Assembly: GCF_004010195.1 (NCBI RefSeq)
Contig: NC_057717.1
Coordinates: forward strand, 103,674,631 to 103,738,630
Length of the DNA stretch: 64,000 nucleotides
Source: Chiloscyllium plagiosum
Lineage: Eukaryota
Reading direction: 5' to 3'
Notes under the pieces: generated by a model
Seen by the model: the letters and a program-made list of their open reading frames with translations, nothing else
Database searches by the model: none
What the model was told of the DNA's origin: nothing
Translations under genes and position numbers: made by a program
Part shown: positions 1 to 64,000 of the stretch, piece by piece
Layout of the letters: each line of letters begins with the position of its first letter
Position numbering within the stretch: the first letter of the stretch is position 1

Positions 1-1373
1 AGAGATGGGCTAATCCAGGAGAGGCAGTGCGGATTTGTTCAGGGAAGGTCATGTTTGACAAATTTGATGGAACGTTTGAGGATGTTTTGATGAGGGGACG
101 TAAGTTGATGTGGTCTACGTGGAATGGTTTTGATAAGGTCACTAATAGGACACTGGTGAAGACCAGGGGATCTAAGGCAAAGTATTCCCTACGGTGCTCA
201 ACTCTGTAAAGGTATCAAGCGCACTAATAGATGCCACATCCTCCTTCTGTAACGAACGTACCAACACCATTCCTTAAGTCTTGGCTTCAATGTGCATGAG
301 CTGCTCCCTTGCCTCTATGGAGCATTTCCTCGATCATTTGTAAATTGACAACATTTCTCTAAGGGCTGTGAGACAATAGGAAGGTGAGGAAAGGAGGACA
401 GGAAAGGATTTGAACATTTTGAAAGTGAGGACTTGGTGAACCGTTCCAGACTGAGTGTCGAGGGGAGTCTGACCGGCTGGGAGAGGAACCATTGGCAGTA
501 ATTACCCGGATTTCTCCCAGAGAAGGAGGAATGGTGATCCCACTTGCCTGCCCTGACCCTATTAACACCAAACCTACCTTATGGCGCTCCCACCGGATTG
601 AGAGGCCATGGAATCAGGCGGTTCAATCCAACAGAGGCAGCTCTGAACGGACCACATGTGGAGAAACAGATGGCACTGCAGCTAATTCTGGTCTGATCTC
701 CCGCCCAATGTTACTTGAGGCAGTACAGCCACATTGAACTGAGGGCAAACTCAGTTCACTCAAACCTCTGAGGTTTTCATTCCCAGGGTGACTAATGCTA
801 ACATTATCTGCATGGATTCTCTCAACATGCGTCACTCTAACTAGCTGCGTCTCTCCGGATTCCTTGTTAACCAGCCAAGGTTTTTTTTTTATTCATTCAC
901 GGGATGAGGGTGTCACTGGCTGGACATCTCTAATTGCCCAGAGGGCAGCCATGAGCGAGTTCTGCATTGATTAAGTTCAGAAATAGCCCCAGCAGGGAAG
1001 GTGATGTCTATAACTGTGAGCACTGTCAGGCTATTTATTGTATTATTTCTGGGATATTGACATTGCTGTCATGGGTAACATTTGTTACCTATCACTATAT
1101 ACACTTAGCGTGGGCTATTAAATGTCAAACCCTTTGCTGTGGGTCTGGAGTCACATGAAGGCCAGACCAGGTAAGGATGGCAGATTTCCTTCCTTGAAGG
1201 GCATTAGTGAACCAGATGGGATTTTACCAACAATGGATTCATGTTCATCACTAAATTCTTGATTCCAGATTTTATTTTTATTGAATTTAAATTCCACCCT
1301 CTGCCACAGCAGGATTCAAACCCAAGTCCTCAGAATGTTACCTGGTTCTCTGGATAAACAGAGTCGAGAGTGA

Positions 1374-1696
1374 TGCGGTACGGTGGCTCAGTGGTTAGCA
1401 CTGCTGCCTCACAGCACCAGAGACCCGGGTTCAATTCCCACCTCAGGCGACTGACTGTGTGGAGTTTGCACGTTCTCCCCGTGTCTGAGTGGGTTTCCTC
1501 CGGGTGCTCCGGTTTCCTCCCACAGTCCAAAGATGTGCAGGTTAGGTGAATTGGCCATGATAAATTGCCCGTAGTGTTAGGGGCAGGGGTAAGTGTAGGG
1601 GAATGGATCTGGGTGGGTTGTGCTTTGGAGGGTCGGTGTGGACTTGCTGGGCCAAAGGGCATGTTTCCACACTGTAAGTAATCTAAAAAAATCTAA
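1374..1696 (+). mobile_element. HE1-type tRNA-derived V-SINE, full length
   Basis: A box GGTGGCTCAGTGGTTAGC, B box GGTTCAATTCC, V-domain TGTGGAGTTTGCACGTTCTCCCCGTG, CR1-like tail ending in AATCTA repeats. Confidence 0.9.
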
Positions 1697-1890
1697 GTGT
1701 GGTGCTGGAAAAGCACAGCAGGGTCAGGCAGCATCCGCGGAGCAGGAGAATCGACGTTTCAGGCATAAGCCCTTCATCAGGAACTGAAACGTCAATCCTC
1801 CTGCTCCTCGGCATGCTGCCTGACCCTGCTGTGCTTTTCCAGCACCACACTCTCGACTCTGGTCTCCCGCCCCTGCAGTGTTCACTTGCT
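1697..1890. mobile_element. Penelope-derived palindromic element with a hammerhead motif (-, 1749-1784)
   Basis: Arms GTGGTGCTGGAAAAGCACAGCAGGGTCAGGCAGCATC and GCTGCCTGACCCTGCTGTGCTTTTCCAGCACCAC are inverted copies of each other. Confidence 0.75.
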
Positions 1891-2639
1891 TCCCTCTAGA
1901 TTAACAGTCCAGTGATAATACCGCTAGACCGTCACCTCCCCTTCTTACTGCCTGCTCTCACTTTACAAGTATTGCTGGATTCTTAATGGGTGATATTCTG
2001 TCCTTGTTCACACTGGGAGTCCCAAAGCTGGCTAATAGGAGGAAGTGGGAGCTCCGTATGACTTGCTAATGCACCCGCCTCAGTTATTTATTGTGGCAAC
2101 AGTGTCTGCCCAATATTTTAAAACAGGCATCCAAACAATGAGGAAGTGCTGTCCAAAATATTGAGCCAGATCCAGATTAGTCCAGTCCAAAGGTCTTACG
2201 AAGGACATCAGTAAATAATGGCCTGTTTCTCAATCTCTTGATTCCAACAACTCTGATGCTGCTAAGGGAGAGAGGGAGAAAGAGTGAGAGACGTGTGAAC
2301 AGAGCGAGAGGGATGAATGAGGTGAGAGGAACTAGGAACAGGAGGAGGCCATTCAGCCCTTTAAGACTGATGTACTGTTCAATAGGAACATGGCTGATTC
2401 TCTAGCTTAACTCCAAGTTCCTGTTTTCACTGCATGCCCCTTGATGACTTTAAAACTGATCTCTCTCTTTCTTGAATACACCTGATCTCCTTTCAGGTTA
2501 GCGAATTCCACATGTTCACCATCCTCTGAGGGGAGAAATCGTTCCTAAATGGCCCATATGCTGAGACTGTGGCCCCTGGGTCTAAACTCTCCAAGCACAG
2601 GACACATCCTCCCCGCATTTAGTCTGTCCCGCCTGTCAG

Positions 2640-3045
2640 AGTGGATAAATTGTGGTGCTGGAAAAACACAGCAGGGCAAGCAGCATCTGAGGAGCAGGGG
2701 GGAGACGGCATTTCACATCTGAACCTTGCGTTAGGGCTGGGGAGGGGGAAAAGGGGGCTGAGAAATAAATCAAGGGTGTGTGGGCAAGGGGGAAGAAGTA
2801 GGGGGATGGCGATAGGTGTTTGCAATCACAATAACGCCCTACCTGCATCCCCCTATTGCCATCCCACCTACCTTATCCCTAGCCCCATTTATTTCTCAGC
2901 CCCCTTCCCCCTCCCCCAGTCCTAATGAAGTGTCCTGACCTGAAATATCGACTCCCCCTGCCGCTCTGATGCTGCCTGACCTGCTGTGCTTTTCCAGCTC
3001 CACACTTTATCCACGCTGACTCTCCAGCATCTGCACTCCTCACTA
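2640..3045. mobile_element. Longer Penelope-derived inverted-repeat element, degenerate hammerhead
   Basis: ~200-bp inverted arms from the same family; AGTC-CTAATGA...GAAATATC-GACT at ~2918-2953. Confidence 0.65.
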
Positions 3046-3960
3046 TGTGACATATCAAAGTTTGCAGATGACACAAAGCTACGTGGATGGGTGAGCAGTT
3101 TGCAGAGACGTTGCAGTGTGGTTTAGACAGGCTGAGTGAGTGAGCACGTGCGTGGCAGGTCCGATATAATGTGGATAAGTGTGAGGTTAACCCCACTGGT
3201 GGCAAAAGTAGGAAGACAGGTCAATGTTTGAGTGGCTGTAAATGGGGAGGGGGGAATGACCAATGCGAGCTGGGAGTCCTCATGCTCCAGTCACTGCGAG
3301 TAAACACAGCACGCAGTAAAGAAGGAAGTCAGTATGTCGTCCTTCACAGTGAGAGAACTCGAGTAGAGGGGCAGGGATTTGCACTGCACTTGTACAGGAC
3401 CTTGGTGAGGCCACACCTGGAGCATCATGTGGGGTTTTGGGCTCCTTATCAAAGGAAGGGTATTCTTGTTTCAGAGGGATTGCAGCGAGGGGCTTACCAA
3501 ATTAATTCCTGGGACGGCAGGACTGATACACGAGGAGAGATTGAGTCAGTGAGAATTGGATTCACTCGAGTTTAGGAGAATGAGGGGAGATTTCATAGAA
3601 AGCTAAAAAAACTTCTAACAGGACAAGACAGGTTCGATGGAGGAAGAATGATCCCAATGGTGGGGAGTGCAGGATCAGGGGTCAGAGTTTAAGGATATGG
3701 TGTAGATCATTTAGGACTGTGCTGAGGAGAAATGTCTCCACCCAGAGAGTGGGGAGTCCGTAGGATGCAGTCCCACAGAAAGTGGTCAAGACCAAAACAT
3801 GCTGTGTTTGTAAGAAGGAATTAGATATAGCTCTTGTGGCGAAAGGGATCATGGGATTTGGGGAAGGGTGGGATTAGGGTATTGAGGTCAATGATCAGCT
3901 GTGATCATATTGATTGGTGGAACAGACACAAGGGACCTCTTCCTGCTCTCGTCGTCTAGG
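3045..3960 (+). mobile_element. CR1 LINE 3' fragment (degenerate RT C-terminus)
   Basis: KFADDTK, LYRTLVRPHLEH and FWAPY motifs, with frameshifts. Confidence 0.85.
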
Positions 3961-5619
3961 TTTCAGTCACTGAAATCAATGGAAGGAGAACCAGAGTGAG
4001 AGACAGAGGAATAGAAAGGAGGAAGAAAAGGGCAAGAGGGGGGGTACAGAGGAAGGGATGGAGAGACAGTGAGGGAGAGAATAAGTGAGGAGGAGACGGC
4101 ATCTAAGAAATCGTTTGAGTGAATCGCAGGTGCAAATGTAACCTTTGATGGTATGGCACATCAGGCACTATTGAGACACAACTGCAAAACAGTCAGGTCT
4201 GAGATTTAAACATACCCAGACCTAAATTCCCCAGGAAAGGAACAGAAATAATGGAGGGTACAGAGTAGCATTGGAACATCGGAAGAGGAGTAGGCCTTTC
4301 GGCCCCTCGAGCCTGTTCTGCCAATTGATGAGCTCATGGCTGATCTGTGCGGGATCTCCATATAGCTGCCTTTGGCCCATATCCCTTTATATCTTTGTTG
4401 AACAAAAAAAGATTATCGACCACAGATTTAAAATTAACAATGAATCCAGCATCCACTGCCGCTTGTGGAACCTCTCGTACCTTTCGTGCGGAGAAGTGTT
4501 TCCTAACATCTCTCCTGAACGGTCTGATTCTCAGGCTATCCCCCCAACCCCCTTATCTTGTAGACTTTGGCCAAATGACTCCTCAATCTTCTAAATTCTG
4601 AAGAATACACGCCTAATTTGCATAACAAAAACAGCAATTGCTGGAAAAACTCAACAGATCTGGCAGCACGTAAGGGTGGTAGAGAGAGAGGACATTTAAG
4701 AAGTATTTAGATAAACATTTGGATTGCTGTAGAATACAAGGCTTAGGGTCAAGTGTTGGGAAGTGGGATTAGAGTAGATTGGTGCTCGATATCTGACAAT
4801 GGACACAATGGGCTGTAATACTCTAGGACTCTACAATGAAATTCAAACCAGATCATACAAAAAAATGTTGCACAGGTTCTCACTACAGTGAGCAATTTGA
4901 AGAATAGATGAAAGAAAGAAATTTGTAAAAAGGATTACGTAAAACAAGTTCCGGAGGAATATTAAACCGAAATAATTTTTTTTTACAATGGCCTTACAGA
5001 AAACGGAAAGTCAGGAGCAGTGTGAACTGGTAATGATGGTATTACTGACGAAAATAAGGAACCAGTGGCTGTCTTGAGCAGTTACTCTGGGTTAGTATTT
5101 ACGATAGAGGAAGAGGTCAGAGAGCTGGAAACTAATATTCAGTCAGAGGAACTCACCAAAATTAACACAAGCAAACTGAAAGTGTAAGAAGCATAGAATG
5201 ACACTTTACAGAGACAAATCCTCAGGACCAGATGGTTTCGACACTAGGATTGTAAAGGAAATTGGCAGAATATAACAGAGGCTCTATTTATAATCTTCCA
5301 AATCTTCCTGTGGTTTCAAATCTCTTCAGAAAGTTGTGTGTGTCTTGCCAGTACTTGAGACACATGAGAGAGGGAATATCTGTTGTTGGGAAATGTCAGA
5401 ATTCACAATGAAGGGTGAAGTGGCACAATACATTATTATTTTAGGCTCATTAGAGACTGCAGTGGTTTTGAAAGAGTTGGTCAAGCCTGTTCAATCTGAT
5501 TGAATCTTTTGAAAATATTGTTATTATGTCAATTGTATTGATTGTGAGAAGATTTGTAGCTTGGGAGCTCGTTCCCAGCTCGGCAAACAGAACCACAACA
5601 TTGATTGTAAGATCAAAGC

Positions 5620-5825
5620 CCAAAGATGTGCAAGTTAGGTGGATGGGTCATGCTAAATTGCCCACAGTGTTCAGGGATGTGTAGGTAAGGTGCATTAGCC
5701 ACTGCAACTGCAAGATTTCAGGGATAGCGTAGGGGGATGAGTCTGGTGGGATACTCTTAGTGGGTCTGTGTGGATTTGTTGGGTCGAGTGGCCTGCTTCC
5801 ACACTGTAGAGATTCTATGATTCTG
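5620..5825 (+). mobile_element. HE1-type SINE, 5'-truncated
   Basis: CCAAAGATGTGCAAGTTAGG...GGCCTGCTTCCACACTGTAG. Confidence 0.8.
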
Positions 5826-6089
5826 TGATAAACTGGTCGAGGATATGTACAACACCGAAACTGGACTCAGTGGGCCAAAAGGCCGAATTCTGCTTCTACG
5901 TCTGATAGTCTTATGGGCACTCTAGTGCCATGGTGACAATGCCCCTACCTCTGAACCAAAGTGTCTGGGTTCAATTCCCATCTGTCCTGGAGGCATATTA
6001 TAATACGTGTGAACAGGTTAACAAAAACTATATGTGTATGCATAAAATGACACTTATTGACATTTACTTATTTTGTATTATAAGGTGTA

Positions 6090-6730
6090 AAAAGACCATA
6101 AGACCAGAGGAGCAGATACAGATCATTCAGCCCATCGGGTCTACCCTGCCATTTGATCATGGCTGAGATGCTTCTCAACCCCATTCTCCTGCCATTTCCC
6201 CATAATCCCGATCCCCATACTGATCAAGAAACTATCTGCCTCTGTCTTAAAGACACTCAATGACTTGGCCTCCACAGCTATCTGTGGCAATGAGTTCCCC
6301 AGAATCTCCCCACTCTGGCTGATGAAATGCCCCCTCCTCTCAGTTCTAAAGGGTCACCCCTTCACCCTGAGGCTGTGCCCTTGGGTCCTAGTCTCTCCCA
6401 CTGGTGGGAACATCTTCTCCACGTCCACACTATCCTCTCAAATGCCCCCTCCTCTCAGTTCTAAAGGGTCACCCCTTCACCCTGAGGCTGTGCCCTTGGG
6501 TCCTAGTCTCTCCCACTGGGTGGGAACATCTTCTCCACGTCCACACTATCCTCTCAGGATTCTGTACATTTCAATGAGATCCCCCCCCCCCCCCACCCTT
6601 CTAAACTCCATCGAGTACAGACCCAGACTCCTCAACCGCTCTTCATATGACAAGCCCATCATCCCCGGGATCACTCTTGCAAACCTCTTTTGGACCCCCT
6701 CCAAGGCCAGCACATCCTTCCTTAGATACG
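6090..6730 (-). mobile_element. CR1 LINE 3' fragment with an internal ~115-bp tandem duplication
   Basis: CR1 tail in reverse; 6325-6439 is repeated at 6440-6556. Confidence 0.8.
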
Positions 6731-7271
6731 TTAAATTAGTTAATTAGATTTATGAAGGGTTCTTAAATAGGGAATACAAAGGTGAGGGCTCCTGTGGTGC
6801 GGTGATAATGTTCCTGCCTCTGGACTAGGAAGATTTGGTTCAAATCCAAACAGCTCTGGAGATGTGTCGTAACATCTTTGAACAGGATGAATGAGGAAAA
6901 AGCTACAGGCCTGAGGTAATGCCTCTGAATAGCAGGACAGACTCAAGGGGAGGACATTATCTACATGAGAAGCTATTTGGTTTGGTCTCAAGTTCTGGAC
7001 ATCCCCGTTGTCATTCCCTCCAGGATTCAGATCCACTCTGCTCCCAACATGTGCCGTAACTGTCCTGAACACGTTAATCAAAAATATCTGAAAAGGGAAT
7101 CTGCCCCACAGGTCAGGAAGTTTGTGCCATTTCCCTTTCATTGGCGTGGAGGAGTTCTGTGGATGGGCTCCTCTACTTCCTGACTAATGCCCACCCCCAT
7201 CCGCATAATGTCAGTGTCGTGTTTGACCTCCTGGCGGTGAAGATCCCCAGCAGGAGGCGCTCCGTAAGGGA

Positions 7272-7850
7272 AAAACTAAGTAACAACAATGACTGCAGAT
7301 GCTGGAAACCAGAGTCTAGATTAGAGTGGTGCTGGAAAAGCACAACAGGTCAGGCAGCATCCGAGGAGCAGGAAAATCAATGTTTCGGGCTCTATTCCTG
7401 ATGAAGGGCTTTTGCCTGAAACGTCGATTTTCCTGGTCCTCGGATGCTGCCTGACCTGCTGTGCTTTTCCAGCACTACTCTAATCTAGACTCTGGTTTCT
7501 AGCATCTGCAGTCATTGTTTTTACCTCTTTGATTTTAACCCTACTGCGAATCCTCTTGCAAGGATGCCTGCCTTGAAGAAGTTCTCCTCCTCTCTCTACA
7601 AGAATCTCAGTGAGTCTCTCTCTCACTGCAACCCTCAGGTCACCTCCTCTGCCCTGAAGCTCTTCAACCATGTCCTGAAACAGACTCGCTCCACAGCCAC
7701 ATTTGCTTCCTCAGTGCCTGCCTCCATAACCAACTCATTCCACAGGAACTCTGGACCACCTTTAAACCAGCAGAGTTCGGAACCGAACAGGACAAACAGT
7801 ACAGACTACAGGTTCAAAAACACCAGCAACGGTTCTCCTTCAAGCTCCTT
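7272..7850 (+). mobile_element. Truncated Penelope-like retroelement: inverted terminal palindrome plus ORF N-terminus, flanked by a 14-bp target-site duplication
   Basis: Near-perfect inverted repeat at ~7285-7519 with a hammerhead core. It is followed by MPALKKFSSSLYKNL...KQTR and, after a frameshift, FLSACLHNQLIPQEL (FLxxCxxxxLIPxG-type PLE N-terminal motif). CGCTCCGTAAGGGA occurs at 7258-7271 and 7851-7864. Confidence 0.75.
7394..7429 (+). ncRNA. Minimal hammerhead ribozyme motif (Penelope-derived)
   Basis: ATTC-CTGATGA-A-GGGC-TTTT-GCCT-GAAAC-GTC-GATT. Confidence 0.6.
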
Positions 7851-8483
7851 CGCTCCGTAAGGGAGTCCACCCTCTGGCCATTCGAGATCCTGGATGCACA
7901 GAGGGGCCATGCAACAGCAAGTTTGCCCGACGCCTGGTCACAAGTAGTTTATGTTGCCTGGAGGGAACAGTTCCACATGTCCATTCGGGGTGGTTTTGCT
8001 TGCCGCTATTGTGTGTGTTGGAGGGAGCTGCCTTTAAACTGTTGATCGCATTTGTGCCCCAAGCTGCCAATCCAGGGGGGCACCCCATTACAGAAGGTAG
8101 CGGGCAAAGCAGAGGACTTATGTTGTGGGCCTGGCCAAAGTGATTATCAGTAGATCCAGGCAGCAAGCTGCAGAAAGGCACTTAGATCTACACATGGGTG
8201 TCCTTTGAGAGGGAGCACTGGGTATAGTCCAGGCCTTTTGTGATCAGTGGGAAATGCAGGAGCTAGTGGATATCATTACCCCATAGGAATGATACCTCAA
8301 TTCAAACTTGATACGTTTCAGTTGCTGTTCGGTAAATTTCCATTGACACTTTCACCTTTCACTGTAGGAGGCTGGATAAACTGGTTACTTATCTAAAACA
8401 GTAGAAAATGAATTATTATGAAAAGGGACTGTTAGAACACTGCGCTGGTGGCAGGTAGGAAGCAAGCAGGAATATGGTGCTCT

Positions 8484-8765
8484 ATTAGATTAGATTCCCT
8501 ACAGTGCGGAAGCAGGCCCTTCGGCCCAACAAGTCCACACCGACCCTCCAAAGAGTAACCCACCCAGACCCATTTGCCTCTGACTAATGCAGCTAACACT
8601 ATGGGCAGTTTAGCATGGCCATTTCGCCTGACCTGCACATCTTTGGACTGTGGGAGGAAACCCACGCAGACACGGGGAGAATGTGCAAACTCCACACAGA
8701 CAGTCGCCCGAGGCTGGAATTGAACCTGGGACCCTGGTGCTGTGAGGCAGCTGTGCCACCCACTG
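8484..8765 (-). mobile_element. HE1-type SINE
   Basis: Reverse complement of the 1374-1696 element. Confidence 0.88.
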
Positions 8766-8882
8766 CAAATAAAGCTAGAATTAAGACAAGGATCTATGCC
8801 CATTACTCTAACTTTGTCGTCTAACTAGTATCAATTCAGCATTAATGTAAGTAGTCAATGGGGGATGTCTATCAATCTGATT

Positions 8883-9412
8883 TACCATATATACTCGTAT
8901 AAAAGCCAAACTTTTTAGACTTTTTTTAAGGTTAAATTTATGGGGTCAGCTATTACATGGATGCTATTTTTGAGGGGCTGGAATTTATGTTACCATCCAA
9001 AATACCCTATTGTTAGCAGAATCCCAATTAATCTTGAAACGAATAAAGAAAACACAACAAATTATGGTAATATGACAATAATCCAGGAGGGGCTACAGGG
9101 GAACTGAGCTCAGCTGAGCTGCACACAAAGGGAGGTTGTCACCTGACTCTGACCTGATGAGTCTTAAACTTTTTTGCCAACTTGGCGTTAATTATACATC
9201 CAAACACATAATAGCATGAACAGAAAAATTCATGTCCTCATTGTTATATTTATGTACAGGATTATACCTTGACTCACCAATGTAGATCTGTTATCTGTGA
9301 AGAACTAGGGTCAACTTTTACATGAGATATATGGAAAATTCCAAATTTTTTTGGCCAAAATTAGAGGGTCGACTTTGCTATGAGATCGATTTGTGCTTGG
9401 GTTTATACAGTA
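8883..9412. mobile_element. Tc1/mariner-pogo-type MITE
   Basis: Degenerate terminal inverted repeats TACCATATATACTCG ... CTTGGGTTTATACAGTA, with TA at both ends. Confidence 0.55.
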
Positions 9413-11259
9413 TATGGCTTTTCAATAGGCATTTAATTAATGTCCACCATCGACAAGGCACAAGTCAGGAGGGTGATGGAATACTCCCCACTTGCCCTGG
9501 ATGGGTGCAACTCCAACAACACTCAAGAAGCTAGACATCGTTCAGGACAAAGCAGCCCGCTTGATTGGCAGCACACCCACAAGCACTCACTCCTTCCCTT
9601 ACAAATGCACAGTTGCAGCAGTGTGCATCATCTACAAAGTGCAGGAGTTCACTAAGATGGCTGCATCAGTGTTTCAAACTTATAACCGCGATCACTTAGA
9701 AGGACATCAGCAGTGATAGCTCCTGGATTTATTCATTAAATGGTCAATGAATTGGTTGCATGATGGGGTTGGATCGTACAGTACCAGAAAATGACGCTGA
9801 CACCACCATCTCCCCACGCCACGACCTCTAGAAGGACAAGGGCAACAGCTACATGAGAACCTCACTGCAGCAGCCTCCTGACTGCTAGGGTGATAGATAG
9901 ATTGCTAACTTGGCCAAAGACAGTAAGGGATGCTGGGTACATTGGCCAAGTATTTCTCTGAAGTCACAGCACCCACAATGCAAACACAACATCCATTAGC
10001 ATAATGTAAAAGGAAACGGTTATCCTGGACAGCACGTCCCCAAACAACTTATCCACACGGACAGAAAGTCACCAGGTGCTGCTCCACAAGGGAAACAAGC
10101 AGGAACAAGCCATCCAAATAACTGACAATGTTTCAAACAATTAAGTGTGTTTCCCTGATTGGCCAGAACTAGAGAACGTTCCAGAAAACCCTTCACCTGC
10201 AGACCAATGGTTTTTGGATCTTCTGTAGGCCTTCCAAAGGGACCAGCATGGCAATAGACACAGACCAGCTGACCAACTGGAGAGAGAGAAAGCAGCTTTG
10301 CAGACCCACAGACAAAGCCAGGGAGAGAAAACGGGGGTTGAATAGGATTAGAGCTTGTATTGTTTAGTATTAAAGGTTATTGTAGCTTGTTTCCTAATAA
10401 AGTTGGGGCTGTTTGCATTAGCTGTGCTCACAGTGGTTTGGCTGTTCCGGTGTTGTGGGGCACCCGGGCAAGTTCATTCATAACATCCAGGTCGGAGTTG
10501 TCTAACTTGTTTTAAGGAGGAACGACTCTACACCACCCCCTGCAAGTTCCCCTCCAAACCACTCACCACCCTGACTTGGAAATATATCGCCGTAACTTCA
10601 CTGGGATAAAATACAGGAACCCCGCACACTACCCCCCCCCCCACCCCGCCTCACAGCATTGTGGGTCTACCTAGACTCCATGACTGAAGTTGTTCAAGAA
10701 GGACAGCTCTCCAGATCTGGCATTAGTCTCTCTCTCCCCAAGGCCAGTGTGTCCTTCCTTAGAATAGCCATTCACAGTATTCCCACTGTGGTCTTACCAG
10801 TTCAGCCTGAGCAAAACCTCCCAACGTTTTTTTTACTCCATTCCCTTTGAATATTTGAAACAAAACAGTGATATTTGAGGTGGTCCCCATTGCTGAGCTG
10901 TGTAATTAAATGTGAAGATTTAAATTGAATTAATGAGATTGAATTCCACCAGCAACCTGCACGGGATTTGAACAACTGACCCAAAGCACCCTAACTGAGT
11001 GACATCACCACGACCCCACTGTTAATCTTAAATCTGATATTGGCCTTTCCTTTTGTTATCTTCAAGTGTGAATAATATGAACCAAAAACAGAATTGTTTG
11101 GAGCTCAGGCACAGGTCATTGATTTGAGGAATACTTTGACAGACTCAAGGGGCTGAATGGACTCCTCCCGTCCCTATGTTGCTGCAGTGAGTGTACGAGA
11201 CAGGCATTAGAGGACGTGACTGACTAGACGGGATACTAGCCACTGTGGAGTTATCGCAA

Positions 11260-11575
11260 AATCTATTCCCCAGAGTCCAGAAACTGGAGAGACTTAGGTT
11301 TAGGTTGAGAGGGGAAAGATTTAAAAGGGATCTGAGAGGCAATTTTTTTATGCAAAGGGTGGTACGTGTATGGAATGTGCTGCCAGAGGAAGTGGTGGAG
11401 GATGGTACAATTGCAACATTTGAAAGGTAGCTGAGTGGGTATATGAATAGGAAGGGTTTGGAGGGAAATGGGCCAGATGCTGACAAATGGGACTAGATTA
11501 ATGTAGGATATCTGGAGGGCGTGGACAAGTTGGACCGAAGGGTCTGTTTCCATGCTGTACATCTCTATGGCTATA
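11260..11575 (+). mobile_element. CR1 (HER1-like) LINE 3' end
   Basis: FRLRGERFKRDLRGNFFMQRVVRVWNVLPEEVV followed by the 3' UTR. Confidence 0.88.
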
Positions 11576-12294
11576 AGTCACCCTTTCATTTTGTGGATTC
11601 TGACCAGCTAGTTCAGAACCGGATCTCAGAGTGAACAGATCCTCTGACACTCCTGTTTATATCTGTCAGCCAGGGCTCCCCGATTGGACCCGGGTAACAG
11701 CCCCCAAGTCAGGCAACTCCTATTGCATGAGGTCGAACTGGCTGAACCCGTTCCAATCCCGACAGTGACCTAGTGAAGCAGGGCTGGGAGACCTGGGTGA
11801 GTCACTCCAAGTGCAGCATCTTAAAGCAAAACCTGTGAACGAAACCTCAGGGGAGTCACAAGCAGAGGCTGAAAGGCCAACCACGGGTGACTGAGATCAA
11901 GTGAAATGAAGCAAACACACTCTACAGTTTAAAAACCAACTCCACCCGATGGACAGGTCACAACACAACTGGCCTGGACTCAACGGGTAGACTGAAGAGG
12001 TGGCTTCCGGTGCCAATACTGTGGCAGTGACAGTAGTTTATCCCAAGATTCCATCAGACTTTCTCTGTTTGTGTACCGTATAAACTATGTCAACTGCCAC
12101 TTCCTACAGTGCAAACGTGCAGCCCCAATGCAGGGGGAAGTCCATAACTAGCATTTGTTAATCAGTTCCCTGTGCCTATGCAAATCCCGCCACTGAAAAT
12201 GCCTGAAAGGGATTGTTGTTGAGTAGTTTGTATGTGCTTGTGAATTGACTGTAATCATTACTATCCACTGTATTTGCCTGTCAGTTCACCTACC

Positions 12295-12715
12295 TATACA
12301 GCAGGGAAACAGACCCTGTAGTCCAGCCAGTCCGTGTCAAACATAATCCCAAACTAAACCAGTCCCACCTGCCTGCTCCTGGCCCATATCCCTCCAAACC
12401 TTTCCTGTTCATGAACTTATCCAAATGGCTTTTAAACGTCGTTACTGTACCCACATCCACCACTTCCTCAGGAAGGTCATTCCACACGTGAGCCACCCTC
12501 TGTGTAATATATTTGCTCCTCATGTTTCTTTTAAATCTCTCTCCTCTCACCTTAAAAATGTGCTCCCTTTGTCTTGAAATCCCTCATCCTTGGGAAAATA
12601 CCATTAACATTAACCCTATCTATACCCCTGATTATTTTATAAACCTCTATAAGGTCGCCTCTCAACCTCCTACATTCCAGTGAAAATAGTCCCAGCCTCT
12701 CCAGCCTCTCTTTCT
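12295..12715 (-). mobile_element. CR1 LINE 3' end
   Basis: RGERFKRNMRSKYITQRVAHVWNDLPEEVV. Confidence 0.88.
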
Positions 12716-14119
12716 AACATACTTATTCATGACAAGAGGGAGAAATTGACTGCTTTTCTCTCACACACCCCCAGTGTGAGGTGAATGTTTGTGGGTGTGG
12801 TACCAATCAAGAGGGCTGCTTTGTCCTGGATGATGTTAAACTTATTGAGTGTTGTTGGATCTGCACCCATCCAGGCAAGTGGGGAGTATTCCATCACACT
12901 CCTGACTTGTACCTTGTAGATGGTGGACAGGCTTAGGGGAGTCAGGAGGTGCAGCGATGGTTGAGATCAAAACCCCACCCTCTTCCCAATATCTCTTGAT
13001 CCCTTGAGCCATAAGAGCTATATCTAACTCCTTCCTGAAACTACAGTGTTCTGGATTCAGTCACTGATTGTGGGAATGAATTCCAACCATTCTCTCCACT
13101 CTCTGGGTGAAGACATTTCCCCTCACTTCAGTCTTAAAAGGTTTTCACCTGATCCTTAAACTATGACTCCTGGAAGGAAATGACAGTGCCTTATAGAAAG
13201 CCTTGTTTCTCGCTCCCCACCCCCTTTCACTCTGTACTGCACTGGGTGTGATGGCAACCATTTGGTATTTATGTCTGCAGAGGGCGTATTGACTGTACAG
13301 CCCCGTGTCAGAGTCAACGGCCATGTCCGATGAGTACACTTCAAAAGGACTTCACCGGCTGTGAAGCAGTTTGGGACATCCTGAGGTTTTGTGAAAGGCG
13401 CTATGTGAATGCAAACCTCCCCGTCGGCTCTTCATAACGCCTGTGATCGGTGGAATGGCCCCAGCTGCATTTTGGGTGGATGGCCCAAGGGAAACTTACA
13501 GAGCAGGTGACAAAGACGGAGATCAGAGGTCGATCTCGGGGTGATGGCGGGGTTGGTGGAAAGGTTGCAGAAGGGAGTTACAGATCCGCCACCCCCATTA
13601 ATGCCAGAGCCCATGGAGGGGGTGCAGAGTCAAGAATGAACAGGCAATAGGTCAGAATTGGAATATAGTGATCTCAGAGGGTTTTCAAAATGTAGAGGCA
13701 CAGAAGATAGGGAGCAGCCCATTCTCACCACTTCACCAATCGATATAATCTTGGCTGATTGTTGAGATCAATATCCCAACTCCCCCCATATCTCTTGATC
13801 TCTCGAGCCATAAGAGTTATACCTATCTCTGTCCTGAAACCACAGTGTTCTGGATTCAGCCACTAATTGTGGGAGTGAATTTCAACCATTCTCCCCACTC
13901 TGAAGACATTTCTCCTCATCTCAGTGCTAAAAGATTCGCCTGATCCTTAAACTATGGCCCCTGGTTCTGTACTTCCCCACAGCGGGGAACATCCTTCCCG
14001 CAGACAACCTGCCTAGTCTTATTAGAATTGATAGGTTTCTGTGAGACCTCCCCCACCTCTTTCTTCTGTATACAATCCTCACTGACTCAATCTCTTCTCA
14101 TACGTCAGTCTCCACCTCA

Positions 14120-15635
14120 AAGACTGTGGGCCGTGACAACATTCCAGCAATAATACTGAAGACTTGTGCTTCAGAACTCGCCACTCCCCTCGCCAGGCTG
14201 TTCCACTACAATTACAGCGTTGGCAACTACTCAACAATGTGGAAAATTGCCCAGGTATGTCCTACGCATAAAAAGTAGGACAAATCCAACCCGGCCAATT
14301 ACCGCCCAATCAGTCTACTCTCCATCATCAGTAAAGTGATGGAAGGGGTCATCAACAGGGCTTTCAAGCAGCACCTGCTCAGCAATAACCTGCTCAGTGA
14401 CGCCCAGTTTGGGTTCTGCCAGGGCCACTCAGCTCCTGACCCCATTACAGCTTTCGTTCAAACATGGACAACAGAGCTGAATTCCAGAGGGGAGGGGAGA
14501 GGGACAGCCCTTGACATCAAGGTTGCATTCGACCGAGTGTGGCATCAAGGAGCCCTGGCAAAACTGGAATCAATGGGTATCAGGGGGCAAATTCTCCAGT
14601 GGATGGAGTCTCACCTGATACATAGGAAGGTGGTCGTGTTTGTTGGAGGTCAGTCATCTCAGCTCCAGGACATCTCTGCAGGAGTTCCTCAGGGTAATGT
14701 CCAAGACTCAATCATCTTCAGCTGCTTCATCAATGATCTTCCCTCCATCAGAAGGTGAGAAGTGAGGATGTTTCCTAATGATTGCACAATGTTCAGCACC
14801 ATTTGCAACTCCTCAGACACTGAAGCAGTCCATGTTCAAATGCAATAAGATCTGGACAATATGCAGACTTGGGCTGACAAGTGGCAAATAATATTTGTGC
14901 CACTCGAATGCCAGGCTATGACCATCTCCAATAAGAAACAATCTATCCACTGCTCCTTGACATTCAATGGTGTGACCATCACCAAATTCCCCACTATCAA
15001 CATCCTTGGGGATTGACCAGAAACTAAACTGGACTCACCACATAAACACAATAGCTACAAAAGCATATCAGAGCCTAGGAATACTGCAATGAATAGTGCA
15101 CCTCCTGACTCCCCATAGCCTGTCCACCATCTACAAGGCACAAGTTGGGAGGGTGCTGGAATACTCCCCATTGGCCTGGATGGGTGCAGCTCAAGAAGTT
15201 TGACATCATCCAGGACAAACCACCCACTTGATTGGCACCACATCCATAAACATTCACTGCCTCCACCACCGATGCTCAGTAGCAGCAGTGTGTACCATCT
15301 ACAAGATGCACTTCAGAAAATCACAAAGTTCCTCAGACAGCACCTTCCAAACCCATGTCCACTTCCATCTCGAAGGACAGGGGCAGCAGAGACATGGGAA
15401 CACCACCTGCCGCAAGTTCCCCTCCAAGTCACTCACCATCTTGACTCGGAAAATTATCACCATTCCTTCAGTGTCACTGGGTCAAAATCCTGGAATTCCC
15501 TCCCTAAGGGCATTATGGGTCAACCCACAGCAGGTGGGCTGCAGCGGTTCAAGAAGGCAGCTCACCCCCCACCTTCTCAAGGGGCAACTAGGGACGGGCA
15601 ATAAATGCTGGCCCCAGCCAGTGACATCCACATCC
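14120..15635 (+). mobile_element. CR1/L2-group LINE, 1.5-kb 3' fragment with a decayed reverse transcriptase
   Basis: NPANYRPISLLS, QFGF, ALDIKVAFDRVWH, GVPQG and FINDLP RT motifs, with in-frame stops; tail GGGCAATAAATGCTGGCC. Related fragments at ~9440-9860, 10530-10710 and 12780-12950. Confidence 0.9.
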
Positions 15636-16569
15636 TGCAATCCCAGGATAGTCCTACTATCCCAGGAATCAATTCTGTAAATCTTTATTGCTCTCCCTCT
15701 GTAGTAAGCTCACTATCCCACAGATAAGGAGACCAAAACTGCACACAATGTCTAAGGTACAATCTCATCAATGCTCTGTATAATTGCAGCACAACATTGT
15801 TTAAAAATAGACAGGTTCCACCTGGACTGAGTCAGACTTCCAGGCCAGCCGTCATGAATTGTCCACTGGCATTGCCATCAACCTAAGCCACACGTATCCA
15901 CTGAGAAATCACTCTGATGACACCCGTGACGGATTGAAACATGAATAATTATTTCTTAAAACATGCAGAGAATCTGACATCTCCCACGGGGAAAGTCCCA
16001 AATGAATCACAAAATCTAACACATTTCAAACAGACTCTAGACAGACTGGAGCCTGAAGTGATGTGGAAATGGACTGGAGCTGACACACCGCTCAGCCTGC
16101 CTTGGCATGGCCTACATCGTAGCTGGGTAGCTGCAGACTGAACCTCAATTTTCTTTCATCGGCTTAAGCCCAAGTTACGTCAGGATTTTTTGAAGGCCTA
16201 GCTGGTTTTCTTCTTGTGATATCTTACCAAACCCACCTCATTAACCACCTACCCCACCCCCTACAACATCCCCGCCCCCACCAACATTGTCCAATTCCAG
16301 CCCAGCTCACTACTGCCATGGTATCCCAGAATGCACTGGCATCCCTTCAGCCCACGCCATCTTGAAAAGCCTTGGATAGTCGGGGGCTGCACTGCATCAT
16401 CTCTGACATCTACCCCAGGATATCGCAGACGGGGAGGTGGGCAAGTTGTTGCCAGATGGTGTGGTGCATGTGCAACATTTTCTCTTTCCCCCACCCGCCC
16501 CGTGACCAGCTGTGAAGGCTTTGACGCTGGACTGTGCCAGCCTGGTGTGAGACTGGCGCTGAGTTAAAG

Positions 16570-17210
16570 CCAGCTCAGCCATCTGGAGGGATGGGCCAGC
16601 CCTGAAGGAAGACGGTCAACGACTCGCCATCCCTCCAGCCTAAGTGCCACCCTCTTCTGCCCCATACCTCTCTCTCTCTGCCTGTGCAACTGTACCCACC
16701 TCCTACAATGGGCTCATATGTTACCACTTCCGCCAATGCCTTCCCTTGTTCGATGCCACCCACCCCAGTTGCCAGCCTGGTGAAACAGTTGAGGCTACCT
16801 CAATTGAATGTTTTAAAGGCAAAGATAGATATATTTTTGAACAGTAAAGGAATTAAGGGTTATGGTGAGCAGGCGGGTAAGTGGAGCTGAGGCCATGGAA
16901 AGATCAGCCAGCATCTTATTGAATGGTGGAGCAGGCTCGAGGGGCCAGGCGGCCTACTCCTGCTCCTCGTTCTTAACTCCTGACACCATTAACCCTCCCT
17001 GCCTCTGCGCGGCCTGGTCACTCACCCTGCAACACAGAAGGTAACAGCAGTGCCACCCACTTACAAGCCCTGTAATACCCGCCCCTCTCTCACTGCCAAA
17101 AGGAAACAGTCCACAACAGGGCAGAAAGAGTCAAGACAGGAGGTGGACTACCCAACATCCAACTCCTTATCTCCTATTGGGAGAGAATCCTATCTCTGAC
17201 CGGCTTGAGC
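16570..17210 (+). mobile_element. PIF/Harbinger-type Myb/SANT gene remnant, interrupted by a CR1 tail (16770-16975)
   Basis: HNRAERVKTGGGLPNIQLL at ~17113-17170 and RKTVND at ~16607 resemble Harbinger Myb/SANT protein motifs. Confidence 0.45.
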
Positions 17211-17354
17211 CAGCTGACTGAGTGTGCCCGTCCTCCAGCACTGGTTTTGGAGGCTGCCCCTGACTCACTGCACTGAGGAAAGGTTGGCCTACCTGAGGCT
17301 ATCTGACAACTATGGCAAGTTTCCTGGCATTGTAACTGTATTCAATGGCAAGGC

Positions 17355-17860
17355 AAGATCTCCCTGCTATAAGAAGGATGTTGTGAAAGGGTTCAGAAAA
17401 GATTTAACAAGAATATTGCCAGGGTTGGAGGGTTTGAGCTACAGGTAGAGGCTGGGACTATTTTCCCTGGAGCGTCGGAGACTGAGGGGTGACCTTACAG
17501 AGGTTTATAAAATCATGAGGGGCAAGGATGGGGTGAACAGACAAGGCCTTTTCCCCAAGGTGGGGGAGTCCAGAACTAGAGGGCATAGGTTTAGGGTGAA
17601 AGGGGAAAGAGACCTAAGGGGCAACGTTTTCACACAGAGGGTGATACGTGTATGGAATGAGCTGCCAGAGGAAGCGGTGGAGGCTGATACAATTACAACA
17701 TTTAAAAGGCATTTGGATGGATATATGAATAGGAGGGGTTTAGAGGGATATTGGCCAGGTGCTGACAACTGGCACTAGATTAGTTTAGGGTATCTGGTCA
17801 GCACGAATGAGTTGAACCGAAGGGTCTGTTTCAGTGCTGTACATCTCTATGACTCTATGT
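17355..17860 (+). mobile_element. CR1 (HER1-like) LINE 3' end
   Basis: LFPKVGESRTRGHRFRV...WNELPEEAVEA. Confidence 0.9.
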
Positions 17861-17984
17861 CTCTCTCTCTGCACCTTCTCTGTGGCTATAACACTGCTTC
17901 CTATGCTCTGTTCTGCTACCCTGACACACTTTGTAGGGTACAATCTGCCTGTCCAGCACATGTGACAACAATCAATCAATCATT

Positions 17985-18480
17985 CCTGAGACTTGAGGAC
18001 AGAAACTGTGCTGTCACCCGTGGTGCAGAGCTGAGGGAAAACTGCATTGTCAGAGGTGCCATCCTTCAAATTAAACCCAGGTCAGATCAGCCCTCACACA
18101 GGACCATGGAAGTGTTACAGTGCAGGAAGAGGCCATTCAGCCCCTTGGGTCTGTACTGGTTTCTGAGTGAGCGTCATGCCTTTGTGCCATCCTGCTTCTT
18201 TCCCCCATGATCCTGTGTGTTGTCACTGTGCTGGTGAGCAATAACAGATCCCGCAGCATTGCTTCGAAGAAGATCCGAGGAATTATCCCTGGGGACCCAG
18301 TGGATGTATATCCCCCGCCATGTTATTTGTTAAATATCACTGTCACTGTCTGTGGGAGTTTGCTGTACACAAAATGTGTGACCATACAGCAGTCACTACA
18401 CATCAAAAGCACCTAATTGGCTGTAGAGGCATTCCGAGGTTGAAAAAGGAACTATATAAATGCAAAGATATTGTCTTTTC
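17985..18480 (+). mobile_element. Deu-domain SINE (SacSINE1/AmnSINE1-like), degenerate
   Basis: CTGCATTGTCAGAGGTGCC, GTGGGAGTTTGCTGTACACAAA and the tail CTATATAAATGCAA. Further fragments at ~13315-13415, 32130-32245, 32700-32820, 41380-41540 and 52480-52735. Confidence 0.6.
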
Positions 18481-19444
18481 CAGTTCTGGGTTTCTGGTCA
18501 AATGTTTGTTCGAGAATGTCAACAGTTGAGAAACTACAAGCTTCACTGATGTTGAAGGAAGCTAAAACTGGGTGGGTTTATTTTGCAGCTAGAGTCATAA
18601 CTGTTTCTCTCAGGCTGCATGACATCTGCAGTGAGTGAAAACGTAAATAGATCAAGGCATTCAGCTTTCATTCAGCAGCTCCTGTGGTTTTTAAGATAGC
18701 ATCTCTCCATAAAGCCCCTTCCTCGCACTCTCATCGCTGTCTCACTACAGAGTGGCCAACTCCACAAAGATAGCACAGGAAATAAACTCATCTCCAACAC
18801 ATCCTCTAATGACGGGCAGGTGGTGGGATAGTGGCTGGATTTAGAGCTAAAGCCCTGAGGGCAAGGCCTCAACTCTCACCATGTGTAGCTGATGGAATAT
18901 AATTTCAATTAAAGGGAAATATGAAACTACTCTCAGTAATGGTGCCCATGACACCCATCATCATCTGTGTCCCTCATGATGTTCAGGGAATGAAGTCGAC
19001 TGTCCTTATCCTCACCTGGTCTGGGCCTACACACGTGACTCCAGATCCACAGCAATATGTTTAACTCTTAATCGGAATCGTATGGCCATTAAAAGAGCTC
19101 ATTTGAACAATTTGTTTGTTGTGAAAGTGTTGGCGAATTGTGGGGGGTTGGGGTGATCACCACTGTACTCCATCTCAATCAGGTGACTACCTTCTATCCC
19201 AGTTGGCCCAGTTGACTGGAGGATAGACTGAGAGTGGGAGAGGGGTCTGGCTGGTTCGGGAATAGGGGGAGGTGAGCATTGCCATCCTAACCTGTGACGT
19301 TGTCCTCCCTGAGCAACCAGGAGCCCAGTCCAAGCAAGTCCAGGCAACGTGGCATCCCATCATGACCCAGCAGCACAGGCACAGTGAACATGGGGGTCTG
19401 TCCCCATCTCCCACCACTGCTTCCTCACACATCCCCCCAACACC

Positions 19445-19745
19445 CTCTTCTCACACTCACACACACGCGCATATATGCATGTACACACACGCACATACAC
19501 ATACACTCCTCAGCTGAAACTTTATTGCTGGAACAGCACAGCAGGTCAGGCAGCATCTAGGGAACAGAAGATTCGACGTTTCGGGCACATGCCCTTCTTC
19601 AGGAATGAGCAGAGAGTGTTCAGCAGGAGAAGATCAGACAAACACACACACACGCACACACACATGCACCCACACACATTCACACACAAACACACACATA
19701 AACACACCCACACACACACACACCCATACACACACAAACAACAAA
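19445..19745. repeat. (CA)n-rich microsatellite split by a Penelope half-element
   Basis: Directly visible. Confidence 0.9.
19571..19606 (-). ncRNA. Minimal type I hammerhead ribozyme motif in a Penelope-derived repeat
   Basis: Minus strand reads ATTC-CTGAAGA-A-GGGC-ATGT-GCCC-GAAAC-GTC-GAAT: intact CUGANGA and GAAA core, 4-bp stem II, 4-bp stem I (ATTC/GAAT), GUC cleavage triplet and palindromic ACGU stem III. Confidence 0.7.
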
Positions 19746-20243
19746 ATCTCGGTCACTACCCTGGCCAAAGTGCCAACAGCATTCACATTGAAACGTGGTG
19801 CCAGCACTCAACCCGTGGGTATGACAGTCAGAGATTTGTGGGGACCTCCCCAAATCCTTGTCCTGGTGGCATTATGTATCCAGTTATAAACCACAAACAG
19901 TTTTATTCATGTCGCCTCAACTCTGCCTCCTCCCAGACACGGCTAAGTGCTTTCAATCCCTACCTAAGACTGTCCTTGTCTCTTTGTTATTTATAGCAGT
20001 TGTTCATTACTGCTATCTTCATATATAGCAGTTTGTCTTTGATGATTCTTTCAATCCAAGGACAGCTATTAAAGTTCTGAAGTTTGTAATTTCACAACAG
20101 AAAGCTTTGAAAACCACACATCGTGTCAATTTTAATCCAGGAATTAAAATTCCCGGCACACTTCCCATCTTCAATGCTTGGAATTCAATTCCGCCACCCT
20201 TCCCCCACAACTAGCCCAGAGGGAATTGCCAGCAAACAAAGAC

Positions 20244-20575
20244 ATGCACACTGGCTCAGTGGTTAACACTGCTACCCCACAGCGCCAGGGACCCGGGTTC
20301 GCTTCCACCCCCAGGCGACTGTCTGTGTGGAGTTTGCACATTCTCCCCGTGTCTGTGTGGGTTTCCTCCGGGTGCTCCAATTTCCTCTCACAGTTCAAAG
20401 GTGTGCAGGTTAGGGTGGATTGGCCATGAGAAATTGCTCATAGTGTCCAGGGATATGCAGGCTAGGTGGGTTAGCCATGGGGAATGCAGGGATAGGGAGG
20501 TGGGTTGCTCTTCAGAGGTGCGGCATGGACTCAATGGGCTGAATGGCCTGCTTCCACACTGTGAGGATTCTATGG
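20244..20575 (+). mobile_element. HE1-type SINE
   Basis: tRNA head, V-domain and tail as above. Confidence 0.88.
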
Positions 20576-21367
20576 CTCAGTAATAGCACGGAAATGAGTG
20601 TACAATGTGCTGGATCCTTATTCTGAGGTGTTCAAGACAAACTGGCCCAGGATGTATTAGCCATGGACTCTTGTGGTGCAGTGTTAGCATAAGGAGGCAT
20701 ATCTGAACAGATTGGTTTTTAAAAAGAGCATGAACACGTTCTGCTGGTTTTTCCTCAAGTCCTTTGTGGGATTTGATTTTCCCTGTGCTACAATACGTGG
20801 AGTTGAAATTCTGTGTCCCAATATGTTTCCAATATTACAACATCAGAATCAGAGCACTGTCTGACTGTTGCCTGAAGCTGGTTTTCCACTTTAAGCTGTG
20901 CTATCAGGGTGCAGTGAGACCCAACTAGCTGTCTTCCTCACTTCCAGCACCTTTGCAGAAACAGCTTCTAAAAAAGACTTGCACACTGCCTTGCTCTGAT
21001 TATGAGGAAACTGTTGACAGGGAGGAAGTGGGACTGAATCATTTTCAGTCTATACTGAGCTGGGGGACTGGTAGCTGTGAATTATCTAACAGTGTGCCAG
21101 ACTACAGTATGACATAATTTGAAGAGAAGGCTGCTGAGCAATCTGCAAACTTGCTCTGAAACCTGGTACAGGCGTTTGCCAAAAACTTGGTTTCGGTTTT
21201 GCCGCTTGCATTCTGTGTCAGTGGCTCAGTGGCAATATGGAACTCTATGGCTTCATGACCCAGTGCAGAATCCAGGCTGACTTCAAGGCCTCTCTCTGGG
21301 GCCAGTGTAACCACTGCAAAGAAGAGCTGAGAGGTTCATCCCTCAGGGCAGTGCAAGTCAACACTTA

Positions 21368-21660
21368 GAATCACAGATTCCCTACAGTGTGGAAACAGGC
21401 CCTTCGGCCCAACAAGTCCACTCTGAAGAGCATCCCACCCAGACCCATTCCCCTACCCTACATTTACCGCTGACTAATGTGCATAACCTACACATCCCTG
21501 AACACTATGGTTGATTTAGCATGGCCAATCCACCCTAACCTGCACATCTTTGGACTGTGGGAAGAAACCGGAGCACCCAGAGGAAACCCACACAGACACT
21601 GGCAGAATGTGCACACACAGTCCACACACAGTCGCCCGAGGCTGGAATCAAACTCAGAAT
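21368..21660 (-). mobile_element. HE1-type SINE, inserted in a degraded Deu-type SINE
   Basis: Reverse-complement match; Deu-SINE-like pieces lie on both sides (~21220-21340 and ~21705-21790). Confidence 0.82.
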
Positions 21661-21804
21661 TAACTGCCTGTGAGCCATATTCAATAATAGATTTAACTGG
21701 GCTGCAGGATCTTGCTGTGCACAATATTGCAGTGGTGACTGTTGTACCACAGCAGGGACTACATTTCAAAAAGCACTGAATGGACTGTAAAACAGGTGTG
21801 TGCG

Positions 21805-21838
<34 letters not shown>

Positions 21839-21855
21839 TGTGTGTATTCATGTGC

Positions 21856-22078
21856 ACAGATATTTCTTCCAGAATGCGATAGTTGCGTTCCCGAGCGATC
21901 CCACATTAGACAAAAATCGCCCAACACAACCAACCCTTAGAGTGTTGGTGATGAAATCACGTTACAGACAATACACGCTTTAAAAGTTCCCATTTTGGAA
22001 ACAGCGTTCCCTATTCACCCAATCGCATAACAGCCAATTCACATTAACGAAAGACGTGTTATAGCAGGACAACCTGTA
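21856..22078. mobile_element. Tigger-like MITE (a second partial copy, inverted, at ~23509-23660)
   Basis: The end TTATAGCAGGACAACCTGTA is the reverse complement of CAGGTTGTTCTGCTCTAAC at 23509, and internal sequence is shared. Confidence 0.55.
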
Positions 22079-24084
22079 TGTGTGTGTGGATGCAAGAGTG
22101 TGTGTGTGTGAATGAATGTTGCTATGTTCTTGTGTGTCTATGTCTGCATATGCATGTGTGTATGTCTGCATGTGTGTGACCAGGTGAATGTACATACATG
22201 TGTGCATGTGTCCGTGTAAGGGGGCAGGAATGAAAGGGCTGGATATAAATCAGTTTTAATGAGGAACTCGATGATCATTTGATGTGTCCAGTTTGGGCAG
22301 TTTAATCAGGCCACAGACTGGAGGATGGGGACCCAGGGGGTTTCTGTCCCTGACCCAATTAAATCCCAGATGGGAACGCTTCCCATCCAACCCCCAATTG
22401 AGACATTTAAATGGGAAATCAGTTGCCTCTTAAGGACCCCATCCCTTTACCATTGGTATTAACCCCCACTCCCCAATACCCACCCAAGGAGTGTACAGGC
22501 TAGTTACATAGGCTTGCTCGTGGTCTCCTGGAGAAGTCCATCATCGAAAGAACCTCAGCCACATGTGAAGGTGCTCAGTCAAGATGGTCTTTACTGATTC
22601 ATGATCCAACCCACCCCTCCTACAACACACAGCCTCCCGCCATTTGTGTTGTGAAAACTACTCCGACAAGCTCATTGTTGGGGTAGACAGCTGCCACCAA
22701 TCACCTTGCTCTATTGGGTCAAAGGGACTTTCTGATCAGCAGTGGTTCAGGGCTGAATGACTGGTGAGTCTAAACATTGGTGAGACATTTGTATCAATAG
22801 ATACAACTTATAGTTGGTTGATCATGTGTAAGGACCTATGACTACCTGGAGCTGGAAATGACATATCTGATCTCACCTGGATCTCCATCTGGATTCCAGA
22901 TCTCTCACCCAGGGACGTATGACCATCATCAGACTGGGAGGAGCCTGAAGCAGCCTTTGACATTAACCCTTTCAGAACCTTATACGACGCCTCCCTGTGT
23001 CACCCCCTGCCCTGGGATCCTGGGTGCTGAGTCTAACCCCATTCCCCTCAGTGGTGCTGCCTTTCCATAAAGCTTTCAGCTTCTTTCTGATTGGCCGAAA
23101 GGTGGACACAAACTCTGCACTCCCTTCCCATCCCCCCCGCCCCATCAGGGTCCTGGATCCAGAAGAAGGCCCTCTGCCGTCCAGTTAAGTGCCTGAGTGG
23201 CAGTTAATTTCATCCAGCAGGCAGGACCCCCCTCACCTGCTCGAAATCCAGCCTGATGTGGGCCCGTGTGGAACAGATGGTCATGGATTTATGATTCCAA
23301 AGCTTTTCCTGTGATTTCTGATCCAATTGTAGACAGAACGGTTACGGCAGAAGACCATACCATTTGCGTTAAAGCTCCACATGAGCTTCCTCTAACCTTG
23401 CTTCATCTCACCCTGCAATGATCGGAACCAGCTAGATCTTATTGACTACGTGCTCGCTGACTGGAGTTGCTAACCTGGACCTGTCAGGAAAGCCATGGCT
23501 GTCCAATCCAGGTTGTTCTGCTCTAACGTGCGTTTCATTAAAAACGTGAATTCACTGTCACGCGGTCGGCGATGTGGGAACGCTGTGTCTAACAAGTGAA
23601 CTTTCAAACCGTGTGTTGGCTTTAACGCGATTCCGGCCCCATCAGTTTAAATGCTGCGGGCTCTTGGATGATTTTCTTTCAAGATCATATGAGAACTGAG
23701 CTATCGCAGAACCGACTGTATAAGCAGGAGTTTGGGACTTCCAGGGGACTGACTCCAAGCTGGCTGGCCTGAACCAGTGCATTCTGCACAAGTAAAGAAA
23801 GCGTGATTTGGTGACAGAATACCAGCCTTTGTGCAGTTATTTCGCCCGCTTGGCCTTTTACACCTTTCTCCCTTTTGAGGTTATCCAGCTTCCCCTTCAA
23901 CACATCTCTGTTATTCACCTGAACCGTTCCCTGTGGTACCACACTCGTAGCAGCTCCTGGGTAGACATCTTTCTCCTGTGACCTTCCTATTGGATTTACT
24001 AGTGACCACCTGATATTTAAGGCCCCAGCCCTGGGCTGCCCCATAGTTACATCTCTCCTACTGACCCCCTTCATCAATCAAGGA

Positions 24085-24500
24085 GAGACAGTGGTGTAGT
24101 GGCGATGACACTAATGTTCAGGACACTGGGCTCAGTTCCGTGGTCAATGACAAGATCCGATTTCACTGAAAGGGGTTAGATCGCGATCTTGGAGGTTAAA
24201 AGGTATGGACAGGGAACTGGATGGTGAGCCGTGATCATATTAAATAACGGAGTAGGTTTGAAGGGCCGAATGTCTCCTATTTTCTTTATTTTAAAAATCT
24301 GTAATTAAAATCTAGTCTAATAATGCCCACTGTCAATTGTTGTAAAAACCCCATCTGGTTCACTAATATCCCCTAGGGAGGAAGAGCCAGCCGTTCTTAC
24401 CCAGTCTGGCCTACATGTGACTCCAGACCCACACCAATGCGGTTGACTCTTAACTGCTCTCTGGGCAATAAATGCTGACTTGGCCTTTGATGTCCACACC
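24085..24500 (+). mobile_element. Second tRNA-derived SINE family sharing its tail with the 14120-15635 LINE
   Basis: GTGGTGTAGTGG head; AAAACCCATCTGGTTCACTAAT...GTGACTCCAGACCCAC body; GGGCAATAAATGCTG tail. Other copies at ~880-1940 (-), 18825-19080, 30380-30640 (-) and 39615-39865. Confidence 0.7.
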
Positions 24501-25589
24501 CCATGACTTTTTTTTTTAAATTAAAGACTTTCGTCAGATTTCATCAACTTCTGTTTTTTTTTCTCTCTAGAGGGGATAAAACAGACCCACTCTGGGTCAG
24601 CCTTGCTGTGGCATTATTTCATTTCAGGTGTCATCATTATAAATCTTTTTTTTTTACAATTTTTTTTTTACAATGCATCTATCTCCTCTTTTTGTAACAT
24701 GGAGACAAGTACCAGCACTCAATATCTCAGTCTGCTCAAACCAAGGGTTTACACAGGTTTAACGTCAGCTTTTCAATTCTATCCTTCATCTTTGATCAAG
24801 GTTTATCGCCCCAATTATCTATCTTTGCCTTAAAGACACTCAACGAGGTAGTCTCAACCGCTTCCCTGGGCAGAGAATTCCACAGATTCACAACCCTCTG
24901 GGTGAAGACGTTCCTCCTCAGCTCAGTCCTTAACCTGCTCCCCCCCCCCCACTTATTTTGAGGCTATGCCCCCTCGTTCTAGTTCCATTCCCCCCAGTGG
25001 AATAAACCTCCCTGCTTCCACCTTATCTATTCCCTTCCTAATTTTATATGTTTCTGTGAGAATGCAACCCGCTCCCCCCGACCCCTCAACTCTTCTAAAT
25101 TCCAATGTGTATAGTTCCAGTTCAGCCTCTCCTCACAATTCTGGACCAAGCTAGGAAACGTCCTCTGCACCCATTCCTAAAATGTCCGAAATGTTATGAC
25201 CGAAACGTCGATTCTCCTGCTCCTCGGATGCTGCCTGACCTGCTGTGCTCTTCCAGCATCACACTCTCGACTCTGATGTCCAGCATCTGCAGTCCTCACT
25301 TTCACCCATCACCCCGTCCAGCACCACTGCATCCTTTCTCAAGTACGAGACCAGATTTTTTTTTTGATCAGTAAAAGGAATTAAGGGTGAGAGGGCGGGT
25401 AAGTGGAGCTGAGTCCATGAAAACGATCAGCCGTGATCTTATTGAATGGTGGAGCGGGCTCGAGGGGCCAGGCGGCCTACTCCTGCTCCTGGTTCTTAGG
25501 TTCTTATGTTCAATTAAGTCAATAGCCCCATTATGGCCCCAGCATGCGACCATTCTCGGATTTTAGAAAGTAACTCTTCTATTTATCTT

Positions 25590-26025
25590 GTCAAGGACTT
25601 GAGCTATAGGGAGAGTTTGAATAGGCTAGGGATGTTTTCCCTGGAGCGTCGGAGGCTGAAGGGTGACCTTATAGAGGTTTATAAAATCATGAGGCGCATG
25701 GATAGGGTAAATAGACAAAGTCTTTTCCCTGGGATGGTGGAGTCCAGAACTAGAGGGCATAGGTTTAGGGTGAGAGGGGAAAGATTTAAAAGAGACCTAA
25801 GGGGCAACGTTTTCAGACAGAGGGTGGTACGTGTGTGGAATGAGCTGCCAGAGGAAGTGGTGGAGGCTGGTACAATTACAACATTTAAAAAGTATATGAA
25901 TAGGAAGGGTTTAGAGGGATATAGGCCGGGTGCTGGCAAGTGGGACTAGATTGGGTTGGGATATCTGGTCGGCATGGACGGGTTGGACTGAAGGGTCTGT
26001 TTCCGTGCTGTACATCTCGATGACC
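25590..26025 (+). mobile_element. CR1 (HER1-like) LINE 3' end
   Basis: LSYRESLNRLGMFSLERRRLKGDLIEVYKIM...WNELPEEVVEAG. Confidence 0.92.
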
Positions 26026-26809
26026 TAAGACCTACACTGTCAGTGAGAGGTTTACGGCTCTGACAGAGAAAGTTGATCCTGGTCAGCTGTGTTTCAGTTT
26101 TATAATGGGGGATTGTGATGGGCCACTTAGCAATATGTGCCGTAGTTGGCTCATTATTAGTAATATGCTCAGAATGAGTCACTGACCAGCAGAACAGCCC
26201 AAACCAAACGTTGCGGTTTGTTAGCAAAGGGCAGCTTTGTTCTTTACGAGGTTCAATGTGAATTCCCACAACATGGGGGAGGGAGGTAACTGGCCCTGGG
26301 TATGGGGGACTGTTGGCTTTTAGATACCACACAGGAAGTCATGCATCTTCACCTCCTCAGTGAATATGAATTACAAGAGAGCAATGGGGGGGGGGGGGGG
26401 TGTTACAGGGCAATGTTGCTCTTGACATCAGTCGTTGAAACCAAAACAAAAATTGCTGGAAAAACTCAGCGAGTCGGAGCAGAGAGCGAGAAAGCAGAGG
26501 TCGATGACTCTTCCTCCGAGCGGGACTTGAAATGTTAACTCTGCTTTCTCTCTGCACAGATGCTGCCAGACCTGCTGAGTTTCTCCAGCAATTTCTGTCT
26601 TTATTTCAGATTCCCAGTGTCTGCAGTTCTTTGTTTAACTTTATGATCCTTTCTGTCTGTCACTCTGATACTGACTAATACCAGTTTGTGGTGGGGGTAG
26701 TTCACTACCACCTCCCTCTGTCCCTGTCTTCATCTAAGAGCCTACGGGTTTACAATGGGAAAGTAAAACCACTAAAGTATGTTAAATAGAAAACTTGCCT
26801 TAAATTTAG

Positions 26810-27712
26810 TAGTTAGCACTGCTGCCTCACAGCACTAGGAACCCAGGTTCGATTCCAGCCTCGGGCAACTGTCTGTGTGGATTAGACTAGATTCCCTACA
26901 GTGTGGAAACAGGCCCTTTGGCCCAACAAGTCCACACCGACCCTCTGAAGAGTAACCCACCCAGACCTATTACCTTACCCTATATTTACCCCTGACTAAT
27001 ACACCTAACACCATGGGCAATTTAGCATGGCCAATTCACCTGGCCTGCACATGTGGGTGGCATGATGGCTCAGTGGTTAGCAATGCCTCACAGCACCAGG
27101 GTCCTGGGTTCAATTCCTGTCTGCCGGTGTGGAGTTTGCACATTTTCCCTGTGTTTGCGTGGGTTTCCTCCCACAATGCAAAGATGTGCAGGTCAGGTGA
27201 ATTGGCCATGGGAAATTGCCCGTAGTGTTAGGTGCGTTAGTCAGGGGTAAATATAGGGTAGGGGAATGGGTCTGGGTGGGTTTCCCTTTGGAGGGGTGGT
27301 GTGGACTTGTTGGGCCGAAGGGCCTGTTTCCACACTGTAGAGAATCTAATCGAATCTAATCTTTGTGATTGTGGGAAGAAACCCACACAGACACAGGGCG
27401 AATGTGCAAACTCCACACAGACAGTCACCCAAAGCAGGAATGGAACCCGGGTCCCTGGTGCTGTAAGGCAGCAGTGCTAACCACTGAGCCAACACGCTGC
27501 CCCTGGAGTTTGCACATTCTCCCCGTATCTGTGTGGGTTTCCTCCGGGTGCTCCGGTTTCCTCCCACAGTCCAAAGATTTGCAGGTTAGGTGGCTTTAGC
27601 CATGGGAAATGCAGGCTTACTGGGATAGGGTAGGGGAGCGACTCTTCACTGGATTGGTGTGGACTCAATGGGCTGAACGGCCTGCTTCCACACTGTAGGG
27701 AGTCTATGATTC
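26810..27712. mobile_element. Three nested HE1-type SINEs in alternating orientation
   Basis: Outer (+) 26810-26881 and 27503-27712; middle (-) 26882-27052 and 27361-27502; inner (+) 27053-27360. Confidence 0.85.
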
Positions 27713-28069
27713 TAAACAAGATGCAGTTTATTGGCTGATCCACATTCATTGTGTGGATGTGATAGATTCCAAGGCACCGTCTCAGCCCACCCCACTCTCT
27801 TGGTTAATAATTATCCCAGAAGAGGAACAAAATCTGCCCAGTAGCATTTTACAGTTTGTGGAAATTTGATTCATGCAAATTTGCTGCCACTTTGCAACAA
27901 TTATTGCAATTTTAGAAGGTGTCTCATTGCGTGGAGTTACCCCGTTGAAAACTGCTGTATAAATGCACAGCTTTGTAGTTCCCCACTCACTCAATGAGCC
28001 ACAGCTGATCACCCAAGAGGAAGGCCATGCACTGAGACAGATAAATCCACATTTCCCGAGGTCGGGTTA

Positions 28070-28630
28070 GAACCAGGAGCAGGAGTAGGCCGTCTGGCCC
28101 CTCGAGCCCGCTGCACCATTCAATACGATCACGGCTGATCTTTTCATGGACTCAGCTCCACTTACCCGCCCCCTCACCATAACCCTTAATTCCTTTACTG
28201 TTCAAAAAAAAATCATCTTAGCTTTAAAAACATTTGATGAGCAAGCCTCGTTTGCTTCCCAGGGAATTCCACAGATTCCCAACCCTTTGGGTGAAGACGT
28301 TTCTCCTCAGCTCAGTCCTAAACCTGCTCCCTTTAATTTTGACGCTATGCTCCCTAGTTCTAGTTCCACCCCCCCTCCCCCAGTGGAAACGTCCTCCCTA
28401 CTTCTATCTTATCTAATACTTTCATAACTTAGTATGCTTCTATAAGATACCCCCTCCCTATTCTTCTAAATTCCAATGAATATAATCCCAGTCTACTCAG
28501 TCTCTCCTCATAAGCCAACCCCCCCTCAACTCTGGAACCAACCTGGTGAACCTCCTCTGCACCCCCTCCAGTGCCAGTCCATCCTTTCCCAAGTAAGGAG
28601 ACCAAAGCTGCACCCAGTATTCCAGGGTTG
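28070..28630 (-). mobile_element. CR1 LINE 3' fragment
   Basis: Reverse CR1 tail; same subfamily as 24815-25190 and 25360-25510. Confidence 0.82.
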
Positions 28631-29954
28631 GACTTGAGCTCACAGCTCAGTGCAATTGGAATTGAATGAATCCCGAAGAAAGTGACTTACAAGAATCATA
28701 ACACCCTCATTCAGTCAGCCCCTTGTTAAGAATAAGTTCATCAAAGACTTCTTTATTGCTTCTATTTTTGGGATGGCTGTTGTTACTCATTCTATGAACT
28801 CTGGAGAGGATCCAAGAGGTGGCATTTAATCTCAACTCCAACTTCCAGCATCTTTCACCCTGAGGCAATCGTTTAAGATTCTCAGTTTTACCGAAACCAC
28901 AGCCTGTCAGAACTTCCTCTGAGAGCCCGGAGTTCATGGTATTCAGATCCAGGGCCGCTGCAGCTTCTCCAACTCCAGAGCTTACAACAACAGCTCTGAT
29001 TGGTGTAGCACTTTTATAAAGTTCACAAGAAGCTTGTGCAGCTGAAGACATCCAGGGCCCTGAGTTATGTCCAGGCGTGTTCCAGCAGGTTGTGGTCCCC
29101 GAAGTGGATTCGAAGGGACGGCTTTAAGAAGGGGGAAGGAAGAGATTCAGGGAGGCAACAGGGTGACCAGAACTGGACACTGTTCTCCAGAAGAGGCCTC
29201 ACCAATGTCCTGTACAACCTCAACATGGCATCCCAACTCCTACACTCAGAGGCAAGCGTGCTAAATGCCTTCTTAACCACCCCGCCTACCAGTGATGCAA
29301 ACTTCAAAGAATTAGGTACCTGAACCCTTAGGTCTCTCCCTGATGGGGATGACAATGGTGCATTGAGAAAAGGGTGGATGTGCAAGGGGGGGTAGAGTCG
29401 GAAACCCCATATCCCACATCTTCAGACTCCCAGCGTTACTCCCTCACCAGTAACCAGGTTCACTTTACTGTCATCGTAAACCTGACCCACTTCTTCATGA
29501 TTTCTTGCTATTTTCTTCCATGACTCGTCATAACCTTGCTGGTGGCTCCCTACAACCCACCCCGGCATTTCAGTCTGATCGACTCGATTACACAGATCCT
29601 GTCAGTATCTTGAGTTTTATTTTGAGAAGGGTTGACTGTTATAGTCCCTCATGCAAATACAATGAACTTATGTTGGTGGAACATGAATAAGTTCCTCAAT
29701 TCTTGCAAGGAACAAGTTCTGTTCCAGATTGTCCCCCCCCCTGTATGTTTCACTTTCATTTAGGATCTCAACTTCTGTAATCACAGCGTGAGGCACCATT
29801 TGAGGTTAAATAATTTGCCACGATGCCATGCCATTGCTGCTACTGTTCATAGTCAGTGCTGCCAGGGATGCCGTCATCATGGTAATCCATACCCCTCTGT
29901 CTAGTACTCCTGTTAATGTATGTTCATTGTACTAGTCACGTGAAGGATAAACAC

Positions 29955-30255
29955 GTGACGGCTCAGTGGGTAGCACTGCTGCCTCACAGCACCAAGGACC
30001 CAGGGACTTGGGCGTCTGTCCATGTGGAGTTCGCACATTCGCCCCGTGTCTGCGTGAGTTTCCTCCGGGTGCTCCAGTTTCCTCCCACAGTCCAAAGATG
30101 TGCAGGTTAGGGTGGTTTGGCCGTGCTAAATTGTCCAGGGAGGTGCAGGTTAAGAGGGTTAGCCATGGGAAATGCAGGGTTACAGTGGGATGCTGTTCAC
30201 AATTTGAACTTGATGGACCAAATGACCTGCTTCCACACTGGAGGGATTCTTTGAT
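29955..30255 (+). mobile_element. HE1-type SINE
   Basis: tRNA head, V-domain and tail. Confidence 0.85.
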
Positions 30256-31204
30256 TCTAACTGTCTTCAGCAGGCATTTCTGGTGCCAGTGGCAGTGTCC
30301 CAGCCTCTGAGCTGGGTTCAAGTCTGACCTTCTCCAGAAGGTGTGTCTTGACATCTCTGAACAGGTTGGTTGCTAGCTATCTCTCTGTTTTAAATTGACT
30401 GGTGGGATGTGGGTATCACTGGCTGGGCCAGCATTTATTGCCCTTGAATTCAGTAGCTTGCTTGGCCATTTCAGAAGGTGGACGTGAGTCACCCCCGTTG
30501 CTGTGGGTCTGGAGTCACATGTAGGCCAGACCAGGTATGGATGGTGGATTTGCTTCCCTTGAAAGTTATTACTGAGACCAATGGCGACTTTCCCCCCCAA
30601 CAATAGCTATTCAGTCGATTATTAATTCCAGATTTTTAACATTTTTGATTCCTTTCTGATTAAAAATCCATCAGCCCAGGATATACTGAATGATCCAGCC
30701 TGGACAGACCTTAAGAGTTCCACAGGTTCACTATCTTCTGAGAGATGAAAGACCTCCTCAACTATCAAGAAAAGAGTTTGTGATTTGGATTCTCCATTGG
30801 GATCCAGTTAACAACATCACAGCAATGTCTACTGGGGACTTGTTTCATCGTCCTCAAAGCCTGTGTACAATCCCTTCCCATCTAACAGACCAAAATAGTA
30901 ACCTGCACTCTTATAGCACTTTTCACTTGACCCAAAGGGGCCTCACAAGAATATAATCAGATCAAACACAACACCATGTGTCAGGCATAAGAAGCATCGT
31001 CCAGGGTGCTGGGGGGTTGGGGTTTAAGAAGGGTTCAGACAATGGCGACAATGCTGGGAAGATTCAAATCAGGGATCCACGTGAGGCCAGAATTGAAGGA
31101 CCGTGGAGATTTCGTAAAGTTATGGGACCAGGGAATGGAAGTTTCACAGCAGAGTGAGACACGATTATACCTCTGTTACAAGATGACAGGGTGACCCTCA
31201 GGAT

Positions 31205-31700
31205 GACTGAGAGTCAGAGAGACGTACAGCACGGAAACAGACCCTTCGGTCCAACTCATCCACACCGACCAGATATCCTAAATTAATCCAGTCCCATTTG
31301 CCACCACTTGGCCCATATCTCCCTAAACCCTTCCTATTCATATACCCATCGAGATGCCTTTTAAATATTGCTGTTGTACCAGACTCCACCACTTCCTCTG
31401 GCAGCTCATTCCATACACGTACCACCCTCTGCGTGAAAAGGTTGCCCCTCAGAACCCTTTTATATCTTTCCCCTCTCACTTTAAACTCATACCCTCTAGC
31501 TTTGGACTCCCCTACCCTGCGGAAAAGACCTTGTCTATTTATCCTATCCATGCCCCTCGCGATTTTGTAAACCTCTATAAGGTCACCCCTCAGCCTCCGA
31601 CGCTCCAGGGAAAACAGCCCCAGCCTGTTCAGCCTCTCCCTGTAGCTCAAACCCTCTAACCCTGGCAACATCCTTGTAAATCTTTTTCTGAACCCTTTCA
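31205..31700 (-). mobile_element. CR1 (HER1-like) LINE 3' end
   Basis: KRFTRMLPGLEGLSYRERLNRLGLFSLERRRLRGDLIEVYK; explains the 276-aa ORF. Confidence 0.92.
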
Positions 31701-33227
31701 AATTTCCCGACATCGTTCCGATAGCGACCTCTCTTTTCCATAACCCTCGCAGTTGGAAGTGTGATTGCCAGACTCCGCACTGACAAGGACAGTGTTGCAA
31801 TGTGTTCACCAGCACAAGCCTGTTGAGACAGTCAACATAGTATTTACATCCCGTTCCTAAAGAGCGATGTTTCATCAGCAGAACACTGGTTGTGCTGGTG
31901 ACAGGTCGGAAGCCAGCAATTCTCCCCATATAAAAGACGGAGGCGGGTGAGCTGTGTTGAAAGGGACATGCAACGAGAGGTCTAGAAGTTTGGAAAAGTT
32001 TGCATATCTCACTCTTCAACAAACCCACACATGTCCAGTTGGTGTTTGACTGAGTTAGTGGTCCCTATTGTCCTTCTAAAGGTAAGAATCAAAGTCTTTC
32101 TAATCCCCCCTACTATTGCTGCCTCGTAGGTTTTAAAAAGTGCTTCATTTATATGTGACCTGTCACATTCCCAGGACACGTCAAGTTGCTTGACCAGAGA
32201 TGAAATGTAGTGCAGGAAACATAGCAGCCAATCTTTGCATGGCAAAGTCAGAAGGCAGACGACACACCGGTTATAGTCCAACCGTGTTCCGAAAGCTTGC
32301 GTTTTCAAACGAACCGGTTGGAGCCCAAGCCGGTGTTGTGTGGCTTCTGACTTTGCCCAGCCCAGTCCAACACGGGCACCTCCACATCAAAACAACAACA
32401 TTCAGCAGTCAGACCATCTGGTTGTGGTGCCTCTGAGCCAGGAGACATGAGTTCAAGTCTCAACCGTTCCAGAGATTTGTCATAACACCTCTGAATGGGT
32501 GGCTTAGAAAATATCTGAGGGGTGAGCACTGGCCTGGATTCTGGGAGAGTGCAGGGGGACGAGCTGAGAATAGTTCACAGGTCGGCGCAACATCGAGGGC
32601 CGAACGGCCAGTTCTGCGCTGTATTGTTCTATGATTCCACCAACAACTTCCCTTCAAACAACACAGCACCATCATTTACATCCAACTGGAAGGCCAGGAT
32701 GAATCTCAGTTTGAGCACAGCACCCCCTGACAGTGTAGCACTCCCTCAATAGTGCACTGAGACTAACTTCCTTGATTTCTACACTTAGGTTCCCTGGGGT
32801 AGGACTCAAGCCCACGGCCTGTGGAACATGAAGTGACCCACTCCCATGCCCCCCCCATCACTGCAGCAAAACGGGAAGGTATCCAAGGCTAACCAAGAAA
32901 CGCAACTGACCAGAAAGACCATCGCGTGTTCCCTTTTAATACAGCCCATCAGCTTTCCTCTTTTGTATGGGGAGGATTCCAAACCATTTTCTCTCGAGCA
33001 CCAGCCCCAGGACACAGGAATGAAGAGGGAATTCCTAATGGACCCCAGAGGATGGGGGCAGTAGGATTTGACTGCCATCTGGGCCATAAGCCAATTGGAT
33101 TTCTTGCTCTCTGCCATCTCCCTCCCATTCTCTGGACACGGATGTGGCCTGTTTCTCCAGCAGGAATGTCGTAATGTCCCCATTCCTGGTTCTCTTCAGG
33201 GGCGATGATGAGAAACCGGCTACTTAA

Positions 33228-34665
33228 AGAATCCCTGCCGTATGGAGACAGGCCATTCGGCCTGTCAAGTGCAAACCGAGCCTCTAAAGAGCATCCCACC
33301 CAAACCCTGTAACCCTGCATTTCCCACGGCTAATCCAACTAACCTGCACCTCCCTGGACACTTAACTTAACACCACCAATCCACCCTAACTTGTCTATCT
33401 TTGGACTGTGGGAGGAAACCCACGCAGACACGGGGAGAATGTGCAAACTCCACACAGACAGTCGCCCCGAAGCTGGAATCGAACCCAAGTCCCTGACGCT
33501 GTGAGGCAGCAGTGTTTCTCTCTGTCACTGTGCTGCCTGTTTGAAGGATTTGGGTGGCCACCCAGAACCCAGGAAGATCCATACATTCCAGGACAGTCTG
33601 AGGCTGCTGGATTTGGGAGATTGGCCATTGGACACACATTTTGTACGGTACACCATACCGTACAAACCCCAACAGGGACCATCGATCTGACACGTGCTGT
33701 TTCAATATCCCAGAACAGTGTTCAACATTCAGACCAACCTTCCCATGTCTGAAACTCCAGTCCACACTTCCTTTTACCATCCTGTGTCCCCACAGGGAAC
33801 ACAGCCTCACCACATCACTGTCCTTCCTATGAAATATCACAGTTCACAAACTGGTTAATGCATAGGTGTGAGCAACAGTGTAAGGGTGGCACAGTGGCTC
33901 AGTGGTTGGAACTGCTGCCTCACAGCACCAGGGACCTGGGTTTGATCCCACTCTCAGGTGACTGTCTGTGTGGAGTTTGCACGTTCTCCCTCTGTCTGCG
34001 TGGGTTTCCTCCCACAATCCAAGGATTAGGTGAATTAGCCATGGGAAATTGTCCCATGGTGGTCAAGGGTGTGCAGGTTAGGTGCAATAGTCAGGAGAAA
34101 TGTAAAGTAATGGGGAAGGGGTTTGGGTGGGATACTCTTCAGAGGGTCGGTGTAGATTTGTTGGGCCAAAGGGCCTGTTTCCACACTGTAGGGATTCTAT
34201 GATACAGTTGACTCATTGGCTGGTCCCAGCAGGTTGGCACCACCTAAACCAACAGCATGGGTTCAATTCCCACACCAGCTGAGGTTACCATGTTTCAACA
34301 CAGCTCATCCACTTCCCTCTTTTGTACAGGGAGACTTCCAAACCGCAGTGTCTCAGTGGTTAGCCCTGCTGCCTTGCAGCACCAGGGACCCTGGTTGGCT
34401 TCCAGCCTTGGGCTACAGTCTGGGTGGAGTTTACACGTTCTCCACGGGTCTGCTCTGGTTTCCTTCCACAACCACCAAGATGTGCAGGTGAGGGTAGATC
34501 GGCCATGCTAAATAGCCCTTTTTGTGCTGGGTGGGTCAGCCATGGGAACGTGGGGTTACAGGGATAGGATGGGTGGGTCAGTCTGGGTGGCCTGCGCTTC
34601 GGAGGGTTGGTGTAGACTTGATGGGCTGAATGACCTGCTTCCACAGCTGTAGGTAATTCTACAAT
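33228..34665. mobile_element. Three HE1-type SINEs: (-) 33228-33515, (+) 33884-34203, (+) 34345-34665
   Basis: Each shows A/B boxes, V-domain and tail. Confidence 0.85.
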
Positions 34666-35684
34666 TCCCAGCCTCTCTCCTTGCCTGACCCTCAGGTTAA
34701 ACCACCACCAATCATCTCTCCCTCCTGAGGGAAAAGCTCTGGCACTATAGTGACTGATATTTCTTCACCATATCTTAATACCTAGTATTTTACACTGGGG
34801 TATGTGAGATACAAAGGGCTTGCCAATGGTGAGTTACTGCGTGCTGAACTCCAGAGAGGTACCTTGCCTTGTCTTTTAATGAGGTGCACAATAAAGTTAC
34901 CCAACAACAAGATCCATGAGGAAGTCATGTATTGTTCAAGGTTACAACAATAAAGCTATGATCCCATTTAAAATCATTCAGCTCAGTGAGTGCTTCAGTA
35001 AGTGCCAGGGGTATCCTCACCCAGGTCAGGCCCCCTCCAATCCCCTTAAAGTTACAGGGACAAAAGTAACAGGGAGCCATAGATGAACATGCTGTGAAAA
35101 TTTGTCTTCTTAGATTAGATTACGTTACATTACAGTGTGGAAACAGGCCCTTCGGCCCAACAAGTCCGAAGCGCAACCCACCCATACCCCTACATTTACC
35201 CCTTACCTAAACACTATGGGCATGTTAGTATACGCACGCTTGTGGGGCCACACGTACCAGCTGGTTTCGTAACAGTTTCTACCCTACTGCTGTTAGAATA
35301 CTGAATGGACTCACAAACTCTTAACATTCACCTGTACCTGTGTCTTCTCTCACATGTCAGTATAATCTCGTACAAGTTACAAATGCCTTGGGGTTTGTTT
35401 GCTAGTTGGAATCAAACTCCACTGTTTGTTTCTTCATACGCTACTGCACAGAAGCCAGCTGTGTTAGTGCACGTCAAGATATTTTTATGAATACTTTTGC
35501 AATTAAAAAAAAAGTGTAGATTGGTGTGCCCCTGCTAGTTCCCTGCTCTTGCATATGTTGTTACAATGAGCCCTGACAGACCCCATTCTCCCTGCACTAC
35601 TGCAAAAGGCGATCCGTTACCCGTTCAAGGAAGCATGATATCCCTCCTGTCGCAAAGCTCCCACCTACCAGGCCCCGCTGTCAA

Positions 35685-36005
35685 GGAAAGGCCGCCAGCA
35701 TTCTCAAAGATCCATCCCACCCTGGCAATGTTTTTCTACAACCTCTACCATCGGGGAGAAGGTACAGAATCCTGAACACACGCGCCAGCCGGTTTCAAAA
35801 CAGTTTCTACCCTACTGTTGTTAGGATACCGAATGGACTCTCAAACTCTTAACATTCACCCATACCTGTGATTTTGTTTTTGCCGCTGTTTACCTATTAT
35901 TTACTTACCTTTGCTACTTAACTCTGTGACCTGCCTGTATTGCTCGCAAGACAAAGCTTTTCACTGTGCCTCGGTACACGTGACAATAAATTCAATTCAA
36001 TTCCA
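35685..36005 (+). mobile_element. Rex1/Babar-type LINE 3' end
   Basis: KAASILKDPSHPGNVFLQPLPSGRRYRILNTRASRFQNSFYP, then AATAAA and an (ATTCA)n tail; partial second copy at ~35255-35345. Confidence 0.75.
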
Positions 36006-36589
36006 TTCCTATGATTGGACCACACCGACAAAATGTCCATTCACACACACCCCATTTCCCTGACACTTGGCCCACGCGCTTCTAAGCTTTCCAATCCCTG
36101 TCACTATTCCCGGGAACTCCAGGGAACTCTGTGTGTAAGGGTCCCGCCAGCAGGTTTTCCCACCTAATCCCTCCACAGTCACCGCCCTCTTTCTCTGTGG
36201 GAGACAGATTGCTCAGAAATCACAGGATGTGGGACAGAGTATCACGGAGCCAGGCTCAGTCAGCACTTTTCCCAGAGGTTGGGGGGAGAAGGAAGTGGGG
36301 TTTAGTTGATGGAAATCTCCTGTCTGTCCACCAGCCCCACACTCTCCCATATAACCCCCTTCAAATCGGACTTTCAGCTCCCCCACAAAACCGGGCTCGG
36401 GTCTCTCCTCCCTTCATCCTGACCAAGCCCGGATTGGAAGGAACCAGTCTGGGCCTGCATGGCAGCCCACCCTCTCTCTCTTTTTTTTAAAAATCCCCAG
36501 CCCCGTCCCTTCACCCTGGGCTCCCATCCTGATAATTCTCATATCCTCTGTTTGCAAAACCCTCCACAGCCTCACCCGCCCTCTCTCCC

Positions 36590-36870
36590 TCCCCCGACCC
36601 CTTTCCTCCTGCCTTTCTCTCTCTTTCTCACCCCTCTCTTTCCCTGTCTCTCTCTGTCCCTTTCTCATACTCTCTGTCTATCTCTCTCTTTCTCACCCTT
36701 TCTCTCTATTCCTCTATGTCTCTCTCTTTCTGTCTCTCTCTATCTCTCTCTCTCTCTTTTTCTGTCTCTCTCCCTCTCTCTCTCCCTGTCTCTCTATCTC
36801 TCTCTCTCTTTCTGTCTCTCTCTGTCTCTCTCTTTCTGTCTCTCTCTATCTCTCTCTCTCTCTGTCTTTG
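36590..36870. repeat. (CT)n polypyrimidine tract
   Basis: Directly visible. Confidence 0.92.
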
Positions 36871-37099
36871 AGACTCTCCATCAAGTCTTCGCGTGTGGTT
36901 CAATTTCACATTTTGATTGACAATCACCCCAGTGAAGCACTTGGGATGCTTTACCATTATCAAAAGACGCTATACAAATGCAGATTGTTACCATTTGTGT
37001 CCTCAGTCAGAGAGTGGCCAGGGGTTGGAGCAGACGTTAACAAGTCTCAGCCTGACCCAGGAAGAGAGAGTGGACAGAGCTGCAGCTAATGATAATTGT

Positions 37100-37400
37100 G
37101 GACGTGTGTGTATTTGTGTGTGTGTGCGCGTGTATATACAAGTGAGTGAGAGTGTTGGCTGTGTATGTGTGTGTGCATTTGTGTGTTTATGTTTGTGTGG
37201 GCATGCATTCATGTATGTGTGCATGTGTGTCTGTGCATGTGTGCATGTCTGTGTGTGCCCGTGCATGTGTGCATGTCCGTGCATGTGTGTGTGTGTCTGT
37301 GCGTGTGTATGAGTGTGCATGCGTGAGTGTATGTGTGTGTGTGCGCGGGTGTGTGTGCGCGCGGGTGTGTGTGTATGAGAGAGCGAGAGAGAGAGAGAGA
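37100..37400. repeat. Degenerate (GT)n/(GA)n microsatellite
   Basis: Directly visible. Confidence 0.92.
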
Positions 37401-37773
37401 GGCCTGGATAGGTGATTACTACTGCAGTGGAATAGCCTGCTCTCTGTGAAGAAGAAGGGCCATTTTGAGAAGAGAGTCAAAGCATTTGAGGGAACTGAGT
37501 GAGATCGGTAAAAAGCAAACACACAACCCCGACAGAGAAAGAATTGTGTGATGATGGATAAAGGGGCTAAAGTTGGTGGAAGTTCACCTCAGTTTCCTGG
37601 ATTGAAATAGAAGCCACCTTCAAGGAGAAAGACAAAATCACCTCACAGGAAATGCCATGGTGTGTGAAAGGACAACCCTCGATGTAGAGATTTCTTTCGG
37701 GAACCTGTCCCTATCTCAACCAGGACAAAATATGGATTCCTGGTGGGCTGGGAGATCCTCAGCTCTCACCTGT

Positions 37774-38105
37774 GGGGTGGTGGCTCAGTGGTTAGCACTG
37801 CTGCCTCACAGCACCAGGGACCTGGGTTTGATCTCACCCTCGGGCGACTGTCTGCGTGCAGTTTGTACATTCTCCCCGTGTCTGTGTGGGTTTGCTCCGG
37901 TTCCCTCCCACCGTCCAAAGATGTGCAGGTTAGGACGGATTGGCCATGGGAAATTGCCCTTAGTATTTAGGGATGTGCAGGCTAGGTGGGTTAGCCACGG
38001 GGAAGTGCAGGGTTACAGGGGTGGGATGGGACAGTGTGGGATGCTCTCCAGAGGGTCAATGTGAACTCAATGGGCCAAATGGCCTGTTTCCACACTGTAG
38101 GGATG
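37774..38105 (+). mobile_element. HE1-type SINE
   Basis: tRNA head, V-domain and tail. Confidence 0.88.
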
Positions 38106-38841
38106 TTTTTGTCCTCCCTAGCCCCACACCCAGCCTTCAGTACTGAGCATAGGGAACTCAGTGAGGACTGACTATCGTGGGCTGGTCAGTGACTGCACTC
38201 TTATATGCTCTCTGTCTATTGTTAAAGGGATAGCACTGAGGCCATTCAGAGTAGGCGCAATGAACACCCTGGCCCCTGAGCAGCAATGGAAAGGGTTAAA
38301 CCTCTGAGTGCAGATGGTAAAGACAAAAGGCTTGTATTCCCCTGAGTGCAGAGGTGATCTAATTGCAGTGCTCAAGTTAATGAAAGAATTCAGTACAGAG
38401 AAACAACTTCCTCTAACTGGGCTGGGGAAGGGGTCCTGAACAAGGTTGCATGGGTTGGGGGGGGTGGGGGGTGTGGAGTGGGTTGGCTGAACCTCAAAAT
38501 TCAAGCCAGGTCACTCGAGGGAGCGATGTCAGGGTCAAATTAATGTTTCTAACCTGCAGTTGATATCGGTTTGTCAGGGCTGAGGAACCAAGAGTCAAAA
38601 GGAGTTGAGACAGCGAACAGTGGGACAGACGGGAGGGGCAGAGTGGTCTCAGCCTATTTTTACAGCCAGCCATCCCAGCGCAAGCCAGGGACTACAAAAG
38701 GAACCGATCGCTGTAACTGAGAGCAACTGTTTGTGGTCAGGTGGGGGCAGGGGGCACAGAGAGGGAAGAGGTGAGATCTGTCTGAATGCTTCCACATCTA
38801 TCCCGGCTGACGCGGCCGCCACGGAAGGTGCCGGAACCTAC

Positions 38842-39045
38842 CTGGGACATCTGAGGCCGCAGGTTGATCTCCTTGAGGTTGATGGAGTGAGGCCGGAGGT
38901 TGTTGAGGAGCTGACAGAGGAGGACGCCATCTCTCAGAGCCCAGGCCAAGTCGCAGACCTGAGCGTTGGCCCAGGTCACCCTGTGGTTGGGGGGCAACAC
39001 TTTACACTCGATCAGCCAGTTGGCACACTGCCGCCAGTTCTCCAT
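38842..39045 (-). CDS. VAV1: VAV-family guanine nucleotide exchange factor, first coding exon (N-terminal half of the calponin-homology domain); most likely VAV1, VAV3 not excluded
   Basis: Translates [68 protein letters not shown] (68 codons, 204 nt), the characteristic VAV N-terminus. ATG context is GCGATGG. The exon ends at a phase-0 donor CAG|GTAGGT at the conserved VAV exon-1 boundary. Family call is near certain; the paralogue call rests on WRQ, QVC, ALRD and PH residues (VAV1-like), while [10 protein letters not shown] is VAV3-like. Confidence 0.9.
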
Positions 39046-39189
39046 CGCCCAGGCGGCTCTGGCTGTGATCACACAGACAGAAGGGAGCAGAATTAAACTC
39101 AAAACGCAAACCACCCCCGGCCTGCCACCTGTTCAGCGCATTTCCCGTCTTGACTGTTTCCTCCAGAGAGTAGCTTGTTTTTTGAACCA

Positions 39190-39440
39190 GCCGGTCCTTC
39201 CTCTTTCCAACTGAGATTAAAGATTCACCGACGAGAGCTGTGAAGCACTGTGGGAGTAGTAGTCCTGACAGCAAGTTCCTCTCAGGCTGCAGCTCCCAGA
39301 AGAGAATGATTCATCTCAAACAACGACTCGCTAGCGATTTAAATAAAAGACAGTCTCTTCCTGATTCTTTTCAATGTGTTGCAGCTGAGAAGAGCCTTCC
39401 CCTTTATTTCTCCCTCCCACGAAACCACAACCACTGCACA
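39190..39440 (-). promoter_or_regulatory. Putative haematopoietic promoter of the VAV gene (PU.1/ETS and RUNX motifs)
   Basis: Minus-strand AAAGAGGAAGG (39196-39206), GAGAGGAACTT (39273-39283), CAGGAAG (39357-39363), AAAGGGGAAGG (~39395-39405) and RUNX TGTGGTT (39423-39429), all in non-repetitive sequence 150-400 bp upstream of the ATG. Confidence 0.55.
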
Positions 39441-40339
39441 TCAGAAATAATTTGCCTTCCGACCAGGATAGCACGCTCTGGGAAAGCCTCATTTTCTCCA
39501 GAAAGTAAAACTAATCTCCACGGTGCAAGGGGGAGCTTTCAAAAAAAGGGGAAAAAAAAAGCGACTTGTTGTCAAAGAGTTTGGCCTTGCCCTCATGAAG
39601 CTCAGCTATCGTGAGGCGACCGTGGTGTGTCTGGATTGGCACCTCATCAACCCCAGGCAAATGTCCCACCATCTTGAGTTCAATCCCCGTCGTGGGAGGT
39701 GGCAAGGCTTGACTTCAGGAGAGCCAAAAGAGCTGGCTTTAATGGTGACCATCGTCCATTGGTGTCAAACCCCATCTGCTTCACTCTGAGGGAGGGAAAT
39801 CTGCCGTCCTTACCCGGTCTGGCCTACACGTGACTCCAGACCCACGGCAACGTGGTTGACTCATGAGGGGGTATAGATAAGGTGAATGGCAGGTGTCTTT
39901 GCCCTTGGATGGGGGGGTTTCAAGACGAGGGGTGTATTTTTGAGGAGAGAGGTTTAAAAATGATACAAGGGGCAAATATTTTGGGTGGTTCGTATGTGGA
40001 ATGTACTTCCAGAGGAAGTGGTGGATGTGGGGACAGTTAGACGGTTTAATAGACATTTGGATAAGGACATGGATACAGGGATATGGGCCAGGAGCAGGAG
40101 GGACTCGTTTAGTTTGGGGTTAGAGTCAGGTTGGGCCAAAGTGTCTGTTTCCCTGCTGTATGATTCTCTGATTCCTAGTTGCTCTCAGGGTAATTAGGGA
40201 TGGGTAGTAAATGTTATCCTGACCAGGGATGTCCTCAACCTGGGAGTGAATTAAAAAAAAGAAACAAGAACTTGCCCCCCACCCCCCCCCCCGAGTCAGC
40301 AGTGACTAAACTTTATCATCTGCCACACTTACACTGCTT

Positions 40340-40565
40340 TGAGGAGAAAGTGAGGACTGCAGATGCTGGAGATCAGAGTCGAGAGTGTGGTGCTGGAAAA
40401 GCGCAGCAGGGTCAGGCAGCGTCCGAGGGGCAGGAGGATCGACGTTTCGGGCATAGGCCTTCATCAGGAATTCCTGATGATGGGCTTATGCCTGAAAGAC
40501 CGATTCATCTGCTCCTTGGACGCTGCCTGACCTGCTGTGCTTTTCCAGCACCACACTCGCGACTC
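40340..40565. mobile_element. Penelope-derived palindrome with two back-to-back hammerhead-like cores
   Basis: The centre reads GACGTTTCGGGCATAGGCCTTCATCAGGAATTCCTGATGATGGGCTTATGCCTGAAAG, between inverted arms. Confidence 0.75.
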
Positions 40566-40644
40566 ACACCGCTTTGAGGCATCCCAGGGTGCTAGATAAA
40601 TGCAGATCCTTTTTCATGATTTTCCCCCCCCACTCCAGTTCATC

Positions 40645-41005
40645 CATTCATTGGCAGTCCCTTGTAGATGAGGATGACTCTCTCCCACTCTCTGGGTGAG
40701 TCTGTAGGGGGCTGTACAGACCAATGCGGTTACCACAGGCTCTGGTACACTTGGGCCAGGAGGTGGTCATGGGAAGGGGTGGGTGGGGCACTGGTGTGGC
40801 AGAGCGCCCCTTTCACTGCTACCCTCCCCACCCCCCTCCCGCCCACCCCAGATGGCAAGTCTTGGGGAGATTGACACCTTCCCGGATCCACCTTCTCCAC
40901 TTTGGTCAGTCCTGGGCTGGTGATTCCCAGGTGTCTGTGGGAATGCCGCACCTCTCCCAGTAAGGCCTTGAGGGTATCCCCGAAACACTTCCTCTGTCCC
41001 ATCTG
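40645..41005 (-). mobile_element. RTE-clade LINE 3' fragment
   Basis: GQRKCFGDTLKA and GIPTDTWESPAQD resemble the RTE C-terminus. Confidence 0.65.
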
Positions 41006-41779
41006 TGGACAGCAGCCAGCAGCCAGACCACCCCACCCAATAACAGCATCTGATCCCCAGCCCACCCCACTCTCTGACATTGGGTACCAGGCCCCAACCC
41101 CTTTCAGCCCTTAACCCGAGACGTTGGTAAACGTACGAGGTCGAAATGTGGATTTACCACAATCTGGTCACATTAATACCATTTATTTGGAACTAACTTC
41201 AGATCCTCGAATTGCTGAGGCTGGATTTGAACTCAGATTCTCATTCCAGGATTAGAACATGGACCCTGCACTGACGTGCCCTAACGTAAATGACAATGAC
41301 ATGGTCCCACTCTCTTTTCTGTCTCTCTCTCTCTCTCTCTCTCTCTGAACGGTGTGCTAGACTACCCCCTCGTGGCAGAATGAAGTACATCAAAAGAGAA
41401 AAATGATCAACTGCTGCACTCCATAAAGAAACAATGTGCTTCAGTCTCTTTAGCGTGGCTGGTGTTGCTTCAGAGAGAGAAACTTGGAATTGAACTTTGT
41501 AAGAGAATCCAAGCTGACCCTGACAGCGCAGCACGGAGTGAGCGCTGCACTGTCACAGGCTCGGCCATCCATCCAATCGGGACCACTTCCAACTTTTTGT
41601 GGAGATGCAAGACAGATCTTGTGGAACTATCTCATCGAAGTACAGAGAGTTCTCCTCAGTCCCCGAGTCAATACCCAACCAAAGTCATAAAAACAGAAAT
41701 CTCGGCAGGTCTGACAGCATCTGTGGAGAGAAATCAGAGTTAACGTTTCGGGGGCAGTGACCCTCCCTCAGAATTGGAC

Positions 41780-42215
41780 TGCAGGGCGTGTTTCTGGTGC
41801 TGTCGAACTCTGCGAGATCTCCGCGCTCCTCCAATTCCAGGAAGACGGAGCTCCTGAACGCAGGGCTTGTCTGCTCCATCCGCTTTCCTGCTTGTTCTCC
41901 TTTCCTCCCTTATTTCTCGTTTCTTTGCTTTTTCCTTCATGCGTTAACCTCCCGCGAAAGAGCTCGGCCACGAGGCGACAGCATCAACAGAGGCGAGACC
42001 AAGCTCAGGGCTGGATCGTGGCGGAAGATTCCGGTAAGGTGGAGGAGGGGAGAGCGCGGGAGCCGGTATCAGCATCGGTGGAGGCGAGGTAAGCCATCTG
42101 AGGATTGAACGGGTTCACCGTTAACTGGGTGAACTGGGCAACACGGCAACAACAGCAGAAAAGACGGCATTTGCGGTTGGCGTCGGATTTGGAGTTATTG
42201 GGTTTCGTCTGCGGT
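41780..42215. promoter_or_regulatory. Small CpG island / candidate promoter with a plus-strand non-coding first exon
   Basis: CpG density is visibly much higher than in the flanks. E2F-like CCCGCGAAA at 41951; ETS GCGGAAG at 42021; strong donors CCG|GTAAGG (42033/4) and GAG|GTAAGC (42088/9). Confidence 0.5.
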
Positions 42216-42229
42216 AGAGTTGATAGGCA

Positions 42230-42395
42230 GAAGTGAGTACCGCAGGTGCTGAAGATCAGAGTCAACATTAGAGTGGTGCTGGAAAAGCACGGCAGATTCC
42301 TGATGAAGGGCTTTCGCCCGAAATGTCGATTTTCCTGCCCCTCGGATGCTGCCTGAGCTGCTGTGCTTTCCCAGCACCGCTCTAATCTTGATCCG
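42230..42395. mobile_element. Penelope-derived palindrome with a hammerhead-like core (+, 42296-42331)
   Basis: ATTC-CTGATGA-AGGGCTTTCGCCC-GAAATGTC-GATT between partial inverted arms. Confidence 0.7.
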
Positions 42396-42422
42396 AATTG
42401 ATACGCAATACAATCTGGCATT

Positions 42423-42712
42423 GTAGCACGGTAGCTCAGTGGTTAGCACTGCGCCAGTGACCCGGGTTCGATTCTAGCCTCGGGCTACTGCCTGGGTGGA
42501 GTTTGCACATTCTCCACGTGTCTGCGGGGGTTTCCTCCCACAGCCCAAAGATGGGTAGGTCAGGTGGATTGGCCATGCAAAATTACCCATAGTGTTCAGG
42601 GATGTGTATAGGCTGGGTGCATTAGGCAGGTGTGGATCTGGGTGGGATACTCTTCGGAGGGACTTGTTGGGCTGAATGGCCTGTATCCACACTGCTGGGA
42701 TTGAAGGATTCT
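42423..42712 (+). mobile_element. HE1-type SINE
   Basis: tRNA head, V-domain and tail. Confidence 0.85.
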
Positions 42713-43322
42713 ACCTTGCCTTTCTAAAGTTGACCTTCCAGCTGGTGCTGTTGGTTGTCAGCTCATTCCTTGGTCAGACACTTTGATACTAACAGACTGC
42801 CAATGTCACTGAAACCATTTTAAATTCCACCCCCACGGGGGTTGGGGGGGGGGGGGGGGGGGTGGGGGGATGTTTCTCGTGATGACGATTCTAGAGGAGG
42901 TGGTGGTTTGGCACTGCACCGAGTGAGGGGAACTATAGCTGTGTGGTGGACAGGTTGATTTTGGAGGAGGGAGAGAGAGAGAGAGAGAGAAGGAGAGAGA
43001 GAGAGGCAGACATGGAGAGGTGTATTGAAGAAATCGCAGAGTAATTGATGCTCTGGAAAGTGTTCAATTTTTTGAATAAATAAATGAGAGCGAATGAATA
43101 GATTAGCTTTATCATCACCCGTACTCACACAAGGACAGTGAAATGTTTACACATCATCACTTACAGCGTTATCTAAAATACCAATGTACCTGGGTGTGGA
43201 TACTTGAGTACAAAGTCTAGGAGAAAATTAAATAATAAAGTGTCCAGCAACAAATTAGAGAAAAAGAGAAATGAGAGTTCAGAATAATAGTGCTACCAAC
43301 CCAGACAGCTTCGGGCTACGCC

Positions 43323-46300
43323 TCAGGACCAGGAGTCAGAGTCCACACTGAGGCCGGGAGTCTGTGTCCACACTGAGGCCGGGGGTCTGTGTCCACACTG
43401 AGGCCGGGGGTCTGTGTCCACACTGAGGCCGGGAGTCAGAGTCCACACTAAGGCCGGGAGTTTGTGTCCACACTGAGGCCGGGGGTCTGTGTCCACACTG
43501 AGGCCGGGAGTCTGTGTCCACACTGAGGCCGGGGGTCTGTGTCCACACTGAGGCCAGGAGTTAGAGTCCACACTGAAGCCGGGAGTTAGAGTCCACACTA
43601 AGGCCGGGAGTTTGTGTCCACACTAAGGCCGGGAGTTTGTGTCCACACTGAGGCCAGGAGTCTGTGTCCACACTGAGGCCGGGGGTCTGTGTCCACACTG
43701 AGGCCGGGGGTCTGTGTCCACACTGAGGCCGGGAGTCTGCGTCCACACTGAGGCCGGGAGTCTGAGTCCACTCTGAGGCCGGGAGTCTGAGTACACACGA
43801 AGGCAGGGGGGCTGTGTCCACACTGGGGCCTGGAGTCAGAGTCCACACTGGGGCCGGGTGTTAGAGACCACACTGAGGCCGGGAGTTCGTGTCCACGCTG
43901 GGGCCGGGTGTCTCAGTCTACACTGAGGCCGGGAGTTAGAGACCACACTGAGGCCGGGAGTTAGAGTCACTGGTGCCGGGAGTCTGTGTCCACACTGAGG
44001 CCGGGAGTTAGAGTCCACACAGGGGCCTCGAGTCTGTTTCCACACTGAGGCCGGGAGTTAGAATCCAGATTGAGGCCAGGGGTCTGTGTCCACACTGAGG
44101 CCGGGAGTCTGCGTCCACACTGAGGCCGGGAGTTAGAGTCACTGGGGCCGGGAGTCTGTGTCCACACTGAGGCCGGGAGTCTGTTTCCACACTGAGGCCG
44201 GGAGTTAGAGTCACTGGGGCCGGGAGTCTGTGTCCACACTGAGGCCGGGAGTTAGAGTCCACACAGGGGCCTCAAGTCTGTTTCCACACTGAGGCCGGGA
44301 GTTGAATCCAGATTGAAGCCAGGGGTCTGTGTCCACACTGAGGCCGGGAGTCTGCGTCCACACTGAGGCCGGGAGTCTGAGTCCACACTAAGGCCAGGAG
44401 TCAGAGTCCACACTGAGGCCGGAATTACAGAGTCCACACTGAAGCCGGGAATTAGAGACCACACTGAGGCCGGGTGTAAGAGACCACACTGAGGCCGGGG
44501 GACTGTGCCCATACTGAGGCCAGGGGACTTTGTCCACACTGAGGCCAGGAGTTAGAGTCACTGGGGCCGGGAGTCTGTGTCCACACTGATTCCAAGAGTC
44601 TGTGTCCACACTGCCGGGAGTCTGTGTCCACACTCATTCCAAGAGTCTGTGTCCACACTGAGGCCGGGAGTTAGAATCCACACTGAGGCCGGCTGTCTGT
44701 GTCCACACTGAGGCCGGGTGTTAGAGACCACACTGGGGCCGCGAGTCTGTGTCCACACAGGGGCCGGCTGTCAGAGTCCACAATGAGGCCGGGAGTTAGA
44801 GACCACTCAGAGGCCAGGAGGTAAAGACCACGCCGTGATCGGGGGTCTGCGTCCACACGGAGGCCGGGAGTCTGCGTCCACACGGAGGCCGGGAGTTCGA
44901 GACCACGCAGAGGCCGGGGGTCTGTGTCCACACGGAGGCCGGGGGTCTGAGTACACATGGAGGCCGGGGGTCTGTGTCCACACGGAGGCCGGGGGTCTGA
45001 GTACACATGGAGGCCAGGGGTCTGTGTCCACACTGGGGCCTGGAGTCAGAGTCCACACTGGGGCTGGGAGTCAGAGACCACACTGAGGCTGGGAGTCTGT
45101 GACCACACTGAGGCCTGGAGTCAGAGTCCACTCTGAGGCCAGGAATTAGAAGCCACACTGAGGCCAGGAGTTAGAGACCACATTCAGGTTGGGAGGTAGA
45201 GACCACACTTAGGCCGGGAGATAGAGTCCACACGGAGGCCGGGAGATAGAGTCCACACGGAGGACGGGAGGTAGAGTCCACACTGAGGCTGGGAGTTAGA
45301 GACCACACTGAGGCCGGGGGACTGTGCCCATACTGAGGCCAGGGGACTTTGTCCACACTGAGGCCGGGAATTAGAGTCCACAATGAGGCCGGGAGTTAGA
45401 GTCACTGGGCCGGGAGTCTGTGTCCACACTGATTCCAAGAGTCTGTGTCCACACTGAGGCCGGGAGTCAGAGTCCACACTGAGGCCGGGGGTCTGTGTCC
45501 ACACTGAGGCCGGGAGTCTGAGTCCATACTAAGGCCGGGAGTCAGAGTCCACACTGAGGCCGGGAGGTTGAGTCCACACTAAGGCCAGGAGTCAGAACAT
45601 GAGGCCGGAATTAGAGTCCACACTGAGGCCGGAATTAGAGTCCACACTGAGGCCGGGAATTAGAGACCACACTGCGGCCGGGAATTAGAGACCACACTGA
45701 GGCCGGGGGACTGTGCCCATACTGAGGCCAGGGGACTTTGTCCACACTGAGGCCGGGAGTAGGAGTCCACACTGAGGCCGGACGTTAGACTCCACACTGA
45801 GGCTGAGAGTTAGTGTCCACACTGAGGCCGGGAGTCTCAGTCCATGCTGGGGCCGGGAGTTAGAGACCACACTGAGGCTGGGAGTTAGAGACCACACTGA
45901 GGCTGGGAGTTAGAGTCCACACTGAGGCTGGGAGTTCGAGTCCACACTGAGGCCGGAAGTCTGTGTCTACACTGAGGCCGGGAGTCTGTGTCCACACTGA
46001 GGCCGGGAGTCTGAGTCCACACTGAGGCCGAGAGTCCGTGTCCACACTGAGGCCGGGAGTCTGAGTCCATGCTGAGGCCGGGAGTTTGTGTCCACACTGA
46101 GGCCAGGAGTCTGTGTCCACACTGAGGCCGGGAGTCAGAGTCCACACTGAAGTCGGGAGTCAGAGTCCACACTGAGGCCGGGAGTCAGAGTCGACACTGA
46201 GGCCGGGAGTCAGAACATGAGGCCGGAATTAGAGTCCACACTGAGGCCGGAATTAGAGTCCACACTGAGGCCGGGAATTAGAGAGTCCACACTGAAGCCG

Positions 46301-49300
46301 GGAATTAGAGACCACACTGTGGCCGGGTAGTAAGAGACCACACTGAGGCCGAGAGTCAGAGTCCACACTGAGGCCGGGGGTCTGTGTCCACACTGAGGCC
46401 GGGAGTCTGAGTCCACACTGAGGCCGGGAGGTTGAGTCCACACTAAGGCCAGGAATTAGAGAGTCCACACTGAAGCCGGGAATTAGAGACCACACTGTGG
46501 CCGGGTAGTAAGAGACCACACTGAGGCCGGGGGACTGTGCCCATACTGAGGCCAGGGGACTTTGTCCACACTGAGGCCGGGAGTAAGAGTCCACACTGAG
46601 GCCGGAGGTTAGACTCCACACTGAGGCTGAGAGTTAGTGTCCACACTGGGGCCAGGAATCTCAGTCCATGCTGGGGCCGGGAGTTAGAGACCACTCTGAG
46701 GCTGGGAGTTAGAGTCCACACTGAGGCCAGGAGTTAGAGTCCACACTGAGGCTGGGAGTTAGAGTCCACACTGAGGCCGGGAGTCAGAGTCCACACTGAG
46801 GCCGGGAGTCAGAGTCCACACTGAGGCCGGAAGTCTGTGTCCACACTGAGGCCAGGAGTTAGAGTCCACACAGGGGCCTCGAGTCTGTTTCCACACTGAG
46901 GCCGGGAGTTAGAGTCCAGATTGAGGCCAGGGGTCTGTGTCCACACTGAGGCCGGGAGTTAGAGTCCAGATTGAGGCCAGGGGTCTGTGTCCACACTGAG
47001 GCCGGGAGTCTGCGTCCACACTGAGGCCGGGATTCTGTGTCCACACTGAGGCCGGGTGTCTGTGTCCACACTGAGGCCGGGAGTTAGAGTCCACACTGAG
47101 GCTGGGAGTTAGAGTCCACTCAGGGGCCTCGAGTCTGTTTCCACACTGAGGCCGGGAGTTAGAATCCACACAGGGGCCTCGAGTCTGTTTCCACACTGAG
47201 GCCGGGAGTTAGAATCCAGATTGAGGCCAGGGGTCTGTGTCCACACTGAGGCCGGGTGTCTGCGTCCACACTGAGGCCGGGAGTTAGAGTCACTGGGGCC
47301 GGGAGTCTGTGTCCACACTGAGGCCATGAGTTAGAGTCCACACAGGGGCCTCTAGTCTGTTTCCACACTGAGGCCGGGAGTTAGAGTCACTGGGGCCGGG
47401 AGTCTGTGTCCACACTGAGGCCGGGAGTTAGAATCCAGATTGAGGCCAGGGGTCTGTGTCCACACTGAGGCCGGGAGTCTGCGTCCACACTGAGGCTGGG
47501 AGTCTGAGTCCACACTAAGGCCGGGAGTCAGAGTCCACACTAAGGCCGGAATTAGAGAGTCCACACTGAAGCCGGGAATTAGAGACCACACTTAGGCCGG
47601 GTGTAAGAGACCACACTGAGGCCGGGGGACTGTGCCCATACTAAGGCCAGGGGACTTTGTCCACACTGAGGCCAGGAGTTAGAGTCACTGTGGCCGGGAG
47701 TCTGCGTCCACACTGAGGCCGAGAGTTAGAGTCACTGGGGCTGGGAGTCTGTGTCCACACTGATTCCAAGAGTCTGTGTCCACACTGAGGCCGGGGGTCT
47801 GTGTCCACACTGAGGCCGGGAGTCTGAGTCCATGCTGAGGCCGGGAGTCTGAGTCCACACTGAGGCTGGGAGTTTGTGTCCACACTGAGGCCAGGAGTCT
47901 GTGTCCACACTGAGGCCGGGAGTCAGAGTCCACACTGAGGTCGGGAGTCAGAGTCCACACTGTGGCCGAGAGTTAGAGTCACTGGGGCTGGGAGTCTGTG
48001 TCCACACTGATTCCAAGAGTCTGTGTCCACACTGAGGCCGGGGGTCTGTGTCCACACTGAGGCCGGGGGTCTGTGTCCACACTGAGGCCGGGGTCTGTGT
48101 CCACACTGAGACCTGGAATTAGAGTCCACACTGAGGCCGGGAGTCTGTGTCCACACTGAGTCCGAGAGTCTGTGTCCACACGGAGGCCGGGAGTTAGAGT
48201 CCACACAGGGGCCTCGTGTCTGTGTCCATGCTGAGGCCAACAGACTGTGTCCACACTGAGGCTGGGAGTTAGGGTCACTGGGGCCGGGGGTCTGTGTCCG
48301 CACTGAGGCCGGGAGTTAGAGTCACTGGGGCCGGGAGACTGTGTCCACACTGAGTCCGAGAGTCTGTGTCCACACGGAGGCCGGGAGTTAGAGTCCACAC
48401 AGGGGCCTCGTGTCTGTGTCCACACTGAGGCCAACAGACTGTGTCCACACTGAGGCCGGGAGTCAGAGTCCACACTGAGGCTGGGGAGTCTGTGTCCACA
48501 CTGATTCCAAGAGTCAGAGTCCACACTGAGGCCGGGAGTCAGAGTCCACACTGAGGCCGGGAGTCTGTGTCCACACCTGATTCCAAGAGTCAGAGTCCAC
48601 ACTGAGGCCGGGAGTCNNNNNNNNNNNNNNNNNNNNNNNNNNNNNNNNNNNNNNNNNNNNNNNNNNNNNNNNNNNNNNNNNNNNNNNNNNNNNNNNNNNN
48701 NNNNNNNNNNNNNNNNNNNNNNNNNNNNNNNNNNNNNNNNNNNNNNNNNNNNNNNNNNNNNNNNNNNNNNNNNNNNNNNNNNNNNNNNNNNNNNNNNNNN
48801 NNNNNNNNNNNNNNNNNNNNNNNNNNNNNNNNNNNNNNNNNNNNNNNNNNNNNNNNNNNNNNGCCGGAATTAGAGTCCACACTGAGGCCGGGAATTAGAG
48901 AGTCCACACTGAAGCCGGGAATTAGAGACCACACTGTGGCCGGGGGACTGTGCCCATACTGAGGCCAGGGGACTTTGTCCACACTGAGGCCGGGAGTAAG
49001 AGTCCACACTGAGGCTGGACGTTAGACTCCACACTGAGGCTGAGAGTTAGTGTCCACACTGGGGCCGGGAGTCTCAGTCCATGCTGGGGCCGGGAGTTAG
49101 AGACCACACTGAGGCTGGGAGTTCGAGTCCACGCTGAGGCTTGGAGTTAGAGTCCACACTGAGGCCAGAAGTCTGTGTCTACACTGAGGCCGGAAGTCTG
49201 TGTCCACACTGAGGCCAGGAGTCTGTGTCCACACTGAGGCCAGGAGTCTGTGTCCACACTGAGGCCGGGGGTCAGAGTCCACACTGAGGCCGGGAATCCG

Positions 49301-50830
49301 TGTCCACACTGAGGCCGGGATTCTGTGTCCACACTGAGGCCGGGATTCTGTGTCCACACTGAGGCCGGGAGTCAGAGTCCACACTGAGGCCGGCTGTCAG
49401 AGTCCACACTGAGGCCAGGAGTTAGAGTCCACACAGGGGCCTCGAGTCTATGTCCACACTGAGGCCGGGAGTTAGAATCCAGATTGAGGCCGGGGGTCTG
49501 TGTCCACACTGAGGCCGGGATTCTGTGTCCACACTGAGGCCGGGAGTCAGAGTCCACACAGAGGCCGGGAGTCAGAGTCCACACCGGGGCCGGCTGTCAG
49601 AGTCCACACTGAGGCCGGGAGTTAGAGACCACACAGAGGCCAGGAGGTAAAGACCACGCGGAGGCCGAGGGTCTGAGTACACACGAAGGCAGGGGGTCTG
49701 TGTCCACACTGGGGCCGGGTGTTAGAGACCACACTGAGGCCGGGAGTTAGAGTCACTGGGGCCGAGAGTCTGTGTCCACACTGAGGCCGGGAGTTAGAGT
49801 CCACACAGGGGCCTCGAGTCTGTTTCCACACTGAGGCTGGGAGTTAGAATCCAGATTGAGGCCAGGGGTCTGTGTCCACTCTGAGGCCGGGAGTCAGAGT
49901 CCACACTGAGGCCGGGAGTCAGAGTCCACACTAAGGCCGGGAGTCAGAGTCCACACTGAGGCCGGGAGGTTGAGTCCACACTAAGACCAGGAGTCAGAAC
50001 ATGAGGCCGGAATTAGAGTCCACACTGAGGCCGGAATTAGAGTCCACACTGAGGCGGGGAATTAGGCCGGGGGACTGTGCCCATACTGAGGCCAGGGGAC
50101 TTTGTCCACACTGAGGCCGGGAGTAAGAGTCCACACTGAGGCTGGACGTTAGACTCCACACTGAGGCTGAGAGTTAGTGTCCACACTGGGGCCGGGAGTT
50201 AGTGTCCACAGTGGGGCCAGGAATCTCAGTCCACACTGGGGCCAGGAATCTCAGTCCATGCTGGGGCCGGGAGTTAGAGACCACACTGAGGCTGGGAGTT
50301 CGAGTCCACACTGAGGCCGGAAGTCTGTGTCTACACTGAGGCCGGGAGTCTGTGTCCACACTGAGGCCGGGAGTCCGTGTCCACACTGAGGCCGGGAGTC
50401 AGAGTCCACACTGAGGCCGGGAGTCAGAGTCCATGCTGAGGCCGGGAGTCTGAGTCCACACTGAGGCCGGGAGTCTGTGTCCACACTGAGGCCAGGAGTC
50501 TGTGTCCACACTGAGGCCGGGAGTCCGTGTCCACACTGAGGCCGGGAGTCAGAGTCCACACTGAGGCCGGGAGTTAGAGACCACACTGAGGCCAGGAGTC
50601 TGAGTCCATGCTGAGGCCGGGAGTTAGAGACCACGCTGAGGCCGGGAGTCTGAGTCCACACTGAGGCCGGGAGTCTGAGTCCATGCTGAGGCCGGGAGTC
50701 TGAGTCCACGCTGAGGCCCAGAGTCAGAGTCCACACTGAGGCCGGGAGCCTGAGTCCACACTGAGGCCGGGAGTCTGAGTCCACACTGAGGCCGGGAGTC
50801 TGAGTCCATGCTGAGGCCGGGAGTCCACAC
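43323..50830. repeat. ~7.5-kb satellite/minisatellite, 25-bp unit (GTCCACACTGAGGCCGGGAGTCTGT and variants), roughly 300 units, with an internal gap
   Basis: Tandem periodicity is directly visible. It accounts for all the WTQTPGLSVDTDSRPQCG-type ORFs. Confidence 0.97.
48617..48862. other. Assembly gap (N) inside the satellite
   Basis: Run of N. Confidence 1.
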
Positions 50831-52734
50831 TGGCTTTCTCCCCCAGCCGTTGCCGACTGGAGGTAAAATGGAAAAGAATAAAATTGCGAACCGAGAGAGA
50901 AATAATCCAAATCATAAATAAAAGAAACTGAGATGGAACAGATGAGCTCTGGTCCAACCTCCCTATGGAGGCACTCCAAGGTTCTGTCAGTGTTTGCTCG
51001 ATCAACCCTTGGCTATATCGAGCACTCCTCAAATCTCTTGACCCAGCGGCAGCCTTCGATGTGGTTGACTGCCCCACCCTTTCCGAGGCCTCTCTGCTGG
51101 CATCCCACTGGGCTGGGACTGTTTGTGGTATCCTGGATGTAAGCTATCTGATCTCCTCTGGCCCCAGGCTGTGGGTGTTGGCTGAATTCCCAATCAATCT
51201 AATTCTGATGGTCGCGCAAACCATCACACAGCCTCGAGTCACTGAGGTCGATAGCACGGAGAAAGACCCTTCGGCCCATCGTGTCAATTTTAGGGTGAAA
51301 GGTTTGAGGGGGTTTCAAGGGAGCAGTTTTTTGCCCAGAGGGTGGTGGGGGGGTTGTCTGTAATGCTCTCCCTGGGAGGGTAGTTAAGACAGGAAACTTC
51401 TCAATGTCACAACATTCAGGACTATGGGCCTAGTTCAGGAAAGTGGGATTCATGTCATGTGGGTTTAGTAGTATGGGCTTGATGGGCCAAAGGTCCTCTT
51501 CTGTGCCTAATGAATCTCTGAGTGTGCACCAACCGAAAACCACCTAACTATTCCAGCTATACACGTGTTAGCCTTGGCATCACAAGGGTCCAAAGTCATT
51601 GCCAGAGAAGACTGCGAAAGGTCAGGTCATTGAGTATCTTTCAGACAGAGATAGAGAGGTTCTTGAGTATCAAGAGGATCAAAGGGTTACAGGAGAAAGT
51701 AGGAGAATGGGGCTGAGAAACTTTGTCAGCCTTGACCCGATGGGCTGAATGGTGTAATTTCTGCTCCGATGGATTATGGTTTAATGCACATCTAAATACT
51801 TGTCCAAACTGTCGCCCACCCCCACAGGTAGTGGGTTCCGGATTGTCAGCATTCTCTGAGTGAAAACATGCCCCTTGCACCCTGTGAAAACCTCCTGTCC
51901 CTTCCCTTCAACCTATGGGAGACGGTATTTCCTGTCAATGCCCCTTGACCAGAAGACCCTCAGTCTATAGCCTCCCCTCCTGCTTTTGCACCATTATCTC
52001 TGGTGTCACCCAAAGCTCTATCGCTATCCCCTTCCAATCTACCTGCAGCTTTCTCTGGCATTGGTTGCAGGCCTCGTACGTAGGCCGAGCAGCTTGACCT
52101 CACTCACACCTGTCATTTCCATCCTTGGCTGTAAAAAGGCGCCATATAAATGCAAGTCCTTCCTTCAAAGGCTTCCCCTCGGTGACCATTCGTCCAAATC
52201 CTTGTCCGGCTCCAATCTGTGGTGGGACACTTGAATGACCCAATGCTACCTCTCAACAACCCACCCCTCCTTCCCCCCACCGCACCGCCCCGTGAAAAGC
52301 TCAAGTTATTCTGCGGAGCTCAAGTAGTTCACGCTTGTGGGTTTTTCACCCCTTGACTTTTTAAATCTATTTTCTTTGAGCACTGTGTCATATGCAGGGG
52401 TATCTGACTCGCTGAAGAGCTAACAACAAGAATGTGCATTGATGTAGCACTTTTAACAGAAAGTGGGGGGAACTGAGTTGTAGAACCCAGGTATCAAGCT
52501 GGGAAACTCTGTGCACTACCGAGGGAGAGCTGCACTGTTGGCAGTTCTATCTTTCAGGTGCGGTGACCTTTCAACGGCTGGTGAAAAACCCCACGGCCTC
52601 ATTTTGAAGAGGAACAGAGTTCTGGCTCATTTTTACCCATGGCTGGGGATGAGAAGGGGATCACCTGATCGTCATCTCATTGCCGTTCATGGGAGCTTGC
52701 TGTGTGCAAATAGGGTGGCACCTTTCCTACGTGG

Positions 52735-53300
52735 CAGATTGAGTTTAATTTGGATAAACGCGAGGTATTGCATTTGGTAAAAACATACCAGGGCAGGAGT
52801 TACACAATCGGTGCTAAGGTCCGGGTAGTGCTGTAAAACAGAGAGACCTCAGGAACATAATTCTTTGAAGTTTGCGTCACAGGTACGCAGGGTGGTTAAG
52901 AAGGCGTTTAGCGCTTAGCCTTCATTGCTCAGATTTTTGAGTGTAGGAGTTGGGACATCAAGTTGAGGACATGAGTGAGGCCTCTTCTGGAGCACTGTGT
53001 ACAGGAAGGATATCATTAAATTAGAGAGGGTTCAGAAAAGATTTACCAGGATGGAGGGTTTGACGTATGCAAATAATCTGGAAAGGCCTGGTCCTGTTTC
53101 CAGGAGCTGAGGAGGTTAAATTGTGAACTCACTGAGGTTTATAAAATCATGAGGGGCACAGAGAAGGTGAATGACAGAGGTCTTTTCCCTAATGTGTGGG
53201 AGTTCAAAACCAGGGGGCATTATTTTTAAGATGAGGGGGAGAAAGATTTAAAAAGGATATGAGGGCCGACTTTGTTTACATAGAGAGTGGTTTGTATGTG
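52735..53300 (+). mobile_element. CR1 LINE fragment
   Basis: Degenerate VVKKAF, LERVQKRFTRM and EVYKIMRG segments. Confidence 0.8.
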
Positions 53301-53539
53301 GAATTAAATTGAATTAGCTTTATCTTCACTCATAGTCGTGTGTGTACAGTGAAATGTTTATCAGTGACCACTTACAGCACCATCTTATGTACAGAGTACT
53401 AGGTATAATCCTTAGTTACAGAATAGAGGATTTAGGAAAATGGTTACAGCACAGCTATACACAGTATGATCAGAGGTCAGAAACACAAGAAGCAAAGTTA
53501 AAAAGACAAAGCATCACGTTCTCTCTGCAGCAGACCAAC

Positions 53540-53843
53540 ACAGCGGGCCTCCTGACTGCTGTTACACTGGGCCACAGTCCAGGTTCGATCCAACCCTCGG
53601 GTGTCTGTGTGGGGTTTGCACATTCGCCCCGTGGGTTTCCTCCCACAGTCCAAAGATGTGCAGCTTAGGTGGATTGGCCGTGCTACATTATGCCGTAGTG
53701 TCCAGCCTATTAACACAGGAAATGCAGAGTGGGTCTAGGTCGGTGTGGACTAGATGGGCCGAATGGCCTGCTTCCACACTACAGGGATCGAAGGCTGGAA
53801 TCGAACCCGGGTACCCAGCGCCGTGAGGGAGCAGTGCTAGCCA
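53540..53843. mobile_element. Degenerate HE1-type SINE (+) abutting an inverted HE1 tRNA head (-)
   Basis: V-domain and tail at 53600-53790; GGCTGGAATCGAACCCGGG...CCACTGAGCCACCG at 53793-53843. Confidence 0.8.
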
Positions 53844-54097
53844 CTGAGCCACCGCATCGCCCCCTTGGTGAGTGCCTTGTGCAGAAGTGAAGAGATTGTG
53901 AGGGAATTCCAGATGTGGAGTGGTGGGCGGTTATGTCCCAGCAGCTATCCAAGTCCTGCAGCTCATACGCGGCACATCCAGCCCGACAGCCTCACCTTGG
54001 TGAAGTGGGAACTGTGCCCGTGATTGTCTGACTCCGGCCAGGTGATGCCCTGACACGTCCCTGGTTGCCCTTTAAGAATGGCTTGCCTCACCCCTGC

Positions 54098-54550
54098 GTG
54101 ACTCAGCAGAAAAAGCAAAACCGTTGCGAGGGGGAATGACGGCCCGTAAAACGAGCAGGCTGTGCCTCCAGAACCCTCCTTACCTCTGTCTCCCTGAGCG
54201 ATCGCTCCCGATGACTGAGTGTAGAGAGTAGGGCAGCCTGCAGACAATGGAGTAAATGGTCAGGCAATAGCTGGAACTCCATGGGTCCTGGGTGCCACTC
54301 CCTGGGCTAAGGCACTACAGTGACTCAGCATTCCTCTTCGCCCCGAAGGGATTCTGCACTGTCACGGGCTCGTTCATTGTCCCCGAACACAACAGTGACT
54401 CAGCATTCCTCACGCATTGTCACTTGGACACGAATGAAAAGGCAGGAATTCTGCACTGTCATGGTTAGTTCATTCACTCGGTGCCCAGTAATGAGTCAAC
54501 TAACTGATTGTGACAGATTTCCCTCCCGGGCTAGAGGCACATGACAGTGC
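54098..54550. promoter_or_regulatory. Cluster of antioxidant response elements (NRF2/NF-E2-sMAF sites, RTGACnnnGC)
   Basis: GTGACTCAGCA at 54098, 54320 and 54395 (+). GTGACAGTGCA at 54355-54365, GTGACAATGCG at 54413-54423 and ATGACAGTGCA at 54452-54462 (-). ATGACAGTGC at 54541 (+). AP-1 site TGAGTCA at 54492. GCLM is an established NRF2 target. Confidence 0.85.
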
Positions 54551-54676
54551 TGGCTATCGGTTGCACGCTCAGTTCATTGACTGAGTGCCCAGCAGTGAGT
54601 CCCACCCACTGGAGCGGACTGTTCAGTCCTTAAACTCTGTGCTTTCTTCTGGCTGGTTCCTCGCCTGTATTTCCCC

Positions 54677-54730
54677 TGACGTGGGTGTGCCTCAGTGATG
54701 CCTTAGAGCAGGAATTCCCTGTTTATAAAC
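54677..54730 (+). promoter_or_regulatory. Putative core promoter of the GCLM-like gene (TATA box with CRE-like, CACCC and NF-kB-like motifs)
   Basis: TATAAA at 54724-54729, ~135 bp upstream of the ATG with no intervening ATG; TGACGTG at 54677; GGGTGTG at ~54683; GGAATTCCC at 54711. Confidence 0.6.
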
Positions 54731-54861
54731 CGATTAGAGGAGAGGAATTACTTGTGGCTCTACTAGTGTTTGAGGAACTCTGTTAGAATCAACACAGCTG
54801 AACTCACTCAGATAAAAGCCAGCACCTCCAGCACTTTCCAGAAAGCACCTTGCCGGCAAAC

Positions 54862-54892
54862 ATGACTGAAGACAAGAACGAAATCTTTAATC
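54862..54892 (+). CDS. GCLM: GCLM-like, start of first coding exon (MTEDKNEIFN...), truncated by an assembly gap
   Basis: First ATG downstream of the TATA box at 54724, in good Kozak context (GCAAACATGA), and directly upstream of the exon-2 equivalent. The conserved exon-1 motif (HLQTGNLLNWG) is not visible and would fall in the N run. A candidate donor CAG|GTTTGT lies just after the gap at 55406/55407. Confidence 0.6.
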
Positions 54893-55392
54893 NNNNNNNN
54901 NNNNNNNNNNNNNNNNNNNNNNNNNNNNNNNNNNNNNNNNNNNNNNNNNNNNNNNNNNNNNNNNNNNNNNNNNNNNNNNNNNNNNNNNNNNNNNNNNNNN
55001 NNNNNNNNNNNNNNNNNNNNNNNNNNNNNNNNNNNNNNNNNNNNNNNNNNNNNNNNNNNNNNNNNNNNNNNNNNNNNNNNNNNNNNNNNNNNNNNNNNNN
55101 NNNNNNNNNNNNNNNNNNNNNNNNNNNNNNNNNNNNNNNNNNNNNNNNNNNNNNNNNNNNNNNNNNNNNNNNNNNNNNNNNNNNNNNNNNNNNNNNNNNN
55201 NNNNNNNNNNNNNNNNNNNNNNNNNNNNNNNNNNNNNNNNNNNNNNNNNNNNNNNNNNNNNNNNNNNNNNNNNNNNNNNNNNNNNNNNNNNNNNNNNNNN
55301 NNNNNNNNNNNNNNNNNNNNNNNNNNNNNNNNNNNNNNNNNNNNNNNNNNNNNNNNNNNNNNNNNNNNNNNNNNNNNNNNNNNNNNNNNNNN
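54893..55392. other. Assembly gap (500 N) within GCLM-like exon 1
   Basis: Run of N. Confidence 1.
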
Positions 55393-55663
55393 GTCTATCA
55401 CACCAGGTTTGTGTTATTGACAGAGCTCTGGGCTCCACTTCCTAATTCACTCTATCTCTTTCTCCTTACTTACTTGCCCTCCTATTGACCAAGATTCCAA
55501 TTATATGTCCCCATATCTCGCAAAGGGTCTCCACAAGCCAGCGGTGCTTGATAATGCCTCCTGGGACACTGAACATGCTATATAAATGCAGGTTGATGTT
55601 GTTACTCTGGGGTGGCCCATCTCTCCACCTTTCGCTACCAAGCCCCTCTGATCTCTTTTCCAG

Positions 55664-55735
55664 GTCCTGGATTGTCTCAAGGCTGCTTTGTGTGACTGGG
55701 GTTCAAAGTGCAACTCTGATCGACCGGAAGGGAAG
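55664..55735 (+). CDS. GCLM: GCLM-like exon 2
   Basis: Polypyrimidine tract and TTTTCCAG| acceptor; VLDCLKAALCDWGSKCNSDRPEGK; |GTGAGT donor; phase 0-0. Aligns by eye with mammalian GCLM LHDCIQKTLNEWSSQINPDLVR. Confidence 0.85.
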
Positions 55736-55859
55736 GTGAGTCTTCATCCTTGGCTACCATGCATCCCAGGCTCTGCTCAGAACTGCAGTGACCTCTCGGG
55801 ACGCTGTGTTCCGATAAGACGCAATGTCAACTTAGGAGAAATCAATCTGCCCTCGCATT

Positions 55860-56165
55860 TTAGATTAGATTAGATTCCCTACAGTGTGGAAACAGGCCCT
55901 TCGGCCCAATAAGTCCACACCGACCCTCTGAAGACTAACCCACCCAGACCCATTTCCCTCTGACTAATGCATCTAACAGTACGGGCAATTTAGCATGGCC
56001 ACTTCACCTGACCTACACATCATTGGATTGTGGGAGGAAACCGGAGCATCCGGAGGAAACCCACGCAGACACGGGGAGAATGTGCAAACTCCACGCAGAC
56101 AGTCCCCCAAGGCTGGAATTGAACCTGGGTCCCTGGTGCTGTGAGACAGCAGTGCTAACCACTGA
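55860..56165 (-). mobile_element. HE1-type SINE in GCLM-like intron 2
   Basis: Reverse-complement match with a (TTAGA)n tail. Confidence 0.88.
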
Positions 56166-56526
56166 CCTTCCCACCTCAACACCATAATCGCTGCCCCCAC
56201 TTTAGTGTCATTGCCAATTGTTTATTGACCCTCATTGGGATGGGTCATTATTGGCAAAGCTAACGTTAGTAATCCTTCCTTCCTGCGATTCACACCTCAT
56301 CGTTTACTCCCTTACTTGGACAAATAAGCTGGAGCCTCTGGCTGGGAATATCTCAGGCTTTGTACCTGAGAGATCTTCATCTTTTGGGTCCCCCCCCATA
56401 TCTGAGGAAGGATGTTCTGGCAAAGGAGGGAGTGCAGAGAAGGTTAACCAGACTGGATTCCTGGGATCAGGATTAGAGTGGTGCTGGAAAAGCTCAGCAG
56501 GTGAGGCAGCATCCGGGGAGCAGGAA

Positions 56527-56562
56527 AATCGACGTTTCGGGCATAAGCCCTTCATCAGGAAT
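56527..56562 (-). ncRNA. Minimal hammerhead ribozyme motif (Penelope-derived), in GCLM-like intron 2
   Basis: Minus strand reads ATTC-CTGATGA-A-GGGC-TTAT-GCCC-GAAAC-GTC-GATT; core intact, one mismatch in stem I. Confidence 0.65.
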
Positions 56563-57963
56563 GGGATGGCAGGACTGACATAAGAAAACAGACTGGATCA
56601 GTTTAGGATTCTATTTGCCGGAGTCTTGAAGATTGAGGTGGGGGTGATCTCATAGAAACCTGTGAAATGCTAACAGGCCAAGACAGGGGGAACATGGGAA
56701 GGATGTTCCCAATGACCATGTAGAGTCAAGAACCAGCAGGTCATGGTCTGAGGATACAGGGTAGGCCATTTGGGACTGAGCTGAGAACTGTCTTCGCCCA
56801 GCGAGAGGGGGGAGGGGGGGGTGGTCTGAGGCTTTCTCTGCTACAGGAAGCAATTGAAATCAAAGCACTGAAGATTTGTGAGAAGGAGTTAGATATAGTT
56901 CTGAGGGCTAAAGGAAGAAAGGAGAACAGGGGACTGAGTTGGATGGTTAGCCATGATCCTGATGAATGGCACACCAGGTTTGAAGGGCCGGTTCTTGTTT
57001 TCAGTGTTTAATCTCTCCCGATCATAGATCTCCTCTGTTTCCCCAGTGGATCGCTGCCAGTCTCAGGCCCACAGCTGGGAAAATTGAATCAGCCACGATC
57101 CTATTGTATGCCTGGGAGGGCTTACCACAACTAGACACAGGAGGGGTGGACCTGAGAGAAGTCATTTCCCCTTGACCCTTGACCCTGCCTTCTCCACCCT
57201 CTGATCATCAGCTCTCACGCTGATTGGTGGAGCAATCGATCACTGAGCATCCCTTGACGACATTTCATTGGCTCACCCCTAGCCAGCATTGAGGGTCCAC
57301 CAGCCTTCCCTGATTGGATAGTGGACCTGTTCCCTGGCCTTGGATTGACTGAGATGTTGTAAAGAGACCAGAGGCACCTGCAGTATTTGGCTTTCACTCC
57401 CACCCCTCTGGGGCTCACGTTCCACCTCTCCATGGCGTTGGCTGTTTCTTGGGTATATTTTTAATCTCTAAGCCACCTCATCCTCCCACCCGGTTTAATG
57501 CCGTCTGCAAGCTCAGATAGCTGGGCTCCAAGCACTGAGCGCTGTGCTAAGATCACCAAAGTCCCACTCCCTCATTAGAGAGAGGGGTAACTGTTTAAAC
57601 CTGGGGCTCACCACACCTTAGGGAAGGGGTGAGGTTGAGATGACAGGATGTTCACAGCCACCCCAGCAGACATGGGCATTGAACCTATGCTGTCAGAGTC
57701 ACTTTGACCATCACAATCCAGTCATCCAGCCAACTGAGCTAACCGATCAATCACTGCCCATCGCTCACAAAAAGGCCTGTTTATTTCTAAGCCTCGTTTC
57801 CTTGTCTATCTCTAACCATGAGTAAGAGAAAGACTAAAGATAAGAATTCAAAAGCATTCGATCTCTTTATTTGGTTGGTTGTTATTCTGTTTAACATCGG
57901 TTTAGTTATTAACACTGCCTTTTTATTTATCTCCCGCGTCTCTCTACTGACCAGTTTCACCAG

Positions 57964-58048
57964 GCGTTACCCGAGCACCTGGTCTGTAACCTGATTCAAC
58001 CGACAGAGAGGATTGACCCTGATGAGAGAGAGGATATCCGGATATCAG
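57964..58048 (+). CDS. GCLM: GCLM-like exon 3
   Basis: CAG| acceptor; ALPEHLVCNLIQPTERIDPDEREDIRIS plus G; |GTAGGT donor; 85 nt, phase 0-1. Matches GCLM ...EKINPDEREEMKVS. An in-frame alternative acceptor 9 nt upstream (CCAG ending 57954) would add FHQ. Confidence 0.9.
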
Positions 58049-58505
58049 GTAGGTGCTCCATCAGGGAGAGGCACTGTCCGCCTAGTTACAGAGCTCGCGA
58101 ATCAAGGGCTGCTATTGACAGGGACAAGAGGCATTCCATCCACTGAGCTAACCATTAACACTGGGCAAAGGTGAAACACATCAGTCCTCCATCTTCAGGA
58201 GGAGTGGCACAGTTACCATCAGAAATGGGAACAGGATGAGGCCATTCAGCCCCTCAGGCCTGCTCTGCCATTCAATAGGATCACCGCTGATCGTGCCCTT
58301 TCCCTGGAACCCTGGATTCCCTGAATGGTCAGGAATCTATCTCATCCTTAAATATACAGAAGGGCTCTGCCCCCACCGCTCCCTGTGGCAAGGTGTTCCA
58401 AAGTCTCCCAGCCCTCAGAGAGAAGATGTTCCTCCTCAGCTCAGGCTTACATTGGTGCCCCGTGATTCTGAGACTGTGCCCCAATCCGTGACTCTCCCTA
58501 TCACT

Positions 58506-59109
58506 GTCACCTCCTCCAGCCCCTACATCCCCTCCCTATCTCTGTAAACCTCCTCCAGCCTCTACACCCCCTCCCTATCTCTGTAACCTTCCCCAGCACC
58601 TACACCCCCTCCCTATCTCTGTAACCTTCCCCAGCACCTACACCCCCTCCCTATCTCTGTAACCTTCCCCAGCACCTACACCCCCTCCCTATCTCTGTAA
58701 CCTTCCCCAGCACCTACACCCCCTCCCTATCTCTGTAACCTTCCCCAGCACCTACACCCCCTCCCTATCTCTGTAACCTTCCCCAGCACCTACACCCCCT
58801 CCCTATCTCTGTAACCTTCCCCAGCACCTACACCCCCTCCCTATCTCTGTAACCTTCCCCAGCACCTACACCCCCTCCCTATCTCTGTAACCTTCCCCAG
58901 CACCTACACCCCCTCCCTATCTCTGTAACCTTCCCCAGCACCTACACCCCCTCCCTATCTCTGTAACCTTCCCCAGCACCTACACCCCCTCCCTATCTCT
59001 GTAACCTTCCCCAGCACCTACACCCCCTCCCTATCTCTGTAATCTCCTCCAGCCCCTACACCTCCTCCCTATCTCTGTCACCTCCTCCAGCCCCTACACC
59101 CCCTCCCTA
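58506..59109 (+). repeat. 38-bp minisatellite (TACACCCCCTCCCTATCTCTGTAACCTTCCCCAGCACC) in GCLM-like intron 3
   Basis: Near-identical units recur every 38 bp (58563, 58601, 58639...) and run into an N gap. Degenerate units (CCCTATCTCTGTAACCTCCTCCAGCCCCTAC, PYLCNLLQPY) resemble an L2-type LINE C-terminus. Confidence 0.93.
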
Positions 59110-59900
59110 NNNNNNNNNNNNNNNNNNNNNNNNNNNNNNNNNNNNNNNNNNNNNNNNNNNNNNNNNNNNNNNNNNNNNNNNNNNNNNNNNNNNNNNNNNN
59201 NNNNNNNNNNNNNNNNNNNNNNNNNNNNNNNNNNNNNNNNNNNNNNNNNNNNNNNNNNNNNNNNNNNNNNNNNNNNNNNNNNNNNNNNNNNNNNNNNNNN
59301 NNNNNNNNNNNNNNNNNNNNNNNNNNNNNNNNNNNNNNNNNNNNNNNNNNNNNNNNNNNNNNNNNNNNNNNNNNNNNNNNNNNNNNNNNNNNNNNNNNNN
59401 NNNNNNNNNNNNNNNNNNNNNNNNNNNNNNNNNNNNNNNNNNNNNNNNNNNNNNNNNNNNNNNNNNNNNNNNNNNNNNNNNNNNNNNNNNNNNNNNNNNN
59501 NNNNNNNNNNNNNNNNNNNNNNNNNNNNNNNNNNNNNNNNNNNNNNNNNNNNNNNNNNNNNNNNNNNNNNNNNNNNNNNNNNNNNNNNNNNNNNNNNNNN
59601 NNNNNNNNNNNNNNNNNNNNNNNNNNNNNNNNNNNNNNNNNNNNNNNNNNNNNNNNNNNNNNNNNNNNNNNNNNNNNNNNNNNNNNNNNNNNNNNNNNNN
59701 NNNNNNNNNNNNNNNNNNNNNNNNNNNNNNNNNNNNNNNNNNNNNNNNNNNNNNNNNNNNNNNNNNNNNNNNNNNNNNNNNNNNNNNNNNNNNNNNNNNN
59801 NNNNNNNNNNNNNNNNNNNNNNNNNNNNNNNNNNNNNNNNNNNNNNNNNNNNNNNNNNNNNNNNNNNNNNNNNNNNNNNNNNNNNNNNNNNNNNNNNNNN
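59110..59900. other. Assembly gap (N) after the 38-bp minisatellite
   Basis: Run of N. Confidence 1.
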
Positions 59901-60365
59901 CTCATAATTTTGTAAACCTCTATAAGGTCACCCCTCAGCCTCCGACGCTCCAGGGAAAACAGCCCCAGCCTGTCCAGCCTCTCCCTATAGCTCAAACCCT
60001 CCAACCCTGGCAACATCCTTGTAAATCTTTTCTGAACCCTTTCAAGTTTCACAGCATCTTTCCGATAGGAAGGAGACCAGAATTGCACGCAATATTCCAA
60101 TAGTGGCCTAACCAATGTCCTGTACAGCCACAACATGACCTCCCAATTCCTGTGCTCAATACTCTGACCAATAAAGGAAAGCATACCAAACGCCTTCTTC
60201 ACTATCCTATCTACCTGCGACTCCACTGCCTGCACTCCAAGGTCTCTTTGTTCAGCAACACTCCCTAGGACTTTACCATTAAGTGTATAAGTCCTGCTCA
60301 GATTTGCCTTTCCACAATGGAGCACCTTCCAATTTTCTAAATTAAACTCCATCTGGCACTCCTCA
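59901..60365 (-). mobile_element. CR1 (HER1-like) LINE fragment
   Basis: LYRTLVRPLLEYCVQFWSPSYRKDAVKLERVQKRFTRMLPG. Confidence 0.92.
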
Positions 60366-60503
60366 AAGATAGGGAGGGGGTGTAGGGCCTGGAGGAGGTT
60401 ACAGAGATAGAGAGGAGTGCAGGGCTGGAGGGGTTGACTGAGATAGGAATCTGTTTACTTTAATTGCTTGTACTTCCTGACCTCATATTTCTCCTTCCCA
60501 CAG

Positions 60504-60560
60504 CCAAACTGTTCATCTGTCAATCTGACTTAAGGACTGTTAAGGAGGCGGTGATGTGTG
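60504..60560 (+). CDS. GCLM: GCLM-like exon 4
   Basis: CTCCTTCCCACAG| acceptor; (A)KLFICQSDLRTVKEAVMC; |GTAAGT donor; phase 1-1. The AKLFI motif is typical of GCLM. Confidence 0.92.
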
Positions 60561-61627
60561 GTAAGTGAGATTGCCAGTTGGGAGAACCATAAGAGAGGGG
60601 TCTGTCCTCTGTCTGTTTTGTGTGTCTGGGACTGTCAGAGACATTGACATTACAACTGAGCTCTTTACTATGAATTTCCCAGAATCTGCAGGATTTGCCT
60701 GAGATTTCTCTTTGAGATGCTGTTGATAACGGTGTACATGGTCAAGACAATGTCTCTTCAGCCTTCCCTCCAGAGTTGAGCACAGGGTTTAACCTCCCTG
60801 TCCAGTGCACTGCTGGGAGAGGGCTACATTGCAGCTGGTGCTGGGAAATTATACCAAGGTGTTCACCCACAGCTCCCATCCAACTGCTCCTGGATAACAG
60901 GCAGCAGAGTCACCATCTCAATGTGAACCCAGAACTCGCTTTTACCCCTGGGCCGCATTCATGACCTGACACCTCTTCACACCGGGCCCTTTGCTGTGTC
61001 TGGGATCCTGCTGTGCACAGGCGGGCTACTGTGGTTGCCTGGGAAAACGCAGAGAAAAGGTCGTGGATATGGCATAAAGTTCTGCTGTGCAACCTCTCTT
61101 GTCCGGTGACCGTTACCTTCAACGGGCTGAATGGCCTCCGTCGGGCCAATCATGACTCCTTGAGGGTCCCTCAGCACATGTCCCAGATCCTCGCTGAAGG
61201 TTAGAAATGGTTCTCCTGTTCCAGCACCTTATTGGGCCAGCAGTGTTCCCTCCAACCTCAGCCTCCATGAGCATCCTCCTCAGCTGTGGGTGCTCCGACC
61301 CCAGAGGAATCCGCTGCCACTCACCTTAGCAATCACCCTGTGTTGTGCGGTTGCCAGCAAGTCCTTGGAAATCTCCTCCTAAATGTATCAAGAATGGTGG
61401 GGGGAGGGGTTCAGTTACAGATTCTCCCCCTCAGCATGGACCCCCTCCAAATGTAATTCTGGTGGGTCCTAAACTCTGGTGTTCACTGTCAAAATATGTG
61501 GTGCTGGAAAAACACAGCAGGTCAGGCAGCATCCGCAGAGCAGGAGAGTCAATGTTTTAAGCATAAGCCCTGTTCACCATCCACCAACGTGCAACTTCCC
61601 TTAATCTCAGGGGTCTGTTCACCATCA

Positions 61628-61950
61628 TCATAGAATCCCTACAGTGTGCAAACAGGCCCTTTAGCCCAACGGGTCCACACCGACCCTCCAAAGAGTAACC
61701 CAGCCATTCCCCTACCCTTACCCCTGACTAATGCACCGAACCTGAACACAATGGGCAATTTAGCATGGCCAATTCACCTGACCTGCACATCTTTGGATTG
61801 TGGGAGGAAACCGGAGCACCCGGAGGAAACCCACGCAGACACGGGGAGAATGTGCAAACTCCACACAGACAGTCGCCCGAGACTGGAATCGAACCCAGGT
61901 TCCTGGTGCTGTGAGACAGCAGTGCTAACCACTGAGCCACCATGCCGCAC
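61628..61950 (-). mobile_element. HE1-type SINE in GCLM-like intron 4
   Basis: Reverse-complement, full length; explains most of ORF 61646-62359. Confidence 0.88.
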
Positions 61951-62040
61951 AGGTTGGGCAACTAAAGATCCAACTGACTTGTCATTCCGAATTCAGGAAG
62001 CATGGAATTACAGAGGGCCTTTTTCCCTTTCCAATTACAG

Positions 62041-62243
62041 CCTGCTCGGAGCTCGGGGTCAGTCAGCTGGATTCGGTCATTCTCTCAGTTGTGGCCCTGT
62101 CGGAGGAGAACCGGCCAACTCTGGAGGACCTGATGCCTTACTGGAAGGAACTGGAGGTCTTGGTCCAAGGGCAGAAGGTTGCATCCATCGGAGTCTCAGA
62201 CTTGGACCGGGAAGTGCTGGAGGCCTTGTGCCAACACGCTCAG
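62041..62243 (+). CDS. GCLM: GCLM-like exon 5 (aldo-keto-reductase-like fold)
   Basis: TTTCCAATTACAG| acceptor; (A)CSELGVSQLDSVILSVVALSEENRPTLEDLMPYWKELEVLVQGQKVASIGVSDLDREVLEALCQHAQ; |GTATGC donor; 203 nt, phase 1-0. Carries GCLM motifs LGVxQLDSVI, PYWxELE and IGxSDLD. Exons 2-5 join into one open frame. Confidence 0.95.
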
Positions 62244-62779
62244 GTATGCTCCCCACCCCTACACCCCACACACACCCCTCCCCACTCACCCCGGTTTCTC
62301 TTCCGTCACCATTCTCCCGAAGCCTTGTTGCATTTACAGCTCCCCAATTCCTTACCTAGGTGGATATACTCCATCACCGGTGAGGACTTCAGTCAAAGCT
62401 CAGCATGTGTCCCTTTCCAGAGTGTAAACTCTCGCCTGAGCATCCCCTGCATTACTGAGGGACTGCTGCACTGCCAGATATGCTGGGTTTCTGATGAGGT
62501 GTGAAATCCAGGACCTCCTTGGCCTGAGTAATGATGCCACTGGGAGATGAACAGCCACATTCACCTTGACCAGTGTTTGTTCCTCTCTCAACATCGCCAA
62601 CAGAGTGAGTGATCACATCACCGTCTGCTGCTGCACTGTCCCTTCATTAAACATCGAGGATTCCAGAATGACAGACAGAGCCACCCACGTCAGGCTGACT
62701 CCAGGTTCAATCCCTGATCTGACCGCACTGTTCATCAGGTGCAATGGCAGCCGCAGAACCAAAACAGCTTAAAATCGTT

Positions 62780-63765
62780 GTGTCTCTGTGTGTGAGTGAG
62801 TGTATGAATGTGTGTGACTGTCTGTGTGAGAGAGTGTGTGTGCGCACATGTGTGAGTGTATGTATGTGTATGCATGTGTGCCTCACTGTACATATACGTG
62901 TCTATGTGGGCAAGTGTGTGTACGTGTGTATGTATGTGTGTCTGTGCATTCCTGTATGTACATGCAGATGCATATGTGTCCATGTGTATGTATCAGTGAG
63001 TCTTGTGCATGCATGTGTGTCTGTGCATGCATATATGTGTGTGCAAGTGTGTAGAGTGTTGTGTTTGGGAGTGTACAGACAGTGGTGTGTGATTGTATAG
63101 TGGGTGTGCACATGTATGTGAATGTGTGTCAGCAAGTGTGTAAAGTGTTGTGTAAGTGTTGGTGTGTGTGGGTGCATGTGTATGCATGCCTGTGTGAGTG
63201 ATTGTGTGCTTGTGCGTGAGAGTGCGTGTGTGTCTGTGTGTATGAGTGTGGATGTGTGAGAGAGTGTGCATGCATCTGTGTGTGTGAGGACTGTTTGTGT
63301 GTTTGCACGAGTGTGTGTGTATATTTGTATATGTGTGTGTATATGCATGTGTGTCTGACTATGCATATGCCTGTCTATGTGGGTATGTGTGTGCACATAT
63401 GCGTGTGTGTCTGTGCATGCATTTGTATATGTTCGTGTGTATGTGTCGACGAGTCTGTGTGCATGTATGTGTGTCTGTGTATGCATATATGTATGTGCGT
63501 TTATGTAGTGTGCATACAAGTGTGTGTGTGCAAGTGTGCAGAGTGTGTTGTGTGTGGGAATGTGTAGTGTGTGTGTGAACAAGTGGGGTGAGAATGTGTA
63601 GTGCTTGTGCACATGTATATGAGTGTGTGTGTGTGTATGTGACCAAGTATGTAAAGCTTGTGTGAGTGTCTGTGTTTGTGTGAGCGTGTGACAGAGAGAG
63701 GGTGTGTGTGTGTGTGTGAGAAAGAGAGAGAGAGAGTGTGTGTGTATGTATGTGTGTGAGTATGT
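62780..63765. repeat. ~1-kb degenerate (GT)n microsatellite in GCLM-like intron 5
   Basis: Directly visible; source of the HT-rich and VC-rich ORFs. Confidence 0.95.
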
Positions 63766-64000
63766 AGTGTTGATGTGGACTGAGATTCAGTGTAACACAT
63801 GTTGTAATTGAATAAGCCTGCATATTCTCTCTTATCAAGTCCCCACTCGGAGCAGGAAATATTGAATCCATCCACACCCTCTGTCAACAGGAAGGGTGTG
63901 AAGGCAATCAGAGAGGAGCAGATAAATATGAGAGAAATAAATCCGCAGAGAGAGAGAGAGAGGATAGAGACTGAGTTAACATTCCTCACGGAAAAATTCT

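Follow-up and report, generated by a model that had tools for sequence, protein, structure and literature searches.

A homotypic cluster of antioxidant response elements (AREs), of the type bound by CNC-bZIP/small-MAF (NRF2-type) dimers, is proposed to drive the TATA promoter of a GCLM-like gene in the shark Chiloscyllium plagiosum, a reading to which we assign a probability of roughly 65%. By its motif content, the region is probably a strong stress-inducible promoter. It is located in a window of 64,000 nucleotides, which is the whole stretch of DNA that was analyzed.

Clustering of ARE sites and origin of the array

The ARE core is defined as 5'-TGACnnnGC-3' (PMC7761610). A motif scan of the 64-kb window located seven RTGACnnnGC cores at positions 54098-54550, distributed over both strands, and thereby recovered all seven sites that an earlier note on this DNA had described within ~450 bp. 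Every TGACnnnGC in the cluster is preceded by the R of the ARE core (7/7), compared with 9 of the 30 in the rest of the window. The window as a whole shows no enrichment of the motif (16 occurrences vs 14.5 +/- 3.7 expected); seven of these 16 crowd into 453 bp, and any other 460-bp stretch contains at most two. At the background rate, the density of the array corresponds to a Poisson P(>=7) of 1.1e-12, with ~136 such stretches in the window. The earlier note had asked for a comparison with a shuffled background. When dinucleotide-preserving shuffling was applied 2000 times to 54050-54760, the sequences had 0.23 cores on average and at most 4, and none had seven. The count of seven overstates the number of independent events, because two site pairs are duplicates, but with each pair counted once the five sites that are left still exceed every shuffle. 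Sites with one mismatch to the ARE show only a mild excess (6 vs 2.9 expected). Most core AREs, which are very common, remain unbound; for the human genome, ~2.4 million putative AREs are cited in the available text of PMC9287733.

Three of the sites are identical, as the earlier note had seen. They read GTGACTCAGCA with the core GTGACTCAGC on the plus strand and are located at 54098-54108, where the embedded TRE is present and GAAAAA follows, at 54320-54330 and at 54395-54405. All three occurrences of TGACTCAGCA in the 64-kb window are inside the array. Three further sites are on the minus strand. The site at 54355-54365 reads GTGACAGTGCA followed by GAAT, with the core GTGACAGTGC at 54356 and without a TRE core; the one at 54414-54423 reads GTGACAATGC followed by G; and the one at 54452-54462 reads ATGACAGTGCA followed by GAAT, with the core ATGACAGTGC at 54453. 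The A/T-rich 3' flank (...GTGCAGAAT) that had been pointed out for two minus-strand sites is found at 54356 and 54453. The last site, on the plus strand at 54541-54550, reads ATGACAGTGC followed by T. The fuller form RTGACnnnGCA is found in five of the seven array sites and occurs only seven times in the whole window. The extended ARE consensus is given as TMAnnRTGAYnnnGCRwwww in the available passages of PMC6007815, where the core is described as better conserved than the extension. Its 16-bp form, TMAnnRTGAYnnnGCR, fits one of the seven array sites (54452, minus strand), so that the array as a set does not carry the extension. The palindromic MARE, the site of MAF homodimers, is TGCTGA(G/C)TCAGCA (PMC7761610); as TGCTGASTCAGCA it has no match in the window, and the array sites contain half MAREs (...TCAGCA) only. 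The TRE core is missing from four of the seven array sites, which shows that AP-1 alone cannot explain the array. An AP-1/TRE heptamer, TGAGTCA, lacks the GC dinucleotide at 54492-54498. It is probably a decayed ARE, because in the alignment it falls on the ARE position in the first two tandem units described below.

Most of the array is built of three degenerate tandem units on the plus strand (54310-54585), namely U1 (54310-54384), U2 (54385-54481) and U3 (54482-54585); a doubtful fourth unit reaches ~54690. U1 contains the sites at 54320 and 54355, U2 those at 54395, 54414 and 54452, and U3 the site at 54541. Each good unit has one plus-strand and one minus-strand site, and direct-repeat spacings of 75, 96, 97 and 104 occur in the array. 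A 24-nt block at the site at 54320 is 96% identical to its copy at 54388-54411, and a 21-nt block at the site at 54355 is 90% identical to its copy at 54444-54464. Thus the pairs 54320/54395 and 54356/54453 are mutual copies in a local duplication. The sites at 54098, 54414 and 54541 are outside these two clearly duplicated blocks, and the one at 54414 belongs to a 12-nt stretch of U2 that is missing from U1. Across the unit alignment the mean column identity is 50%, and the spacers between the site-bearing blocks vary in length and sequence. Tandem Repeats Finder reported no array in 53500-54893 at a score of at least 30, because the units are too diverged. On the evidence of the unit alignment, the array arose as a two-site unit of 75-104 bp was duplicated in tandem and degenerated. 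The near-intact site blocks between decayed spacers are consistent with constraint on the sites.

Predicted core promoter and GCLM-like gene

The earlier note had also described an AP-1 site, a TATA box and a first ATG after the array, which correspond to the TGAGTCA at 54492, a TATAAA at 54724-54729 (plus strand, read directly from the sequence) and an ATG at 54863. The array is located 183-626 bp upstream of the TATA box. An initiator-like TTACTTG at 54748-54754 (plus strand) fits six of the seven positions of the initiator consensus YYANWYY and places the predicted start at A54750, 26 bp past the T with which the TATA box begins. In RNA polymerase II core promoters of the TATA type, the box precedes the initiator by 25-31 bp. 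The predicted 5' UTR (54750-54862, plus strand) comprises 113 nt, and no ATG occurs between TATAAA and ATG 54863. Located 35 bp before the TATA box, the sequence TGACGTGGGTGTG (54677-54689, plus strand) combines a CRE half-site/ACGTG core with a directly adjoining minus-strand CACCC box. This combination is weak, because both words are common (128 RCGTG and 251 CACCC in the window). Hypoxia response elements were considered as well, with five RCGTG in the 711 bp of 54050-54760 vs ~1.5 expected; the excess is too weak to claim, because many motifs were tried.

The ATG at 54863 opens the coding start MTEDKNEIFN (54863-54892, plus strand), after which exon 1 enters a 500-N run (54893-55392). Nine of these ten residues are identical to the GCLM-like protein of Hemiscyllium ocellatum and eight to that of Chiloscyllium punctatum, and the N-termini of the proteins P0001 and P0122 match that opened by this ATG. 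The link between the ATG and the gene consists of these ten residues (tblastn E 0.25) and their position, because the N run conceals what remains of exon 1. The following exons on the same strand match P0123, a 5'-partial Chiloscyllium plagiosum model without exon 1. They are exon 2 (55664-55735), exon 3 (57955-58048), exon 4 (60504-60560) and exon 5 (62041-62243), the last of which is also 99% identical to P0001. Joined at AG/GT borders, exons 2-5 agree with the start of P0123 in 145 of 145 compared residues, and the exons past exon 5 are beyond the end of the window. The same-strand exons together with the N-terminus shared with orthologues bear out the claim that a GCLM-like gene is located behind the predicted promoter.

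In a phylogenetic tree, 12 GCLM-like sequences form one group (100/100) and 23 canonical GCLM sequences another (100/100). The two share ~50% identity, and PF00248 is present in relatives. NCBI or UniRef names assign a GCLM-like paralogue to 16 elasmobranch species, and none was present among the proteins retrieved from bony vertebrates. For skate, Logan contigs of 1.0-1.1 kb contain the whole 285-aa frame and have the size expected of an mRNA. On the exon matches and the tree, the downstream gene is a member of an elasmobranch-wide GCLM-like clade that is distinct from canonical GCLM. A literature search found no paper on an elasmobranch GCLM paralogue or on Chiloscyllium glutamate-cysteine ligase.

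Alternative explanations for the array

The array could be functionless, as the by-product of local tandem duplication or of a low-copy mobile or satellite-like element. The sites do occur in degenerate tandem units, with two of the seven being copies, and the window is dense in repeats, including SINEs, a LINE reverse-transcriptase fragment and tandem arrays of 25 and 38 bp. A tRNA-derived SINE copy with more than 40 other matches in the window (53602-53860) forms the upstream bound of the promoter region and is outside the array. However, the five sites left after removal of duplicates are more than the 2000 shuffles produced, three sites are not part of the clearly duplicated blocks, and within the units the blocks with sites are better preserved than the rest. 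The earlier note had considered that the region might be a high-copy repeat. Within the 64-kb window the array has no other copy: a comparison of 53900-54892 with the window returned only the segment itself, its internal repeats and three chance-level matches (E 0.069-0.84). A relationship of the promoter units to the 25-bp minisatellite 3.3 kb upstream was rejected, as no 18-mer match with up to three errors occurs in 53900-54892. An array without function would also require a striking coincidence, since it precedes the TATA box of a gene from an ARE-regulated family. We therefore regard this explanation as unlikely. Further searches yielded no Rfam match in 50000-58000 and no match of the two-site module in metagenome contigs. 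Among sequencing runs, no RNA run was listed as containing the region; four small runs under another organism label shared 0.23-0.24 of the sampled words and four runs 0.06-0.09, which speaks neither for nor against the reading. An entropy filter reduced the 222 open reading frames of at least 75 aa to 212, and Pfam scans of 205 of these detected no gene between the array and a CAMSAP-type exon on the minus strand (38740-39132).

The sites might instead serve a tissue-specific or haem-linked program and not the NRF2 stress response, with NF-E2 p45/sMAF activating in blood cells, or with BACH1/sMAF repressing until haem rises, as at HMOX1 and globin genes. In HS2 of the beta-globin LCR, two tandem NF-E2 sites are bound by CNC/sMAF and accompanied by GATA and CACCC partners. 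The shark array resembles HS2 in having TGCTGAGTCA-type sites in tandem, but its GATA and CACCC words occur at chance frequency. The CACCC (54683, minus strand) and AGATAA (54810) that had been noted nearby are both present; however, the AGATAA is past the predicted start, in the predicted 5' UTR, and the 711 bp of 54050-54760 contain no WGATAR (106 in the whole window, about one every 590 bp) and four CACCC vs ~2.9 expected from the 251 in the window (about one every 250 bp). In addition, four of the seven sites are AREs of the TGACAnTGC type without an NF-E2/TRE core. Three sites do read TGCTGAGTCA on the other strand, which is described in the available text of PMC4096395 as the core of the HMOX1 E2 MARE that is bound reciprocally by BACH1 and NRF2, and passages of PMC9287733 and PMC6007815 state that BACH1/sMAF and NRF2/sMAF share recognition elements. 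Despite these three NF-E2-type cores, the erythroid NF-E2 promoter that the earlier note had offered as its alternative appears weak, and a tissue-specific or haem-linked program is on the whole quite improbable. A promoter that is governed chiefly by AP-1 (Jun/Fos) or ATF/CREB, with incidental ARE-like flanks, would account for the four TGASTCA heptamers in 711 bp (14 in the window) and the TGACGT half-CRE at 54677. An AP-1 site of rat GCLm acts in basal and tBHQ-induced expression, according to the available part of PMC3382959. However, three of the four heptamers have the full ARE flank (GC at +3, R at -1), four further sites keep TGACnnnGC without any TRE, and the sole TRE without the GC flank has the look of a decayed ARE. 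We consider a promoter of this kind very unlikely. An NRF2-type ARE cluster is thus the preferred reading; if it fails, the array would be a conspicuous group of motifs in intergenic DNA rich in repeats and nothing more.

Predicted function and comparison with known ARE systems

GCLM is an established target of NRF2/NRF1 according to passages of PMC3382959 and PMC6007815. Among the CNC factors, NRF2 would be the prime candidate for the shark array, although the sequence alone is also compatible with NRF1, NRF3, NF-E2 p45 and BACH1. On these features we base the following inferences about the factor that binds, the induction, the site of initiation and the effect of the protein on GCLC. Positions 54098-54550 would act as proximal enhancer for an elasmobranch-specific GCLM paralogue whose promoter is of the TATA type and not a CpG island. 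NRF2 stabilized by oxidative or electrophilic stress would bind together with sMAF at as many as seven sites, 200-650 bp ahead of the start, and displace repressive BACH1/sMAF or sMAF dimers. The bound activators would drive initiation near 54750, ~26 bp downstream of TATAAA, and the GCLM-like protein would be translated from ATG 54863. By analogy with GCLM, this protein may raise the activity of GCLC and lead to more glutathione synthesis.

Glutamate-cysteine ligase is the limiting enzyme of glutathione synthesis, and its output is set by the modifier subunit. If the proposed reading is true, the second modifier gene of cartilaginous fishes is wired to NRF2 far more heavily than the mammalian GCLM with the single ARE given for it in the two reviews cited below, a stress-response promoter has been strengthened through tandem duplication of binding sites, and a duplicated gene has taken over the inducible part of a function. 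Hemiscylliid sharks are known for their tolerance of hypoxia and reoxygenation, and the locus would be a candidate for explaining how bamboo and epaulette sharks tolerate oxidative stress. We tentatively suggest that sharks and rays retained or evolved a second GCL modifier subunit missing from bony vertebrates, and that this GCLM-like might be a dedicated stress-inducible isoform in hemiscylliids, acquired via a tandem-built super-ARE promoter, with a housekeeping GCLM beside a switch-like, NRF2/BACH1-gated GCLM-like.

Human Gclm has one validated ARE, TGACTCAGC at -312, in the available text of PMC6007815, and the human GCLm promoter is said to have 'an ARE site' in the corresponding passage of PMC3382959. 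The statement in the earlier note that AREs are far fewer at the GCLM of mammals is in line with the single ARE in these parts of both reviews. The shark promoter shares with this system the 9-mer TGACTCAGC, which is present in three of its sites, as well as the gene family, the proximal promoter position and a nearby AP-1 site (PMC6007815, PMC3382959), but differs in the number of cores, with seven spread over both strands of 453 bp, in the TATA box that follows them and in belonging to a paralogue. The NQO1 ARE likewise has a TGACTCAGC core with an embedded AP-1 heptad, and the available table in PMC6007815 gives one core per entry; PMC9287733, in the part available, refers to the promoters of NQO1 and HO-1 as having 'multiple AREs' and gives no number for NQO1.

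A further known system is HMOX1, where the E1 and E2 regions of HO-1 contain two and four AREs with possible cooperative binding, as stated in the available text of PMC9287733. Both systems are homotypic clusters of the same element, and the TGCTGAGTCA-type core corresponds to three of the shark sites (PMC9287733, PMC4096395, in part). Switch-like or cooperative behavior has been proposed for ARE clusters of the HO-1 type in passages of the same two sources. In HMOX1, however, the 2 + 4 sites are located in enhancers apart from the promoter and binding has been demonstrated according to the text available, whereas the shark array, made by tandem duplication, comprises seven predicted sites that belong to the proximal promoter, and five of these are found inside 143 bp. 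With seven sites vs two and four in E1 and E2 of HO-1, it is the densest natural ARE cluster that we found described in the portions of the literature available.

Synthetic multi-ARE reporters also combine several AREs with a minimal TATA-type promoter for strong inducible output. The available passages describe one with multiple AREs at a minimal TK promoter (PMC6007815) and another with a 3x MARE (PMC4096395). These constructs consist of engineered identical repeats, whereas the shark array is natural and has mixed site types in both orientations with decayed spacers. If the proposed reading is true, it would represent a compact natural ARE array usable as a reporter.

Clustering and origin of the ARE cores

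The window was analyzed for matches to RTGACnnnGC, a form of the antioxidant response element (ARE) core. On both strands together 16 matches were found compared with 14.5 ± 3.7 by shuffling, so that there is no overall enrichment. Seven of the 16 are packed into positions 54098-54550, in agreement with the earlier note, which had described seven such motifs on both strands, and any other stretch of 460 bp in the window contains at most two. The cores read GTGACTCAGC at 54098, 54320 and 54395 on the plus strand, GTGACAGTGC at 54356 and GTGACAATGC at 54414 on the minus strand, and ATGACAGTGC at 54453 (minus) and 54541 (plus). For any one of the roughly 136 such stretches that make up the window, the Poisson probability of at least seven cores at the background rate is 1.1e-12. 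Dinucleotide-preserving shuffles of 54050-54760 (n = 2000) gave a mean of 0.23 and a maximum of four cores, and seven were reached in none of them. The clustering is far above chance. The fuller form RTGACnnnGCA is present at five of the seven sites and occurs seven times in the whole window. The three perfect ARE/AP-1 sites reported previously (54098, 54320 and 54395) are the sole copies in the window, as TGACTCAGCA occurs in the 64 kb solely in the three array copies of GTGACTCAGCA, and the A/T-rich 3' flanks ascribed to two minus-strand sites were found as GCAGAAT.

Direct repeats spaced 75, 96, 97 and 104 bp apart, together with alignment, reveal three degenerate tandem units, U1 (54310-54384), U2 (54385-54481) and U3 (54482-54585), with a doubtful fourth after U3. 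The seven sites are therefore not independent events. When each duplicated pair is counted once, five ARE sites remain, which is above the shuffle maximum. U1 and U2 share an opening block of 24 nt (CAC(T/A)ACAGTGACTCAGCATTCCTC, 96% identity) and a second block of 21 nt (AGG(G/A)ATTCTGCACTGTCA(C/T)GG, 90% identity), which provide one ARE per strand in each unit. The spacer between the blocks comprises 10 nt in U1 but 32 nt in U2, and the extra sequence in U2 harbors the fifth site (54414). The first position of U3 is occupied by a bare AP-1 heptamer, AATGAGTCAAC at 54492, which probably represents a decayed ARE. The plus-strand site of U3 at 54541 is new; the matching position of U2 holds a one-mismatch word, ATGAAAAGGC. 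Tandem Repeats Finder did not call the array, which indicates that the duplications are old. The best-kept portions of the units are the site-bearing blocks, and the impression from the two good units is one of preservation as expected from constraint on the ARE sites.

The GCLM-like gene and its predicted promoter

The array is followed by a TATA box (TATAAA, 54724-54729, plus strand) and an initiator-like TTACTTG (54748-54754, plus strand) that fits six of seven positions of the initiator consensus. A54750 within this element is 26 bp downstream of the T that opens the TATA box, and transcription is predicted to start at about this position. The predicted 5' UTR of 113 nt that precedes the ATG at 54863 is ATG-free. 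The AP-1 site (TGAGTCA, 54492), TATA box and first ATG named in the earlier note were thus all located. With a GC content of 0.53 and a CpG observed/expected ratio of 0.49, the promoter region is not a CpG island. Inducibility or tissue-restricted expression is commonly associated with TATA-type, non-CpG promoters.

The ATG at 54863 opens the sequence MTEDKNEIFN, which is followed by a run of 500 N (54893-55392). This N-terminus shares nine of ten residues with the protein of Hemiscyllium ocellatum (MTEDRNEIFN) and eight of ten with that of Chiloscyllium punctatum (MTEDKNEISI). Downstream on the same strand, exons 2 (55664-55735), 3 (57955-58048), 4 (60504-60560) and 5 (62041-62243) are all bounded by AG/GT borders. 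Joined, they equal the start of P0123, the public GCLM-like protein model of Chiloscyllium plagiosum, without a difference in the 145 residues compared, which points to this species, or one very closely related, as the most probable source of the window. The gene is GCLM-like, as had been proposed. P0123 lacks the ATG exon because it is 5'-partial and begins within intron 1 at 55652. The exon at 54863, beside the N run, would complete this model, and the run would be long enough to accommodate the approximately 31 residues that exon 1 still lacks. A search with the largest exon retrieved shark proteins only, all named 'glutamate--cysteine ligase regulatory subunit-like', the best match being that of H. 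ocellatum (99% identity).

The full-length protein search yielded two groups, GCLM-like and canonical GCLM. GCLM-like proteins were found in sharks (Hemiscyllium, Rhincodon, Stegostoma, Heterodontus, Heptranchias, Pristiophorus), rays (Pristis, Mobula, Hemitrygon, Narcine) and skates, and co-occur with canonical GCLM, which is about 50% identical, in Heptranchias, Pristiophorus, Hemitrygon and Narcine. A maximum-likelihood tree was calculated from 35 hand-picked rows, consisting of 13 of the 16 top matches (the isoform or sister-species proteins P0002, P0004 and P0012 were omitted) and 22 canonical rows spanning vertebrates. Twelve GCLM-like rows form one group and 23 canonical rows, including the GCLMs of cartilaginous fish, the other, each with a support of 100/100. 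By these protein comparisons, the window gene is an elasmobranch paralogue and not GCLM itself. It may go back to an old duplication, with loss of the copy in bony vertebrates, or be a duplicate of elasmobranchs that evolves fast; the tree fits either, as its root was placed at the midpoint only. The skate members come from Logan contigs of 1.0-1.1 kb holding the whole 285-aa frame. This is the size expected of an mRNA and hints at transcription of the paralogue in skates. Among the papers searched, none was found on an elasmobranch GCLM paralogue or on a Chiloscyllium glutamate-cysteine ligase.

Candidate binding factors and alternative explanations

The ARE core has been given as TGACnnnGC and the MAF homodimer site as TGCTGA(G/C)TCAGCA, with the heterodimer of NRF2 and small MAF (sMAF) as the DNA-binding form (PMC7761610). 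A palindromic MARE was absent from the 64-kb window. All seven array cores carry a purine before TGAC, compared with 9 of 30 TGACnnnGC words elsewhere in the window, and four of the seven lack the AP-1 core. Such a pattern is closer to that expected of CNC/sMAF heterodimers than of MAF homodimers or AP-1, and NRF2, NRF1, NRF3, NF-E2 p45 and BACH1 would all be compatible with it. The core of three shark sites, TGACTCAGC, is identical to AREs validated in human Gclm (-312) and NQO1 (PMC6007815). The HMOX1 E2 element TGCTGAGTCA, where NRF2 and BACH1 displace one another, is the complement of the core in three shark sites (PMC4096395). The 16-bp extended ARE consensus fits one of the seven sites; the core is described as better conserved than its extension (PMC6007815).

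ARE cores thus lie densely packed on both strands in an array derived from tandem duplication, followed by a TATA box and an ATG exon of the GCLM family. From motif statistics, anatomy and gene-family biology we infer a function of the NRF2 type. Stress would stabilize NRF2/sMAF, which would occupy the array sites in competition with BACH1/sMAF and drive transcription from about 54750, and the product may act on GCLC as GCLM does. The hypoxia-reoxygenation switch envisaged in the earlier note would be an appealing but speculative extension of this model. ARE clusters are a well-known kind of element. The E1 and E2 clusters of HO-1 contain two and four AREs (PMC9287733); the shark array is denser, with seven, five of them within 143 bp. 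It has been argued that such clusters may bind cooperatively and thereby sharpen the response, with graded binding to independent sites regarded as no less possible (PMC9287733). The shark array is unusually dense and belongs to a paralogue of which the papers searched give no description.

If the array were a by-product of duplication without function, or a low-copy repeat, its site density, well-preserved blocks and location ahead of a TATA promoter of the GCLM family would be coincidental; this explanation is considered unlikely. Erythroid or haem-linked control, suggested in the earlier note as an NF-E2 alternative, would rely on the same ARE sites as NRF2. The additional motifs cited for it are present, a CACCC at 54683 (minus strand) and an AGATAA at 54810, but both occur at chance frequency; this explanation is quite unlikely. 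The interpretation in the earlier note is supported in part, with its array, TATA box and GCLM-like gene confirmed. Control by AP-1 or ATF leaves the four sites without a TRE unexplained and is highly improbable.

Repeats and neighboring features

A blastn search of 53601-54892 against the 64-kb window identified a tRNA-derived SINE at 53602-53860, for which the rest of the window gave more than 40 matches. For 53900-54892, apart from self-matches and internal repeats, it gave just three matches, all at chance level (E 0.069-0.84), and no other copy in the window. The array is distinct from the local SINE. Members of the SINE family are distributed across the window in both orientations (1375-1577, 8496-8765, 61635-61941 and many more) and also occur in introns of the GCLM-like gene.

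A minisatellite at 43332-50825 (7.5 kb, 25-bp unit, about 301 copies, 78% matches), interrupted by a run of 246 N at 48617-48862, ends 3.3 kb upstream. It was considered as a relative of the promoter units and rejected as unrelated. It makes up most of a GC-rich block (about 60% GC) separating the GCLM-like promoter from the upstream gene. The latter is represented by a minus-strand exon at 38740-39132 encoding a CAMSAP-type calponin-homology domain (PF11971, E 9e-13; PF00307, E 1e-9). This gene and the GCLM-like gene are thus arranged head-to-head, about 15 kb apart, and between them no further Pfam match exceeded its family cut-off. A reverse-transcriptase fragment at 14279-14755 (plus strand; PF00078, E 9e-20) is probably a decayed LINE, and further reverse-transcriptase-like ORF pieces are located on the minus strand at about 59900-60450. 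Intron 3 of the GCLM-like gene harbors a 38-bp tandem repeat (58494-59109, 16 copies, 96% identity) that runs into 791 N at 59110-59900. Simple sequence rich in TG/CA is suggested for a long low-complexity stretch downstream of exon 5 (about 62700-63900), where ORFs are rich in Cys/Val on one strand and in His/Thr on the other.

Follow-up and report, generated by a model that had tools for sequence, protein, structure and literature searches.

Clustered antioxidant-response-element cores upstream of a predicted TATA promoter of a divergent GCLM paralogue in the shark Chiloscyllium plagiosum

GCLM, the modifier subunit of glutamate-cysteine ligase, determines how efficiently the rate-limiting step of glutathione synthesis proceeds, and its gene is a textbook target of NRF2. 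In the distal enhancers E1 and E2 of HMOX1, several StREs are clustered at several kilobases from the gene. Elements of this kind are recognized by a pair consisting of a CNC-bZIP factor and a small MAF on an 11-bp element, the CNC partner contacting its [A/G]TGA half and the MAF partner its TCAGC half, and a 5' purine raises the affinity of Nrf2-MafG approximately twofold (PMC9756947). The CNC factors share these elements and compete there (PMC9756947, PMC12561426). Mammalian GCLM promoters are described as carrying functional AREs (PMC6259123, PMC3382959), and the promoter of the rat gene also makes use of an AP-1 site (PMC3382959).

In the present analysis, a 64-kb stretch of DNA (the window) from the shark Chiloscyllium plagiosum, whose genome assembly comprises 3.56 Gb, was examined around an array of such sites. 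The region 54098-54730 is probably a CNC-bZIP/small-MAF (NRF2-type) inducible proximal enhancer together with the core promoter of an intact GCLM paralogue, with control split between this gene and canonical GCLM.

Sites of the array and the predicted core promoter

Both strands of the window were scored for the site core RTGACNNNGC, and 7 of its 16 sites lie inside 453 bp (54098-54550), four of them on the plus strand (54098, 54320, 54395 and 54541) and three on the minus strand (54356, 54414 and 54453). The features of the region are as follows.

54098 to 54108, plus strand: ARE site 1, a perfect GTGACTCAGCA with an A-rich 3' flank (gaaaaa), at about -652 from the predicted start
54306 to 54612, plus strand: three imperfect local repeat modules, A (54306-54386), B (54381-54505) and C (54520-54612)
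54320 to 54330, plus strand: ARE site 2, a perfect GTGACTCAGCA in module A, which together with its 5' flank ACA reads ACAGTGACTCAGCA
54355 to 54365, minus strand: ARE site 3, GTGACAGTGCA followed by GAAT, in module A
54395 to 54405, plus strand: ARE site 4, a perfect GTGACTCAGCA in module B, duplicate of site 2
54413 to 54423, minus strand: ARE site 5, GTGACAATGCG, within a stretch present in module B and absent from module A
54452 to 54467, minus strand: ARE site 6, TAACCATGACAGTGCA, which matches TMANNRTGAYNNNGCR; duplicate of site 3
54492 to 54498, plus strand: AP-1/TRE site TGAGTCA in module B, with the module C counterpart TGAGTCC at about 54597
54541 to 54550, plus strand: ARE site 7, ATGACAGTGC, in module C
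54677 to 54684, plus strand: TGACGTGG, CRE-like or ACGTG-containing, about 73 bp before the predicted start and overlapping a minus-strand CACCC
54722 to 54729, plus strand: TATA box TTTATAAA, recognized by its sequence
54750 to 54862, plus strand: predicted transcription start (A at 54750) and predicted 5' UTR

With respect to the predicted start at 54750, the seven sites stand at about -652, -430, -394, -355, -336, -297 and -209. All three copies of the perfect GTGACTCAGCA in the window belong to the array (sites 1, 2 and 4, spanning 308 bp), and each possesses the 5' purine, the TRE core and the GC extension of the 11-bp CsMBE. The last letter of the CsMBE consensus, which we take to be A, is printed as T in PMC9756947. 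GTGACTCAGCA agrees at 10 of 11 positions, the 5' purine included, with the consensus [A/G]TGA[G/C]TCAGC as printed there (PMC9756947). The other four of the seven sites are weaker cores (TGACAGTGC three times and TGACAATGC once) without the TCA half. The pattern RTGAYNNNGCR has 6 of its 9 window matches in the array, and the extended consensus TMANNRTGAYNNNGCR (TMAnnRTGAYnnnGCR) has its sole window match at the minus-strand site 6 (54452-54467), the other six array sites failing it. Two more copies of RTGACAGTGC are located in the window, away from the array.

The seven RTGACnnnGC motifs on both strands that had been reported in the first-pass annotation were all recovered where it had placed them, its three perfect sites being the window's only copies of GTGACTCAGCA, and the ...GTGCAGAAT flank that it had ascribed to two minus-strand sites is found at 54356 and 54453. 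Its order of elements, with an AP-1 site, a TATA box and an ATG following the array, holds for the TATA box and the ATG but not for the AP-1 site, which at 54492 lies between sites 6 and 7.

The predicted transcription start lies 26 bp past the beginning of TATAAA in the context TTACTTG, and the predicted 5' UTR is free of ATG. The first ATG, the start codon predicted from the sequence, is located at 54863, 134 bp downstream of TTTATAAA with none between, so that the array occupies about -650 to -200 relative to the TATA box and first coding exon. The GCLM-like region is CpG-poor, with a CpG observed/expected ratio of 0.38-0.53. Searches for tRNA genes and Rfam families gave none in or upstream of the region. 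The single-strand DNA fold of the region has z = -2.7.

Sequence alone cannot separate NRF2 from NRF1, NRF3, p45 NF-E2, BACH1, or AP-1 at the embedded TRE. The region may be a lineage-restricted (erythroid/haematopoietic) or heme-responsive promoter that acts via p45 NF-E2/small-MAF or BACH1 gating, and not a general NRF2 stress switch. On the opposite strand the three perfect sites read TGCTGAGTCAC, which we take to fit the NF-E2 consensus, and the minus-strand CACCC box (54683) and the AGATAA (54810), to which the first-pass annotation had drawn attention, are indeed both present close by. The sharing of these elements by competing CNC factors (PMC9756947, PMC12561426) is also compatible with such a promoter. 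However, CACCC and WGATAR occur 251 and 106 times in the window with no enrichment near the array, and since such motifs are common throughout the window, the CACCC box and the AGATAA carry no weight. No WGATAR exists in 54050-54760, and the AGATAA itself is within the predicted 5' UTR. Against an erythroid or heme-responsive promoter also stands the description of GCLM-family genes as established NRF2 targets (PMC6259123, PMC3382959), and we regard such a promoter as unlikely.

A promoter driven chiefly by AP-1 (Jun/Fos) acting on the TRE cores, which would place it among responses to mitogens, injury or phorbol esters instead of CNC/small-MAF responses, appears quite improbable. The array does contain 4 of the 14 TGASTCA matches of the window (TGACTCA three times and TGAGTCA once), in line with the AP-1 site used in the rat GCLM promoter (PMC3382959), but three of these four TREs carry the CsMBE-defining GC extension and 5' purine, and the four weaker sites keep TGAC...GC without a TRE, which fits half-site selection by a small MAF and not by AP-1.

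Clustering, copy number and local duplication

The 16 RTGACNNNGC sites of the window compare with a mean of 14.5 (sd 3.7) in shuffles; because this total is no higher than in the shuffles, the signal is clustering and not site number. The window was simulated 150 times with a first-order Markov model, and the largest cluster per 460-bp span was taken as the statistic; it was 1 in 29 runs, 2 in 110, 3 in 10 and 4 in a single run, versus 7 observed. A Poisson estimate from the 9 sites outside the array gives 1.1e-12 per span and 1.5e-10 after multiplication by 136 spans. The array is real, and its clustering is statistically extreme and far above chance.

The perfect 11-mer GTGACTCAGCA occurs 2,237 times genome-wide (1,115 forward and 1,122 reverse) in 3.56 Gb, or about once per 1.6 Mb, as compared with 328 occurrences of a reversed-word control, which contains a CpG. 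A search with 54090-54760 (671 bp) across the 3.56-Gb assembly, in which very common words are skipped, returned the self-match only, and the 19-mer around sites 2 and 4 is found exactly at those two places only in the whole genome. When two or fewer mismatches are allowed, the same 19-mer has 83 genome matches versus 17 for its reversed control. A high-copy repeat dispersed over the genome, which the first-pass annotation had named among the findings that would speak against the array, was looked for and is ruled out by the self-match and by the 19-mer with its two exact occurrences, both in the array. The array thus has one copy in the assembly and does not belong to a dispersed repeat.

Same-strand pairs of GTGACTCAGCA that are 5-300 bp apart number 47 genome-wide versus 3 for the control, and most of the 47 belong to tandem arrays or, on small contigs, to arrays of satellite-like type. 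The GCLM-like promoter is one of few non-satellite perfect-pair cases genome-wide, and none of the 47 pairs lies at the heme oxygenase or GCLC loci that were located. Upstream of one of the heme oxygenase genes (contig C39), three StRE-like sites are present within about 100 bp at about -17 kb, and another is present at about -11 kb. Since the scanned flanks of this gene never exceed 2 RTGACNNNGC per 460 bp, the GCLM-like array is the densest non-satellite case seen. The 20 kb that precede the first Pfam match of GCLC contain no ARE core, the distance being measured from this match and not from the promoter. A six-frame genome search for PF02525 (NQO1 family) gave no match, a result that is not evidence of absence.

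The local duplication involved an imperfect module of 75-97 bp, and the site pairs 54320/54395 and 54356/54453 are copies. Modules A and B share a forward block of 24 nt that contains the perfect forward site (96% identity, 75-bp spacing) and a reverse block of 21 nt that contains the reverse TGACAGTGCAGAAT site (90% identity, 97-bp spacing). Between these two blocks the alignment is lost, and module B there holds the extra reverse site at 54414. Modules B and C share a GTTCATT...GTGCCCAG...TGAGTC block, in which B has the intact AP-1 site and C a copy of it with one mismatch. The perfect site 1 (54098) stands apart from the modules, 222 bp upstream of them, and Tandem Repeats Finder detected no regular array in 53000-55000. 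Because two of the seven sites are copies made by local duplication, the number of independent origins is about five and not seven; the array of the first-pass annotation is complete in its seven sites and is, in part, the product of such duplication. The best-kept blocks of modules A and B are the ARE-bearing ones, which hints at selection without proof.

Neutral local duplication of chance ARE-like words with little regulatory effect, with which the imperfect copies A, B and C and the mostly satellite-like tandem arrays that hold the genome's other perfect-ARE pairs would agree, is hardly probable in view of the independent perfect 11-mer at site 1, of sites 5 and 7 that are not copies, of A/B ARE blocks kept at 96% and 90% where the intervening sequence no longer aligns, and of a place upstream of a TATA box in a known ARE-regulated gene family, which is unexpected by chance.

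The GCLM-like gene and canonical GCLM

Exon 5 of the downstream gene (62041-62244) is 99% identical to a Hemiscyllium ocellatum protein named 'glutamate--cysteine ligase regulatory subunit-like isoform X1' (P0001), which matches Pfam PF00248. Homology to the GCLM family is seen in 257 protein-database matches at E <= 1e-10, and a comparison of exon 5 with solved structures gave no match. The parts of the gene were located as follows.

54863 to 54892, plus strand: start codon and first 10 codons (MTEDKNEIFN), 9 of 10 residues identical to the N-terminus of P0001
55661 to 55738, plus strand: exon 2, from the P0001 alignment, with approximate boundaries
57955 to 58048, plus strand: exon 3, with boundaries set by eye from AG and GT
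60500 to 60562, plus strand: exon 4, from the P0001 alignment, approximate
62041 to 62244, plus strand: exon 5, 68 of 69 residues identical to P0001
Past the window end, at loci L020 and L019: exons 6 and 7, from the P0001 alignment

The rest of exon 1 consists of N in the window, and P0001 could be aligned over the five exons of the window and the two beyond it, with no stop in the aligned parts. Because the N-terminus of P0001 falls on the ATG at 54863, the array immediately precedes the first coding exon. Going upstream, the next coding feature is a minus-strand CH-domain exon (38740-39132), which presumably resembles the first exon of a VAV-family gene and is separated from the array by a minisatellite (43332-50825; 7.5 kb, 25-bp unit). 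Since this exon lies beyond the 7.5-kb minisatellite, the array is best assigned to the GCLM-like gene.

A search of the genome with P0001 returned the window locus and a second locus on contig C11, with 48-64% identity. From their likeness to the human protein, we take the exon translations on C11 to be canonical GCLM, the first coding exon of which is C11:19602699-19602776 on the minus strand. GCLC was found at a single locus, on contig C3. Judged by these comparisons, the window gene is a divergent elasmobranch GCLM paralogue and not the GCLM orthologue; the first-pass annotation, which had spoken of a GCLM-like gene, was correct as to the family, and the gene is not the orthologue but a divergent paralogue with about 50% identity to canonical GCLMs. 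In the literature searched, no paper describing a paralogue of GCLM was found.

Among the best 120 of the 257 matches, proteins named 'GCLM-like', with 57-100% identity, come only from sharks (Hemiscyllium, Rhincodon, Stegostoma, Heterodontus, Heptranchias and Pristiophorus), rays (Pristis, two Mobula species, Hemitrygon and Narcine) and skates (Amblyraja, Leucoraja and Rhinoraja). The same 120 matches include canonical GCLMs from several of the same species, Callorhinchus, tetrapods and ray-finned fishes at about 45-52% identity, and the like-type matches that head them contain no holocephalan or bony-vertebrate protein. Because the paralogue is common to sharks, rays and skates, possession of the gene is not peculiar to a single hypoxia-tolerant lineage. 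The like-type cluster has nine skate members on contigs of 1,046-1,118 nt, each encoding the full 285 residues; since a seven-exon gene on such short contigs implies spliced mRNA, the skate paralogue is transcribed.

A maximum-likelihood tree was calculated from 38 rows picked by hand from the match lists, with 4 invertebrate outgroups. The 'like' clade (12 rows) received a support of 100/100, and the canonical gnathostome clade (22 rows), with a support of 98/95, leaves the 'like' clade out. This exclusion, together with the separate canonical locus on C11, led to rejection of the window gene as canonical GCLM. Forcing the 'like' proteins together with the canonical chondrichthyan ones costs 12.6 log-likelihood units (AU p = 0.02), in a tree that has a long 'like' stem (0.54) and includes no cyclostome, and for a group that was defined after the tree had been seen. 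The tree favours a duplication that predates the split between cartilaginous and bony vertebrates.

The promoter of canonical GCLM on C11 differs from that of the paralogue. It is a CpG island with a GC content of 0.59-0.64 and a CpG observed/expected ratio of about 1.0, and GGGGCGGGG motifs are present in it. By eye, no TATA box is seen in about 640 bp before the start codon, and Tandem Repeats Finder reported nothing in this promoter. RTGACNNNGC is absent from the 10 kb between about -7.2 kb and +2.7 kb of exon 1, and the 50 kb of C11:19580001-19630000 contain four scattered cores, none of which has the TCA half; this absence refers to one consensus and to 50 kb with 1,305 bases of N, and distant or variant sites may exist. 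Of the nine copies of TGACGT in the 10 kb, seven, among them a full TGACGTCA, are concentrated in the roughly 400 bp that precede exon 1, when 2.08 are expected across those whole 10 kb. The contrast that the first-pass annotation had drawn with a GC-rich GCLM promoter therefore holds within this genome. Because the C11 GCLM promoter is without ARE cores and the paralogue has the array, the two genes appear to divide constitutive and inducible supply, and the sequences suggest that constitutive and stress-inducible control may be divided between canonical GCLM and the paralogue.

Proposed regulation and comparison with known systems

A possible mechanism for the inducible expression of the paralogue can be proposed. 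The enhancer would consist of sites for CNC-bZIP/small-MAF heterodimers (ARE, EpRE or CsMBE), namely three perfect RTGASTCAGCA sites and four weaker cores, and grew partly by local duplication of a module with one forward and one reverse site. Stabilised NRF2, or another CNC factor, could bind the array together with a small MAF, and the array would feed a TATA, non-CpG-island core promoter about 200 bp downstream to produce strong, switch-like transcription of the paralogue. The paralogue may then supply an inducible modifier subunit to the single GCLC, with which it would partner, and canonical GCLM would provide the constitutive one.

A further-reaching proposal is that elasmobranchs keep an ancient second GCLM that predates the cartilaginous/bony split, was lost elsewhere and receives all of the NRF2/ARE input through a TATA promoter, leaving canonical GCLM as a purely housekeeping CpG-island gene; this is put forward tentatively and is rather doubtful. 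The array, as distinct from the gene, could be lineage-specific.

If the split between the two genes is true, it would constitute a natural dissection of a promoter that does both jobs in mammals and a clean case of regulatory subfunctionalisation, in which duplicates divide ancestral expression control, in the antioxidant system. If the ancient second gene is also true, the inducible and constitutive arms would be hard-wired in two genes in elasmobranchs and combined on one shared promoter in mammals. The oxidant or hypoxia-reoxygenation response of elasmobranchs is then predicted to come from the paralogue and not from canonical GCLM. Should the array be species-specific or inactive, it would be merely another ARE-bearing promoter, and the weight of the finding hinges on cross-species conservation and induction.

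Of the known systems, the E1 and E2 enhancers of HMOX1 resemble the shark array in that CNC/small-MAF sites are clustered within a few hundred base pairs. In contrast to these distal enhancers, the array is promoter-proximal; it is the upstream sites of the shark heme oxygenase gene on C39 that resemble the distal HMOX1 enhancers, and the GCLM-like array is denser than the flanks of that gene (7 versus 2 or fewer RTGACNNNGC per 460 bp). Tandem NF-E2 sites of erythroid enhancers contain TGCTGAGTCAY words in several copies, as does the shark array, whereas the shark array is without enriched GATA/CACCC partners and the function of its gene is glutathione synthesis.

The mammalian GCLM promoters, with the tandem AREs in opposite orientations of the human gene and the ARE and AP-1 site of the rat gene, are similar in their promoter-proximal sites, in the use of both orientations and in AP-1 (PMC6259123, PMC3382959). 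The shark array differs in having seven cores, three of them perfect, where the wording of the reviews is 'tandem AREs' or 'an ARE site' (PMC6259123, PMC3382959). It also differs in its position on the TATA, CpG-poor promoter of a paralogue, the shark orthologue being without an ARE core near its promoter. The human NQO1 ARE TCACAGTGACTCAGCA shares 14 of its 16 letters, ACAGTGACTCAGCA, with sites 2 and 4 (PMC6259123), and this ARE is a single site as printed, in contrast to the shark copy, which is duplicated, belongs to a larger array and is located at another gene (PMC6259123). The kind of element is well known, and what varies here is how densely the sites are packed, the TATA context and, most of all, the location at a separate elasmobranch paralogue, the promoter of the orthologue being without AREs.

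Canonical GCLM and its elasmobranch paralogue

The canonical GCLM gene of Chiloscyllium plagiosum occupies a separate locus on contig C11 of the 3.56-Gb assembly (G000), and its promoter, which is a CpG island, contains GGGGCGGGG motifs.

G000:C11:19602777-19603400 (locus L030, about 2840-3500), minus strand: canonical GCLM promoter, CpG island

TGACGT half-sites are clustered at this promoter, which holds seven of the nine counted in the 10-kb locus (2.08 expected), and the cluster includes one full TGACGTCA. This motif content suggests that canonical GCLM may receive CREB/ATF-type input without ARE input. At the protein level, the end branches of the GCLM-like paralogue in the maximum-likelihood tree measure 0.03-0.26, whereas those of the canonical proteins from the same species measure 0.01-0.08. 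This faster evolution of the GCLM-like proteins suggests that they may be under relaxed or changed constraint.

Surroundings and partial copy of the GCLM-like gene

Three further features were recognized in and near the GCLM-like gene (window coordinates).

38740-39132, minus strand: open frame with a calponin-homology (CH) domain (PF00307, PF11971)
43332-50825: minisatellite, 25-bp unit, 301 copies, 78% matches
58494-59109: tandem repeat within the third intron of the GCLM-like gene, 38-bp unit, 16 copies, 96% matches

The CH-domain frame, which we take to resemble coding exon 1 of an exchange factor of the VAV family, is arranged head-to-head with the GCLM-like gene at a distance of about 15.6 kb. 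Half of the gap between this exon and the ARE array is made up of the 25-bp minisatellite, the unit of which contains an AP-1-like TGAGTCC, and the 38-bp repeat extends into an N stretch. A 1,755-bp copy of window 56814-58568, including exon 3 of the GCLM-like gene, is found with 99.8% identity on contig C45 (L039, G000:C45:3725728-3727482); the copy arose by a partial segmental duplication in the recent past, or else is an artefact of the assembly.

ARE-type sites elsewhere in the genome

ARE-type and StRE-like sites are also grouped at other loci.

L012, G000:C7:8579668-8582724: GC-rich (0.59) tandem array with 14 perfect GTGACTCAGC cores within 3 kb
L015, G000:C14:3101455-3101501: micro-tandem of three perfect GTGACTCAGCA sites spaced exactly 18 bp apart
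L034, G000:C39:20900349-20900455: three clustered StRE-like GCTGAGTCA/GCTGTGTCAC words
L034, G000:C39:20906654: single further StRE-like word

The L012 array contains 15 RTGACNNNGC cores in total, and a near-identical piece of it is carried by a small unplaced contig; the surroundings of the L015 micro-tandem are AT-rich. At one mismatch, the module 19-mer around ARE sites 2 and 4 occurs in two other genomic places, L004 (G000:C1:116655767) and L005 (G000:C16:21612674), which share the 3' flank GCATTCCTC. On C39, where two heme oxygenase genes stand in tandem, the StRE-like cluster lies about 17 kb upstream of the pair and the single word about 11 kb upstream, and these sites resemble the distal enhancers of mammalian HMOX1.

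What the first reader, a model, noticed from the sequence alone, without database searches (positions are those of the whole stretch)
54862..62243. Divergent GCLM next to VAV: candidate second GCLM paralogue (ohnologue) not present in mammals
Seen: intact exons with canonical splice sites and the GCLM exon phases and sizes (85-nt and 203-nt exons). By eye against my recollection of human GCLM, exons 2-5 are only about 45% identical, which seems low for a slowly evolving shark orthologue; conserved LYQWAQ has become LCQHAQ. Established: mammals have a single GCLM on chromosome 1p, the same arm as VAV3, while VAV1 lies in the paralogous 19p13 region. Inference: if the neighbour is VAV1, this gene is a retained whole-genome-duplication copy of GCLM, giving cartilaginous fishes two modifier subunits, one apparently highly inducible.
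Basis: partly seen in the sequence, partly recalled or inferred. Interest (0 to 1): 0.8.

Follow-up and report, generated by a model that had tools for sequence, protein, structure and literature searches.

The report
Second GCLM gene beside shark VAV1
This shark locus holds the first five exons of a second, fast-evolving copy of the glutathione-synthesis regulator GCLM, lying head-to-head with VAV1; sharks and rays keep it alongside the normal GCLM, no other group in the protein collections searched shows it, and it is probably a leftover of the early vertebrate genome duplications.

Summary
The window carries the ATG and exons 2-5 of a GCLM-type gene (72, 85, 57 and 203 nt, all AG/GT, no stop). 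Exon 1 is cut by an N run, and exons 6-7 lie beyond the window.

It matches the RefSeq model "glutamate--cysteine ligase regulatory subunit-like", found in 16 named elasmobranch species. Thirteen of these also have a listed canonical GCLM. Exons 2-5 are 46% identical to human GCLM.

The neighbour is exon 1 of VAV1, on the minus strand 15.8 kb away. The shark VAV falls inside the VAV1 clade, not VAV3. GCLM-like and VAV1 share a chromosome in 13 of 13 species with data.

In the ML tree GCLM-like is sister to all canonical gnathostome GCLM (98/90). An elasmobranch-only duplication is rejected (AU p=0.001). A chondrichthyan-stem duplication is not rejected (p=0.09).

A 2R ohnologue is therefore favoured by tree and synteny but not proven.

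Three perfect GTGACTCAGCA (ARE-type) sites lie 460-765 bp upstream of the ATG. Binding to GCLC and inducibility are untested.

The gene models are public but automatic. My searches found no paper on them.

The parts
38842..39045 (-). VAV1 exon 1 coding part (ATG at 39045; 68 codons of the CH domain), head-to-head with the GCLM-like gene. No other VAV exon is in the window.
   Evidence: Motif scan. 99% identical to Stegostoma 'proto-oncogene vav-like' P0270. tblastn finds exon 1 only. Pfam CH domain. VAV1 clade.
43332..50825 (.). 25-nt G+C-rich satellite, about 301 copies, filling half of the 15.8-kb space between the two start codons.
   Evidence: Tandem Repeats Finder. GC 0.53-0.61.
54098..54405 (+). 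Cluster of three perfect GTGACTCAGCA sites (ARE/MARE-type core) at 54098, 54320 and 54395. The last two lie in a duplicated module with 75-nt spacing. A fourth TGAGTCA is at 54492.
   Evidence: 3 matches in 64 kb, all here, against 0.10 expected; 0 of 100 shuffles reach 3. Repeat structure. TRE list.
54722..54729 (+). TATA-like TTTATAAA, 140 nt upstream of the ATG. Motif only.
54862..54892 (+). GCLM-like exon 1, from the ATG (MTEDKNEIFN). The remaining ~92 nt expected from relatives are hidden by the N run 54893-55392.
55664..55735 (+). GCLM-like exon 2 (72 nt, phase 0/0). It is skipped in an annotated Rhincodon isoform, and the aligned exon is skipped in canonical GCLM isoforms.
57964..58048 (+). 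GCLM-like exon 3 (85 nt). An alternative acceptor 9 nt upstream (exon start 57955) would add 3 residues, as in Hemiscyllium isoform X1.
60504..60560 (+). GCLM-like exon 4 (57 nt).
62041..62243 (+). GCLM-like exon 5 (203 nt), encoding ACSELGVSQLDSVI...LCQHAQ.

Best explanation
Positions 54862-62243 are the 5' five exons of an intact second GCLM gene. RefSeq names it 'glutamate--cysteine ligase regulatory subunit-like'; I call it GCLM-like here. Sharks, rays and skates carry it in addition to the canonical GCLM.

It lies head-to-head with VAV1. It arose before elasmobranchs and chimaeras split. Most likely it is the gnathostome-stem (2R) ohnologue of GCLM, kept next to VAV1 as canonical GCLM is linked to VAV3, and later lost in bony vertebrates.

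It encodes a non-catalytic protein with an aldo-keto-reductase-like fold. The protein keeps the GCLM family core, so it most likely still pairs with the catalytic subunit GCLC. In that role it would tune GCLC's affinity for glutamate and ATP and its feedback inhibition by glutathione. Its surface has changed and it evolves about four times faster than the canonical copy.

Its promoter carries an ARE-type motif cluster, which suggests control by NRF2/small-Maf.

Shown: gene structure, paralogy, linkage to VAV1, conservation pattern, and the motifs. Inferred: WGD origin, GCLC binding, kinetic role, and inducibility.
For: **Gene structure.** The exons are intact with AG/GT borders and no stop.

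**Two genes per genome.**
- GCLM-like proteins are listed from 16 named elasmobranch species.
- 13 of the 16 also have a listed canonical GCLM. Stegostoma and Rhincodon share one identical record.
- In 11 of the 11 species with an unambiguous contig length, the canonical gene sits on a different, larger contig.

**Neighbour.**
- VAV exon 1 is at 38842-39045(-).
- Shark 'vav-like' proteins fall inside the VAV1 clade, across a 100* branch from VAV3, as sister to Callorhinchus VAV1.
- PDB scores: SH2 domain 170.7 bits to VAV1 against 118 to VAV2; C-terminal SH3 109 bits against 69.

**Trees.**
- 64-row ML tree: (invertebrates, (hagfish, (GCLM-like, (chondrichthyan canonical, bony-vertebrate canonical)))).
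- Supports: 98/90* for canonical gnathostomes excluding GCLM-like, and 90/87 for gnathostomes excluding hagfish.
- AU test rejects an elasmobranch-stem duplication (p 0.00098).

**Paralogon context.**
- The Vav review's figure legend shows a lamprey 'Vav1/3-like' node and places 2R before cartilaginous fish (PMC6562523).
- Human 1p22.1 reads BCAR3, MIR760, DNTTIP2, GCLM (PMC4891075).
- SH2D3A, which I recall as the BCAR3 paralogue, lies in the block flanked by C3 and VAV1 in other vertebrates.

**Function.**
- Pfam PF00248 scores above its cut-off.
- AlphaFold model: pLDDT 90.2. All listed structural neighbours are aldo-keto reductases or annotated reductases.
- Of 117 positions near-invariant in 31 canonical proteins, 72 are kept in at least 90% of 13 GCLM-like proteins. 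These include the Cys-Cys pair (13 of 13). 16 positions are replaced in at least 90%.
- 22 columns are invariant across 44 GCLM sequences, invertebrates included.
- Nine unnamed 285-aa skate-cluster members sit whole on 1.05-1.12-kb contigs. Given multi-kb introns, these can only be spliced transcripts (inference).
- Three GTGACTCAGCA sites lie 460-765 bp upstream of the ATG.
Against: **Origin.**
- The AU test does not reject GCLM-like plus all chondrichthyan canonical GCLM as one clade. This corresponds to a chondrichthyan-stem duplication. Results: p 0.088 with dlnL 10.8 and p 0.087 with dlnL 3.9.
- The GCLM-like stem is long (0.54-0.65), so attraction towards the root is possible.
- The hagfish position is unstable. 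It groups with canonical GCLM at 87/74 in the 43-row tree but falls outside all gnathostomes in the 64-row tree. No lamprey sequence was available.

**Distribution.**
- No GCLM-like was found in Callorhinchus, so a further loss or a missed gene must be assumed.
- None is listed for Scyliorhinus (2 species), Mustelus, Carcharodon or Cetorhinus, although their canonical GCLM and VAV1 are listed.

**Synteny gaps.**
- Linkage of canonical GCLM to VAV3 in sharks was not tested.
- The human positions VAV3 1p13 and VAV1 19p13, and the BCAR3/SH2D3A paralogy, are recalled, not tested here.

**Function.**
- The W of LYQWAQ is conserved in hagfish, crinoid, starfish and tick but replaced in all 13 GCLM-like proteins. 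A changed or lost interaction cannot be excluded.
- No RNA data for this species could be laid, so expression of this copy is not shown.
Confidence: 0.7

Rival explanations
1. Small-scale (non-WGD) duplication of GCLM on the chondrichthyan stem. The copy landed beside VAV1 by chance and then diverged fast, and its basal position in the tree is a long-branch artefact.
For: AU tests do not reject a GCLM-like plus chondrichthyan-canonical clade (p 0.088; p 0.087). The GCLM-like stem is long and the clade evolves about 4 times faster: shark-ray identity is 59-65% against 88-92% for canonical. The gene is seen only in elasmobranchs.
Against: The ML trees put canonical chondrichthyan GCLM with bony-vertebrate GCLM, excluding GCLM-like, at 98/90* and 91/83, under a site-heterogeneous model. 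The copy sits exactly beside VAV1. I recall VAV1's closest ohnologue, VAV3, as sharing a chromosome arm with canonical GCLM in human. The BCAR3-GCLM and SH2D3A-VAV1 neighbourhoods mirror each other. Chance insertion at this spot is possible but unparsimonious. This scenario still needs a loss in chimaeras (rejects a later origin).
Confidence: 0.25
2. The gene is a true old paralogue but no longer a GCLC modifier. It has taken a new partner or role, or acts as a competitor of canonical GCLM.
For: 16 of 117 canonical-invariant positions are replaced in at least 90% of GCLM-like proteins. These include W to H/other in LYQWAQ, a W that is also conserved in 4 of 5 outgroups. Evolution is fast.
Against: 72 of 117 canonical-invariant positions and all 22 family-wide invariant columns are kept. 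These include the Cys-Cys pair, the NQVNL.SCCV.PP and IQLLTH.D blocks, and the C-terminal W...W.LRYS...RG.I..KGY. The reading frame has stayed open in every order sampled across the shark-ray split.
Confidence: 0.15
3. It is the only GCLM of this genome (the 1:1 orthologue, merely divergent), or it is a decaying pseudogene.
For: The window's own genome could not be searched. Exon 1 is mostly hidden by Ns and exons 6-7 are outside the window.
Against: Hemiscyllium ocellatum is 92% identical to the window over exons 2-5. It has both genes on different chromosomes, 33.3 Mb against 116.5 Mb. Chiloscyllium has a canonical GCLM that is 43.8% identical to the window. Exons 2-5 have intact splice sites and no stop. 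Full-length orthologues exist in 16 named species.
Confidence: 0.02

Closest known systems
Canonical vertebrate GCLM (glutamate-cysteine ligase modifier/regulatory subunit)
   Same: Homologous over the full length: E about 1e-80 and 45-52% identity. Same length (about 275-285 aa). Same Pfam PF00248 match. Same invariant core, including the Cys-Cys pair. Exon-2 borders and the last intron fall at the same alignment positions. I recall that mammalian GCLM is likewise ARE-regulated.
   Different: It is a separate locus on another chromosome, beside VAV1. It lies outside the clade of all canonical gnathostome GCLM. It evolves about 4 times faster. 16 canonical-invariant positions are replaced, for example LYQWAQ to LCQHAQ. 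It was seen only in elasmobranchs.
RefSeq/UniRef models 'glutamate--cysteine ligase regulatory subunit-like' of elasmobranchs (e.g. Hemiscyllium ocellatum P0002)
   Same: This is the same gene. Identity is 98.6% on exon 5 and 92% over exons 2-5. The neighbouring VAV1 is the same.
   Different: The window comes from a different, closely related shark. Those records are automatic predictions with a generic '-like' name. My literature searches found no study of them.
Aldo-keto reductases (AKR superfamily, PF00248)
   Same: The fold is related. Foldseek gives probability 1.0 and E about 5e-8 to AKR structures. phmmer gives E 4e-6 to an alpha-keto amide reductase.
   Different: Only a partial match: TM about 0.37 and 17-21% identity. 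I recall that GCLM-type proteins are non-catalytic; this was not examined residue by residue here. No solved GCLM was found in the PDB by sequence.
Other 2R ohnologue sets of the same paralogon (VAV1/VAV2/VAV3; SH2D3A/BCAR3/SH2D3C)
   Same: GCLM-like is linked to VAV1. Canonical GCLM is next to BCAR3 and, by my recollection, shares human 1p with VAV3. SH2D3A lies in the block flanked by C3 and VAV1.
   Different: For GCLM only one copy survives in bony vertebrates. The second copy is retained only in elasmobranchs, as far as sampled.

Membership tests
GCLM family (GCL modifier subunit) | Full-length sequence homology to GCLM proteins | tested here: met
   canonical GCLM hits at E 1e-70 to 1e-80 covering 92-99% of the query; 375 cluster representatives at E<=1e-10.
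GCLM family (GCL modifier subunit) | Aldo-keto-reductase-like fold | tested here: met
   Pfam PF00248 scores 34.1 bits against a cut-off of 24. AlphaFold pLDDT is 90.2. All listed Foldseek hits are AKRs or annotated reductases, probability 1.0 but TM only about 0.37.
GCLM family (GCL modifier subunit) | Family-invariant residues, including the paired cysteines | tested here: met
   22 invariant columns across 44 sequences, including C196 and C197. The CC pair is present in 13 of 13 GCLM-like proteins. These residues lie in exon 6, outside the window, so they were checked in orthologues only.
GCLM family (GCL modifier subunit) | Shared intron positions with canonical GCLM | tested here: inconclusive
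   Exon-skipping and alternative-end isoforms place the exon-2 borders and the last intron at the same alignment positions. No canonical genomic DNA was available for the other introns.
GCLM family (GCL modifier subunit) | Binds GCLC and changes its kinetics | not testable with these tools
No complex prediction was run.
1:1 orthologue of mammalian GCLM | Groups with bony-vertebrate GCLM and is the only copy | tested here: not met
   It lies outside canonical gnathostome GCLM at 98/90*. A canonical copy coexists in 13 of 16 named species.
2R/1R ohnologue pair | Duplication dated between the cyclostome split and the chondrichthyan/osteichthyan split | tested here: inconclusive
   The ML topology fits. 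An elasmobranch-stem origin is rejected, p 0.00098. A chondrichthyan-stem origin is not rejected, p 0.087-0.088. The hagfish position is unstable.
2R/1R ohnologue pair | The copies lie on different chromosomes within paralogous segments that hold other ohnologue pairs | tested here: inconclusive
   Different contigs in 11 of 11 species with unambiguous lengths, and GCLM-like shares a contig with VAV1 in 13 of 13. Linkage of canonical GCLM to VAV3 or BCAR3 in sharks was not testable. The human order comes from passages and from recall.
VAV1 (neighbour gene) | Groups with VAV1 rather than VAV2 or VAV3 | tested here: met
   inside the VAV1 clade across a 100* branch from VAV3. No VAV2 sequence was in that tree; the SH2 and SH3 domains score far higher to VAV1 than to VAV2 chains.
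NRF2/sMaf (ARE)-regulated gene | Functional antioxidant response element in the promoter | tested here: inconclusive
   Three perfect GTGACTCAGCA sites lie 460-765 bp upstream of the ATG, against 0.10 expected in the whole window. The looser core TGACNNNGC is not enriched window-wide: 37 found against 32 expected. Binding and induction were not tested.

The most novel reading that the evidence does not exclude
The jawed-vertebrate ancestor had two glutamate-cysteine ligase modifier subunits from 2R, and elasmobranchs still run this two-modifier system. One is a slow-evolving housekeeping GCLM. The other is a fast-evolving GCLM2, driven by NRF2/ARE, that gives the GCL holoenzyme different kinetics or feedback sensitivity under stress. 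Bony vertebrates, probably chimaeras, and perhaps lamniform and carcharhiniform sharks lost it independently from the SH2D3A-VAV1 interval.
Probability: 0.3. Interest if true: 0.6.

Novelty: new member of a known kind. Interest (0 to 1): 0.45.

Why it matters
Glutathione synthesis is treated as a one-catalytic, one-modifier system in vertebrates. A conserved second modifier would change that picture in three ways:
- it shows the ancestral jawed vertebrate probably had two;
- it provides a natural variant for dissecting which GCLM surfaces matter for GCLC regulation;
- it adds a marker (GCLM-like next to VAV1, against GCLM with BCAR3 and VAV3) for reconstructing the 1p/19p paralogon.

It also warns that 'GCLM' expression or knock-down studies in sharks and rays must distinguish two genes.

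It is one more case of an ohnologue kept in cartilaginous fishes and lost in bony vertebrates. That pattern is known, so the surprise is moderate.

Tried and rejected
- **Whole-genome search:** no genome is held for this window. GCLM loci could not be counted in the window's own assembly.
- **Six-frame Pfam scan of long stretches:** I used short motif scans instead. The first set, for DH/SH2/SH3-type motifs, found no VAV exon. The second found exon 1.
- **tblastn with full-length VAV1:** only exon 1 is in the window.
- **Earlier findings of this scan:** nothing for this place or for 'GCLM'.
- **RNA evidence:** no RNA holder listed. Expression in this species stays open.
- **PDB by sequence:** no solved GCLM, only distant AKRs.
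- **Pfam on long intronic and intergenic ORFs:** no family above its cut-off.
- **Literature:**
  - 'gclm'+'elasmobranch': 0 papers.
  - 'gclm'+'ohnolog': 0 papers.
  - 'gclm'+'shark': 56 papers, 15 listed, none about a shark GCLM by title or abstract.
  - 'glutamate-cysteine ligase'+'cartilaginous fish': 1 paper, on Treg evolution.
  - 'SH2D3A'+'VAV1'+'TRIP10'+'19p13': 0 papers.
  - 'SH2D3A'+'VAV1'+'BCAR3'+'VAV3': 4 papers, on SH2 domains or other topics and not on synteny (listing only).
- **Rejected ideas:** processed pseudogene (the gene has introns); sole orthologue (a canonical copy exists in relatives); neighbour being VAV3 or VAV2.

Full report
**What is in the sequence**

The window is eukaryotic, with three N runs: 48617-48862, 54893-55392 and 59110-59900. 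On the + strand an ATG at 54862 opens MTEDKNEIFN. It is cut after 31 nt by the second N run.

Four further exons have AG/GT borders:
- 55664-55735, 72 nt
- 57964-58048, 85 nt
- 60504-60560, 57 nt
- 62041-62243, 203 nt

Joined in a script they give 139 codons without a stop. tblastn with related proteins finds these five exons and nothing for the last two. The gene therefore runs off the window's end.

**What gene it is**

Exon 5 alone retrieves five proteins, all named 'glutamate--cysteine ligase regulatory subunit-like'. They come from Hemiscyllium (99%), Rhincodon (82%) and Heterodontus (73%).

The full-length Hemiscyllium protein P0002 then retrieves two tiers.
- Upper tier, 345-634 bits for the full-length named proteins: '-like' proteins of sharks, rays and a sawfish, plus an unnamed cluster that one search shows to be skates.
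- Lower tier, at or below 288 bits: the ordinary 'glutamate--cysteine ligase regulatory subunit' of all vertebrate classes, including sharks and rays.

In all, 16 named elasmobranch species have a GCLM-like protein. Thirteen of them also have a listed canonical GCLM.

An exhaustive HMMER scan of 1.84 billion cluster representatives shows no further GCLM-like-type cluster outside elasmobranchs. The hits at 50% identity or more that I looked up were canonical vertebrate proteins, a Mobula isoform or hagfish.

Measured identities for window exons 2-5:
- 92.1% to Hemiscyllium GCLM-like
- 43.8% to hemiscylliid canonical GCLM
- 46.0% to human isoform X1

Human isoform X1 has an alternative last exon, which does not touch exons 2-5.

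**The neighbour**

A motif scan found [23 protein letters not shown]... on the minus strand. This is 38842-39045, a complete first coding exon. It is 99% identical to Stegostoma 'proto-oncogene vav-like' and matches Pfam CH domains. No other VAV exon is in the window.

The two genes are head-to-head, with 15.8 kb between their ATGs. Half of that space is a 25-nt satellite of about 301 copies.

In a tree of 24 full-length VAV proteins the four elasmobranch sequences lie inside the VAV1 clade. They are separated from VAV3 by a 100* branch and are sister to Callorhinchus VAV1 (85), which is the position expected for orthologues. That tree had no VAV2. Against PDB chains, however, the SH2 domain scores 170.7 bits to VAV1 and 118 to VAV2. 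The last SH3 scores 109 against 69. The neighbour is VAV1.

**Linkage in other species**

The databases give the length of the contig on which each protein is encoded.
- Hemiscyllium
- Rhincodon
- Stegostoma
- Heterodontus
- Heptranchias
- Pristis
- two Mobula species
- Hemitrygon
- Narcine
- Amblyraja
- Leucoraja
- Rhinoraja

Pristiophorus has no contig data and is left out. Canonical GCLM is on a different, larger contig in all 11 species with an unambiguous record. Stegostoma and Rhincodon share one identical protein record whose longest contig also differs. Equal length is a proxy for 'same chromosome'. It says nothing about distance.

**Age of the duplication**

The 43-row ML tree (LG+C20+F+G4) makes GCLM-like a 100/100 clade on a long stem. 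It lies outside a group of hagfish plus canonical gnathostomes (87/74).

The 64-row tree dropped the partial Eptatretus row and added 8 canonical elasmobranch proteins and 14 unnamed invertebrate-like representatives. It gives (outgroups, (hagfish, (GCLM-like, (chondrichthyan canonical, bony-vertebrate canonical)))). Supports are 98/87* for vertebrates, 90/87 for gnathostomes and 98/90* for canonical excluding GCLM-like.

AU tests:
- GCLM-like held with elasmobranch canonical only: rejected, p 0.00098.
- GCLM-like held with all chondrichthyan canonical: not rejected, p 0.088 and 0.087.

The duplication is therefore older than the elasmobranch-chimaera split. The best tree dates it to the gnathostome stem. 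A chondrichthyan-stem event with long-branch attraction remains statistically open.

**Synteny argument**

The Vav family review shows a lamprey 'Vav1/3-like' node and places 2R before cartilaginous fish (figure legend only, PMC6562523). On that reading VAV1 and VAV3 are 2R sisters.

A table row in PMC4891075 lists human 1p22.1 as '...BCAR3, MIR760, DNTTIP2, GCLM'. Two passages of bioRxiv 10.1101/2024.05.16.589954 state that C3 and VAV1 flank GPR108/RDH8/TRIP10/SH2D3A in non-avian sauropsids, mammals and amphibians. A figure legend of PMC7768046 lists the gene names of its synteny figure, ending 'GPR108, TRIP10, SH2D3A, VAV1'.

Three points are recalled and were not tested here:
- BCAR3 and SH2D3A are paralogues.
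- VAV3 is at 1p13.
- VAV1 is at 19p13.

Together these give mirror-image neighbourhoods: BCAR3-GCLM...VAV3 against SH2D3A-[GCLM-like in sharks]-VAV1. This is what a whole-genome duplicate with later loss in bony vertebrates predicts. I could not read beyond the window to see whether SH2D3A follows GCLM-like.

**What it probably does**

Fold:
- Pfam places GCLM-like, shark canonical GCLM and human GCLM alike in PF00248, above the cut-off.
- An AlphaFold model from a 44-sequence alignment has pLDDT 90.2.
- All its listed structural neighbours are aldo-keto reductases or annotated reductases, at probability 1.0 but TM about 0.37.
- No GCLM structure is in the PDB by sequence.

Conservation:
- Of 117 positions near-invariant in 31 canonical gnathostome proteins, 72 are kept in at least 90% of 13 GCLM-like proteins, 16 are replaced in at least 90%, and 29 are mixed.
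- The kept set includes TGN, W150, G.SD.D, NQVNL.SCCV.PP with both cysteines, IQLLTH.D and the C-terminal W...W.LRYS...RG.I..KGY.
- The replaced set includes the W of LYQWAQ, which is W in 4 of 5 outgroups.

Rate: GCLM-like proteins differ about four times more than canonical ones between the same species pairs. For example, Heptranchias against Hemitrygon is 63.5% for GCLM-like and 90.1% for canonical.

Transcription: nine unnamed 285-aa members of the skate cluster sit whole on contigs of 1046-1118 nt. Given the intron sizes seen here, these must be spliced transcripts (inference).

I conclude that it is a functional modifier-type subunit under purifying selection on the core, with a remodelled surface. 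GCLC binding is inferred, not shown.

**Promoter**

GTGACTCAGCA occurs three times in the window, all at 54098-54405, against 0.10 expected; 0 of 100 shuffles reach 3. Two of the three lie in a locally duplicated module. A further TGAGTCA lies at 54492 and a TTTATAAA at 54722. The looser TGACNNNGC pattern is not enriched over the whole window: 37 found against 32 expected.

**What stays open**

- The window's own genome could not be searched.
- No RNA reads could be laid.
- No paper on a second GCLM in cartilaginous fishes turned up in four searches. The gene models themselves are public automatic annotations.

**Verdict**

This is a real, conserved second GCLM gene of elasmobranchs beside VAV1. 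It is probably a retained 2R ohnologue (about 0.65-0.7), and otherwise an old chondrichthyan-stem duplicate (about 0.25). I rate it a new member of a known kind, of moderate interest.

Noticed in passing
window 43332-50825: A 7.5-kb G+C-rich satellite with a 25-nt unit (about 301 copies, 78% matches) lies between the VAV1 and GCLM-like promoters. An N run (48617-48862) lies inside it.
   Followed up: partly
window 58494-59109: A 38-nt tandem repeat (16 copies, 96% matches) in GCLM-like intron 3 runs straight into the N run 59110-59900.
   Followed up: no
window 59902-60454 (-), also 3144-3572 (+) and 6549-6743 (-): Open frames with a shared '...RFTRMLPGL.GLSY.ERL..LGL.SLE.RR.RGDLIEVYKIM' type tail. 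From recall this resembles the C-terminal part of a LINE ORF2. Pfam gave no hit.
   Followed up: partly
window 1333-1692, 8435-8824, 53470-53990, 55939-56220, 61634-61990 (both orientations): A repeated element of about 250-350 nt, whose frames read '...LDCGRKPEHPEETHADTGRMCKLHTDS...', occurs at least five times, including in GCLM-like introns 2 and 4. It is probably a SINE family.
   Followed up: no
window 62700-63800: A long TG/CA-rich low-complexity stretch lies in intron 5. Its frames consist of C, V, H, T and Y.
   Followed up: no
window 57953-57963: Two acceptor AGs lie 9 nt apart at exon 3. Hemiscyllium isoform X1 carries three extra residues at this junction, which suggests both are used.
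   Followed up: partly
related proteins: No GCLM-like protein is listed for Scyliorhinus torazame, S. canicula, Mustelus asterias, Carcharodon carcharias or Cetorhinus maximus. Their VAV1 and canonical GCLM are listed. This may be a loss in Carcharhiniformes plus Lamniformes, or a gap in annotation.
   Followed up: no
related proteins: Skipping of exon 2 (22-24 residues, in frame) is annotated in canonical GCLM of human, Callorhinchus and Chiloscyllium, and in Rhincodon GCLM-like. This is an alternative form shared by both paralogues.
   Followed up: partly
window 38000-38499: The CpG observed/expected ratio drops to 0.06 just inside VAV1 intron 1, against 0.3-0.85 in the surrounding 500-nt bins.
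   Followed up: no

Follow-up and report, generated by a model that had tools for sequence, protein, structure and literature searches.

GCLM, the modifier subunit of glutamate-cysteine ligase, determines the rate and feedback sensitivity of glutathione synthesis and is regarded in vertebrate redox biology as single-copy; the human canonical gene lies on chromosome 1. As set out in one published account, GCLM forms a heterodimer with GCLC, reducing Km for glutamate and ATP and raising the Ki for GSH (PMC8715110). Unequal retention of old duplicates is illustrated by nanos1A and nanos1B, described in another source as ancient vertebrate duplicates that cartilaginous fishes retain and that persist in only some bony-vertebrate lineages (PMC5932020). 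For GCLM itself, what was available before this study is a set of automatic NCBI models from 14 elasmobranch species labelled "glutamate--cysteine ligase regulatory subunit-like"; our full-text literature search turned up no description of a second GCLM in any paper. Here we describe such a gene, GCLM-like, in Chiloscyllium plagiosum, and consider it probable that it is an intact seven-exon paralogue that arose before cartilaginous and bony vertebrates diverged, likely as an ohnologue, and that was kept in elasmobranchs as an alternative, ARE-driven modifier of GCLC.

The stretch of DNA analysed (the window, 64,000 nt of contig C8) carries exons 1-5 of this gene on the plus strand at 54862-62243, as read directly and checked by script. 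The visible part of exon 1 (54862-54892, 31 nt) holds the ATG and 10 codons, and its MTEDKNEIFN agrees with the N-terminus of the Hemiscyllium ocellatum GCLM-like protein; the remainder of the exon and its donor are masked by an N block (54893-55392). Exon 2 (55664-55735, 72 nt, phase 0 to 0, AG/GT flanks) is followed by exon 3 (57955-58048, 94 nt), for which a second in-frame AG acceptor makes an 85-nt form (57964-58048) possible too, 85 nt being the canonical size, and then by two exons of exactly canonical length, exon 4 (60504-60560, 57 nt) and exon 5 (62041-62243, 203 nt, containing LCQHAQ). The gene continues past 62243, with exons 6 (115 nt) and 7 (179 nt including the stop) lying 0.2-3 kb beyond the window end at window-equivalent positions 64169-64283 and 66832-67010 of the same strand. 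Every visible intron is GT-AG, exons 2-7 form a single uninterrupted open frame, and the product is ~93% identical to Hemiscyllium ocellatum GCLM-like (pairwise alignment, 245 columns including visible exon 1). A first-pass annotation of this DNA had described intact exons with canonical splice sites and the phases and sizes of GCLM, which the exon reading and script check bear out; its estimate that exons 2-5 are about 45% identical to their mammalian counterparts agrees with the 44.4-46.7% obtained against four of four mammals (identities from the human row, which represents an alternative C-terminal isoform, were discarded and other mammals substituted), and the change it read from LYQWAQ to LCQHAQ is correct in exon 5.

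The same genome contains a complete canonical GCLM at 19.587-19.603 Mb of the chromosome-scale contig C11, ~49-53% identical to GCLM-like. Searching the genome with exon 5 returned two matches, the window itself and C11:19589100-19589300 (54% identity); there are two GCLM loci, and the first-pass annotation's own ground for refutation, that the window gene be the only GCLM, does not hold. GCLC occupies one locus (C3:34.54-34.57 Mb). Canonical exon sizes are 135/66/85/57/203/115/170 nt and those of GCLM-like ?/72/94 (or 85)/57/203/115/179 nt, with identical phases and GT-AG introns throughout; this shared exon structure rules out a retrocopy origin. Among the best 120 of 257 protein matches, the 14 best-ranked (56-100% identity) are GCLM-like and the others listed, at ≤52% identity, are all canonical GCLMs. 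Taken together with a further search, they put GCLM-like in 14 named species of elasmobranch, comprising 6 sharks, 5 rays and 3 skates, with full-length open proteins across sharks and batoids. GCLM-like was not found in annotated bony-vertebrate protein sets within the same best 120 of 257, and among the matches listed the chimaera Callorhinchus has canonical GCLM only, while neither lamprey nor hagfish contributes a GCLM. The earlier claim of two modifier subunits in cartilaginous fishes is therefore shown for elasmobranchs only. Eight Logan contigs from run assemblies (1046-1118 nt) each encode the complete 285-aa skate GCLM-like protein, and are therefore spliced transcripts.

Upstream of the gene, seven RTGACNNNGC cores, a pattern which we take to be the ARE consensus, cluster at 54098-54550 (321-764 bp from the ATG), three of them reading GTGACTCAGCA. 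These are 7 of the 16 matches in the window, whereas 453 bp would be expected to hold ~0.10 (Poisson P ~2e-11); this sequence occurs nowhere else in the genome and contains local 24-nt and 21-nt repeats. The strict pattern has 0 matches in the 10 kb around canonical GCLM exon 1. We regard the cluster as a candidate Nrf2/sMaf-responsive promoter-enhancer, and it is solely this cluster of promoter motifs that suggests GCLM-like may be highly inducible, as the first-pass annotation had proposed.

At the protein level, canonical GCLMs match Hemiscyllium GCLM-like at 45-52% identity (E 1e-71 to 1e-80, 90-99% coverage), and 375 representatives in the protein library are homologous to it at E<=1e-10. 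All 24 columns that are invariant across 38 GCLMs, a set that includes amphioxus, Ciona, echinoderms and a tick, are kept in GCLM-like, the CC pair C196/C197 among them; long C-terminal conserved blocks are likewise retained, and 42 columns are invariant inside the GCLM-like clade. The protein matches PF00248 at 34.1 bits (cut-off 24). Its AF2 model (pLDDT 88.9, pTM 0.88) points to a confidently predicted AKR-like fold with a divergent barrel: the top PDB matches listed by Foldseek are almost all aldo-keto reductases at probability 1.00, with TM only 0.32-0.39, and the PDB holds no GCLM structure. GCLM-like also evolves ~3-4 times faster than canonical GCLM (61-76% vs 88-96% identity, compared across the same pairs of species, in six of six pairs). 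Thirty-seven canonical-invariant columns vary in it, including W180, and eight are fixed to a residue other than the canonical one; the W of LYQWAQ, which never changes in canonical GCLM, varies here. This variability and the faster evolution could mean that interaction with GCLC has been altered or lost.

It is conceivable, though we think it rather unlikely, that GCLM-like is an ancient paralogue that no longer modifies GCL, having acquired a new partner or role, or blocking canonical GCLM from GCLC by competition. The pace of divergence in all six pairs, the 37 relaxed and eight switched columns and the presence of just one GCLC to share all speak for such a change, but a protein that keeps every family-invariant residue, its long C-terminal blocks and a confident predicted fold would more readily be a modifier still, and the ARE-rich upstream region would be in keeping with involvement in the biology of glutathione or stress. 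Most likely GCLM-like does remain a modifier, an alternative, AKR-like and non-catalytic subunit, predicted to bind the single GCLC and thereby to govern how glutathione synthesis proceeds kinetically; its multi-ARE promoter would turn it on under Nrf2-type stress signalling, and canonical GCLM would supply the baseline. More tentatively, it is possible that GCL in these animals is a two-modifier enzyme in which a slowly evolving, constitutive GCLM and a fast-evolving GCLM-like under a multi-ARE, Nrf2-type promoter compete for one GCLC, an arrangement that would be ancestral and lost with a deletion beside VAV1 in bony vertebrates. Were this true, elasmobranchs would have a holoenzyme switched by stress, differing in its affinity for glutamate or in the set-point of its feedback by GSH.

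The age of the duplication is addressed by maximum-likelihood trees. In the main tree (42 rows, LG+C20, five outgroups and no cyclostome sequences) the 14 GCLM-like rows, from sharks, rays and skates, form a clade with 100/100 support, sister to a clade of all canonical gnathostome GCLMs (98/95) that includes both Callorhinchus and the C11 copy; with amphioxus as the sole outgroup the topology is unchanged (94/92). Forcing a single chondrichthyan clade costs 10.6 lnL (AU p=0.025), a rejection of chondrichthyan-only duplication that is only moderate in strength. Trees and AU test date the duplication node to the interval between the divergence of amphioxus and the cartilaginous/bony split, with the caveat that the GCLM-like stem is long (0.54-0.66), as are the outgroups, and long-branch attraction could create the position of GCLM-like as sister to all canonical GCLMs.

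The genomic neighbourhood offers a second line of evidence. The minus strand at 38842-39045 carries exon 1 of a VAV gene, encoding the N-terminus of the CH domain; 15.8 kb separate it from GCLM-like in a head-to-head arrangement, and the remainder of the VAV gene extends leftwards beyond the window; about half of the intergenic space is occupied by a GC-rich minisatellite (43332-50825, 25-nt period, ~301 copies). This exon by itself is ambiguous between VAV1 and VAV3 (118.4 vs 116.1 bits). In a full-length tree the neighbour's Stegostoma orthologue, which shares 83-97% identity with most matched C8 exons, falls inside the VAV1 clade at 100/100, and this identifies the neighbour as VAV1. VAV1-like and GCLM-like are on equally sized contigs in both of the other species for which both values are listed (n=2; Stegostoma 25,358,296 and Narcine 375,657,673), and in Narcine canonical GCLM is on another contig. 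C11, for its part, carries VAV3-like exons (nearer VAV3 than VAV1 in four of four comparable exons), the only Fcf2 (DNTTIP2-type) domain of the genome, 19 kb downstream of canonical GCLM, and the best ABCA-type match, 138 kb upstream of it. An SH2 exon, presumably of the BCAR3/NSP family given its position (the protein atlas gives "SH2" only, and the PDB matches are generic SH2), has exactly three genomic copies (C11:19.288, C8:101.699 and C30:36.544 Mb), each 72-224 kb from one of three CIP4/FBP17-family FCH exons (10 FCH matches genome-wide). C8 and C11 thus share paralogue pairs from VAV1/VAV3-like, the SH2 exon family and the CIP4/FBP17 family, and a third block on C30 has SH2, FCH and GOST_TM matches; the paralogous C8 and C11 blocks support large-scale duplication.

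The correspondence is incomplete. On C8 the SH2/CIP4-family pair is ~1.9 Mb from VAV1 and not adjacent to it, a point against the ohnologue reading. Among the matches listed, no GOST_TM (GPR108-type) match falls on C8 (they are on C3, C41, C10 and C30), nor does any ABCA-type match, and the RasGEF family has no match near either GCLM locus. A Pfam scan of 296 of 325 stop-to-stop ORFs of at least 60 aa (C8:103,741,691-103,798,630) found no named gene within 57 kb downstream of GCLM-like, its matches being limited to pieces of LINE reverse transcriptase and endonuclease, a low-complexity Cornifin-like hit and two weak ones to PH_SPO71.

It is in light of both trees and neighbours that a recent origin has to be judged, namely a small-scale duplication confined to chondrichthyans or elasmobranchs whose fast-evolving product is drawn to the base by long-branch attraction, with coincidental adjacency to VAV1. 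Long branches do meet in the trees, the gene is seen only in elasmobranchs among the matches listed, and an AU p of 0.025 is not overwhelming; that same test nevertheless rejects the single chondrichthyan clade, a site-heterogeneous model returns the same topology whether five outgroups or one are used, and random insertion would not give a C8 block that shares paralogues of three other GCLM-linked families. We consider this origin improbable. That GCLM-like is a decaying, non-functional duplicate is less credible by far, since its fast evolution and an exon 1 end hidden by the N block weigh little beside an open frame with canonical splice sites over exons 2-7, full-length proteins in all 14 elasmobranchs, the columns held invariant within the clade and ~1.1 kb full-length coding contigs from run assemblies.

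A DNA-level duplication that predates the cartilaginous/bony vertebrate split is the best explanation, and GCLM-like is most likely an ohnologue from vertebrate whole-genome duplication because its block is paralogous to that of canonical GCLM. The first-pass annotation had proposed a retained whole-genome-duplication copy provided that the neighbour was VAV1, and that proposal now finds support in the trees, the AU test and the paralogous blocks. The full-length VAV phylogeny supplies the neighbour's identity, and the contrast in synteny it anticipated is observed, with DNTTIP2-type and ABCA-type neighbours on C11 and VAV1, SH2 and CIP4-family paralogues on C8. The tree it suggested was run with an amphioxus outgroup and puts GCLM-like outside the canonical genes, though lamprey is not in it. 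One-to-one orthology with bony-vertebrate GCLM, which would have spoken against the proposal, is contradicted by trees and AU test; with the synteny, these show that GCLM-like and human GCLM are not 1:1 orthologues.

Studies of glutathione and Nrf2 in elasmobranchs must consequently tell two GCLM genes apart. GCLM-like offers a naturally occurring test of which GCLM parts are important in regulating GCLC and, as a GCLM copy beside VAV1 that is missing from the bony-vertebrate data examined, a clean marker for the 1p / 19p13 / 9q34-type paralogon. Compared with canonical vertebrate GCLM, it shares full-length homology, seven exons with identical phases and 57/203/115-nt exons, the AKR-like fold, PF00248 and all 24 pan-metazoan invariant residues. 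It differs in lying beside VAV1 whereas the separate C11 copy has DNTTIP2-type and ABCA-type neighbours, in falling outside the canonical clade, in evolving ~3-4 times faster with loss of the invariant W of LYQWAQ, and in an ARE-dense upstream region where the canonical locus has no such density under the strict pattern. The NCBI "regulatory subunit-like" models, for example those of Hemiscyllium ocellatum, Rhincodon typus and Leucoraja erinacea, are its orthologues (100/100 clade), but as automatic annotation they carry no evolutionary or functional statement. The finding is solid, but it is one more instance of ohnologues being retained unequally, not a system of a new kind: nanos1A/1B belong to another gene family, and we found no comparable GCLM case in print, but they too are an ancient vertebrate duplicate retained unequally between lineages (PMC5932020).

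Five plus-strand coding exons of a GCLM homologue, here called GCLM-like, can be read directly within the window (C8:103,674,631-103,738,630, from a shark assembly of 3.56 Gb). Exon 1 starts at the ATG at 54862 and is visible for 31 nt before a block of exactly 500 Ns (54893-55392), which masks the 3' two thirds of the exon and its splice donor; exons 2 (55664-55735, 72 nt), 3 (57955-58048, 94 nt), 4 (60504-60560, 57 nt) and 5 (62041-62243, 203 nt) follow, with AG/GT borders at every visible intron. The canonical borders and the 203-nt exon of the first-pass annotation therefore stand, and its 85-nt exon is obtained if a second in-frame AG, at 57964, is used for exon 3. The right edge of its span, 62243, is not where the gene stops: guided by the Hemiscyllium ocellatum GCLM-like protein (P0003, 280 aa), we located two further exons past the window end, a 115-nt exon 6 at window-equivalent positions 64169-64283 and a 179-nt exon 7, stop included, at 66832-67010. 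Exons 2-7 form a single open frame with ~93% identity to P0003. Among the introns, intron 3 holds a 38-nt tandem repeat (58494-59109, 16 copies, 96% matches) directly abutting a 791-N block (59110-59900), and intron 5 a long imperfect TG/CA-rich (GTGTGTATG-like) simple-sequence tract (62760-63780). Two copies of a tRNA-derived SINE-like repeat lie in introns 2 (~55870-56150) and 4 (~61640-61930), and ORF fragments resembling it recur across the whole window.

Head-to-head with GCLM-like, 15.8 kb from its ATG, lies exon 1 of a VAV gene (38842-39045, minus strand), whose remaining exons extend leftward across 126 kb. VAV1 and VAV3 are indistinguishable from this exon alone; the Stegostoma orthologue of the gene, 83-97% identical across most matched C8 exons, falls in the VAV1 clade with support of 100/100, where it adjoins VAV1 of Callorhinchus and is separated from seven VAV3s, which identifies the neighbour as VAV1. 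Between the two genes runs a GC-rich minisatellite of 7.5 kb (43332-50825, 25-nt unit, ~301 copies, 78% matches) that carries long spurious minus-strand ORFs and contains a 246-N block (48617-48862), while upstream of VAV1 exon 1 are a long imperfect TG/CA-rich (GTGTGTATG-like) tract (~36600-37400) and a (TC)n array (36616-36867).

Searching the shark's own genome with GCLM-like exon 5 returned two places only, the exon itself and C11:19589100-19589300 (54% identity), so that two GCLM loci are counted, as the suggestion of a second GCLM had anticipated. The C11 match belongs to a full canonical GCLM whose exons measure 135, 66, 85, 57, 203, 115 and 170 nt, all GT-AG; this gene shares 65-67% identity with mammalian GCLM and, depending on the alignment, 49-53% with GCLM-like. 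For exons 2-5 of the latter, the identity of ~45% to human GCLM estimated by eye holds up at 44.4-46.7% against all four mammalian GCLMs tried. The two shark genes have in common their intron phases and their 57-, 203- and 115-nt exons; this rules out retroposition as the origin of GCLM-like and therefore indicates a duplication at the DNA level. A Pfam GCS search of the same genome placed GCLC at a single locus (C3:34539860-34568261, 8 exon matches), with no second catalytic subunit to go with the second modifier.

The duplication appears old. In a maximum-likelihood tree of 42 rows (LG+C20+F+G4; amphioxus, Ciona, two echinoderms and one tick as outgroups, no cyclostome sequence), the 14 GCLM-like rows form a single clade (support 100/100) on a stem of 0.54, sister to a clade (98/95) of all 23 canonical gnathostome GCLMs; treekit flags that the GCLM-like stem and the outgroups may be drawn together by long-branch attraction. 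The canonical clade takes in both Callorhinchus and the shark's own C11 copy and mostly tracks the species tree. Removing four outgroups, an aberrant human isoform and one partial row left the topology unchanged (36 rows, support 94/92). Constraining all 21 chondrichthyan rows to one clade cost 10.6 log-likelihood units (AU p=0.025).

Gene neighbourhoods offer a further view of this paralogy. On C11, the sole genomic instance of the Fcf2 (DNTTIP2-type) domain lies 19 kb downstream of canonical GCLM on the same strand, and the best ABCA-type match lies 138 kb upstream; together with VAV1 beside GCLM-like, these are among the neighbours that the first-pass annotation had named for comparing the two copies. 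An SH2 exon at C11:19.288 Mb has exactly three genomic copies, the others being at C8:101.699 (56%) and C30:36.544 Mb (62%), and three of the ten FCH-domain matches genome-wide (C8:101.772, C11:19.126 and C30:36.769 Mb) fall within 72-224 kb of them. Against PDB, these three FCH exons match only CIP4 (TRIP10) and FBP17 (FNBP1), the C8 exon being the sole one to score higher with CIP4. If the human gene orders are what we take them to be, FNBP1L-BCAR3-DNTTIP2-GCLM-ABCA4 on 1p22 and TRIP10-SH2D3A-VAV1 on 19p13, then shark C8 carries the 19p13-type paralogue of the GCLM block, and the member of it that the bony-vertebrate data seen lack is GCLM-like. VAV exons on C11 (0.47-0.65 Mb) are nearer VAV3 than VAV1 in all four comparable exons. 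As an independent hint, VAV1-like and GCLM-like share one contig in both species with values for the two genes, Stegostoma and Narcine, canonical GCLM lying on another contig in Narcine; VAV3 and GCLM share one in Amia, and VAV1 and GCLM are on separate contigs in platypus, koala and axolotl (3/3).

Several features of these regions deserve mention in their own right. The C11 VAV3-like exons (C11:469985-645633) are split by strand, N-terminal ones on the minus (0.47-0.55 Mb) and C-terminal ones on the plus (0.63-0.65 Mb), which suggests an inversion or misassembly near the contig start. A third paralogous block at C30:36.54-36.88 Mb comprises the SH2 exon (36.544), the CIP4/FBP17-family FCH exon (36.769) and a GOST_TM match of GPR107/108 type (36.879 Mb); the exon 5 search of the genome found no GCLM copy in it. 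In stretches of C8 downstream of GCLM-like, LINE reverse-transcriptase/endonuclease fragments occur at L004:3307-3777 and L005:577-1083, 2229-2624 and 3757-4116, all on the minus strand. A proline-rich repetitive ORF ~38 kb downstream of GCLM-like (C8:103779943-103780395; L007:1313-1765, minus strand) matches Pfam Cornifin (SPRR) at 48.8 bits against a cut-off of 34.8; this match could be noise from low sequence complexity, or the ORF could belong to a small proline-rich gene.

A word-indexed protein search with P0003 gave 257 proteins at E<=1e-5. Among the best 120 of these, GCLM-like makes up the top 14 rows (56-100% identity), and all rows from 15 onward are canonical GCLM at <=52% identity, from sharks, rays, mammals, birds, reptiles, amphibians, lungfish and ray-finned fishes. 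Twelve of the 14 are NCBI models called 'glutamate--cysteine ligase regulatory subunit-like', with named models from Hemiscyllium, Rhincodon, Heterodontus, Heptranchias, Pristiophorus, Stegostoma, Pristis, two Mobula species, Hemitrygon and Narcine; one of the two further rows clusters with Rhinoraja, Amblyraja and Leucoraja models. GCLM-like is therefore already automatically annotated in 14 elasmobranch species. Callorhinchus returned canonical GCLM only in the protein searches, and a full-text literature search retrieved no paper pairing GCLM with ohnolog or elasmobranch terms and none naming a second GCLM.

Across the same six species pairs, identity is 88-96% for canonical GCLM and 61-76% for GCLM-like, which, judged from these alignments, is evolving faster yet remains constrained. 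GCLM-like keeps every one of the 24 columns that do not vary among 38 metazoan GCLMs, the CC pair included; of 271 columns compared, 72 show the same (near-)invariant residue in both genes, and 42 are invariant within GCLM-like and variable in canonical GCLM. Conversely, eight canonical-invariant columns are fixed to a different residue in GCLM-like and 37 are variable, including the W of LYQWAQ, which in exon 5 indeed reads LCQHAQ as had been noticed. The protein matches Pfam PF00248 above cut-off, and its AlphaFold2 model is confident (pLDDT 88.9, pTM 0.88). Against PDB, where there is no GCLM structure, the top matches listed are almost all aldo-keto reductases with low TM scores (0.32-0.39), a level expected of a non-catalytic, diverged relative of that family. 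Eight run-assembly contigs, 1046-1118 nt long, contain the whole coding sequence of a 285-aa skate GCLM-like protein and, for a gene with six introns, therefore represent spliced mRNA.

The ARE core RTGACNNNGC has 16 matches in the 64-kb window, seven of which lie within 54098-54550, 321-764 bp upstream of the GCLM-like ATG, against an expectation of ~0.10 for these 453 bp (Poisson P ~2e-11). Three of the seven are GTGACTCAGCA, and the stretch, unique in the genome, holds short local duplications. The strict ARE pattern has no match in the 10-kb locus around exon 1 of canonical GCLM. This motif cluster is the one observation suggesting that GCLM-like may be inducible.

Taken together, the finding of the first-pass annotation is real and its interpretation is supported. 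The analyses establish paralogy, age, synteny, conservation and fold. Most likely, elasmobranchs have retained an ancient second modifier subunit that would share the single GCLC with canonical GCLM and stand under the control of an ARE-rich promoter; its binding, kinetics and induction we infer. GCLM-like adds to a known family a member that databases annotate but that apparently no paper has described, and is one more instance of ohnologues being retained unequally.
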